Source: Rhizaria sp. SCN 62-66 (Eukaryota). Taken from it: DNA of 64,000 nucleotides. The stretch is taken from positions 1 to 64,000 of the forward strand of contig MEDY01000091.1 of NCBI GenBank assembly GCA_001724265.1. Reading direction: 5' to 3'. The position numbers were made by a program, and so were the translations under genes. The notes beneath the pieces are model-generated. The model saw only the letters and a list, made by a program, of their open reading frames with translations, made no database searches and was not told the origin of the DNA. Every line of letters starts with the position of its first letter. Position 1 is the first letter of the stretch. Below are positions 1 to 64,000 of this stretch, piece after piece.

Positions 1-517
1 TGGTGGTGGCGGCGACAGTGCGAGTGTCGGCGCGGCCACGACCGCGGCTGCGGCGATGCTCCGGTCGCAGGCCATCAAGGCGGCCGCGGCGCAACAGCAA
101 CAGCAGCGGCAGCGGCGTGGTGGGCGGCGGCGCGGGCACCGGCCTCGGGCTCGCCAGCGGCGTTGGCTCCAGCAGCAGCTACATGATGGCCGGGTCTCCG
201 CACAGCCGCATGCCGCCGCCACCGCACGTGCGTTTCCCCAGCACCACCTCCTCGTCCTCAGCCACAGGCGCTGCAGGCGCAACGACAGGAGCGACGGCGG
301 CATCGGCCGCGGCTGTGGCTGGTGCAGGTGCGGCCGCGGCGGGGAGGAACCCCTTTGCGCTCATGGCCGCCACCGTGGGCGCCGCGGGCACTGGCGCCAA
401 TGCCGCCGCCGCTGGTGGTGGTGGTGGCGGCGACAGTGCGAGTGTCGGCGCGGCCACGACCGCGGCTGCGGCGATGCTCCGGTCGCAGGCCATCAAGGCG
501 GCCGCGGCGCAACAGCA
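1..517 (+). repeat. Identical 99-bp direct repeat (1-99 and 419-517), period 418 bp
   Basis: tggtggtggcggcgacagtgcgag...gcggcgcaacagca occurs twice. Copy 1 may extend beyond the window start. Confidence 0.95.
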
Positions 518-3012
518 CGGCGGCAGCGGCGTCAGCGGCGAACGGCACAAGCTCTAACAGCAACAGCAACGCAACAGCCGCAGCAGCTGCAGCGGGTGTG
601 GCTGCGGCTGGGGGCGCGGGCGCGGGTGCGGGCGCTGCTGGATCCGGTCAGTCGCGCAAAGTCAAGTTCTTCGGCGCTCCCGACAACGACAACGACGACG
701 ATGACGACGTGGATGACGTCGACGACGATGATGATGACGACGACGACGGCGGCCGCCGCAAGGGCGTCGTCAAGTTCGCCCTCCCCGGCGGCCCCAAAGA
801 CGGCCACGGCCACCACGGCAGCGCCAGTGCCGCCACCACGCCGTCCGCCGCTGCGGCGGCCGCGAGCGGCGCCAGCGGTGCCGGCGCGGCCAACGCGGCG
901 GCGCTGCGGCAGGGTCCGCCAGTGTCGGCCGCGGCGGCCGCGAGCCCGTTCCCGTTCACGGCAAGCATCCTGGGTGCGCAGTGGACCAAGCTGCAGAAGC
1001 AGCCCGCGCACACCGCAGGCGGCGCACACCCGCAGTCGGCCGCGGCGTCAGCGGCGGCGGCCGCGGTCGCCGCCGCGGCGGCCATCTCGGGCGGCGTGAG
1101 CGCGCGCGGCAAGCTCGCCGGCAGCGGCAGCAGCAACGCCACCGGCGCCAGCAGCAGTACCAGCGGCGCCGGCGGCAGGAAGGGCGCCGCGCTGGGCCGG
1201 AATGCCGCCGGCCACCCGGGGCTCGGCGCAGGCGTGACCGTGAACCCCGGCGCGGCGACTGTGGGCAGCGCGGTGACCGTGAGCGCGGGCGGGTCCAAGA
1301 CGCCCAGCCACAAGGCCGCCGCGGCTTACGCCAGCAGCGGCGGCGCCCCCGCCGCGGCCGCGGTGCATCCGTCGTCGGCCGTGGCCGGCAACACGGCGGC
1401 GGGCAGTGGTGCCGTTGGCGGCGTGGCTGGCGGCGTGACCGGCGGGGTGACTGGCGGGGTGCAGCGGCCGAGCCACGTGCGCACAAGCAGCACCGGCAGC
1501 GGCGTCGTCGCGGTGGCCCTCGCCATGGCCGCAGTGACCAACAACAGCAACAACAATAACAGCAGCGCTCGGCCTGGCAGTGGGGTCAATGCGGCTGCGG
1601 CGCAGCGACGGGGCACTCCGACGCGGCCCTTCTCGCACACCGCGACCTCGAACAGCAACAGCAACATGAACAACAATGCCGCGACTACAGCGGTTGCGGC
1701 CGCCTCAGCTGCTGCCGCTGCCTCCGCTGCCGCTGCAGCCGCCGCTGCCGCCGCCGCCGCGTTCGCCCCGGCCTCGGCCACCGCCGCCCCCGTCTCGCTT
1801 GCATTCAACTCTAATGCAAACGTCAACGCCAGCAACACCAACACCGCGAACTACTCTGCGTTTCCCCCCGCGAACGGTGGGACGAGCATCGCCAGCGGGT
1901 TTCCTTTCGCGCCGTCGCACGCGGTGACCGCGCTGCCGCTGCCCATGTCACCGCCGCAGGCCAGCGCCGCCGCCGCCGCCGCCGCCGCCAGCGCACGCGC
2001 TGCCGCACGCAACTCAGGCACCGCGGGCAATTCCAACAACGCCAGTTTTGCGCACGGCTATGCTGCGTACGGTCACTCTGCTCACGGTCACTCCGCTGCG
2101 GGGGCGGCGGGGGCGGCGGCGGCGCGGTCTCCGGTGTCGACGCCGAAGATGACCGTGGCTGAGGCGGCGCGGCTGGTGGGGCTGGCGGCCGACGGCAGCC
2201 CCGTCGCCACACACACGCCCGACCCCGCTCACGGCCACGGCCACGGCCACGGCGGGCACCACCTCGCGCAGCAGCAGCAACAGCAGCAGTATCCGTACTA
2301 CGGGAATGTGGGCAGCAGGAGCAGCGGCGGCGCCTTGCCCTCCAACGCCGCCGCTGCCGCTGGTAGCGCCAACGTGGCCGCACCCGCTGGCGTTGGCGGC
2401 GGTGCGCCGCAGATCGGCCTCACACAGTTCTATTCGCGCTACTTGCAGCGGCCCACGGTCAACGTGCCCGCCGCAGCACACAACGGCAACGGCAGTGACA
2501 TGGGCGGCGGCGGGCGGCTTAACCTCGGCGCCACCGGAGCGCGCCGGTCATCGGCGCACCAGTATCAGCAACAGTACCACCAGCAGCAGCAGCAGCAGCA
2601 ACAGCAGTACCAGGCGTACCCCACGGTCACCGGCACGGCAGCCTCGGGCGCGGCCGGCAGCAGCGCCAACGCCGGCATGGCCGGGGTCGGGGCCGCCGCG
2701 GCCGGCGGCGCTGGCGCGGCCGCGGGCCGCGGGGGACGCTCGACGCGGATCATGGCAGCCGGCGCCGCGGCCGCGGGGCAGCAGTCGCCGCAGGGGCAGC
2801 CGCAGGGCCAGCCGCAGGGCCAGCAGTACATCGCGTATGGCGGCAACAGCAACAGCAACGGCAACGGCGGCGCTGCGGCCGGGCTGGGACTGGGGCTGGG
2901 CAGGGGCGTGGCCGTCGCCGGGGCCGGCGCGGCGGCCGGTGGGGGCATGGGCCTCGGCACCGGCTCCGGCGCGGGCGCGGGTGCGGGTGCGGGGGCAGGG
3001 CGCAAGTGGTGA
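1..3012 (+). CDS. 3' part of a low-complexity Ala/Gly/Ser/Asn/Gln-rich protein of unknown function; 5'-truncated, with two apparent +1 frame breaks (~90 and ~510)
   Basis: Protein-like reading is in frame 2 (1-~95), frame 3 (~95-~510) and then frame 1 to TGA at 3010-3012. Composition drops sharply to AT-rich sequence after the stop. No recognisable domain. Confidence 0.7.
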
Positions 3013-3545
3013 GCGGATTCAGGCCGCACTGAGCCACGGTAACAGAATGGCGAAGAGTACTCAGTGCTGTTGAATCTGGGTAGCAACGCTCAGTAACGCT
3101 TCTTGACAGTCTGTCCTTAGGGATGGCATTGAGAAAAAAAGAAAAGAGGATGCGCTTGTCATACGACTTACACCGGAACATGTAAGTACCTGTGTGTGCT
3201 TGTTCGTTTGTACATATTCTTCTTCCCTAGGACAAAGCAACGCATCAATTGTTTATATAGCACATTGTTTCATTAACACTATCATTAATAATTAATAATC
3301 ACATAGATCCTTTTAAAAATACATCTACATTCGATTACAACGATCACAATATGTGACGTTTGCGTGCCTCGCACCCACACGTGAAAATATTAAATATTCG
3401 ACTACAGTCCAAGTTAAAGTGGATAATATAACTTCAAGTTATATTATGTATCATTCTTCGTATAATAGTTTCACGTGTGTACTTAATAAACAATTTTTTA
3501 CAACATCTTGCAAATTAATCAAGAGCAAACGTTGTTTCGTGATCC

Positions 3546-6500
3546 TTACATCTGCATTGCCGAGAGCAGGGCTTCACTGGACGCCCAGAGTCTCATCATC
3601 GCGCCCAGCCCAGCCGCATTCGCGTTGGCTGCGGCACCGCCGGCCTCATTGTGCGCGCCGTTAACGATCGCGGCGCCAGACGTGCTGACGGCGCCGCCCC
3701 GACCGACAACGCTGCTGCCGCTGCCGCTGGCGACCGCGGCGGCCACTGCGGTGGTCGCGACGAGCTTGCTGCCGGCGCCGGCCCCCGCAGCGTCGAGCGC
3801 GAGCGCCGAGGCGAGCTTCATGACGAGCTGCAGCGTCAGCGAGCTGATGATCAGCGCGCGCGACCGCGGGTCTGCGCCGCTCGCGCCCGCGGCCGCCCCA
3901 GCGCCTGCGGCGGCGTTGGCGCCCGGGGCAGAGCTGGGCGCGGTGGCGACGCGGCCCGTGGACAGGAAGGCCTTCATGAGCGCGCGGTGCGTGAGCGGGC
4001 TCTCGGCGCCGCCCAGCGAGAGCACGCCCAGCGCGTTGCTGTCGGCGGGGCCTGCGCAGGCGAGCGAGTCCTCCAGCAGGAACACGACGCCCGCGGGCGG
4101 AACGCCGACGCCGGCGCTGGCGCTGGCGCCCGAGCTAGAACTCGGGATGCTCGGGGCGTTGGGGTGGTTCGAGTAACTCGCGCTGCCGCTGCTACCGCTA
4201 CTGTTGCTTGTCACGAGGTTGAGTAGGAGGTTATGTGCGCGCGCATTGGCGAGAAGCCTGGGCTCACGTAGCAGTGCTAGTGCGGGCGCGGAGGCACTTA
4301 GCCCGGGTAAGTAGCTGAACCACGGCGTCGCGGGCAGCGCGGCGCGGGCCTGCAGCGGCATGTGCAACAACTGCAACTGCAACGCTGTCCCGAAGCCAAA
4401 CGAAAATGCCTTGCGACTGTGAGTGTTGCTGAGAGCAGCGTGCGCGGCGTTGATGGGCACCAGCGCGAGCGGATGCGGGTACCTCGACCGGCCACCGCTA
4501 CTCGTACTACCGAGCTGCTGAGAGCCCGCAAAGCGTCCCCACCCATTGCTCGCGTTGACGCCCGTTGTGCTGAAGCTATCGTTGGTGAGGCCGATGTTGC
4601 CGCTGCTTGCCGCCGCGAGCGCGGGCGGCGTGTGGGGCCTGACGGTAAGCAGGCGCGCGAGCAGCGCGGAGGACAGCAGCGCGGGCTGCCCGAAGCGCAC
4701 CGAAACCGGGACGTAGACGTAAGGCGACACGGCCAGTGCAGACACGCTCGCGCCTCCATCACCAGTGTTGGCGTTGCTGCTGCTGGTGTCGAAGTGGCAG
4801 TAGTTGTTTTCGTAGAGCGCGACGCCGCCCTCGTCGCGGCCGAGGCGACCGTAGACGCCGCCGGGGCCGTGCGCGTCGTCGCCGTTGTCGCCAAAGACGA
4901 GCTCGATCGCAGACCGGACTCTGACGCCCGCGGTGCGCGCGGCCGTCTTGGGCACGACCACGAAGTCGACGGTGAAGTACCCGCCGGCCGCGCTAATGCC
5001 GCTCGCGAGCAGACTTGCCGCGTTGCTACCACCACCCCCACTGCCGCCGGCAGAGCTGAGCGAGCCACGCTTGCGGCGGTTCGCCACAGCATCCGCGCTG
5101 TCGGCGGCCGCGGCCGCGGCGTGCGAGAGCGCGCTGGCGGCGGCGTAGGTGACGAGGGCGTTGCCGATGGCCGTGGTTGCCTCGGCAAGGCAGGCGCGGT
5201 GCAGCTCCTGCTGCGTCTGCTCCTGCACGCGCCACTCGTGCCACCCTGCGGCGGCCGCGGCGGCGGCGGCCGCCGCTGCTGCGGAGGCAGAGGCGGAGGC
5301 CGAGGCCGAGGAAGACGACGCGGAAGCCGAGGCGAGCGCGGCCGCGGTGGCGAGGGCGGGCGGCACGGGGATGGGCAGCGAGGACGGGGACAGCCAGCCG
5401 CCCGCCTTGAGGGGCTCGGAGAACACCTGGTCGCCCGTATGCACGACCCTCACGGCCACACTCTTGCCCTGCTTGCTGCTGCTGCCGCTGCCGCTGCTCT
5501 GCGCGGTGGTGGCAAGCGGCGAGACCCAGCCGACGGCGGTGGGCGAGGCGAGCACGCCCTCGAGTTTGGCCTCGATCGTGAGACCGCTCAGCGCCGTCGT
5601 CGGGGGCGCGAATCCGCCCACCGCGGTCGTCGCCGTCGCGCCCACGCCGCCGTCGCCGCCGCTGCCGCCGCTGGAGCTGTTGGCGAAGAAGCCGTGCGGA
5701 TGGCTGCCGCTGGAGACCGTGGGCAGCGCGGCAACCGTGAGCGTTGCACCGGCCGCGGCCAAGTAGCCCTTGACGCCGCCGGGCCAGCACGCGGGCGAGA
5801 CCAGGTGTGCGGCCTCGGGTAGGTGCGCCCGCAGCTCAGACATGACGAGGTCGAAACAATGCGCGCGCGAGCCGAGGCCCATGCCGCCGCCCTGCTGCTG
5901 TTGCTGCTGTTGCTGACTGGCGTTGACCGCCGCGGCGGCGCTGAAGTCGAACCCGCCGTTGGTGTTGTTGTAGTAGTTGTCAGTGTTGGGCTCGGCGCCA
6001 ACCCAGCCGCCCACGCCAACGCCGCTGTTGCTGTTGCCGTTGCCGTTGTTCACGGTCACGCCGCCGTCCGCGTCGCCCCAGGTGACGCCGCGCGTAACGG
6101 GCCGCGACGCCGCGCGCGAGGTGAAGGCTGTAGAGCTCACGCTCGCGGTCGCGCTCGAGAACGGGTCGCTGCTAGACTCGCCGCTGAACGCGCCCCCGCC
6201 GGCGCCTGCACTGCTGCCGGTGCCGCTGTCGGTCGCGATGCTGTTGCCCGCGTTGGCGGCCTGCGCGAGGCGGCGCCGCAGCCGCGCCTGGAGCTGCTGC
6301 TGCTGCGAGTGCAGGTGCTGCGCCTGCGCCTGCGCCGTGCGGGCTTTGACTGTGTCCGCCGCTGTCGCGGGGAAGCCGCCCGGCGCGCCGCCGTTGGCGG
6401 ACGGCGGGCCCTGGCCGGCGACAGCGGCGTGGCCGTACTTAGCGCTGGCCTCGGCTGCAGCGCCCGCCGCGGCCGCCGCGGTGAGCTGCTCGTTGGCGAC

Positions 6501-8058
6501 GTGCAGTGCCGCCAAGTCCTTAACTGAGGCGAGGCAGTGCGCATTGACTGTGAGCAGCCCGTGGCCCGCGAGCGCGCACGTGCCGCCGCGGCACGCGCCC
6601 TCCGCCGCGGGCTCGCCGCCGGCGGGGGGCCTGGCCTGCTGCTGCTGGTACAGGGGCGGCGCGGCGCGGCAGTCGGCGCAGGTGTCGAGCTTGAGCACCC
6701 AGGTCTTGATCCAGGGGTAGCGCGTGATCATGTGCGTGACGGCCGACAGCGCCGCCGTCACGGCCGCCGGGCCCGCCGCCGAGAGCGCACCGCCCGCGTT
6801 CGAGAGCGCAAGCGCGTGCGGGGCCGGGATGCCCAGCCCGGTGCCCACCGCGGTCGCGGGCGCGGAGCAGACGCCCGAGGCGGCCAGCGCGGCCAAGTAC
6901 GCGCAGTCCACACTGACGCCAGCGCCAGAGCCCGCGGGGCGAGAGTACGAGCTGCCCTTGTTGCTGGCTGCGCCGGTGTGCGTGCGGATGTAGGGCACCG
7001 AGGACAGAGGCGAGGGGAGGCCCGCGGCGGCGGTGACGAGCGAACGCAGCGCCCAGCCCGGCAGCGCCGTGGCCGCGACGGGCACCGGCGTGACCGTGGC
7101 GGGAGGCTGGAAGGCCGCATCGTACGCCGCTGCAGCCGCAGCCGCAGGGGACTTGACACTCTGGTCGACAAGAGCTCTGCCGCTGCTGCTGTTCGCAGGC
7201 AGGAACGCGGGGTCGACGTCGAGCGCGACTGGACCCAGCACCGCGACGCCCAGCTCCACGGCCAGCGCGGCGACGCCGTTGCCCAGCGCCAGCAGCCGGC
7301 TCGTCGAGTCCGCACCCGAGCCCGCGCCAGCCGCCGCGCCCGCCGCGGCACTGTGCCGGCGGCTGTACCCGTCGCCGTCCGCCCCCGCCCCGCCGCCGCC
7401 GCTGCTGGCGTGGCGGTGGCCGAGACGGAGCGTGTACACGGTCTCGCTGCGCGTGTGGTACGTCTCGCCGCCGCCCGCAGCGTTGCCGCCGCTGACGAGC
7501 GCGTTGGAGCGCGTGTGCGTAGCGACGAAGGTCGACGCCGAGGGCTGCGGCTGCAGGTGCCCGCGCGCGGCGCCCGCCGAGACGAACGCGACACGGCCCT
7601 TGGTCAGCGCGCGCAGCTTGGCTAGCAGCGCGGGGCAGTGCGTCGCCTTGTGCGCCAGCGGCAGCGCGCGGTAGTAGTGCACGTACGCGTCGTGGCACTG
7701 CGCCAGGTCGCCCGCCCACGTGTTCGCGCCGCCCGCCCCGCTGCTGCCGCCAGCGCCGGCACCGGCACCGAGTCCGACGCCGCGATGGGTCGAGGCGGCC
7801 GCGGCGGTGGCGGTGAGCGGCGAGGACGCAGGAGGACGCGCAGGGGCCGCTGCGGCGAGCGTGAGCGTGTGCAGCGCGCGCGTGGGCGGCATGTCCGGGC
7901 AGTGCAGCAGCTTGATACGGCTCGCGATCGCGTCCGTCGCGTACGCCTTGCCCAGCGTCGCAGCAATCGCCGCGCGCACGGCGGCCGCCGTCACGCCGCC
8001 ACTGCCAGAGGAGATCTCGGGACGGCTGCTGTCGTACGGGTCACCCTCTGCGTCAACG

Positions 8059-8093
<35 letters not shown>

Positions 8094-11000
8094 GATGATG
8101 TTGGCCTCGGCCGCAGCGGCGCGCGCGTTGGCGCGCTCGACGGCGCGCGCGGCGGCCAGCACAGGCTCCACAACGTCGTCGGGGATGCAGCTCGTGGCGA
8201 CGGCGACGAGGCGCTGCAGCGACTGCGCGATGAGCGCGAACCAGTACTGCTTGACGTGGGCCGGCACCGGGTACGGCAGCAGCAGCACCGCCTCGCAGAA
8301 GGGGTTCACGGCCGCCTCGAGCATCGGCGTCAGCGAGCCCGCGCTCGTGGGCGTCGACAGAAGCGCCTGCGAGCCGTCGTTTGCACTGGCGCCGGCGCCA
8401 GCAGCGCCGGTCGCGCCGCCAAGGCCTGATATCTTGCTGCCAGCGCCGTTGTTGGCGGTCGAGGGCACGAAGGCGTGCGGCGAGGACGATAGCGACGGCA
8501 GCGTGATGGCCACGTAGCGCTGCGCGTGCGACGGCACCTGCGCAGGCACCAGCCGACACCCAGCGCCAGTGCTGCCACTCGCGTTGGAGCGGCTGATGTG
8601 ATTGTTGTGACTCGTGCTGCTCGTGGTGGAGCGCGCGACGGTGGGCATCGCGAAGGACAGCAGCGCGCGCCAGCCCTTGTCGCGCCACAGCGACGGCATC
8701 ACGTTGCCGCCCAGCAGTGCCTCGGCGGCCTCGCCCTCAGCGTCGGCCTCGGGGTCCTCGGCGTTCGCGGGGTCGGCACTGTGAGCATTGCTGTAGGGCA
8801 GGCCGATGTCGAGCCAGGCTTCGCAGGCCTTTTCATCGCGCAGCATCGCATACGCACTCTTGTCAGCGCCAGCACCGCTGCTAGCCGTGCCCGCACTCGC
8901 ATCACTGCCCGTGCCGCTCTTGCCACTATTGTTGTTGGCGTTACTGGGACCGAGCGCGGCGCCGACCCAGGGCGCGTAGCAGTCCGCGACCCACGCGCCG
9001 ACCTTGCGGCCCTTGGCCTCGGTGACGGCGCCGCGGCCGGCGCGGCGCGCGCGCGCCAGGCGCCACGCGCGCTGCAGCAGCTTGGCGGCGCGCAGCCGCG
9101 TGCGCAGGTAGAGGTACAACCTTCGCGTGCGGACCATGCGCAGCGTGGCGAGGATCTTGACGCCCGCGGCGTGCGCGCGCGCCACGGTCGCGGGGTCCGG
9201 GTTGGGCCCGAAGAAGTGGGCCCAGGGGTCGGGGTCCGCCGTGACGGCCACGGTAAAGGCCCCCGCGTCGTCGCCGCCCGAGGCCGTGAGCGCGCGATCC
9301 GGCTCGGAGGCGTCGCCGACGGGCACCAGCGCGCGAGAGAGCGAGGACGACGTCGGCCGGCTACGGCTCCGCGCTCCGTGCGCCCCGTGGGCTCCGTAGG
9401 CGTCGTTCCCGCCGTTGGCGGTGCCGGTGAGCAGCAGCGCGCCCAGCTCGCGCACCTCGGCCGACGCCGACGCCGCCGCCGCCGCAGCCACGGCGCCCAT
9501 CGTGCTCCCGCTCACGCCGCCCGCGCCGGCGGCCACGCCCATCACGCCGGCCACGCCGCCGTTTCGGACGCCGCCGCGCACGGCGAGCCCGGCCATGTGG
9601 GCGTTGAGCGAGCCCCCGACGGGCGGCTTGACTTCCTGCGCGCGGTGATGAGGGTGCGGCTTGACGATCGCGCTGCCGGCGAGGGGCGCGGCCGACACGC
9701 GCGCCGTGCCCTGCGCCAGCGACGCCGCGTTGCCGACAGTGCTGCCGCCGGGACCGCCCGCGGTCGCGCGCGCTCCGCCCACGCCGCTGCCGCTGCTGGA
9801 GCCTGTGTTGGAGTGGCTGTGGGAGAAGGAGAGCTTGTCCTGCAGCGCGCGGAGGTCGCTTGTGGAGGACTCGAAGCAGCGAAGCAGGCGCAGCGCCAGC
9901 GGGCCCGACGCCAGCGACGCGCCCGCGCCCGCGCCGCTGGCACCGCCCGCGGCGGACGCAGCGGATGCGGCGGACGCGGCGGACGCGGTGGTGCGGTGGT
10001 AGGTGCCAGCTAGCCCCAGCCCCAGCCCCAGGCCCGGGCCCTGCTGCTGCGAGGCGCTCGCGTCGGAGCTCGTGACGCGGCGGGGCCAGGCTGCCGCGGC
10101 GGCCACGTCCCTGGCGTCCAGCCCCAGAGCCTTCTTGCCGCCGCTGCTGCCCCTCTGCTGTTGTTGCTGCTGCTGTTGTTGCTGCTGCTGCGCGGCGCTC
10201 ACACCACCCGTGCTGGTGGCGGGGGCGGGTGGTGGCACCAGCGCGCCGACACCCTCGTCCTCGGCCAGCAGCGTCACCTGGTGCCCACTCACGGTCCCGC
10301 CCGCAATCCCGTGCAGCGCGGCGAAGCGCTCCAGCAGCGAAAGCACGACCTCGACCGCGCCCCACAACGAGTGCGAGTGTGCCTGAAGGGGATTAGAAAC
10401 AAATAGGGATAGAGTTGGGGTATATGTGAGTGTTGATTGAAAAGTTGGAACTATGGAAGATAATTTGAACGCTGACAGTGAATGAGTGAAACACACGACG
10501 AACCTGGAAAAGCGAGAACTCTGGCGTGGCGCGCAAGAGGCGCCCGCCGGCCATCTGCAGCTGGTGCAAGTTGTGCGCGTGGATGAGGTCGCTGAAGGCC
10601 ACAGTCGCGCGCCCGTTCGCGGCCGCCGCGGACTGGCCGTGCGCGATTGCCGTGGTGGCGCCGGGGACGGGGTTGTACACCACGAGACTGCCGCCGCCAC
10701 TGTTGCCGCCGCCGCTGTTGCCGGCGGCCTCGTAACCGCTCGTCTGCTGGTTGTACACGAGCGCGCCGCCGCTGCTGCTGATGGAGTTGCCGCCGCCGCC
10801 GCCGCCGCCGCCGGTCTGCAGCGCGACAAGGCGCGCGACGTCGGTCACGGCAGCGGCGTCCGCTTCGGCCCCCGCGCCCGCGGACAGACCCTGCGCCGCG
10901 AGCGCGCTGGCCGCCGCGAGCAGCAGCCCTGAGCCCACGCCTGCGCCGGCGGTGTTGGCGGTCGGCGGGGACATCAGGGCCAGCTGCTGCTGCTGCTGCT

Positions 11001-12267
11001 GCTGGGCGTTGAAGGGGCCGTAGATAGCGCTGGGCTCTGCGCCGGCGCTCTTAAGCAGCCCGCCGCCTGTTGCGCCGCCGCCGCCGCCGCTTCCGCCGGT
11101 GTAAGTGAGCGCAGGGGCGGCGCTGCTGGACTCGAGGATGTAGGGAATGAACTCCGCCTTGGGCACCTCCCTGACCGTGCCCAACGCGACGTTGCCGCTG
11201 CCACTGCCGCTGCCACCGCTGCCGCTGCTGCCGCTGTTGTTGTTAATGTAGGAGTCGAGGTCGAAGCGCACGCCGGCCAGGTTCGCATCGTCGGCGCCTG
11301 TCGCCGTCACCATGCTGCAGCTGGTGGTGGCGATGCCGTTGTTGGGCGCAAAGCGGGCCTCGGCGGGCAGCAGCGGCACGGCGCAGCCCTGCAGCCCGCC
11401 GCCCAGCGCCGCGCCCGCCGCCGCGCCGGCGCCCGCGCCCGCAATGCTCGCGCTGCCGGAGCTGGCCTGCGGCGGCGCGATCAGGCGTGGCGCGCGGCTG
11501 CGGTTGTCGAGGCTGTGCGCGGCGGCGATGGCCTTGGCGCGCTGGGGCCCGACTGTTGCCGTCATGCGCATCCCTGTGCCCTGGGCGCCCCCGGAGGCGG
11601 CACTCGTGCTCGAAGTCAAGCCGCAGCCGCCGCCCGTGTTCGGGGCGATGCCGTAGTGCGAGCGAAGGAAGGCGGTGGCGTTAGGGCCAGTAGGGTCGTT
11701 GTTGAGCCACTGCGTAACGCGGCCCTGGCGCTGGCGGTCGCGCAGCAGCCCGTGCTGTGCCTTGCCAGCGCCAGAGCCGAAGCCGACGCCGGAGCTTGAA
11801 GCAGCGCTGTTGTTGCTGTAAGGAGAGGCGTTGCTGTAAGGAGAGGCGACGGGGGGCAGAGCGTATGGCACGTTGCCGCTGCTGGGGCCCGCAGCGGGAG
11901 AGAGCGCATAGCCGCTCTGCGGCTGCTGCGGCGGCGCACCGCTCGCGAGCGCGGGCGCGAGAGCGGCCGTGGTGGCGGCGCGGGTATGCTCGACGGCGCG
12001 CAGCACGACTTCGGCCTTGACGCGCAGGTCCGCCTCAGCGCGCGCCAGGACGTCCCGCAGCGACGCATATATGTCGCCGACCTCGGCCGGGACAAGGGAG
12101 GAGCCGGCGCCGGCGCTGGCGCCGCTGGCGGCGGCGGAGGAGAGCGAGGCGTCGAGGGGCAGCGCGTCGAGCCGCTGGCGGACGCGGCCCAAGTCGCGCT
12201 GCGCCTGGAACAATATGAAGCCGAAGTCCTCCGCGTTGCGCGTCGGATCAAACGGGGGCGCACTCAT
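3546..12267 (-). CDS. IQCH: IQCH-like (IQ motif-containing H) protein, ~2866 aa; exons 12267-10504 and 10382-3546
   Basis: N-terminal DFGFILFQAQRDL block; HQLQMAGGRLLRATPEFSLFQ|AHSHSLWGAVEVVLSLLERF spans the splice junction; IQ-like motif AAKLLQRAWR (~9060-9090); ATP-grasp-like blocks TWVLKLD, TIEA..SPT, DQVFSEP and GYFTVDFV in the expected order. A phase-0 intron joins the two ORFs. Stop is TAA. Confidence 0.75.
8058..8093 (-). repeat. (AAC)n microsatellite encoding poly-Asn in the IQCH-like gene
   Basis: About 12 GTT units on the + strand. Confidence 0.9.
10383..10503 (-). other. Spliceosomal intron, 121 nt (IQCH-like gene)
   Basis: CAG|GTTCGT ... CTAAT ... CTTCAG|GC; AT-rich; restores the frame. 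Confidence 0.9.
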
Positions 12268-14931
12268 CGCAGGACGGGGTGCGCAGCGATGAAGCGGCTG
12301 AACGCTGGGCGCTGTGTTTGTCTGTCTGAGCTAGCGCCTGTCTGTGTTGAAGCAGAGATGATCACTGGGCTGCGCAAATGGATTTCAGATCACAGTCTGA
12401 CTAAAACGGCACAAAAACCGTGTATCTAGACGAAATCGTACAAATGGTATCCAATGATCCTTGCTGCAGCTTCAAAAAAAAGTTGCGTGACTCTAATGAG
12501 ACGTTGGAAAAGAGAAAGCTTGGTGTGGCGAGATGGAACAAGAGACAAGTAGAACAGAAGGTATTGTGAGGTTGGAGTTAGGAATAGCACAATGTGGCTA
12601 AATTATATTAGAATTAGCTGTTATGTACGTATGGGTACTATGCATAAATTGACCTGGTCGGAGTCTTCAATGTGAATGAGCCATAAAAACTCGCCGAGTA
12701 ACGGTCTCAGCCAGATGTTGACCAGTCGGCTGGCTGCGGTCACTCGCTGTCGGAAACAAGACGCACTGCCTCTCGACATACAAGAACGGGATAAATCATT
12801 GAGACAGTCAGAAGAAGTGCGAAATATATGCTATCGTGAGTGATAATATTTATGTAGTAATGTATTCTATAAAGGTTGAGAAGGGATTTGTGCATAACTA
12901 GAGGATGAAACGCTTTGTGAGTTGCGAGCTTGAATAAAAGTAAGGAGACTGGGTGAAACATACATGTACACGGGAACAAATCAAAATGAAAATTTACACA
13001 ACGCTAGTAACGACGAATAACATCGCCACCAACAGTCCGTAACGCAGGCGCGATAGTGAGTCGCCGTGGGGTACGTAAGCCAGTTGGTCGAGGGTGATTG
13101 TGTGTTCAGAAGCATCATAGCAAGGCGAATCAGGAGGAGGCATAGCGACTTTGCGAACGAGAGTGGTTGAAGATGAGCTGGTATGATAAACAGAAGGTCA
13201 TCACGAGCAGCGCACACAGAGAAGCACATACGCACACACACACCCGAATCAAGCGGTAGCAGAGTTTGGAGCGAGACAACGGCAGAAACACGGATGACGA
13301 GTACGTTGCTTTGCTATTCACGGGGGAGGAGGGATTGTGATAAAACACTGTTGCGGTGACAGTTACCGATTAGAGTGAGTGGGATTAGAGTGAGTGGGCA
13401 CATGGTTGAAATGAGTCAGTTATGGCGAGATAAACAGATCGGCAAAGACGAAGAGCTGAGAGAAAAGGCAAAGCACGCAAGTGCGGTTGCGAGGAAGAAG
13501 TATGAAGCGCAGCGGAAAGACAAAAACAGATTAGACAAACGGAACACCGAACAGTGCGAGTGCGAGAGTTAGAGAAGTAGAGACAACAACAAAGGAATGA
13601 AAGCAAGGAAAGAAAAAAATGATACGATTCTGGAGCTAAACTAAAAAAAGATAAAACGAATACGATTTGAAACTTGATTTAAAACTTGCAAATAATACTT
13701 CTAGTAAGCTTATTGCAAAAATAACATAACATACACAATACGATAATAAAGCAAACTTGGTGCTGTGCTTGCTAGTCGCATTAGCGCATTAAGTACACTA
13801 AGCACGGACAGACGGATCGGGGGCACGAAGCGAATACGAATAACTCATGACACTACATTGATACCATACGAATATGAATACATAGGCTATTGCTAACATA
13901 GCATACACTAACTGGCTAACTAGCTAACGGACTAACTAAAACGTATCCTAAATGACTATGACTGACTATGATTATGAATAAAATACGAACGAAACCCACG
14001 ACGGTGGTGACAGACTTGCGAAGTACTCGAACACGCATGCAAAACATCGTGGTAGCGTTGGTGTTTCGTCTCTCCGTATCATACAGCCGAAGTGGGAACA
14101 CGAGGGTGAAGGGAAAGCAAGATAGATAGACAGAAAAACAGACATGACAGATGACAGATATGCAGACAAAAGCAGAACCAACAAATGCAGCAGCAACAAA
14201 TGCAGCAACAACAGCAGGGCAGCATGAACAGCAACAGCATAGACGACGTCACAGCAGGGCTCCTTGTAGCAGTTGAGACCAACTGTAACGCGGCAAAGCA
14301 AGAGCAGTGTCAGAGGTCGGGATGGCGACGGGATCGGACCAGTATCAGACTGCGACTGTGCGCATGTGCGGTTTCGAATGAGACGTCGATGGCGTTTGTT
14401 GCTTGTTGTGAGCACACGTCTTGAGAGTACAAGTGGCAATACTTAGACTTCAAGCGCCAGAAAGATCTTTGTGGACGAAGTGGTGCTCATAATGCACACA
14501 CGTCATGAGCACGAAGGACTACAAAGCTTGTGCAGGTGTGGAGAACCTCTGATACGGATATTGAACGGATTTTTGAGATATTATTGCTGAAGCGAATGTG
14601 TACAACGTCTGTTGTGAGTCATCCTTGTTAAGAATAGTTGATGTGAAGTACTGTGCCGTAGCATGAGTCCGAGAATCTACTTCATGATAGTGCAAGCTTT
14701 TGGCTTTTACAGACACAGACATACCCATAATTCTGAGTACCGCGCCAAACACCATCTAAGTTGCCCCTGACTCTCACACGGCGACAATGCAACAGGAAAA
14801 ACCACCACCAACACAAGAAAATACTCTGAATGCAAAAGCAAGCAACCAACACAATTGACAACACCAATAGTATCACACTGAGTGTGAAACTAAGTCACAA
14901 ACAGTCATCTGACAACCGTTACAAACCACCT

Positions 14932-14980
14932 AACAACAACAATAACAACAACAACAACAACAACAACAACAACGACAACA
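14932..14980. repeat. Imperfect (AAC)n microsatellite downstream of the kinase gene
   Basis: aacaacaacaataacaac... run in non-coding sequence. Confidence 0.85.
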
Positions 14981-15156
14981 GCAAAAGCACACCCTCAATA
15001 GCACACAAAATAGCACTTGTTGTACTTCTGATGTAAAACCAAAGCATGCAGACGTCAAGACAACTTAGACAATCTAAGTCTCTCGCACATGCACACTCTG
15101 GCTCATCTCAGTCACACAACAAAGCACGTCACAAACCAAAAGCCCAGCGCGCGCGC

Positions 15157-17854
15157 TTACCGGATGATGATGTTGACCTGGTTCGCGGCCATCACGCTGC
15201 CGCGCGGGCCGCTTTTGCCGCCGCCGCCGCCGCCGCCGCTGGCCGCGCTGCGGCCCTGGCCCTGGGCCTGGCCCCCCTGCGTGCCGCTGCCGCCGCTGTT
15301 GCTGCGGTTGTTGCTCGCGGAGGCCGTCAGTGGGGCCGGCTGCAGGTCGCCGCCGGCGCCGCCCGTGGCCGCGGCGGAGATGGCGGCCGCGAGCCCCTTG
15401 GAGGCCTGCTCCGCCACCGCCTGCGCCTGAGCAGCCTGCGCCGCCGAGTAGCCCGTGTTGAGCTCGAAGCCCTGGGGAAGAGGGAAGAATCGCGAAGACA
15501 AACAAGAAGATGAATAAATATGAGTAGGTGAGAATACACGATATAAAAGAAAGCTCTAGACATCGATATAGCAAAGATGAAGACATGATGCAAATGATAT
15601 TGACGAATAGTGGTCCTGTGCATACCTGGAAGAGGGCCTGCTCCTGCCTGGTAAGGCTCTTGGGCACGACGCCGTCCTTGCGCGCCTTCTCGGGCAGCTG
15701 CTGCTTAAAGGTCTGCACGATGGCCGACACGTTGGTCTGCGGCACGAACGGCGGCCGGCTGCGCCCGTCGGCCAGCGCGTCCCAGTCGATGCCGGCGAAG
15801 TACGGGTGCGCCTTAATCTGCGCGAAGCCGTTGTGCAGCGAGTTCCACTGGCCGCTCTCATCGCGGCCGCGGAAGACCTGCCGCGGGGACCGCATGCCGG
15901 AGTTGCCAGGCGTGCCGGGCTGCTGCTGCGTCGGCGTGCGCCCACCGCGCTGCCGCGGCGAGTGCCGCACGCGCTTATCCTTGTTATTGCCGTCAGCCGC
16001 GCCGCCGCCCGCGGTCGTAGCCAAGGTGCCCTGCCGCATCGCCAGCACGGACTTGCGCGGGCCGCCGCCGCCGTTGCCGGCGCCGAAGCCATTGTTGTTG
16101 TCGCGCGACTCAGAGCCGCCCGAGGCCTCGGCGCCGTCGTCGCTGTTGTCGCGCCCGCCGCGGCCGCCGCCGCGGCCGTTGGCGGCGCGGGACCCGCCGC
16201 GGAGGTTGCTCATCTCGGAGCAGGCCTCGGCGTTGGACGGGTCCTCGGGCGAGTTGAGCGCGCCAATGCGCGGCGACGCGCCCTGCGACATGCCGAAGTC
16301 GCGGCGCGAGCCGGAGCCGCCGCCGCCGCGCGGCGTCGAGGGGTGCATCGAACCGGGCGCGGAGCACGCGTTGTAGTGGTTGGCGGGCCGCAGCAGCCGG
16401 TTGCGCGTGCCCAGGCGGTACTGCGGGTCGATGTCCATGAGCTGCTGGATGAGGTCGACCAGCTCCGGCGCGAGCGAGACGACGTACTCGCCAGGCTGCG
16501 GAGTGCCGACGCCCGCGGCGACTGCGAGCTGGATGGACTGCGCGATCGCCAGGTGCGAGGCCGAACCTGTGCCCGCGAGCGAGGCCGACGGGGAGGGCGA
16601 CTGCTGCGTCGTCACCGCCGTTGAGTGCGAGATCGGACTCCCGCGCGCGCCAGAGCCGCCCGCGCCGGTGCCGTTGACCGTGCCGCGGCGCGCAGAGGGG
16701 CCCACGTTGTTGCCGCCGCCGTGGTTACTGGAGGAGCTGGAGCTGGTGTAGTTGTTAGGCGAACCGACGATGGCGTAGGCGGCGGGCGGCAGCACGTCGT
16801 AGAAGCCGCCGCCGGTGCGCACGAAGTGGGCAGCGAGGCGCTGCGCCGACGCGGCGGCCTGCGCGGGAGGCAGCCCCAGCGCGAGGGCATGGGAGATGTA
16901 CTGCTGCGCGAGGTCCAGCGGCGTGTAAGCCGCGCGCGACAGCGAGGGGTCGTCGGGCGGGCGCAGCACGCGGTGCACGGGCAGGATCGGGATCTGGTGG
17001 GTGAAGCTCGTCTTGCTCTTGTTGAACGGCCGCGTGTCGGTGGCGATGCGGAAGAGCGTCACGCCAAGCGCAAAAAAGTCGATGGGGTACGAGTGTCCGG
17101 TGTTGCGGATGATCTCGGGCGCCTGGAAGCCCTTGGTGCCGACCTGGCCGCGGATGTCCGAGATGCCGTCGCCGTTGCTGGGCACCGAGGCGCAGAGCCC
17201 GAAGTCGGAGAGGCATATGTGGCCGTCGGGCCGCATGAGCACGTTGTGCGGCTTCAGGTCGCGGAAGACAATGTTCTGCGAGTGCAGCGCCTCAAGCGCG
17301 AGCACGATTTCGGCGGCGTAGAAGCGAATCGCGCTGTCGGGCATGCAGCCCGAGTGGCGTTGGATCATGTTCAGGTCGCCGGGGCCGAAGAGCGGCATGA
17401 CGAAGTAGAGGTACTTGTTGTCTTGGAAGCAGTGGAGCAGCGGGACCAGGAACGGCGAGTCGAGCAGCGGCCAGACCTGGCGCTCGACCCACACCGTGGA
17501 CGACATGCGCACCTTGGTCTGCACCTTGACCTCGCCACGGGGCGTCGTCGTGGTGACCTCCTTGAAGCGCAGCACGCGGAGCTTGTCGACGCGCTTGATG
17601 GCCACCAGCTCGCGCATGCCGTTGTTGCGCTGCGCGACGAAGACCTCGGCGAAGCCGCCCATGCCGATCTGGCGGATCATGGTGAAGTGCGAGATGTCGA
17701 TCTGCGGTGACGAGGGACCTGCCGAAGGGTCGTGGTGGTGCTGGTTGCCGCCGGACGAGTTGGCGCCGGACTGGCGGCCGCCCATGGCGCCCTTGTTGGA
17801 GCCGGAGCCGGAGCCGGTGTCGCCGTTGACGGCGACGGAGCTCGTGCAACCCAT
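15157..17854 (-). CDS. AGC-group Ser/Thr kinase (GRK-like activation segment), predicted N-myristoylated/palmitoylated, ~847 aa; exons 17854-15626 and 15471-15157
   Basis: MGCTSS N-terminus; IGMGGFAEV, VAIK, FRDLKPHN, DFG, GTKGFQAPE, DFFALG, DPQYRLG, IKAHPYFAGIDW..L, PPFVP; hydrophobic motif FQ|GFEL is formed across the splice junction. Stop is TAA. Confidence 0.93.
15472..15625 (-). other. Spliceosomal intron, 154 nt (kinase gene)
   Basis: CAG|GTATGC ... CTTCCCCAG|GG; AT-rich; phase 0. Confidence 0.9.
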
Positions 17855-19290
17855 GGTGACAAGAAAAACACCGGGCGACGCGGGCTGCGAGGGGCGCGGG
17901 TGTGGGGAGTGTTAGAGGGGAGGAGTGGGAACTCTGACAGTACGTCAAGCTCCTCTGTGGTATGCGTCGTTGACACACCTCTTGTTGTTGGGGCTAAGAG
18001 GAAGAAGGGAAACGAAAACGGGCGAGAGCCGGGCCGCTGGCGTAGGCAGTTGGGCGGTCACGCAAAAATTGAGCAAGAGCGAGCTCTGTTTTGTGTGTGT
18101 GTAAAGCAACGAAACAAGTGGCTGTGGGGTTTGAGGAAAAAGAAAAGCGGTGCGAGACGAAGGCCTTCTAACACCGGTTATGCAAAAGACGGAGCTACGG
18201 CTCTAAGGGGTAGTGGGATTAAGACGGGAAACAGCGGGTTGCAGCACGGTTTGGGGCGACAAAAAAGAACGAGCAAAGGGTGAGAGGGGCGCAAGCGAGA
18301 GGAGAGACAGGGGGAATGCACAGATTGTGAGAAGCAGGTGAAGCCACTGCCGCCGCAGCATACAAGCGCGATTACACGATATATCGGTCATATGTCAGTT
18401 CGCTCAAAGTCGTCGTGAAGACTATGACCTCGCGTGGGACTGCGACAGGACGCAGATAGAAAAGGGCGGTTAGGTGGCCACCCAGGATATGGCTGAACAG
18501 AGTAAGCCCTGGAGCGCGGTAGCATCAGGCGTGGTCATCACAAATGCAACAGGCATACATATCGCACCAACGTCAGTGAAAAAGCATACACAAGCCTATT
18601 CGTGTCAGCTATGCCCTGCAAACCGCGGCTTAAATCTTGCCTCGTGATCGACCTCCAGCAATCCCCCTCTCTCTGCTCCAAAAGGGGCAGGCAAAGGGGG
18701 GGGAGCGCTTCTCTCCGCAAGTTCCACGCTTGCTGATCAAGTCCTCGCCGTATTTCCGCCTGTTACATAGCAGATTATACATTGATGTGTATATCTCACA
18801 CTTTTTGTTTGCGGAAGTAACGTACCTGGTCTGCAAATGACCAAAACTCGTCAAACCACATTTTTCGGTCCGCCTGCAAGTAATCCTTTTAGTCGGCCGC
18901 AGGCATCAAAAGAGTGAATCTCACTCCCGCTCGGCTTCGTCTCTGGGCTGCTTCGAGAGGCAAATCACCCCTTCGCTAGACGTCGGACTTTCATGGAATA
19001 GTGCCGGAGTTTGTGTATGGGATAAAACAGATGCAGATAATGTCGATGATAAAACCTTTACATCTACCGGCGCTTGCTGTCATTCGCTGCACATGCTTTC
19101 ATGACCGATCGAGCCACAGCTGTGACTCAGCCCTCTCGTCTTCCTAAAACCTCCTCAAGGTGACGCACATCAACTCAAAGATAAGATTTCTTTGGTATAG
19201 TATGACGTACTAGCGCGTATCTCTTCCTATATCTTACAGACATTGTAACTCCCGCCTGTCCTCGTTTGTTTTCTCTTGTTTTGTGACAGA

Positions 19291-22200
19291 ATGACGCGTC
19301 CGCAGCGCAGCGCCTCGCCCCTGTCGAGGCCTCATCTGCGGCCGCACGCCCCGGGCTCCCATCTCTCCATCTTGGCGCCCGGCGTTGCCCACACACAGAG
19401 CAGTTTGTCTGCGACCCGTTTTAAATATTTTGCGTTTCTTCTTCTGTCCCTCGTGTGCGTTATCCTCTCCGTCGGCGTCGCACCAGCTGCCGCGCACGAT
19501 ATGGGCGAGGTCAGCAAGAAGGGCTTTCTGTTCCACGACGACGACACGCCTTTCAGTCTCCCCATGGACATCTACGTCTCCCTCATTGGCATGAACAACA
19601 ACGGCGCCCGCCGCGTGACGGCCGACGCTGGCTCGATCGCGCAGTCGCTGTTCAACTCGCTCCCCGCAGGCCGCCCTTCTTGTCTGCAGAACGGCAAGCC
19701 GCTGCACGCGCAGTACTTGATGAACTACCATGTGTTTCACTCGCGCCTCGACGCCGTGGACGCCGTGGAGCGCCTCATTGCCGAGCACATGGTCATCGCC
19801 GTCGACGACAACGGCCGCACGGTGACCGCGCCCGTCTTCATCCCCGCCAAGACCCCCGAGGGCTACGCCGACGCGATGTACCTGGACGACGACGAGGACG
19901 AGCAGGAGGCCACGACGGCCAAAGGCCACGGCGCCAAGCCCAGCAAGCGGCCCGGGCAGCACGTGTCCGTGCCTGTGTTCGACGTCGAGCTGACGGAGAT
20001 CGAGTCTGCGCTGGACGGGATAGTCATCCAGTCGCTCGAGACGGAGATGATCTCGCTGGGCATCGACGTCACCACGCACCGCCCGTTCCACGAGTCGGGC
20101 GTCATCATTCTCAACCCCGAGAAGGAGCGCATGCGCAAGCACATGCGCCCGGAGCAGCGCGCGCACCTGACCAACGCGCTCGACGGGAACCGACAGACGT
20201 TGCCGTTCGTGTACCGCTACCGCTACAACGGCGGCGCGCCGACCAAGCAGTGGGTCGGCTACGGCCGCCACGTCTTCATGGACCTCACCGCGCTGCCCGG
20301 CACCTACGGCGCGTCGTCCTCGGGCGAGGGCACGGTCTCCAAGGAGACGATCCCGGCACTCGAGACGGCGCTCGACCACAAGGTCGCGTCTACACTGACC
20401 TCGCCCGACGAGCTCATGGAGCTCTACGACGAGGCCGAGAACCGCGTCGGCGGCCCTGCTATTCTGCCGTCGACGCGCTTCCTCTCGCGCCTCGTGTCGG
20501 TCACCATCAATGCCGTGCGCAAGGTCTTCGTCGCCGACACGCGCTTCTCCAAGATCGAGTACGCCGAGCGCATCATCGTGCCGATCATCGTGCTGCGCAA
20601 CCACGAACAGTTCGCGTCCTTCAGCACCGACGCGCCGCTGGCGGGCGAGAAGGCTGGGCAGTTCGAGGACGCCAAGATCGACCTCAACACGCTCCGCTTC
20701 GAGCTCAACCAGATGCTGTTGCCGTCGCAGGAGCTCGTGCTGACGACCATGACGCACTCGATTCATGAGCACCAGCACGTGTCGTCGTCGGTCTTCGACG
20801 CGCTGATGGAGGACACGGTGCACACGCCCGCGGCGGCCGGCGCCAACGCGGTCAGCCAGGGCTACGTGGCCAAGACGGTGCACTACCTGGACTCGGAGGT
20901 GCTCATCAGCCAGCTCGTCTCGTCCTCGTCGAGCGACGCGCTGCTGACGGCGATGGCGACGCAGCAGCGCGAGGCGCGCACCAAGGCCGAGGCCGACGCG
21001 CGCGCCTACCGCGCGGCGCACTCGCGGCACGACCTGCCGCCCGGCTCCAACCCCGACGAGCTCAACGACACCATGAGCGACGAGGAGAAGGAGGCCATCA
21101 TGAACGCCGAGCACGACGCCGACGCCGCGGCGATCGACCGCACACTCTCCGAGGCGCGCAAAGGTGTCCGCAACTCGGCCAGCTCGTCCTCGGTCCAGGC
21201 GCGCTCTAACAAGGGCTCCGGCGCCGGCACGGTCAAGGACCGGCGCAAGGCATGGGAGAAGCAGGCGGACGAGACGCTCAAGTCGTGGCGCCAGCGCGCG
21301 TACGCCGACGAGCTGCGCAACACTGGCGGCGCCGTCCACGGCGTCAAGCGTCCATCGCGCCAGCGCATCCTGCCCGTGTTTGTGTACTCGCTGCTGGGGC
21401 TGCCCGAGGGTGTGCTTCTGGATCGCACGCACGTCGCCACCCCCAGCGCGCGCGGCTCGCTCGTGGTCGCGCTGCAGACGCTCGCGTCGGAAATCCCGCT
21501 ACCGTACTTTAGCGATGACGGCGTCGTGACGGTGTCGCCGCGCAACCCCACGCGCGGGATCCTCGCTGCGCTGGTGTCGGCGCTGGGCGGGATCGTCCCG
21601 CCCTACGTCGAGTACATCCCGCAAAAGCGCAAGCTGTCGTTCGACTACACCTGGGCCATCGGCCAGCACGCCTTCGGGCCCTTCTCCACCACGACGTCGA
21701 TGTCGCAGACGTTCCAAGACGCCGTGCTGCGCAACAGCGTGCTCACGCGCCTCTCCGGCACGGTCAAGCTCGTCAAGTCGGCCGTGCACGAGCTGGCGCG
21801 CTTCCACCGCCACTTCATCGCGGACCCGTTGTCGCAGGAGTTCCTGCGCCAGAAGGTCACGGACCTGGCGCTTTTCGGCAGCAACAGCGAGATCTCCGAG
21901 GCCGACACGCTGGCCGTGACACCCGACTTGGGCGACGCCGCGCGCGACGCGTCGCTGGGCGCAGACGCCTGGTTCGCGTCGCTCAAGCAGTATCGCCACT
22001 ACGCGCGCGCGGCCTCGCAGTCGCTCGCGGCGTCGGTCTCGCTCTCGCCCTTCGCCGAGGCCGTGCTCGTGTCGCTGGTGAGCGACCTGGAGAAGCTCGA
22101 CGTCGCGCTGCTGGCCGTCATTCCGCTGCTCGCGGCCTACAAGTGGGACGTTGCCAGCGAGCAGTCGGCCGTCCTGGTCGCGTCCGCGCTGTCGTTCAAG

Positions 22201-24048
22201 AACAAGGTGCGCGACGAGATTGCCTCTGCGCGCTACGAGCTGTCGTGCTGCCGCAAGGTTTACTCGGTCTACGGTAACGAGCCCTCGCTGCACACGCTGG
22301 CCGAGATGGCGCACCTGTCCGAAATCACGACCAGCGCCGCCAAGACGCTCAACAGCGCCGCCGCGGGCGCCGCGGCCGGGCTGGGCCAGCTCAAGGAGGC
22401 CGCGGCCGAGACGGCCTCGCAGTCGTACCTCCACGCGTCGGCCAGCATCAAGTCGCGCGGCGGCCTGACGTCCTTGCTCATGGTCGCGCTGCCCTATGTC
22501 GCGGTGCTCGTGCTCCTCGTCCTCGTCGTCTTCGTCGCCAAGCTTGTCCTCGGCCGCAACAAGGCCAAGGCCGCCAAGGCTGGCGCTGTCGGCAGCGCCA
22601 GCGGCAGCACCCGCAGTCGCGGGTACGGCGCCGGCATGCACACCGGTGGCGAAGGCGGCGACCAGCCCGAGAACAGCATGGGCGGCATGGGCGGCATGGG
22701 CGGCGGCAACGGCGGCGGTTACGGCGGCTTCAGCGGCGACGGCGTCGGCACAGGCCCCAGTCCCAGCCCCAGCCCCACCAACGGCGGCTCCTTTGCCTCC
22801 GCCGTCTCCACCCGCAGCCACGCTGGCAGCCACGGCAGCGCCAGCCACGGCGGCGCCGGCGGCTTCGGCGGCAGCGACTCCGCGTTCCCCCAGTTCCCCG
22901 ACAGCTCCAACACCTTCGGCAGCGGCGCCGGCAGCGCGGCGTCCGGCGGCAGCGTCGGCGGCGCGGGCGCGGGCGCGGGCACGGAGGACGAGAGCGCCGC
23001 CCTGCTGCGGAACCCCGCGCTCGCGCTCGCCACCCCGCCCTCGGCTTCGGCCTACGGCAGCCCCGCCGGCGCCGGCGCGCCAGTGGTGGGCGTTAGCACC
23101 CGCAACTTCCCCTCGCTCTCGGTCACATCGCGCCCGTCCCCGGCCCTCTCCGTCTCCTCGCTGCCCCCCGGCGGCCCCGGCGCCCCCGGCCTCAGCGCCC
23201 CCGGCGTGGGGGCCCCGCAGCCGCCGCTGAGCACCATGAACGCGACGTACCTCCCGGCCGCGTCGGGCTTTGGCAGCCTTAGCGCCAGCAGCAGTGCTGG
23301 CAGCCCCGGCTTCCCCGCCGCGCCCGCCAACTCGTTCGCGTCCTTCACCGCGAGCTCCGGCGCCGTGAACACCGTCGCCGCCCCCACCGCCGCCCCCGCG
23401 GCTGCACCGGCTGCTGCTGCTGCGGGCGCGGTGCCGCTGTACCAGTCGCCGTACCTGCAGCGGCCCGTGGTGACGCCCCACACGAGCGCCGCGAGTGCCG
23501 CGAGCGCCGCCGGAACCCCTGGCGCCCACAGTCACTCGCTCGCGCCCGCAGCGCCGGCGCCTGCGGCGCTGGCTCAGCCGCGGTTCGCGGCGCCCCCCGC
23601 GTTCCCCGCCATGCCCGCGCCCTTCGCGGCCGGCTCGCCCTATAGCGCCAGCGGCGTGAGCGGCGCCAGCTCCCACTTCAGCGCCGGCAGCTTCGGCAGC
23701 AGCGGCAGCAGCGGCCTCAGCGGCGGTGCGGGTGCGAGTCCCAGCGCCGCCCCCGCCGGGCCCGGGCTGGGCTCGTTTGCGCCGGCGCCGGCCCCCGCGT
23801 TCCCTGTCCCCGGCGCCTTCCCGGGCGCCTTCCCGGGATCCAGCACAGGCGGCTTCGCTGCCGGCCTGAGCAGCCCGCCGCGCCCCGCCGCGCTCGGCGC
23901 GATGCCCGGGCTGCCGTCTTTCGCGCCGCTGCCGCCCATGCCCGCGTTCCCGTCCGCGCCCGGCGCGGCGCCTGCGCTGGCCGGCTTCAGCCCCAGCTTC
24001 GGTGCGGGCGCTGCAGGCGCGGCTCCCGGCGTCAAGAAGAACGATTGA
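19291..24048 (+). CDS. Type I ER/secretory membrane protein resembling the plant KNS3/At5g58100 family, ~1585 aa, intronless
   Basis: Hydrophobic signal segment (~19426-19494); blocks YRYRYNGG..WVG.GR..DL.A.P.TYG, IVPIIVLRNH, ILPVFVYSL, H.FGPFS.T..SQ..QD..LRN and LSCC; one TM helix (~22474-22554); Pro/Ala/Gly-rich tail ending KKND-TGA. Confidence 0.75.
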   Translation: MTRPQRSASPLSRPHLRPHAPGSHLSILAPGVAHTQSSLSATRFKYFAFLLLSLVCVILSVGVAPAAAHDMGEVSKKGFLFHDDDTPFSLPMDIYVSLIGMNNNGARRVTADAGSIAQSLFNSLPAGRPSCLQNGKPLHAQYLMNYHVFHSRLDAVDAVERLIAEHMVIAVDDNGRTVTAPVFIPAKTPEGYADAMYLDDDEDEQEATTAKGHGAKPSKRPGQHVSVPVFDVELTEIESALDGIVIQSLETEMISLGIDVTTHRPFHESGVIILNPEKERMRKHMRPEQRAHLTNALDGNRQTLPFVYRYRYNGGAPTKQWVGYGRHVFMDLTALPGTYGASSSGEGTVSKETIPALETALDHKVASTLTSPDELMELYDEAENRVGGPAILPSTRFLSRLVSVTINAVRKVFVADTRFSKIEYAERIIVPIIVLRNHEQFASFSTDAPLAGEKAGQFEDAKIDLNTLRFELNQMLLPSQELVLTTMTHSIHEHQHVSSSVFDALMEDTVHTPAAAGANAVSQGYVAKTVHYLDSEVLISQLVSSSSSDALLTAMATQQREARTKAEADARAYRAAHSRHDLPPGSNPDELNDTMSDEEKEAIMNAEHDADAAAIDRTLSEARKGVRNSASSSSVQARSNKGSGAGTVKDRRKAWEKQADETLKSWRQRAYADELRNTGGAVHGVKRPSRQRILPVFVYSLLGLPEGVLLDRTHVATPSARGSLVVALQTLASEIPLPYFSDDGVVTVSPRNPTRGILAALVSALGGIVPPYVEYIPQKRKLSFDYTWAIGQHAFGPFSTTTSMSQTFQDAVLRNSVLTRLSGTVKLVKSAVHELARFHRHFIADPLSQEFLRQKVTDLALFGSNSEISEADTLAVTPDLGDAARDASLGADAWFASLKQYRHYARAASQSLAASVSLSPFAEAVLVSLVSDLEKLDVALLAVIPLLAAYKWDVASEQSAVLVASALSFKNKVRDEIASARYELSCCRKVYSVYGNEPSLHTLAEMAHLSEITTSAAKTLNSAAAGAAAGLGQLKEAAAETASQSYLHASASIKSRGGLTSLLMVALPYVAVLVLLVLVVFVAKLVLGRNKAKAAKAGAVGSASGSTRSRGYGAGMHTGGEGGDQPENSMGGMGGMGGGNGGGYGGFSGDGVGTGPSPSPSPTNGGSFASAVSTRSHAGSHGSASHGGAGGFGGSDSAFPQFPDSSNTFGSGAGSAASGGSVGGAGAGAGTEDESAALLRNPALALATPPSASAYGSPAGAGAPVVGVSTRNFPSLSVTSRPSPALSVSSLPPGGPGAPGLSAPGVGAPQPPLSTMNATYLPAASGFGSLSASSSAGSPGFPAAPANSFASFTASSGAVNTVAAPTAAPAAAPAAAAAGAVPLYQSPYLQRPVVTPHTSAASAASAAGTPGAHSHSLAPAAPAPAALAQPRFAAPPAFPAMPAPFAAGSPYSASGVSGASSHFSAGSFGSSGSSGLSGGAGASPSAAPAGPGLGSFAPAPAPAFPVPGAFPGAFPGSSTGGFAAGLSSPPRPAALGAMPGLPSFAPLPPMPAFPSAPGAAPALAGFSPSFGAGAAGAAPGVKKND

Positions 24049-24573
24049 GTGAAAGGAATGGGCGAAGAGAAACCCGGTGACAACGACGCGGAATGTGTAA
24101 ATATGTAAGCTTATATCTAATTGTATGCGTTTAGTTGGAGTAAAGGCCAGGGCCTCTGTCTCTCTGCAACATTTCAAGTGCGACATGGTTGCACTTAATC
24201 TCCTCTTTGCAAGAGATATGTTACGATAGTTAATATAATACGAATAATACAACTTTAAAAATCATTATACATCTGCTTTCTATCATATACTTTGGAATCA
24301 TATCTATAGGCAGTTGTATGAAGGCGACATCGCAGCATGTATCTACGTAAACTGTGCTTATGCTGCAGCTTGGTGGTGGCTTGCGGGGGGTTGGTTGGAA
24401 AGGGTCGAGCTGTGCTGCTTTGAGCAGACATTCAAGAGCTTCAATGAAACCGTCTCTTTGTACATCTTGATGGCTGTCGTAACTACGTTGCAGTATTGAC
24501 TCTAATATTAAAACTGTATCTCACCTAACCGTATTCCTCCCCTCCAATTTCCCTCGTGCAGGTGACCACCCTG

Positions 24574-34475: not shown

Positions 34476-37464
34476 GTGGCCGTGGGCATGGTGACCGTGA
34501 GTCGAGCCGTTGATGCTGCTGTTGTTGCCCTCGGAAGCAAACAGAGAGGCACAGCTGTTCCCTATGTTCTGGTTACTCGCGAGGCCGGTGATGCCGTGGC
34601 TGTTCGCGCTGTTGCAGGCCGCAATGGGGGTGAAGAGCCCGTAGCCCGCCTCCAGCGCCGCCGCGCCAACCGCGGCCGCCGCGGCGGTGGCGGCCGCGGC
34701 CGCCGCCGCGGCCGGGGAAGGCGGCGCCGAGGGCGGCAGCGTAAGGGGGTGCGGGGGCATGTAAGGGCCCGGGCCGGTGTAAGCGTTGTAGGCGCCGGGG
34801 CTGACGCCGGCAGGACTGTCGCTGCCGTGGTTGCTGTGGAACGACTGCGAAAGGAGCTGGTCGAGCTGGGCGCGCAGAGACAGCAGCAAAGCGATGTGGC
34901 TCGCGCCGCTGACCTCCGCAGCTGCGACGGCGGCGGAGCCAGCACTGCTCACGTGGTAGTCCGCGTGCGCCTCGGCAGGACTGTGACCAGCGCCGGCATT
35001 GCTGCCGCTGTTGATGCTGTCGGGGGGGTTACTGTTATGGGCGCGGTTGGTGCTCTCAGCACTGGCACTGCGACTGAGGCTCGGGCCGCTGCTGCTGCTG
35101 TTGCTGCGGCTGTGGGCGGCCGCCTTGGGTTTGACGCTGGCACTGTTGATGCTGCTGTTGTTGGACGGAGGCAACGGGGGCTTCGCTGAGTTGCCTCCAT
35201 TCGCACCCGTCTTGCTCCCACTGCCTCGACCATTCGCGCTCGCGCTGTCACTGGCTCCGGGGCTGTGCCCCGCATGACTCGTGTTGGTGTTGTTGTTGGG
35301 CGCGGATAACGACCGCAGCGTGTGCTCGATCAGCGCGACGTTGTCCCAAATGCGACTGCTGCTGCTGTTGCTACTGCTGCTGCTGAGGCCCGCTGCGTAA
35401 GCACCGCCGCTGAGCCCGTTGGCGCCGGCGTTGCTGAACCCGCTAAGACTCGCGCCCAGCCCGTTGGCGGCTCTGAAGCCGCGGCCCGCAGCGCTGAGGC
35501 CGCCGCTGCTAGTGCTGGTGTGCCCAGGTGCAGCGCCAACGCCTGCGCTGGCTGCGCCCGCAAAGCTGCTTGTGGCGTTGACGGCATTCCGGTTCAGACC
35601 GGCGCTGCCGCTCGCGCTGCCGCCCGCCTTGGCGCCACTACCGCCGCCGCTCGCGTCGGCAGCGCCACCTCCTCCGCTGTTCTTGCTCGGGTTGGAGTTC
35701 GCCGCAGCGGCGTTCGCGGCAGCAGAGTCGGCGGGCGCGCCCGGGATTGGCATGTTGAGGTAGGGGTCGAAGGTGCCCTTGCCGCCGGGCACCGCGGCGG
35801 CCGAGTGACGCAGCAAGTGCCGCGCCGCGTAGCCCGAGAGGCCCACGGTCGTGGCGAACTTGAGGCAGCACAGCACCGAATAGCCTGCGAACAGAAACAA
35901 ACAAGCAAACAAGACGCAAAAATGAATAATGAGTGATGATATAAAGAATCAGCGCGTGTGACAAATGTGAATGAAGGGCATATCGTGCATTTGATCGGTA
36001 TTGTGTGGATAGCGTGCGAGCGTACCTGTGACGGGGAGGAGCACGAGCAGCGGCCAGCTGATCTGGCTCTGCGGCAGCACGCCGTAGGCGGCGATGCTGG
36101 CGCGCAGCACGACGATCGCCAGCGGCTCGGGCGCAAAGCCGAAGCGACGCGAGACGGTGTAGTGGTGCGGATGCGCGGGGTGCGCGCGGTGCAGGATCAC
36201 GTCGCGACACGCCACCGTGCGGAACTGCAGCGCAGCAGGAAAGCGAAACAACAAAGATGAGAACGTCAAAATGAAAATGAAACAACAAAAAATGCACGTG
36301 TCAAGACGAAAATACACCGTGTACCAAAGAATAACATAAATATTTTCGTATATCCGCGAGATATAGAGTGTTTTGTTTGAACTTACCGCACGGTACATGG
36401 AAGGCAGGTGGTTGAACTTGTTGACGAAGCCGTGCTTGATCCAGTCGACGAGCATCTCGGAGCCGTAGAGCATGCCCGAGAAGACGGCCACACGCGCAGC
36501 CCACGTGGTGGCCGATGAAGACAGCGCCGATGTGAGCCCGATGTGGGCCAGGTTCTGGACCGCGATTGTGGACAGCGAGGCGATGAGCCGGAAGCGTTCC
36601 ACGGCGTCGCCGACCGAGATCTGGAACAGGTTGGCGTGAAAAAAGCGCTTGAACACGAAGGACTTGAGTTCAGTGAAGTTGGTCGAGATGAGGATGATGA
36701 AGAGCGTGGACATGTCGCTGTTAACCGTGACGTTGAGCGTCACGATCTGCAGCATCGTCAGTGCCGCGTGAGCGACCGTGTACCCCGCAGCGAGCACCGC
36801 GCTGGAGACAAGCTCGGCGACGGGCGCAGCCGAGGCGGGCGCGAATGCGGTGTATGTGCTGTCGAGGATGTCGTCGCCGAGCGAGGTGAGCATCGAGTCG
36901 AAGATCTGCAGCATGTTATGAATAACGTAGAGCTTCATCAGCGACTGCGCGCGCACGTAGTGGTACAGCGTCGCCGGCGATAGGAACACGATCGTCACGA
37001 TGAGCGCGGTGAGGAAGATGGTCAGCCGAAGCAGCGGGGTGCGCGTGTGGCGCCACGCGTTCAGCGCTCTCGTGTAAGTGCCCTCGGCCATGTGAGTCCC
37101 TGGCCCACTTACACCAGCAAACGCGGTGCCATCGCTGTTGTTCTTGCTCTTGCTTCCCCCCGCTGCCACCGCGCCTCTCACTCCCGCGCAACCGAAGACG
37201 ACGGTGAGCAGTGTGAAGAGCGCGAGGACGCCGCGCATGGGCATGAGCACGAGCACCTCGAGGAAGGCGTCGAGACACACTGTCTGCCCCAGGAAGAAGA
37301 AGCGCTCCAGCTCGAAGGGCAGCACGAGGAAGGAGCGCACCCGCGCGGCCGTGCGGCCCGGCGACGGGTCCTTGTGCTGCGGCAGCGAGCAGAGATCGGG
37401 CAGCAAGAAGCGCAGCAGCGACAGCGGCGCCGCGGAGGCCGCCAGCGCGGTCGGCGTCACCGTC

Positions 37465-37495
<31 letters not shown>

Positions 37496-38837
37496 GCGGC
37501 CGCGAGTACGGCAGCGCCGACGACGCGGCTGACGACGATAGTGACAGGGAGGACAGTGAAGACGACAATGTTGATCCGGTGTGGTGCTGCTGTTGTTGTT
37601 GCTGCGGGGCGTGGAACAAGTGCTCCTTGCCGCCGCCGCCAGCCGCAGAAGCAGCAGCAGCAAGCGCAGGACTCGTGATCATATTGCAAGAGTTGGATGG
37701 GGCTGTTGTCGAATCCTCAGGTGTTGTTCCAGCGGATGCTTGCTGCGCCACAGTGGACTGACTTTGCTGTTGCTGGTGCTGCTGTTGTTGCTGCAGGACG
37801 GCGGCCTGACTTTTGTACACGGAGCCCGCCGCGTCGGCCGCAGCGGCGGAGGCGTCGGCGGCTTGGGTGGCAGCCAGCGCCGCAGCAGCGGCCGCCGCAG
37901 CGGCGAGGGGCGAGTCCGAGGCGGCGGCGGTAGAGCTGTGTGCCGCAGTCGCGACCGCGCCCGGGTTGGAGCCCGTCGCGGCTGACGACGACTGCTGAGC
38001 GCGCGCATCGTCGTCGCTGTCGCCGTCACCGTCATCGCTTGTGGTCGCCGCGTTGGCGCGCAGGAAGGGTGCGAGGACGATCGTGGTCGGCGTGCCCTCG
38101 CTGTCCATGATGGCCACGGATGAAACAGACGTGACAGCAGACGCGGCTACTGCAGACGAGGTTGACGCGGACAGGTGACTGTGGGCAGCGGTGGAGTGGC
38201 TGTGGGCGATCGCCGAGTGACTGTGGCCTAGAGAATCGGTGATATTGCGCTCGTTGTCGCCGTCTTCCTCGTCGTCCAAGTGCGTCACGTCTAAGGGGCT
38301 GATCGTGGCATCTAAGGGGGTGCCGTCGAAGTCCACAGCAGCCTCACCACGTGCTCTCGCAAGAGAGCTCCTGTTGATGTCGCAGTGCACGTTGTTGCTG
38401 AGGCTAGAGTTAGGCAGCACTGCTAGAGACGATGACGACGACGATGACAATGACAGCGAGAGCGCCGACAACGACGACGAGGACGACAACAGCAGCGACG
38501 CCGACGATGACGAGGACGAAGAGGATGAGGACGACAACAACGACGACGAAGATGACGATGACTCGAACGTCGTGCTGATGGGCGACGCGAGGGCCAGCAC
38601 GGCCTCAGTCCCCGTCAACACTGCGCCTGGGCCAATCTCGAGCTCGGGCCCGGAGTCGACGTTGGCGCCAGCGGGGCCCTCGGCGTCTGTGTCTGGCTCT
38701 GGTTCCGAGTCCTCCTCCGGCACTGCTGTGGGGGGGCTGCTTGTCGTACCAACAGCAGGCGCATTCGTGCTGCTGCTGGAGTCGGTCAATGCAGAGACAT
38801 CAACTCTTTTGCCCGCGCTGGCAAGGCTTGGCTGCAT
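34008..38837 (-). CDS. TAPT1: TAPT1/Emp65/POD1 (DUF747) ER membrane protein, ~1508 aa; exons 38837-36387, 36224-36026 and 35884-34008
   Basis: PFELERFFFLGQTVCLDAFL, LYHYVRAQSLMKLYVIHNMLQIFD, TLNVTVNS, ISTNFTELKSFVFKRF, LFQI...DAVERF, SEMLVDWIKHGFVNKFN, SRRFGFAP.PLA and C-terminal VVRFNMYANRIP. Stop is TAA. Confidence 0.93.
34427..34475 (-). repeat. (GCAGAC)n hexamer repeat encoding (Ser-Ala)n in the TAPT1 tail
   Basis: Direct reading of the sequence. Confidence 0.85.
35885..36025 (-). other. Spliceosomal intron 2 of TAPT1, 141 nt
   Basis: CAG|GTACGC ... TTCGCAG|GC; phase 1. Confidence 0.9.
36225..36386 (-). other. Spliceosomal intron 1 of TAPT1, 162 nt (in frame, stop-free)
   Basis: GCG|GTAAGT ... 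CTGCAG|TT; AT-rich island in GC-rich coding sequence. Confidence 0.85.
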
Positions 38838-39533
38838 GTGGTCGTTGTGGGCTCGAGACGCCACTCACTGAGGCTCAGGCTGTGCGTGTCAGCGATCGAG
38901 AGCAAGGCAGCGACGAGGTGTAGCGACAAAGTGAGACAAGACTTAGAAAAGCGCAAGTACAAAGCCAGCGTCCGTAGATCTCAAAAGTGAGGCTTTGTGT
39001 AAGCGTCTAATAAGCGTAGTTCAATGTTGATGGGTGAGATAAGTTAATAACAGTCGCTGGACGTGATAGGTGTGCGGTGGGAGAGTAGAATGAAGGAGGG
39101 TCGGGACAGCTTGGTCAGCAGTCGACTTTGTAACACGCCAGAGAGACCAAATCAAAGCGTTAAGTCAAACAAATACAGTACCAAATATAATGTGCCAAAA
39201 TGTGTCGTATTCATTCGTGATCTTGCAATTAACGGATGATACGGCTCAGAATAGCAAAATATATGAATGACTCAGTCACTCAACTTAACGAGTTGTCGAG
39301 CTTCCCGATGTCACTTTCGCTTGGTTGAACTCTACGGAGATGGCGTAGAACTCGTTCATTTGGTCGTCAAGTCGCAAATAAACTTGATCATGGAACTTAA
39401 CCACTACCATACTACATTTTTCTAATATTATCAGAACAAAAACTTGTGTCTTACTATCCATGTACCCTACAACTTCACACTAACCTCGAAACGCTGAATC
39501 CACTCATCTTGTGCCCCCACACGCTTCTCATAG

Positions 39534-41328
39534 ATGGCATCTGCTTCTTCCGCGTCGAACCCGCGCGTGTTCATGGACATTTCCATCGGCAACCGCCCCG
39601 TGGGCCGCATGGTCTTCGAGCTCTATGCCGATACGACGCCCAAGACGGCGGCCAACTTCCTCGCGCTGTGCACGGGCAGCAAGGGCACGATGCCGCACTG
39701 CCGCCAGCCGCTGCACTTCAAGAACTCCTTCTTCCACCGCGTCATCAAGGACTTCATGGCGCAGGGCGGCGACTTCACCGCGGGCAACGGCACGGGTGGC
39801 GTGTCGATCTACGGCCGCACGTTTGCGGACGAGAACTTCGTGCGCCGCCACATCGCGCGCGGCCAGCTCTCGATGGCCAACGCCGGCCCCAACACGAACG
39901 GCTCGCAGTTCTTCATCTGCTTCAAGTCTACGCCGTTCCTGAACGGCAAGCACGTCGTTTTCGGCAAGCTGGTTGAGGGCATGGGCGTGCTGGACGCGAT
40001 CGAGAGCAACCCGACGAACCGCGACGACAAGCCGCTGCGCGAGGTCAAGATCACGAACTGCGGCCAGGTCGGCGGCGCGGGCGCGCAGGACGCCGCGGCT
40101 GCCATCGCCGAGGAGAAGCTGCGCAAGGAGAAGGCGGTTAAGGCGCTCGCGGCGGCCAAGGCGGCCGAGGACGCGCGCATCAAGGAGCTGGCCGCCAAGA
40201 AGGCGCTTATGGCGGAGCAGATGGCCAAGCAGGAGCGCCTCAACAAGCTCAAGCTCATGGGCGCGCAGGAGGACTCAGAGTACGTTCATCTGCCTTACGA
40301 TAACTCACTGCAATCAATATATATTGATTCACATGCTTCTGACTGTTTCGTCTCAACAAGAAAGCTCTGGTTTCCTTGTTAAGAACGACGACACTATGGC
40401 TGGTTGTGAAGAAGGAGGCACTGAATAAGACGTTTCGTGTCTTTGTTTCAACCACGCCTACATTCTCTTGTTTTCTCTTATATTTTATCTGTGACACGAC
40501 ACATCTGTATTTTCCAATTGGCTCACAATCATATTCACTGTATATCTTTTCATCTGTCACTCTTGTTGTAGTCGCCCCGCCGCCGCGGCCAAGGCCGTGA
40601 CGCCGGTGTCTGAGCGCGAGCGCAAGCTGCTGGACCTGCAGCGGCGCATGGCGCTGGCCAAGGCCAAGAACGTTAGCGACGTGCGCGACGAGTCGCAGCG
40701 CCTCAACAACCCGAACCCCGCGGCCAAGGCCAAGGGCCGGGGCGAGGTTTTCGTCGGCGCCGACGGCGAGACGGTCGCGCACCGCAAGCCCAAGCACGCC
40801 GACGGCGACGGCGCCGGCGCCCGCGACGAGGACGACGGTGAGGTGCGCGCGCTGAGCAAGAAGTCCAAGGGCGCGGCGGGCAAGGGTGGGTCCGGCGATG
40901 AGGACGTGGCGCCCGAGCTGCGGTACCTGGACGCGACTGTGGGCGACTGCGACGACTACGCCGCCAAGGTCGCCAAGAAGCAGGCGCGCGCGGCGGCCGA
41001 GGGCTGGGCCGTGCACGCGATGGAGAACAAGTACAAGACGCACGAGAAGCGCAGCTCGAACCTGCCGCAGACCAAGAACACCAACGCGCCCGCCGGCTCG
41101 ACGAGCGCGATCAACTACAAGCCCACCGACGCGCAGCTCAACAACTTCGTGGAGGAGATCGACAAGCAGGAGAAGATCCGCATGGAGAAGCGCCGCAAGC
41201 GCCACCTGGAGGGCAAGGATGCGACCTACATCAGTGACGACAACAAGCGCTTTGCCGAGAAGGCCGCCAAGCACTACGACAAGTACACCGCGGAGGTCGC
41301 CAACGCCCTTGAGCGCGGCTCCGCGTGA
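39534..41328 (+). CDS. Cyclophilin (PPIase)-SYF2 splicing factor fusion protein, ~500 aa; exons 39534-40279 and 40572-41328
   Basis: Cyclophilin motifs [59 protein letters not shown]2 C-terminus [33 protein letters not shown]. The phase-2 intron joins GA|T in frame. Stop is TGA. Confidence 0.9.
40280..40571 (+). other. Spliceosomal intron, 292 nt (cyclophilin-SYF2 gene)
   Basis: GA|GTACGT ... long pyrimidine tract ... TTGTAG|TC. Confidence 0.85.
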
Positions 41329-41989
41329 GCGCAGAGTCGAATGTGAGCATAGTTCTCAACTTTGAGAGCGCGAATTGTATTTTCTGGTAATTATTGAGTT
41401 GTTTCTTTGATATGGTGCCGTAATAAACTTAAATACAGCCTACTTAACCACTTTTTCATCATGAGTAAGCTTCCGTTTTTTTCTCCAATGCCGTCGTCAC
41501 CGTCAAGTTAGCTTGCATGATGCCAAACATGTTAAGGTGACACGGGAACAAATCGCATGGCAACGGATTACCATTTCCCGTGTCCCCGTGACTCGGTCAA
41601 ACACTCTGTGCATAAAGTCACTTGTTGTCGAATGCTGGTAAGCGAAGACGCAAGCATGTACACCGTTCAGAGCAGGAGGTTCGATAAAAATGATTATGTT
41701 GCAGCAATAGAATTAACGTCTATCGAAATAAAAGGTAGTTGTATTATAAACCGGCAATCATTATGTTCACTCTATATATTACATTACGACTCTCAACTCA
41801 AGCTTTTCTTGGCTAATAAGATTACATTATAATCCATCACATGTCTCTTGAGCATACAAACATGCTTACGTACTCTCTAAGAGCACTCACCCGAGCATAT
41901 AGTCATGAATATATGTTGATTGGCACACTGAAATAATACTTACAACAAGAACATTAGCAACAACAATAACCCGCATTGCTATCACAAAA

Positions 41990-44900
41990 TCACCGCTTGC
42001 TGAAGTTGAAGAAGGTGATAGCAAAGAGCGTCACGATATGGGTACAAACCAAAAACAGAATCATCCACCCCACGGCAACGGAAGTGTTACCAAATTCGAA
42101 ACCAAGATATCTCGATACAACATCAGCCAGTGGCATTTGTGCGGGCTTTTGGTCGATGATGACGGTGACGAGCTGGCCGCACATCGGAAGTGGGCTACAT
42201 GTGCCGACCTGGGGCATCACAAGTGCCTCGGTACCGTGTGAGAGCGGGAGAATGCGAAAAAGCCACAGCCAACCGCGAGGAATCGACGGAAGCGGGTTGA
42301 TAAGTCCAGCGTACACAACAAATAAGCCGAAGCTCATGCCTTGAAGAATGGCAGCGATCGCCGTGTTGGGTGTAGAGTAAGCAAGGAGCTGGGCGAAAGC
42401 GATGTAAAGCATGCAGCACACCAGAGTGATGCCGTAGAACTTGAAAAAGAGCTCGGCGTCGCTAGAAAGGCCAACGAGAAAGTACGACGGGATTTGTGCC
42501 ACGAACGCAGTAAAGACGCACCACAGAATCTCGTTGATAAAGCCCGTGAAGGCCCACAGCGAAGGATGGTAAGTGCCGGATGCAATCTCACGGTACAGCA
42601 CAACGCGCGAGGACATGAAGTTAGGCAGCGCAGACGCGCCGTGAATGAGGGCACCAAACGTGACACTGACAGTGATGGCAGAAATCAGCGAGATGACGTC
42701 GGCTTGCGCGTACACCTTGCTGCGCAGATCGAAGTAGACGAGTCCGAAGAAAATGGACAGCACCGCCACAGCTATGATACGCGTGGTCATCATCGCAGGG
42801 TTGCGCCAGTAGCCGAGAAACGTGCGGCGTATCAGGCGCAGGAACGCCTCGCCGAATCCGGCACGGGCGCGGAAAACGAGTCCTTCACCGATCATCTCAG
42901 CACACTCGTTGTCGGGCTGAGGCGCCACGGTCGCCACAGCCGTGGCGCTGGCAACCGTTTTGGCAGAGCCGTTCTCCGGCATGGCCTCAATACGCGCAAT
43001 AACTGTGATTGCCTCGCTGCGCTGCGTCGAGGCAAGCCACGTGCTCGTCATGCGGGCGCGGAGCTCCGCCACATCGTCGTAGCGCCCGGCCTGCGAAGTG
43101 ACGACGGCGCCCTCCTCATTGCCGTAACCGTTTTCAGCGCATGGGCTAACACATTCGTCACCCTTAGCGCTGACCTGGCCCACACCCATCTCCTCGAGCA
43201 TCCATGACGCGGGGTTCGTCTGCGGCGGACACGCGGACGCGCGCGGCACGGACTCAAGGTAGGGAACAAAGATACGGCAACGGTGGCCGAGGTCGCCAAA
43301 GAACACTTGGTGGCCACCGGAGGCAAGCAGCACAAGACGGTCAAACAGGTAGAAGATTTCGGTGGACGGCTGGTGAATGGTGCAGATAACAGAACGGCCG
43401 GAGCGCGCGATACGGCGCACGACGCGCATAACGGTCTGCGCGGCGCGGGAGTCAAGGCCCGTGGTGGGCTCATCGAGAAACAGCACGGCAGGGTTGGCGA
43501 CGACCTCGCAACCGATGTTCACGCACTTGAGCTGCGACGGAGAGAGACCCAGCGTAGACCCGCCGCCGATGATGTGGTCCTTGATTGAGGTCAGCTCAAG
43601 CACTTCAAGGACCTCGTCGACGATCTGCTCCTTAATGTCAGCGGGGACGCAGCGCGGCAGACGGAGGTTTGCTGCAAAAAGCAGCGTCTCGCGCACAGTG
43701 TCAAAGGGGAACAGCGAATCGAACTGCTCAACGTAGCCGGTGAGAGCAGAAATGGCCTTGGCGTTTGCCGTATGTCCGTTCAGCGTGATCTTGCCCTCGA
43801 CAACACCCGAGTTCTTGCGACCGGCCAGCACGTCAAGCAGAGTGGTCTTGCCGGCGCCTGAAGCACCCATAAGCGCGGTCAGCTTGCCGGGCTCTGCGTA
43901 GCCCGTCACGCCGCGAAGCAGCGGGCGGTCCACAGTTGCGCCTTCGGAGTTCCTAACCTGCACCGTATAGTGAATATCGTTGAACGAGAGCCAGACAGGA
44001 GAAAATGGCAGCGTCTCACGCAGCGCACGCAGGTCGCCGCTAGAACTCTTGCGAGTTGGAGCAGGGGCGGGAGCAGGCGCCTTCTTGGCCAAGGCACATG
44101 AGGAGTCAGCGGCAGGGGCAGCGCCGTCCACAGCAACAACTGTACTGTCCGCCGGAGCAGGAGCAGAACCATCTTCGGGGATAGCAGCGGCGTCTGCCGC
44201 CGCGACCTCGCCATCCGCAGCGGGAGCAGCAACAGGGGTAGCGGTTTCTGCAGTCGCGATTGCAAGAGTGTCGGCATCGCCGTCGCCAGCGTACACGTCG
44301 TCCTCACAGCCGCATCCCTTATCGCCGTCGGTGGCGCTGCGGCGGGTGCCGCGAGTAGCCTCGTAGTAAGGGCGGATCATCATGCGCGAGTGCAAAAAGA
44401 GCAGCACGAAAGAGAGGGCAAAAAGATAGATCACGGCGTAGCCAATCCACTCACGGCCAATCTTCATATCGAGCATGTTGAGATAAGACTCACCAAGAGT
44501 GATACCGGTGTCGGTGATCGAATCGTACCGCGAAGAGAGAAACTCGTTGTTGACCATGGCACGAAGTGTCCACGCAAAGGGAGAGATCCAGAGCAGCCAG
44601 CTAATCCAGTCGGGCATGGCGGTCATCGACACGAAGAAACCACCAAGAAGCATGAGCGTCGACACCGTGGGACCGGCAATGGCTTGCGCTGCGGAAGCGT
44701 TGGTGAAGAGAGAGGTGAGTAACCTAAAAAAGATCGACATGTTGATTGATTGCGAAAGCAGTACTCCATAAAATGTGAAGAATGCTTCACCTGTCGGGTT
44801 GCAGTTAGAAAGGAAGTACGCCGAAATACTCATCAGGAAACTCTCGGCAGCAATGAGTGGAATTGCGACGATTGCGGCTGAGCACACGTACGACCATGTG

Positions 44901-46645
44901 GGGTAAAAACCCGACGCGGCCTGGCGGTACACAATGCGTGCATTCTCAACAGAAATCGGAAGTTCAACGACAGCACTGAACGCCACCTGTGAGATTATGA
45001 TGAGGAAATTCGCGCAACGCAAGAAGAAGTTCTCCGGCGAGATGTCGAAGAAGAACGAGCCAAAGATGAGGCCCATAAGAGCGCCCTGAATCAGGCGCGG
45101 GATAAAGAGAAGCTTGTTACGCGTCAGAGTCAGCGCCTCACGGCCGATCACGCGCTTGGCGACAGAGCCCAGTGAGCCGGAATAGCCAACGCTGTAAGAC
45201 GCGCGGGCCTCAGGCGTCGGCATCAGCGGCGGCAGCGGCTGTTGCGATGCATTATTTGCGGCAGTCAAAGGCGAGGACGGCAGTGGGGGCAGCACCGCAG
45301 TGGGGAACGACTGCTGCACAACAGGCCGGAGTACGGCGTTGAACGGGGAGGCCGCGAAGTGCTCAAGCATGCTAGTCGTGGTCAGGCACTCGGCGCTAGT
45401 GATTGTGAGCGGGCCCAGCGACGACTGGAGCATTGCTGCGGTGGGAGTTGCGGCGTCGCCACCCTCGGCGCGCAGCCGCGCAAGAGTGGCGCGGGGCTGG
45501 GACATGCAGTCGATGATAAAATCGCACACGTCAACGTCGGCGGGGCAGACGAAGCCGAGCGAAGCGAGATAAGGCAGGGCGTCTTGACGCGGCCCGTGGT
45601 ACACGACCTGCGCAGCGCGCAGCACAATAATTTCGTCAAACTGCGCAAACAGTCCGGGCGTGGGCTGTTGCGCGGTCGCAACGACGGAGCCGTTTGTGGC
45701 ACGTGTCCACTGGCGCAGCGAGCGAGTGATGTCCTCAGCAGTGGCTGTGTCGAGACCGTTGGTGTACTCGTCGAGGAAGATCGCGCGCGCGTCACCAACA
45801 AGCATCTCACCTACTGTCACGCGGCGCTTCTGGCCGCCGGAGATACCGCGGATCATGGCGTTGCCGATGACTGTGTCTTGGCACTACTCGAGGCCGAGGA
45901 GCTTAATCGCATTCGTCACGCGCTCAGGGTCAACAACAGCAGAGGTGCACTCGTGCGCAAAGCTGAGCGTCTCGCGCACCGTGAGCAGAGGCAAGTGCTC
46001 ATCGACCTACATAAGGGGTGTGAAAGGAGAAACGCATCATTGATTCGCGCATATTAGATTAGAAGTTAAAACGAAGGTCGATGATCGAACAGGTTGGACT
46101 TGAAGCATGCTGAGAGCGATATGGGAACGTACCTGATCAACGTAGTGGCACATGCGGCGCACGTTGCAGCCCTGTGCCTCCGCCTCGGCGCGGGAGAGAC
46201 CGTTGTAGCGCACACCGGAGTCGCCAGAGTCGCTGTCGATCGGCTGCTTCTGCGCCAGCGCCTTGAGCAGGGTCGTCTTACCGTGGCCGGGCGGGGCGAG
46301 GATGAGGACCATGGAGCCCGGGCGGATGCGGCCGGAGGCGGCAAGAAGGCGGTGGAAGTCTTGCTCTTTGCTAGACGCGCCGCAACTAAGAACTGAATCG
46401 AGTGCGGACTTGAAGGGCGAGAGGACGGTGACGATCTCGCCTGCGTTCGAGGGAACCTTGACAGTGACGTTGAGGTTGTGGTAGGCAATGGTCAGGTCAG
46501 TGGCAAATTTGGTAGGGGCAACTTCCACATCAGTGTTAACCTTAAGAGGGAACATAGCAACCATTTCTACGTCGTTAGACGTCGAGACAACGCGGTCTGG
46601 CGAGGCGGAAGACGTCTCCGCAGGGCCAGCTGTGGGGTCAAGCAT
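41990..46645 (-). CDS. Full-size ABCG/PDR transporter (NBD-TMD-NBD-TMD), ~1509 codons, interrupted by one in-frame TAG (45884-45886); recoded gene, young pseudogene or sequence error. Exons 46645-46133 and 46006-41990
   Basis: NBD1 [34 protein letters not shown]; NBD2 GASGAGKTT, GYVEQFD, LDEPTTGLD, TIHQPS; two multi-helix TMDs. Terminal stop is TGA. Confidence 0.92.
46007..46132 (-). other. Spliceosomal intron, 126 nt (ABCG gene)
   Basis: CAG|GTACGT ... TATGTAG|GT; phase 0; gives YVDQ|VDEHLPLLTVRETL. Confidence 0.92.
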
Positions 46646-47611
46646 GGCAAATGCTGTTTAGGAATGATACAGAACCAGGGGAAACAAATATAAAAGGTAA
46701 AACATTTACTTTGGACAAATTCAGCCATTAAAAAGTGAAATATTGTTAAAACATCTTGTATACATGTCTCGCCAGCTGTTGGTTTGATGTACAGAACAGC
46801 GCGCCTCCTCCGCACGTGGTTCAGCTCCAGAGAAATGCAAAACGGCTCTCACGTGCAGGTCTGCATCTCAAAATATCTGCTCTGCATTCTGGCAGCCCGT
46901 CTGCGGACTGGTTGTGGTGGGTCACGCAAATGAGTTGTGATAGAATACCCTAATGGTCAAATATGAAAATAACTTTTGTTCTAGAGGAGATTAACTAAAT
47001 ATTATTTAAAATACAATATTTTTTTGTTATGCTAACGATTTCTGCGTCCTGGCAGACAGGGCTATCTTCGATGATGCCATAACTTCACCCTCCTCCTAGC
47101 CTCGCTATGACTCTGCTAGATCAAAATTCAACGCCGAACTCATGTTGTCAAGTACATAGAATTGAATAAAACATGTTTTATTTGGTCCTATGATGCCTCT
47201 AATTCGTGTGAAAGACCTAGTTCCGCGTCGGCCGTTACCAACGATGACTGTTGTTCCAGGATACCGACTTGTGCTCGACCTTGCGCTTTGCAAGCGCAAG
47301 CGACTCCCGAAATATCAAAATGCATGTTTGTGGTAAAACACAACCGTGTTACACATCAGCAATTGACGTGAGAATTAAAGTGCGCCCAGTGATGGTCTAC
47401 CACACTGCGAAGTTAAGTGCGAGTAATATGTCAATGAATGCAGTACTAAAAATGAACGAATGTGTATGTGTTGTATATCAAATAAAAAAGATCTTTGAAT
47501 AACGATCTAGCATTTTAAATCTTCCTTTTCGTGCTCGAATACCTAAAAAGAAACTGGCTGTTGTTGTGATTGAGTTGCCAGTTGACTGCAACTTGATGAA
47601 TGAAGAAGTGC

Positions 47612-50600
47612 TTAATGGAAATACTGACTGAGGTGCACGTACGCGCTCGCCTTGCGGAACGCGGACTCCTCCCTCTGCTTGCGCTCATCCGCATCGCTTT
47701 TCACAGCAACACCGTTCTTGGCCGCAGCTGCAGGCTTGCTATTGTTCGCAGCAGTCTTGTTGTGGAGCGCGATGAGCGCGTCACGCAGCGCGCGCGTCGC
47801 CGCAGCGGTTGCGGCGTCGCTGCCGACCTCCTCGGCTGCCAGGAACAGCTCCGTCGCCGTCGCGGCGCCGGCCACGGCGGCGGCCTTGGCTTCGCCGTGG
47901 CCGTGGTCGCCGCTGTCGCCGCTCTGCGCAGCGGCCGCGCTGGCGCCGGCGGCCGCGTCGTCGGTGCCGCGGCGACCAAGCGAAAGAAGAATGTCGCCGT
48001 ACACGCGCAGCAGCAGCGGGAGACGCGCCTCATCGTTCTCGAGCGAGAGCAGCGGCACGGCGTCAAGCAGCGCGGAGACCGACGCCGCGTCCGAGACACT
48101 GCTGGACTTGACCGCGGCGCTGGCGCTCGCAGTCGCAACAGGGCCCGTCGTGGTGGAGCGATCGATGTGGCTGCGGACGAGGTCGCGCAGGGCGGCAACG
48201 TCCACGCCGCCCACGCTCGCGGCCTTGCCGTTGCTTGCAGCGGCAGCCGCAGTGTCCGTGTAAGGCGACGGGCGCACGCTGGAGCCCGCGGCAGCGGTGT
48301 TGGCGAGCGCGGGCAGCGAGCGTGTGGCCCAGGCGGCGCTGTCATCGTAAACGCGACGCGTGCGCGCACTGGGGGGACGCGCGAGCGCGCCGCTCTGAGG
48401 CCGAGCAGCAGCAGCAGCAGCAGCACCAGCGGCAGCACCAGCGGGAGCAGCAGGCGCGGCATTGGCGCTGGCGGTGTTGGCGAGCCCAGACGTGCGGATG
48501 GTGGCCGCGAGCGTGGGTACAAGCGAGCAGCGCGACAGGAACAGCGCGAGCCGCTGCGCGTGCACGCCCACACCGGCGCCAGACGCGGCGCCAGTGGCGT
48601 TGGTGTCGGCGCTTGCGAGCGAGCCCATGAGGGCGCCTGCGGTCACGCCGCCGCTGGCTGTCTTGTTGCTGCTGCTGGCGTTGGTGTTGTTGGGCGTGAA
48701 GGTGAGCGCGCCGACGGCGCTGCCGTGCGCGACCTTGACGAGGTGGTCGCGCTGCTGCTCGTTGAGCGCGGCGAGCAGCAGCGCCAGGAACAGCAGCTGC
48801 GAGGGGCCCGTGGCCAGGCCGGGGTACAGCACGCGCGTCGCGCCGCACTCGGCCAGCGCCGCGGAGAGCACCTCGGACACGCTCGCGGCCCCGGGCGCGG
48901 CGCGGCGCTCGAGGTAGCTGTAGGTCGACGACTCGGTGCTTGCCGCGCAGCCGGCAGCAGCGGCGTCGCTGCTGCCGCTGCTGCCAGAGGTGAAAGCGAT
49001 GAGCTGGCGCATCTTATCCTCGGCCTGCTCAGCAGCCTCCTGCGGGCTCACGGCAGCAGCCGCGCTGGTCTGGCCGCCGCGAGCGGAAGCCTTGGGCGAC
49101 TTGTACTTGTCGCCAAGAAGGTACTTGAGGGGCTCGGCAGAGAACTTGCGCGCCGCGGCCTCGCTGCCGCAGCGGTACACGCGCTTGCAGTAGACAACGC
49201 ACCAGTACCACTCGCCGTTGCTGACGCTGCTGCCGTTGCCGGCGGCGGAGCTGTCGGCGACGGGCAGGCCCGTGGCCGCGAGCGCCAGCGTGCCGCGCGC
49301 GCGAGCGTTGTGCGCCGCCACGGGGCAGCGGCCCTGCAGCGCGAACACCGACACAGAGCCGGAGCCGCTAGAGCTGGAGCTGGAGCTGGAGCCGGTGCGG
49401 GACGCGGGGCGGGGGCTAGCAGCCGCGGGCGCGAGGCCGGGGGGCGGCGACGGCGCGACACGCGTGCGCGGGCTGCCGCTGCCGCTGCTGGCGTTGTAGC
49501 CGTTGGACAGTAGCAGCAGGCGCTGCCACTCGAGCAGCGTGAGGCGGCGCGGGCGGGCGGCGGCAGCGGGCAGCGCGGGAACCGCCTCGGCCAACGTCTC
49601 GAGCGACTTGAGGAACGCGGCCGCGCTCTCGCCGGCGGCCGCGCTGGACGCCGTGAGTGGGACCGCGGCGGCGTGCAGCTGCAGCGGGCGGCTGAGCTTG
49701 CGGAGCGCGTCCTTGGCGGCGTAGCGCCACGGGTTCGACAGCAGCGCGCACAGCGCGGCGGCGGAGCTGGCGCGGTAGATGGTGCCCGCGAGGTCGACGG
49801 CGTAGCACAGCGAGCCCGACGGCAGTAGCGCGCTGTTGGCGCCAGAGGCGGCGGCGGCGGCGCTCGCAGCCGTGAAAAGGTTGTCTTCGCCGGCGTCAGC
49901 GTCGTCGTAGCCGGCGCTGGCGGCGAGGCCCGAGTCGGCCTTGACGAGCTTGCCGTGGTCAGCCCACGCCACGGGGCAGTAGCGGCGCCACACGCCCTGC
50001 GCCTTGCCCACCACGCCAGTCTTGGCTGCGCTGCGGGCCGAGGCGCTGCCGCCGTGAGCGCTGACGTTGCCGCTGGCGCCGCTGCCGCTGAGCGCGAGGT
50101 GTGCGCACAGCGCGGGCGCACCCAGGGCCGTGGCGCGGAGATACGCGGCGCGGGCGAGCGCGCGCGAGGCGAGCGGCGGCATGCACGCGTCGAGCAGCGC
50201 CCACTGCGTGGCCGCGGCGTCGAGCACGAGCACGTCCTCGCCCGCGCTGCTGGCGACGACCGCGGTGATCGGGGCGCTCGCCGTCGCGGTCCCGGCGTTG
50301 ATCGACGCGTTGGAGGGCATGCGGGACACCGAGAGCAGCTTGGTTGCAGTACTAGCGGGGGCGGCAGCGCCGGTGTTGCGGGGCGCGTAGGCCGCGAGCG
50401 CCGCAGTGACGGCGGCGGTGACAGGCGAGGCCAGCGAGGGCACCAGCAGCGTCGTAGCGGCGTAGGCAGCGGCCGCGGCGGGCGTCGGCAGCACCGCAGC
50501 AGCGGCAGCAGCAGCGCGCGCCTTGGCGCGGGCCTGCTTGTCGAGGCTGGCGTTGCCGCCAGCAGCGACGGAGGCTTCGGTGTCGACGACGACCTTGGAG

Positions 50601-53600
50601 CCGACGAGCGTGAGCGCGGCGACCTGTTTGTTGCTCAGAGCCACGGGGCGCGCGTCCTCATAGTCCTCCTCCTCCTCGTCAGCGAAGCCCGCGTCGGCGT
50701 CGGCGTCGGCGTTCTTGCTGTCGCTGGCGATCTCGAGCCCGATGAGGTGCGCCGGATGGGCCCAGGCGCCCGCGGCGAGCGCGAGCCCAGTGCCGCTGGC
50801 GTCGATGCCGGAGACGCCGTACACAGCGTCCTCGCCGTCGGCGCCCGTGCCGTAGGGCAGGTACACGTCTTCGTAGACGTCCTCGCCCTCCTCGCCCACG
50901 CGCACCAGCCCCAGCGCCACAGCGACGGGGTCGCCGGCACCCGGGTCGGTCACGCCCTCGGGCAGCGCGGGGCGCACCACGGGCGGCAGCGGGGCCAGGA
51001 CGCTGCCCGCGACCGACGCCGCGGGGCGCGCGCGCGGACCGGAGCTCGCGGCGCCCGCACCGTCCTGCGGCTGGGCGAGGGGCAGGCGAGGCGTGCGCGC
51101 CCAGTAGGACAACGAGGCCGCGCGGTCCGTTGCGGCCAGCGCGCGCGCGGCGGCGAGCAGGCGGGCGCGGCGCAGGGCCGTGCAATCCGCACCGGCGGCC
51201 GAGAGGGCCTCGTTGAGCTGCAGCGATACGGTGAGCTGAGGCGCGACCGACAACGCCTGCAGCCAGGTCCACACCGACACCCCGGCGACGCCGCCCTTGA
51301 CAGCGGCGCGGGCGTTGCTTTCGTCGGCGGCGTTGTTGGCCGCGGCGTCGTCCGACTGAGAGTCGGCGCTGGCGTTGCCGCCAGCGTAGGGGCTCGAGGG
51401 CGAGTTGGAGGGCGGCGCGTCCAGCACCCAGCCGCGGAGACGGCACTCGGCGCTGGTGACGGCGGCGCGCAGAGAGAGCGCGATGAGCGCGGCAGAGGGC
51501 GACGCGCCCGCATCAAGCGTGGCGCGGAGTACAGTGCCGAGCACCGTGGGCGCCGCGGCCACAACGCCGCTCGCGGTCGTGCTGAGACTGCTGCCGGTGC
51601 TCGCGGGCGCGTTGTTGCCGTTGTTGGCGTAGAGCGAGGCCGAGGCGGCGGCCTTATGCAGCAGCGACGACAGAGGCAGCGGGAGGCGGACCGTGTTGCC
51701 GCGCGGGTGCGGCTGCGCGAGCGCGCGCACGTACTGGTCCGAGGCGCGCTGCATCACCGCGGCGGCGTTGGCCGCAGCGTTAGCCGCGCTGCTGCTGCCA
51801 CCCTGGTAGTTGAAGTAGTCGCCGCCGAACTCGACCTCGAGCTCAGCCTCAGCGCGACGGCTCGGCGAAGGCAGAGTGAACTGCGCCTTGTCGTGTTTCA
51901 TGCGCAGCAGGCTCTTGTTGTATACGGCCTTGTCAGTGATGTTCGCACGCGTGAGCACAGCGGTGTGGGCCTCAAACTCGGTGTGCTCGACGACGCTCGC
52001 AAGCTCGGCCTGCTCCTCGGCGCCGTCGCCATCCTCGGGCGCGGGCGCGGCAGACAGCGCCTCGGCGCGGGCGCGGCGCAGGCGCACCGCAGCGCGGCGG
52101 CGGCGGCGCTGCTCGCGCTGCGCGATCGCGGCCAGCGCGGCGCGGACCGCGGGCGACGTCGACAGCGGCGCGCACAGCGACGCGAGCGCGTCCGCGGCGG
52201 CGGCGCTGGTGACTGTGTGCGCGTCAAAGAGCGACGCCGCAGGGGCCGAGGCGCGCGCGGCGGCGGCGCGGACGGCGGAGACAGCGTCGAGCGACACGGC
52301 GGCAAGCTTGTCCGCGAGCGCGGCGGCGAGCGTGGTGCGGCCCGAGAGGGCGGGCCCAACGACGGCCGCGGTGAGTGGGGAGCGGGGCGACAGCACGCCA
52401 GAGATGGGCGTCGCCTCGAGGCTGGTGGCGCCGGCAGAGCCGCAGCCGCTGAGAGAGAGCGCGCCGGGCGTGGGCGCGATGGGGAGCGTGGCCGAGGACA
52501 GGAAGCGGTAGACGTCGGCCATGAACACGAGACGCGCGCGCGGGGAAGAGCAGAAAACGATGTTGTGGCCCCACATGACGGGGAAGGCGGAGCCCGAAGA
52601 CAGGCAGTCGGGCTGGTTCAGAAGCGGCACCAGCGAGCCCGACACCGCGAGCGCGTCGCTGTGCGCGCCGGAGCCCGTCGCGGCGGAAAAGCCAGGGAGG
52701 CCGCCGAGGCCGTTGTAACCGCCGACGGCGCCGCTGGCGCTGCCGTTGGCGTTGGCGGCGGACAGGGAGTAGCTGTCACCGCTGGCGCCGTAGCTGTGCG
52801 TGACCGCGGAGGCAACCATCGCGTACACGCCAGGGCCAGAGTAGGCGCCGCTGGCGCTGAGGCCGGTGACGTCATAGCCGGCCGCAAAGGTGCCCGCGGT
52901 GGCCGCGGTCGCCAACACGCCGCCCTTGCCGTGGGCGCAGGGGCCCGCGCCAGCGACGGCCTGGTTGACGAGCGCCTGCGCCGGGTTGGCCACGGCGGAG
53001 TGCGCGGCGGCCTTGAGACGCGTCTCGGCCAACGCGACGGGGCAGTGGGTGCCGAACTCACGCAGCGTCTTGGCGCCCAGGCGCAGCAGGCGCAGCGCCT
53101 CCTGCAGCGACAGCACGTGTGGCTTCACCAGCAGCGCGCGCGAGCGAGTCAGAAACGGCTGGCAGCGGCGGAACAAGCGCGAGGCGGCGCGGCGCACGCA
53201 CGTGGCCACGAAGAGCGGCGGCACGGCGAGCTGGTCGATGGTCTTGACCTGGTACAGCTTGTCGACGAGGTGCGCGTTGGTCGTGCTCACAATCGCCTTG
53301 CGGCTGCCGCGGCCGCTGACAGTCACCTGGCCGCCGCTGCGGCGGTCGCGCTCGTAGGCCGCGACGCTGGCGTGGTGCGTGTTGCCCAGCAGGCGCAGCG
53401 CGGGGAGGTCCTCCTCGGTCACCGTGGTGTCGAGCGTGGGCAGCGTCACGAGCTGCAGCGCGCTCAGTGCCGCCGTGAAGCCCTCGGTGTCCTGCACCGT
53501 GCGCGCGAACTCCTCGCGCAGCGCGGACTCCTGCGCCTTAACGGCCTCCAGCGCGACCTCGAAGGCCTTGGCGGAGAGCGCGCGGTGCTCGGCCGCGGTG

Positions 53601-56600
53601 AACATCGGCGCCATGGCGACGACAGAGCCCACGGCGCTGCTGCCCGCGCTCGCGCCGGCGTTGTTGGCGTGCTTGGGGTCAAGGTATTTGGAGAGCTCAG
53701 CGCGAAGCTTGGCGATGAGGCGCGTGGCAGAGACGATCTCGAGGTCGACAGTGTTGTCAGTGACAGCGGCACGCCGGGCCTTGCGCATGGCGCGGCCTGC
53801 ACCGCCCTCGTCGTCGCCGTCGTCGTTGTTGTCGCCGTCGAGCGAGTCGGTGTCGATGTCGCTGTTGTCAGCGCCATAGTCGTCGTTGTGCTCCTCGCCG
53901 TCGTCGTTATCAGCGGCGTTGGGGTCGATGGTCAGGCCGCCGTTGGCAGCGAACGCACGCTCGATCTTGCTCCGGGCTGCGGACTCGGTGACCAGAGACA
54001 GCCACCACGCGAGCTCGCGGTCCTTGGCGCTCATCACAACGCCACCGTCGTCGTCGCCGGCGTTGCCACCGTCGTCGTGCTGCGGCGCGCCATGTTCCTC
54101 CTCGTCGCTCTCGTCCTCGTCGTCATCGCCGTCCTCGCCGGTGCCGCTGCTGCCGCTCTTGCGCGCCGCAGCGGCCGCGGAGGCCAGCGCGGCGTTCTGC
54201 GCAGCAGCGATCGTGGCGGCGGCGTCCTTCTCGAGCAGCGCGAGGAGCGGCGGCGTGAGGTGGCCTGCCTCCTCCTCCGCAAGACTAGGGTCCTCACTCG
54301 CCTCCGCAGTGCCCACACCGAGATTCGCCGGCTCAGAGTCCTCTGCGGTGAGCGAAGAGACGATCACGGCGCGGCGGCGCGCGGCGGCACGGCTCTGCGC
54401 GGCGCGCTTGGCGGCCGACATCAGCACCTTGGCAGGGGCCAGCTTCGACAGCGCCGTGCGGCACTGCGCAATCGCGGCGGCCTCCTCCTTGCGCACGGCG
54501 TCGAGCTTCGAGAGCAGCGCGTCGATGGCGTCTTGGTGGGTCTTGATGACCGCCTTGCGGCTCATGCGCACGACGGGGACACCGTCAGCGCCCTGCTGCT
54601 GCAGCTGCTGAGCAGCGCTCGCGGCCGCGCTGGCGTTGTTATTGTTTTCGTCGTCGTCGTCCGAGTCGGAGTGGTCCGCGGCCTCCGCACGCGCCTTGCC
54701 GAGCTTGACGTTCTCGGCCACGACCGCGCGCAGGAACTCGCTGCGCTTGGTGTAGACGCCGCGCACAACGCCGCGCGCTTGGCGGATCACCTCGAGGCGC
54801 TCCATGCGGGCCTGCGCGCGCGCCATCTCACTGCGCTTGAGCTCGCAGTAGCGCGCCTTGGCCTTGGCAGCGAGCGCGGTGGCACGGGCCTTAAACTCGG
54901 TGCGCAGCAGGTCGCGCTGCAGACGCACCACGGCCTCGCCCTCCTGCACGTCAAGCGGCGCCACAAGGTGCGGCAGCGTGTCGGGGTGCGCCGAGAGCAC
55001 CGAGGCGATGACCGAGAGCAGGGAGTCCGAGTAGAGGTCGACCTCAAGCACCCAGCCGGACTGCTTGTTGGTGGCGACGTCCAGCGCGTCCTCGCTCTGC
55101 AGCACGGCGATGGCCTCCTTCGCGGTGTCGACGACGCTCAACGCGGTCGAAGCATCGCTGCCGTTGCTGCCCTGGGTGAGGGCGCGCATCGCGGCGTACT
55201 TGAGGTTGAGCCGCCTCGCGCGCTGCTGGTCATCGGTGAGCGTGGGCTGGCCGCCAACAAGCACAGCCTCGGCGACGGCGTTCTCAATGTCAGTGTGCGA
55301 CACCCAGTCGCTGTCGTGCAGCAGCTCCGCGAGCGCAGTGTGCAGCTTCGGCGCCGGCGCAGGGACCGCGGGCAGGCCGCGGAGCTTGACCTCGGAGCCG
55401 TGCTGAGGCTTGGCAAGGCGCTCGCGGACGCGGATGGCGCGCGCGATGCAGCGCAGCTTGGCCTCGTCGTCCATCTCGGCCAGCACGGCTGCGGGCACGG
55501 GCTCGAAGCCGTAAGTCGACGATATCGTCTCAAACGATAGCAGCTCAAACGCAGGTGCCGCGGCGGCAGCGGCAGCAGCGGCGGCAGCAGCGGCCTTATC
55601 CTTGCCGTGAGCGTTGGCCGAAGCAACACAGTCGCCATTGGTGGGCGTGGGTGCGCGCTTCTTGGGGATAATGGCGTCAGCGCTCTCGATCCCGAGCCCG
55701 ACGGCAAGGCGGTTGGCGAGCACGCGCGCGGCGTAGACCTTGCTCTGCATCTGCTCGAGCACGACGGCGACGCGCGGGTGGATCTCGGGCAGCCCCGCCT
55801 CGACGCGCTCACGCTCGGCGGCCTCGGTGAAGCGCAGCAGCGTGGCCTCGGCCTCGGCCGCGTCGGCCACTGCGTCGGCGTGCGCGCTGCGCGCGTGCGC
55901 GTCCACGGCGGCCTGCACAGTACGCAGCAGGCCCGCGACACGGGTCGACGCGGGGACCGTGCCCAGCGCCTCGGCGCCCAGGGCGGCGGCCTTAGCGACC
56001 GCGGCGGCGGTGCTTGAGTTCTCGCCAGCGCTCGAAGACGCCGCGGAGGCCTGCTGCTGCTGCACGTCGCGGAGCGCGATGGTAGCGGCAGCGTGCGTGG
56101 CGACAGCAAGCAGGAAGCCGAGCGCGGTGGAGACCTCGCGGCCCGGCGCGTCGGCGACCTGCGACGACACGTCCTCGGGGTCCTGCTCCTGCTCCGGCTC
56201 CTCGCCGTCGGCGTGCGCGTCCTGCTCGTCGGCCGCAAAGCTCTCGCCCTCGCCGTGGCCGGCGCCGGAGGTAGAGGGCTTCTGGTAGAGGTGCGCAAAC
56301 TGGGTGCGGAGCTCGTTGCTGTCCTCGGCCTCCTCCTTCTCGGCGGCGGCGCGCTCCTCTTCGTCGTCCGAGTACGCGCCTTCCTCCTCGTCGCCGCGCA
56401 CGTCCTCAGCCGCGTACCCGTCGTTGTGGTACATCTGCTCCTCAGCGTCGCTGTCGGCCTCCTCGCCCGTCTCGCGGCGCCGCTGCCGGTCCGCGCGGCG
56501 TTGCTCCTGGCGCTCGGCAGCGCGGCGCGCGCGCTTCGTCTCGCGGCGCACGGCCGCACGGGCGGCGCGGGCCGCGGCGCGCTCGTCGTGCGCAGTGCGA

Positions 56601-59600
56601 TACGCGTCGTGCTGTTGGCGCAGCTTGCCGCGGCACGCGCGGCGCTCGGTGCGCGCGCTGTGGCGCGCGGAGTCACGCGCCGCGAGGGCCGTGGTAACGA
56701 GCGTGGTCAGGCGCGGGAGCAGCTCGTCCGAGAGCTTGATGTGGCGCGTGAGCCCGAGCTGCGCGGTGAGCGCGCGGGCCAAGGAGGACTTGCCGGAGGC
56801 GACGGGGCCGACGATCATGGCGCGCGGCGCGGGGAGCAGCGCGAGCGACTCGGGCAGCGCGCGGTGGGCGCCCGCAAGCGCGGCGGCGGCGTTGGGGCCA
56901 AAGGCCGGGTTGCGAGAGTCGAGCGTGTGGTAGCGCTGCGGGTTGGCCAGGAAGGCGGCCACAGCGGCGTCGGAGAAGAGCGAGTACACGGCGCTCGCGA
57001 AGCGGATCTTGAGCGTGGGCTTGCCGGGCACGAGCAGCCCGGAGTCGACGAGCGAGACGGGGCAAAAGCACGTGGTGCCGAACTGCAGCTGGCGCAGCGC
57101 GGGCACGTCGAGAGCGTGCGTAGGCAGCGCCGCGACCTCGGCCGGAACGACCACGACGCTGCCGCCGTGGGCGCCTGAGCCGGAGCCGGAGCCGGAGGAG
57201 CTGCCGCTGGAGCTGGTGGCGGCGGCGGCGCACTGGGAGAGGTACTCTTCGGTGACGGGGATGACCGTGGGCAGGCGCGAGCGGCGGTGGCGGTGGAACG
57301 GGTCCACGGCGCAGTGCACGCGGTCGAACGTGGCCGCGAAGGACGAGTGCAGCCCGGCGTCGATGACCGTGTACGCGTGCCCGTGGTCGTGAAGGTGCGC
57401 CTCGAGGTGGCGCCAGGCCACGTCGTGGAACTCGACAGAGAGCTCACATAGGTGGTCCTCGTCCTTAGTCAGCTTCCCGCCGACAGCGGCAGCGGCAGCG
57501 GCGGCGCTGGCGGTGTTGTCGTCGCCAGCGTCCTTCTGCTCGCTGTCGATCACGGCCGCGGCGGCGGCGCTGCTATAGGCGAGGCTGCGCGCAGTCTGCT
57601 GGCGCTGGCGCATGTACACGCCCTCGGGCTCGTCCAGCACCAACGCCACGGTCGCGTTCACGGCCACGCCCGCGAGTGAGAGGAGGCGCAGCAGCTCGTC
57701 GTAAGCGGCGCCAGAGGCGATGCCCGCGCCGTCAACGACGACGCGGCGACCGCGCAGCGCGCTGCCCCAGACGCGGGGTACGGCGGCGCTGGCGGGGGCC
57801 TTGGGGGCGGCCTCGTCGCTCGCGATCGTGCCGTCGTCGGCGCCGTTGCTCTCGGCGTTGGCGTCAACGGCAGCGTCGATCTCGGCGCTCTCCCAAGCCT
57901 GCAGCGTCTCGAGCGTGACCGACACGAAGCCGTGCAGCGCGGCGAGGCGGCGCGCGACGGCGGTCTTGCCGGCCAGCGGGCCGCCCAGCAGCACCACGGT
58001 GTAGCTGCTCGGCAGCGCGGGGGGCGCCAGCGTGTAGCAGTCCGGATTCGCGTTGAACTTGCGCAGCGCTGCGCGCGACGAGAGGTAGTAGCACGCGCCG
58101 CGGTAGACGCACGTGAGAGCTGCGTCGCCCTTGACGAGCGCGTCGTGGTCGCGCAGCGCCACGGGGCAGTAGCGCTCGAAGGCCGAGAACCAGACGTGCG
58201 CGGCGGCGGGGGCGTCGCCGGGCACGTCGTGCACGCGCAGCGGCAGCGGAAGCGGCGCCGTGGTGGGCACTGTGGCGCCGTTGGCGTCCTGCACCGACGT
58301 AGGTGAGTAGCCCGTGTTGAGCGGCAGGTCGCGGTGCAGGTGCGATACCGCGGGCGGCGGCACACACACGCGCGCGATCGCGTCGGGCACGTGCGGCGAC
58401 GAGAATGCCGCCACGGGCGCCGCGAGCAGTTGCGTCTGCTGCGCCACGTCAAGCGCGGCCGTCAGCGCAACGGAGCCGGCACCGATGGCGCCACTGCTCA
58501 CGCCCGTGGGCGCGTTGGCGTCGCGGTGGAAGGCGAAGCCGAGTCCGGAGGACTGGGCGTCGACGTCCGACAGCAGCAGCGCGTGCGCAGTCGCGGGCTC
58601 GAGCTCGTTCAACACTGCCGTGACCGCGGCGCGCACGACGTTGCCGCCGCCGGCGTCGCCATCCGCGCTGTTGTTGTTGTTGTTGGACTCGGCGAGCGAC
58701 TGCTGCACGGCGGCGAGCACGGCGTCGGCGGCGTCGTCGTCGGCCGTGGTAACGGAACGCAGCGAGCGCAGGCGGCGCGCCTCCTCGGAGTCGGCCTCGT
58801 ACTCGCGCACGAACACGGAGCATACGTTGTCGTTGACGTCCGCGGCGCTGGGCAGCACGCCAGAGTCGGCGTCGCGCTCCAGCGTGAGCGGGTACAGCGC
58901 CGCGGCGGAGGCCAGCTCCACGCGGCGCAGAGCCGCGGACAGCGGCAGCGGGATGGCGCTGGCGACATCGTGCGGCGCCGCAGCCTCGCTCGAGGCGGGG
59001 ACCGCGATGGCGCCATGAGGCGCGCCGTGGTCGACGGCGTACTCGTCGTGATATTCGTCGTGGTGCGCGCCGCTCTTCTTGGCCGAGTGAGCCTGGTGGC
59101 CGTGGGCCGGAGCCGCGGCGGGCGGCGCCTCGTCGAAGCCGACGGGCACGGCAAGGAGCTTGGCGACCGACCGCACAACGGGCTTGCGGCCCGCGGCCGC
59201 GGTCGCGCGGTACAGCAGCACGTGCGCGGCGGAGCGGAGCACGTCGACCTCGGTGTCCTGCGCGGACAGGTGCACGATCTGCATCGCGCCGGGCAGCTGC
59301 GGCAGCGCCAGCGAGTGGTTGTAGCGGCCGTCGCGCAGCACCTGGCCCGCGGTCACCACCACGGGCGGCACGGGGAAAGAGGAAACCAACGTCTTGAGCG
59401 CCGGCTCCGTCTCCTCGGCGTAGAAGTTCAGCCGCGCGAGCTGTGCCGCGGGGGCCTCGATGCTGACGGAGCGCGCGTATGCGAGCGAGAGCAGGCCCAG
59501 GTCAGTGGTGGCAACCGTGGCCGTGGGCGCCCAGCGCTGGTCCCACAGCGCGGGCGTGGGCACGAGGCCCTCGGCGACGGGGATCCACTGCGGCACCGTG

Positions 59601-62600
59601 GCGGCGTCGAGGCGCGCCACGACGTCGCCCGACAGCAGGCGGTGGCGGCGGCGCGTGTACGTCTCTGAGTCGAAGTCGATCGCGCCGGAGCCGTGCTCGT
59701 CGTTGCCGCCATCGCCGTGCTCAGCGTCGGCGTCGGCGTCGGCGTCGGCATCGTCACCGTGCTCGTTGTCGCCGTGCTGGCCGTGCGCGGCGTCGTCGTC
59801 GCTGTGGTCGCCGGCGTCGGACACGTCGTCGTCGTTGTCGCTCGCGTCGGCGGCGTCCTCCTCCTCGAAGTCTGTGTCGTCGCCCTCGCTCAGCGCGTCG
59901 AACGCGTTGTTGAACACATCCAGACCGGCCGCGCGCGCGCGCTGCTCGCGCTTGCTCAGCTTCGCACCGGGGCCGCGCGGCGGGCGCAGGTTCACGGGCT
60001 TCTTGCCGTGCTTGCCCTTGCCGGGGTTGTACTTAGAGTTGTCGATGGGCTCGCCGGTGTTGGTGTCGAGCAGACCGCTGCCGAAGTCGTAGCCGCCGAA
60101 CGCTCCGGCAGCGGCGGCCTCGGCGTCATCTTCGTGGGCGAACTCGCCGCCGCTGTTGCTGCTGCCGCGCACCTTGGGCAGGCGCAGCGGGGCGGGGCGG
60201 TGCAGCGCGGCGAGCTCGGCCAGCGGGTGCAGCACCGCGGTGATCTGCGTGAGCACGCGGCGCAGCACGGCGGTCTTGCTGTTGTCGCCCTCGGCGACCT
60301 CGCCGTCCTCCTCGCCCGCGGGGCCCGCGAGACCCGCGCTGGCGGTGGAGCGGCCGGACATAGGACGCGAGCCAGAGCCCGCGGCAGAGGCGCCCGAACG
60401 CGGGCGGCTGCCGCTGTGCGCGGCGTCGCCAGCGCTGGCGTGGAACTGGTCCTCCTCCTCGTCGCCGTGCTCGTGCCCGTGCTCGTGGGCGCCCTCGTCG
60501 CCGTCCTTGTTCTCGTCCTCGGCGTCGTCGGCACCCTCGGGCGCGGTGAGGCCCAGCTCGACGCTTTCATCGCGGTGCGTCACCTGCGCGACGCGCACGC
60601 GCTTGTCCAGACAGCGCACGCCGTCGACGAGCGCGTAGGGCACCGTCGCCGTGTCGGCCACGTAGCATTGCACCTCGCGCGCCCAGTTGCCCTCGCGCTG
60701 CGCCTTGTCGATGATGGCGCGCAGCACGGCGCGGTCCAGCCGCGTCGCGCCAAAGCGCTGGTGGTTGAGCAGCTTCGACGACACCACGGGGCCCGGGGCG
60801 GCGCGGTGGCCGCCCTCGTCGTCGTCTTCGTTGCGGTCCTCCTCGTCGTCGTCCTCGGTGGTGCTGGCGTTGCTGTGGTTCGGGACAGAGTCCTCGTCGC
60901 CGTCGCCGTAGGCCGCGATGAAGTCGGGGGTGAGCGCGACGCCGTCCTCGGCCATCTCGTCCTCGTCGCCGTAGCCGTCGTCGAGCTCCTCCTCCTCCTC
61001 GTCCTCGTCGTAGTCCTCGTCCTCGTCCTCATCTTCGTGGAGACCAGCGCCGCGCTGCTCGATGCGCTGCGCGCGCTTGAGCGCCTTGATGCGGCGCTGT
61101 GCGGCGCGCTCGAGCTTGTTCCGCGCGCGGCGCAGGCGCAGCGCTGTGAGCACCTTGCGCACCTGCACGCGCGCGAGCAGGCGCGCGGCGGCCGGGAGCG
61201 CCGTCGCGTCAGGCTCGGCGAGCTCGAAGCCCGCCAAGTCGCGGCCCACGCGCGCGCGCTGGTCCGAACCCTTGAGCAGCGCGTCCTCGTCCTGCAGCGA
61301 CAGCGCAAAGACGACCTGCGGCGGCCACACGCCCTGCAGCGCGCCCTCGCGCTCACACTCCTCCTCCAGCCCGCCCGCGGCCGCCGTGCGCGCGTTGGCG
61401 CTGCTCGTGGCGGCGATAAGGTCGGCGACCGTGTCGGCCGCGGCCGAGGGCGTGGGGGCGAGCGTGGCGAGCAGCGCCGGGGAGAGCGGGAAGTCGCCCA
61501 GGACGAAGCCGTGGAAGCGGACCTGCGGCGAGTAGAGGCGGTAGCGCAGCAGCGCAAGCATGTGCGCCGGGGACAGCGCGCCGCCCTCGAAGAGCGTGTC
61601 GACGGCGCGCATGACGCCGTCCCACTTGGACTCGGGACCCTCGGACTCGGCCGCGTTGCCGTTGCCGTCAGGGCTAGGCTCGGCGCCCGAGGCGCTGGAG
61701 GACGCCGAGGCCGGAGGGTGCGCGAGCGCGTAGGCGATCACGTCGTCGGCCGTAATGTGCACGATACCGTAGAGCACCTGCAGCGAGCGGGCCAGCGCGT
61801 CGCAGCCCGCGCCCGGCTTGCCGACCAGCCACACCGACAGCGGCGCCGGCGCCGAGGCCGCGTGCAACAGCGCCGCGTCCGCAGTCACGCCGCGGGCCGC
61901 CGCGCTCTGCACCGCGCCTGAGACGGCGACTGCGCCGTCCTTGGTGGCGGGCAGGAGGGCCTCGATGGTGTTGGTAAGCAGAGCGGGGATGCGCGCGGCA
62001 AAGTTCTCGCTGGCAACGTCCGCGTCAGCGGCGGCGCTGGCGCTGGCGCTGGCGTTGGCGGGGGCGCCGACCGGAAGCGTGGCGCCGGCGGGGGACACGA
62101 GCGTGCTGTAAGGGGGCAGCAGGTCGGTGTAGACCATCTCGCTCGCACTCACGCTCGCGGCAGCAGCGCCGGCGCCCACAGCGGCGGCACCGGACGCGGT
62201 CGCGAGGGCGATGCGCTCAGCCTTCTTAGCCAGCGCGGCGGCGCGGGAGACCGCGTCGCCGCTCTCCGCAGCAGCGGCGGCGGCGCTCTGGCCGGCGCCG
62301 AAGTGGCCGTGCGCGTCGCCGTCGTGCTCGCCGTCGTTCTCGTCGCCGTTGTTCGTGCTCGCCGTGTGCTTGTTGACGAACTCGACCGTCGACACGTAGT
62401 CGTCGTGGTCAGCACTGCAGTCGTCGCCGCCGTCGCCGCCCGCGTTGGCGTTGTCGTTGGCGACGCTCTCCAGCTCGGCGGCCTGCGCTTCGAGCGACAG
62501 CGCGCGGTCGACGTCGCCGTCCTCGCGCGCAAGCCCGGCCTGTGCACGCAGGGCCTCGACGCGCGCGCGTGCGCTGTCGCGGGCGGCGCGCGAGAAGGCC

Positions 62601-64000
62601 GCGCGCGCCGAGGCGAAGGCCGGGAGCGTGACGGCCGCGTGGCGCGCCACCAGCGGCGTGTACGCGCTTAGCGGCTGCGACAGCGGCGCCGCGGGGTCGT
62701 GCAGCAGCGAGGGCGCCGAGGACAGAGAGAGCGGCATGTACGCGTACAGCGAGCGCTTTGAGCCCGCGGAGCCGGCGCCGGCACCGTTGTTGTTGTTGAG
62801 CTGGTTGCTGACTGCGGCGAGCACAACGGGGTGCGCCTGCGCCTGCGGCAGGGCGGCAAAGGCCGCCAAGAGCTCGCTTGTGCACAGCGTGCGCACCGCG
62901 AGCCCGTCGCCCGCGCCGCCCAGCAGCGCTAGCGCGGCGTCGCCTACGGAGCCCGCGGAGACAGAAGCGTTGGCGTTGGCAGCGGAGAGGTTCTGGGCCT
63001 CGAGGCTGGCGGCCACGGTGTCCTCGGCGTCACTGTCAGAGTCGAGCTCAGCGAACAGACCGCCCACGGCAGCGCTGGAGCTGGAAGAGCTCGAGCTGGA
63101 GCTGCTGCCGCGAGCGCTGCTGCCGCTGGCGGAGGGCGTGTCGTCGGCGGCGGGGGGCTCCTCGTCGTCCGACTCGGGCAGCCCGTCAGCAAGCGCCTTG
63201 AGCCCGCGGCGCAGCGGCACGGCCTCGATGTCAGTCTTGGTCACGCTCGCAGCGCCGCTGCTGCTGGGCTTGCTGCGGGACATGACCACGGGCCGGCGGT
63301 GCGCGGGGCCCGCGGCGCCGCTGCTCGGGGCGGCTGGCGCGGCGGGCGCGGTCGGCGCCGCGGGGGGCTGCGGGCGCAGGCGCGGGCGGGCCGGCTCCAG
63401 GACCAGCCCCCAAGCCCGGCCCTTGACCTTGCTCTTGAGCGATAACGCGCGCGAGGCGCCGGCCTCCACGGTCGCCGCGGGGGCGTCGCATGGCGCGACC
63501 AGTGCCAGCGCGGCGGCGTTGCTAACAGCACTGGCAGCGGTGGCGGCAGCGGGGACGGGCGCAGCGGACGCGGTGGGCGTGTTGAGCGATGAGGCGCGGG
63601 ACGCGGTGGGGCGGGGCAGCGGCAGGTGGCTGTGGCGGGAGCCAGCACGCTGCAGGCCCTCGGGACTGAAAGGGTTACTGCCGCCGCCGGCGCCGCTGCT
63701 GGCGTAGTTGGAGTTGGCGCTGGCGCCGCCCGCGCGGGGCGTGTTGGCCAGCGACACGGGCTGGCGCGCGCTGGCCGTGGCGGCGTGGTGCACGAAAGGG
63801 AAGCCGCCGCCAGTGGCCACCGACGCGGGCGTCGCGGGCACGGGCGCGTGCGGACGGCCCGGGATCGACTCGATCGAGCTGCGGCGGCTCAACATGTCGT
63901 CCGTGACGACGACACCCAGCGCCGTGTTGGTGCTGTTGGCGCCGCCATTGACGCCGTGCATCGAGTGCGAGAACATCGACAGCGGCGAGTGCGGCGTGCC
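47612..64000 (-). CDS. AK9: Giant adenylate kinase 9 (AK9)-like protein, >5460 aa; frame open at the window edge
   Basis: Four P-loop-like motifs (GKPGAGCD ~61810, GGPLAGKT ~57975, GPVASGKS ~56795, GPALSGRT ~52345), GFVLGDFP/GWVLD blocks, repeated YHS-like [YF]CPV...Y..SS...F..NP..Y modules, and AK9-type C-terminus SYLE...LAECG..R..YPGL....S.LLFLALLLAALN. Stop is TAA. Confidence 0.82.
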   Translation of the reverse strand, partial: GTPHSPLSMFSHSMHGVNGGANSTNTALGVVVTDDMLSRRSSIESIPGRPHAPVPATPASVATGGGFPFVHHAATASARQPVSLANTPRAGGASANSNYASSGAGGGSNPFSPEGLQRAGSRHSHLPLPRPTASRASSLNTPTASAAPVPAAATAASAVSNAAALALVAPCDAPAATVEAGASRALSLKSKVKGRAWGLVLEPARPRLRPQPPAAPTAPAAPAAPSSGAAGPAHRRPVVMSRSKPSSSGAASVTKTDIEAVPLRRGLKALADGLPESDDEEPPAADDTPSASGSSARGSSSSSSSSSSSAAVGGLFAELDSDSDAEDTVAASLEAQNLSAANANASVSAGSVGDAALALLGGAGDGLAVRTLCTSELLAAFAALPQAQAHPVVLAAVSNQLNNNNGAGAGSAGSKRSLYAYMPLSLSSAPSLLHDPAAPLSQPLSAYTPLVARHAAVTLPAFASARAAFSRAARDSARARVEALRAQAGLAREDGDVDRALSLEAQAAELESVANDNANAGGDGGDDCSADHDDYVSTVEFVNKHTASTNNGDENDGEHDGDAHGHFGAGQSAAAAAAESGDAVSRAAALAKKAERIALATASGAAAVGAGAAAASVSASEMVYTDLLPPYSTLVSPAGATLPVGAPANASASASAAADADVASENFAARIPALLTNTIEALLPATKDGAVAVSGAVQSAAARGVTADAALLHAASAPAPLSVWLVGKPGAGCDALARSLQVLYGIVHITADDVIAYALAHPPASASSSASGAEPSPDGNGNAAESEGPESKWDGVMRAVDTLFEGGALSPAHMLALLRYRLYSPQVRFHGFVLGDFPLSPALLATLAPTPSAAADTVADLIAATSSANARTAAAGGLEEECEREGALQGVWPPQVVFALSLQDEDALLKGSDQRARVGRDLAGFELAEPDATALPAAARLLARVQVRKVLTALRLRRARNKLERAAQRRIKALKRAQRIEQRGAGLHEDEDEDEDYDEDEEEEELDDGYGDEDEMAEDGVALTPDFIAAYGDGDEDSVPNHSNASTTEDDDEEDRNEDDDEGGHRAAPGPVVSSKLLNHQRFGATRLDRAVLRAIIDKAQREGNWAREVQCYVADTATVPYALVDGVRCLDKRVRVAQVTHRDESVELGLTAPEGADDAEDENKDGDEGAHEHGHEHGDEEEDQFHASAGDAAHSGSRPRSGASAAGSGSRPMSGRSTASAGLAGPAGEEDGEVAEGDNSKTAVLRRVLTQITAVLHPLAELAALHRPAPLRLPKVRGSSNSGGEFAHEDDAEAAAAGAFGGYDFGSGLLDTNTGEPIDNSKYNPGKGKHGKKPVNLRPPRGPGAKLSKREQRARAAGLDVFNNAFDALSEGDDTDFEEEDAADASDNDDDVSDAGDHSDDDAAHGQHGDNEHGDDADADADADAEHGDGGNDEHGSGAIDFDSETYTRRRHRLLSGDVVARLDAATVPQWIPVAEGLVPTPALWDQRWAPTATVATTDLGLLSLAYARSVSIEAPAAQLARLNFYAEETEPALKTLVSSFPVPPVVVTAGQVLRDGRYNHSLALPQLPGAMQIVHLSAQDTEVDVLRSAAHVLLYRATAAAGRKPVVRSVAKLLAVPVGFDEAPPAAAPAHGHQAHSAKKSGAHHDEYHDEYAVDHGAPHGAIAVPASSEAAAPHDVASAIPLPLSAALRRVELASAAALYPLTLERDADSGVLPSAADVNDNVCSVFVREYEADSEEARRLRSLRSVTTADDDAADAVLAAVQQSLAESNNNNNSADGDAGGGNVVRAAVTAVLNELEPATAHALLLSDVDAQSSGLGFAFHRDANAPTGVSSGAIGAGSVALTAALDVAQQTQLLAAPVAAFSSPHVPDAIARVCVPPPAVSHLHRDLPLNTGYSPTSVQDANGATVPTTAPLPLPLRVHDVPGDAPAAAHVWFSAFERYCPVALRDHDALVKGDAALTCVYRGACYYLSSRAALRKFNANPDCYTLAPPALPSSYTVVLLGGPLAGKTAVARRLAALHGFVSVTLETLQAWESAEIDAAVDANAESNGADDGTIASDEAAPKAPASAAVPRVWGSALRGRRVVVDGAGIASGAAYDELLRLLSLAGVAVNATVALVLDEPEGVYMRQRQQTARSLAYSSAAAAAVIDSEQKDAGDDNTASAAAAAAAVGGKLTKDEDHLCELSVEFHDVAWRHLEAHLHDHGHAYTVIDAGLHSSFAATFDRVHCAVDPFHRHRRSRLPTVIPVTEEYLSQCAAAATSSSGSSSGSGSGSGAHGGSVVVVPAEVAALPTHALDVPALRQLQFGTTCFCPVSLVDSGLLVPGKPTLKIRFASAVYSLFSDAAVAAFLANPQRYHTLDSRNPAFGPNAAAALAGAHRALPESLALLPAPRAMIVGPVASGKSSLARALTAQLGLTRHIKLSDELLPRLTTLVTTALAARDSARHSARTERRACRGKLRQQHDAYRTAHDERAAARAARAAVRRETKRARRAAERQEQRRADRQRRRETGEEADSDAEEQMYHNDGYAAEDVRGDEEEGAYSDDEEERAAAEKEEAEDSNELRTQFAHLYQKPSTSGAGHGEGESFAADEQDAHADGEEPEQEQDPEDVSSQVADAPGREVSTALGFLLAVATHAAATIALRDVQQQQASAASSSAGENSSTAAAVAKAAALGAEALGTVPASTRVAGLLRTVQAAVDAHARSAHADAVADAAEAEATLLRFTEAAERERVEAGLPEIHPRVAVVLEQMQSKVYAARVLANRLAVGLGIESADAIIPKKRAPTPTNGDCVASANAHGKDKAAAAAAAAAAAAAPAFELLSFETISSTYGFEPVPAAVLAEMDDEAKLRCIARAIRVRERLAKPQHGSEVKLRGLPAVPAPAPKLHTALAELLHDSDWVSHTDIENAVAEAVLVGGQPTLTDDQQRARRLNLKYAAMRALTQGSNGSDASTALSVVDTAKEAIAVLQSEDALDVATNKQSGWVLEVDLYSDSLLSVIASVLSAHPDTLPHLVAPLDVQEGEAVVRLQRDLLRTEFKARATALAAKAKARYCELKRSEMARAQARMERLEVIRQARGVVRGVYTKRSEFLRAVVAENVKLGKARAEAADHSDSDDDDENNNNASAAASAAQQLQQQGADGVPVVRMSRKAVIKTHQDAIDALLSKLDAVRKEEAAAIAQCRTALSKLAPAKVLMSAAKRAAQSRAAARRRAVIVSSLTAEDSEPANLGVGTAEASEDPSLAEEEAGHLTPPLLALLEKDAAATIAAAQNAALASAAAAARKSGSSGTGEDGDDDEDESDEEEHGAPQHDDGGNAGDDDGGVVMSAKDRELAWWLSLVTESAARSKIERAFAANGGLTIDPNAADNDDGEEHNDDYGADNSDIDTDSLDGDNNDDGDDEGGAGRAMRKARRAAVTDNTVDLEIVSATRLIAKLRAELSKYLDPKHANNAGASAGSSAVGSVVAMAPMFTAAEHRALSAKAFEVALEAVKAQESALREEFARTVQDTEGFTAALSALQLVTLPTLDTTVTEEDLPALRLLGNTHHASVAAYERDRRSGGQVTVSGRGSRKAIVSTTNAHLVDKLYQVKTIDQLAVPPLFVATCVRRAASRLFRRCQPFLTRSRALLVKPHVLSLQEALRLLRLGAKTLREFGTHCPVALAETRLKAAAHSAVANPAQALVNQAVAGAGPCAHGKGGVLATAATAGTFAAGYDVTGLSASGAYSGPGVYAMVASAVTHSYGASGDSYSLSAANANGSASGAVGGYNGLGGLPGFSAATGSGAHSDALAVSGSLVPLLNQPDCLSSGSAFPVMWGHNIVFCSSPRARLVFMADVYRFLSSATLPIAPTPGALSLSGCGSAGATSLEATPISGVLSPRSPLTAAVVGPALSGRTTLAAALADKLAAVSLDAVSAVRAAAARASAPAASLFDAHTVTSAAAADALASLCAPLSTSPAVRAALAAIAQREQRRRRRAAVRLRRARAEALSAAPAPEDGDGAEEQAELASVVEHTEFEAHTAVLTRANITDKAVYNKSLLRMKHDKAQFTLPSPSRRAEAELEVEFGGDYFNYQGGSSSAANAAANAAAVMQRASDQYVRALAQPHPRGNTVRLPLPLSSLLHKAAASASLYANNGNNAPASTGSSLSTTASGVVAAAPTVLGTVLRATLDAGASPSAALIALSLRAAVTSAECRLRGWVLDAPPSNSPSSPYAGGNASADSQSDDAAANNAADESNARAAVKGGVAGVSVWTWLQALSVAPQLTVSLQLNEALSAAGADCTALRRARLLAAARALAATDRAASLSYWARTPRLPLAQPQDGAGAASSGPRARPAASVAGSVLAPLPPVVRPALPEGVTDPGAGDPVAVALGLVRVGEEGEDVYEDVYLPYGTGADGEDAVYGVSGIDASGTGLALAAGAWAHPAHLIGLEIASDSKNADADADAGFADEEEEDYEDARPVALSNKQVAALTLVGSKVVVDTEASVAAGGNASLDKQARAKARAAAAAAAVLPTPAAAAAYAATTLLVPSLASPVTAAVTAALAAYAPRNTGAAAPASTATKLLSVSRMPSNASINAGTATASAPITAVVASSAGEDVLVLDAAATQWALLDACMPPLASRALARAAYLRATALGAPALCAHLALSGSGASGNVSAHGGSASARSAAKTGVVGKAQGVWRRYCPVAWADHGKLVKADSGLAASAGYDDADAGEDNLFTAASAAAAASGANSALLPSGSLCYAVDLAGTIYRASSAAALCALLSNPWRYAAKDALRKLSRPLQLHAAAVPLTASSAAAGESAAAFLKSLETLAEAVPALPAAAARPRRLTLLEWQRLLLLSNGYNASSGSGSPRTRVAPSPPPGLAPAAASPRPASRTGSSSSSSSSGSGSVSVFALQGRCPVAAHNARARGTLALAATGLPVADSSAAGNGSSVSNGEWYWCVVYCKRVYRCGSEAAARKFSAEPLKYLLGDKYKSPKASARGGQTSAAAAVSPQEAAEQAEDKMRQLIAFTSGSSGSSDAAAAGCAASTESSTYSYLERRAAPGAASVSEVLSAALAECGATRVLYPGLATGPSQLLFLALLLAALNEQQRDHLVKVAHGSAVGALTFTPNNTNASSSNKTASGGVTAGALMGSLASADTNATGAASGAGVGVHAQRLALFLSRCSLVPTLAATIRTSGLANTASANAAPAAPAGAAAGAAAAAAARPQSGALARPPSARTRRVYDDSAAWATRSLPALANTAAAGSSVRPSPYTDTAAAAASNGKAASVGGVDVAALRDLVRSHIDRSTTTGPVATASASAAVKSSSVSDAASVSALLDAVPLLSLENDEARLPLLLRVYGDILLSLGRRGTDDAAAGASAAAAQSGDSGDHGHGEAKAAAVAGAATATELFLAAEEVGSDAATAAATRALRDALIALHNKTAANNSKPAAAAKNGVAVKSDADERKQREESAFRKASAYVHLSQYFH

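Follow-up and report, generated by a model that had tools for sequence, protein, structure and literature searches.

A probable variant nuclear genetic code in a rhizarian, with UAG read as glutamate

In the genome of Rhizaria sp. SCN 62-66, UAG likely encodes glutamate through a dedicated tRNA, with UAA and UGA as the stops of the nuclear code, and it appears very probable from the sequences that some or all of the UAG decoding yields Glu. An initial annotation of the window, the 64,000-nucleotide stretch of DNA presented above, had proposed from one TAG within an ABC transporter gene that UAG could be a rare sense codon. This proposal is now extended well beyond that gene: TAG, unlike TAA and TGA, recurs in frame genome-wide and is nearly absent from gene ends, and the genome contains a tRNA gene with the anticodon CUA and an eRF1 altered in its domain 1. 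The best reading is a recoding at a rare, early stage. A duplicate of tRNA-Glu(CUC) would have gained the anticodon CUA by a one-base change, would be charged by the glutamyl-tRNA synthetase and would pair with UAG, not with UAA. The altered eRF1 would recognise UAG poorly, letting this tRNA win, while the old UAG terminators would mostly have been replaced and new UAGs would be slowly entering genes. The rarity of UAG and its avoidance in the genes of highest GC3 are as expected of a recently captured, slowly decoded codon.

In-frame TAG in the ABCG gene and across the genome

The ABCG gene lies on the minus strand of the window, with the following features:

46133..46645, minus strand: exon 1, 171 codons, with the ATG at 46645
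46274..46294, minus strand: Walker A of NBD1 (PPGHGKT), upstream of the TAG
46007..46132, minus strand: the sole intron, 126 nt, GTACGT...TAG (GT-AG), 44% GC
41990..46006, minus strand: exon 2, 1,339 codons, covering the remaining NBD1, TMD1, NBD2 and TMD2 of a full-size PDR-type transporter
45884..45886, minus strand: in-frame TAG at codon 212 (CTA on the plus strand), Glu under the proposed code; seen also in contigs of three other studies and compared with homologues
45830..45844, minus strand: signature of NBD1 (ISGGQ), located 14 codons past the TAG
41990..41992, minus strand: true terminator, TGA

The joined exons make up 1,510 codons for a 1,509-aa product, and the only stops in them are TAG 212 and the terminal TGA, in agreement with the initial description of an otherwise intact gene; the protein sequence around the TAG also matches that description. 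The signature and Walker B of NBD1 and all the remainder of the full PDR-type ABCG are encoded downstream of the TAG; since Walker A lies upstream and the signature downstream, termination at this codon would split NBD1. With UAG read as Glu, the gene would be intact with Glu212. The NBD1 coding sequence (window 46294-45600, minus strand) looks partly degenerate, with QQP replacing HQP, and NBD2 is canonical (Walker A/B, H-loop).

The ABCG TAG is identical in contigs from three other studies (X4 record 7, X5 record 14 and X7 record 23), none of them marked as the source, a contig-level comparison in which rare alleles and heterozygosity are beyond resolution. Elsewhere in the X4 contig there are differences from the window, so that it represents another strain. 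The TAG is not an assembly error. The X5 contig carrying the TAG ends 2 nt beyond the exon edge, like a spliced read, X5 being probably DNA and its other pieces being also loose-ended; among the pieces listed for the polyA run X8, none spans the ABCG TAG.

An ordinary nonsense allele, a young pseudogene or an assembly error under the standard code would need only one substitution from GAG at ABCG, in a family with many paralogues. We consider this extremely improbable in view of the identical TAG in three other studies, of internal stops that are nearly all TAG, of the single-copy eRF1 and Thg1 genes that are also affected, of the existence of a CUA tRNA and of the lack of TAG at gene ends. 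Removal or change of the TAG in the mRNA, by a micro-intron or by RNA editing, has in our view an equally negligible probability. Several lone TAGs in profile matches are intron acceptors, but such cases were excluded from the counts by the 20 coding codons required on each side. At the ABCG site, all 35 of the frame-keeping GT/GC-AG candidate introns (20-130 nt) over the TAG also remove conserved residues, which bears out the earlier remark on the cost of splicing it out. At the Thg1 and eRF1 sites, the alignments with homologues are ungapped, and neither a micro-intron nor editing would explain the CUA tRNA.

A coding model trained on the genome itself, with the three stops treated alike, was applied to 49 ten-kb stretches and to the window, a codon being exon-internal when 20 or more codons separated it from both ends of its segment; all loci read amount to about 0.97 Mb of the 34.9 Mb genome, overlaps included. 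Among 140,577 codons, the exon-internal stops were 30 TAG, 0 TAA and 1 TGA, the lone TGA being a terminator by eye; two of the 30 TAGs (ABCG and eRF1) had been identified before the count, and eRF1 and the tRNA had been the reason for picking two of the stretches. TAG was present in frame in 18 of the 50 stretches and in 23 of 196 long coding segments. With 885 GAA and 4,712 GAG in the sample, it represents about 0.5% of Glu codons, or about 0.2 per 1,000 codons, and it is 4-fold rarer at GC3 >= 0.87 (2 in 31,614 codons vs 27 in 108,041). One uninterrupted open frame exceeding 5,460 codons (window 47612-64000, minus strand; GC3 0.90) has no TAG and runs off the window. Profile searches gave nine kinase matches with a lone TAG, five loci having an exon-internal TAG and the others having it at or near intron acceptors. 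The lone TAG of a DEAD-box match was rejected as a sense codon, being at or near an intron acceptor, and none of the 22 AAA and 43 DEAD matches contained an exon-internal TAG.

In the window itself, a recount gave 7 TGA, 6 TAA and 0 TAG for the 13 terminal stops, as first reported, and a wider tally, of the kind that the initial annotation had called for, follows the same trend. Over all loci read, a small sample of the genome, the first stop at 122 gene ends is TAA in 61 cases, TGA in 57 (118/122 for both) and TAG in four, none of which is a clear terminator: three continue in plausible sequence by eye, and the fourth is a TAG-TAA tandem (L135:2664-2669, plus strand) that fits a sense or a stop reading. 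A TAG is also located 11 codons ahead of the TGA at a convergent gene end (L163, minus strand). The tandem and this last TAG are possibly relics of old UAG terminators. As controls, TAG is the stop reached first in 12 of 98 introns or intron-like cases, compared with 4 of 122 gene ends (Fisher p=0.017), and non-coding DNA has TAG as 22% of its stop triplets. A tally of Ras prenylation ends was left out, its regular expression having also matched wrong frames; the real-looking Rab ends are TAA or TGA.

The residue at TAG sites and the tRNA with anticodon CUA

The alignment of in-frame TAGs with conserved homologues, suggested by the initial annotation, gave Glu at the three sites of Thg1, eRF1 and ABCG. 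The TAG of Thg1 occupies the asterisk of G-x-S-D-*-F-S-F, within a near-invariant Ser-Asp-Glu motif whose Glu is presumably part of the metal site. The homologue search used a query with the TAG read as Gln, and the column of 150 homologues contains 147 Glu, 2 Lys, one uncovered position and no Gln or Leu; the PDB sequences have Glu in 4/4. The eRF1 TAG is at human position 107, where 120 homologues display 109 Glu, 10 Asp and 1 Val. In ABCG, 16 homologues among the 20 closest have Glu, some of these 20 being possibly paralogues from the same genome, and so do 10 of 11 homologues at 53-73% identity. Over all 119 homologues, the ABCG column is dominated by plant Ile and Val (I43, V27, E25, N9, L1, Q0). 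It had first been described as variable, which holds for the more distant PDR proteins of plants and oomycetes, and as giving no access to the amino acid, which does not stand in view of the closer homologues. At other TAG sites, the PDB homologues have Asp or Ser (UBE2J) and Ala or Lys (CaMK). Standard gene calling truncates TAG-bearing proteins, for example the database products of ABCG and Thg1 (P0243 and P0480), which start downstream of the TAG.

Summed over 10 in-domain TAG sites, the Pfam bits are highest for Glu (715.6), followed by Gln (709.6), Lys (709.5) and Ser (702.4), with Tyr (694.2), Leu (690.3) and Trp (687.1) lower on the same scale. Glu is the best residue at six sites, Lys at three and Gln at one; strongly conserved sites are few in this sample, and Thg1 contributes 3.9 of the 6 bits by which Glu leads Gln, the lead over Gln or Lys being about 2 bits without it. 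A neighbour test independent of homology, run on 44 TAG sites, ranked Leu at the top and did not pick Glu (-9.5). In its calibration, random GAA/GAG samples were called Glu in 176-183 of 200 draws and pure-Gln samples were called Gln in 199 of 200. The TAG set fits a mixture of single-step source codons (median -8.3), and neither pure Glu nor pure Gln. We infer that TAG in unconstrained regions arises from many neighbour codons and is tolerated, and that at constrained sites it replaces GAG.

The search for a tRNA with a CUA anticodon, also put forward at the outset, revealed one gene with a body of tRNA-Glu type. Obtained by a pattern search of the genome (G000:C84; L054:1490-1562, minus strand), this gene has a bit score of 58 with the Rfam tRNA model, compared with 58.3 and 56.5 for tRNA-Glu of the same genome. 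It is identical to tRNA-Glu(CUC) at 47 of 73 positions, with an alignment score of 47, the other tRNAs seen scoring at most 37 and those for Gln 25-27. The two have in common the TCCCA start of the acceptor stem and the ACGGG/CCCGT T-stem. The variable loop of the CUA tRNA is short, and its gene is followed by an oligo-T terminator; minimum-free-energy folding of the tRNA (z -1.5) was uninformative. A relaxed pattern admitting Gln-type T-stems, in a search blind to tRNAs with unusual arms and to intron-containing genes whose T-stem is non-GG, yielded neither a further CUA tRNA nor any UUA tRNA, and tRNA-Glu(CUC) has at least eight matches for the one CUA gene. A pyrrolysine system was considered and rejected on the basis of the tRNA: the 'Pyl' label of ARAGORN comes from the anticodon, and the body is a standard cloverleaf nearest to tRNA-Glu. 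Among the other tRNA genes, those for Ala (L022-L025, L062) begin with GTG in both the AGC and CGC isoacceptors, the usual start of tRNA-Ala being GGG.

Assignment of UAG to a residue other than Glu, be it Gln (the Iotanema code), Lys or Leu (the code of the rhizarian exLh), is very improbable in our opinion. Gln and Lys are just 6 bits below Glu over the Pfam sites, some TAGs are within poly-Gln tracts and Leu comes first in the neighbour test, but Gln is absent from the Thg1 (0/150) and ABCG (0/119) columns, where Leu is limited to a single ABCG homologue, and the CUA tRNA combines an acceptor stem and a T-arm of Glu type with the lack of a long variable arm. Moreover, the neighbour test did not call the TAG set Gln, as it did almost every pure-Gln sample. 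The exLh code was rejected on the 25 bits separating Leu from Glu and on the short variable arm of the tRNA, and the Iotanema code on the columns devoid of Gln and on the tRNA score (25-27 for Gln, 47 for Glu). Thg1, eRF1 and the tRNA body all point to Glu, in contrast with the precedents for Leu and Gln cited by the initial annotation.

The release factor and possible partial termination

Only one eRF1 gene was found, the other gene with PF03463 looking like pelota. The in-frame TAG of eRF1 (L051:1593-1595, minus strand; G000:C63) immediately precedes an AAA, which is rare in this exon (1 of 16 Lys codons), and the chance of a TAG in a gene of this length is about 9% at the overall rate. The public contig L206 is identical to this locus, TAG included; it is genomic and perhaps not independent. 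A scan of public contigs with the locus revealed no DNA of a close relative. Some unrelated public eRF1 contigs (L219, L232-L236) display in-frame stops at Gln columns, probably from ciliate-type codes.

Inspection of domain 1, another of the checks listed initially, uncovered the changes T32S, G57S and T58K, which hit the GTS and TASNIKS motifs at columns with Thr in 120/120, Gly in 120/120 and Thr in 119/120 homologues, respectively. L124M and K130Q also depart from near-invariant columns, and NIKS, E55, S70 and YxCxxxF are intact. According to PMC5304391, Thr32 bonds the G of UAG, and T58K also occurs in standard-code ciliates (Fig. S2 of this source, where the column alignment is possibly off). 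Because of this occurrence, the eRF1 changes are, at the level of sequence, consistent with a reading of UAG as Glu and not diagnostic of it. In the closest relative of this eRF1, P0006 (84% identical), T58K is present as well, Thr32 and Gly57 are unchanged, and the TAG column is occupied by Val; this sequence could help to order the steps of the code change.

An ambiguous UAG, giving Glu via the CUA tRNA while a sizeable share of UAGs would still be terminated by eRF1 and a minority of genes would end there, appears distinctly unlikely. It would fit with a single CUA tRNA gene facing at least eight tRNA-Glu(CUC) matches, with a TAG that is very rare and rarer still at high GC3, with the tandem at L135 and the TAG ahead of TGA at L163, and with the motifs retained in eRF1. 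Internal TAG is followed by a purine at +4 in 16 of 44 cases, compared with 59% for GAG (p=0.003), and true stops favour G at +4 (79/118), but this bias is not significant when compared with all NNG codons (p=0.18-0.28). Furthermore, no unambiguous TAG terminator is present at the 122 gene ends, and the essential eRF1 and Thg1 need read-through. A possible, if unlikely, scenario is an early stop-codon capture, in which one suppressor tRNA-Glu(CUA) would compete with a weakened eRF1 and the TAG in the eRF1 gene would act as a feedback valve stabilising the ambiguity, more eRF1 leading to truncation of its own synthesis and less eRF1 leaving the tRNA to read through.

The organism and comparison with known codes

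The GC-rich genome (34.9 Mb, 714 contigs) is present in bioreactor and wastewater runs, and its sequences place the organism as a rhizarian, probably a cercozoan. The best named matches of its Cdc48 are from the chlorarachniophytes Lotharella and Amorphochlora (73-74% identity), and a tree built by FastTree from 59 of 120 Cdc48 matches grouped the query in a clade with these two genera and many unnamed sequences. No polyubiquitin junction was seen in a search for the cercozoan insertion. The genome of Rosculus vilicus differs in composition, with 37.7% GC (PMC10770858). The 18S rRNA gene found at L200:1501-5945 (G000:C706) spans 4.4 kb, is AT-rich and divergent, and contains several large insertions resembling group I introns by eye; its host may differ.

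Glutamate as the meaning of UAG, with UAA and UGA as stops, would probably constitute a new variant nuclear code in a rhizarian, identified together with its tRNA. A literature search, with most subscription journals outside its scope, found no report of nuclear UAG=Glu with these two stops. If true, this would be the second UAG-only change in Rhizaria, with a different residue and with both the tRNA and the release factor visible. It could teach how eRF1 drops UAG alone, which is relevant to amber suppression in eukaryotes. UAG being far rarer than in published cases, the organism is also a candidate for testing codon capture against an ambiguous intermediate.

Among the published systems, the UAG-only nuclear codes covered by PMC5304391 and PMC11687900 assign Leu, Gln or Ser. 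In exLh (Sainouroidea, Rhizaria; PMC5304391), UAG alone is likewise reassigned and genes end with UAA or UGA, but UAG stands for Leu and is abundant (384 in 71 genes), in contrast with Glu and a frequency near 0.2 per 1,000 codons in the present genome. A CUA tRNA was predicted for exLh, whereas it is found as a gene here, and the eRF1 change is L69A in exLh (PMC5304391) and T32S, G57S and T58K here. Iotanema spirale (UAG=Gln; PMC5304391) also decouples UAG from UAA, is GC3-rich and has an altered eRF1 Thr32 (T32G), with UAG reaching about 8% of Gln codons, compared with about 0.5% of Glu codons here. Among phyllopharyngean ciliates (UAG=Leu or Gln; PMC11687900), 78-91% of genes bear UAG, vs 23 of 196 coding segments in this genome. 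Scotinosphaera (UAG=Ser; PMC11687900) shares the decoupling of UAG from UAA, with another residue and in another lineage.

Glu is the meaning of UAG in Oligohymenophorea sp. PL0344 (PMC10553269), through CUA tRNAs derived from tRNA-Glu as proposed here, and in peritrichs and Blastocrithidia, where UAR=Glu and a tRNA-Glu(CUA) is described in the latter (PMC11687900, PMC12153298). These codes were rejected for the present genome, which has no internal TAA in 140,577 codons, TAA at 61 of 122 gene ends and no UUA tRNA found by the patterns used. PL0344 reads UAA as Lys, stops only at UGA and has 10 CUA tRNA genes (PMC10553269), whereas UAA ends half of the genes here and one CUA gene was found; in peritrichs and Blastocrithidia, UAA is also Glu, with a UUA tRNA (PMC11687900, PMC12153298). 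As the known UAG=Glu codes also reassign UAA, the organism described here could show a single-step intermediate.
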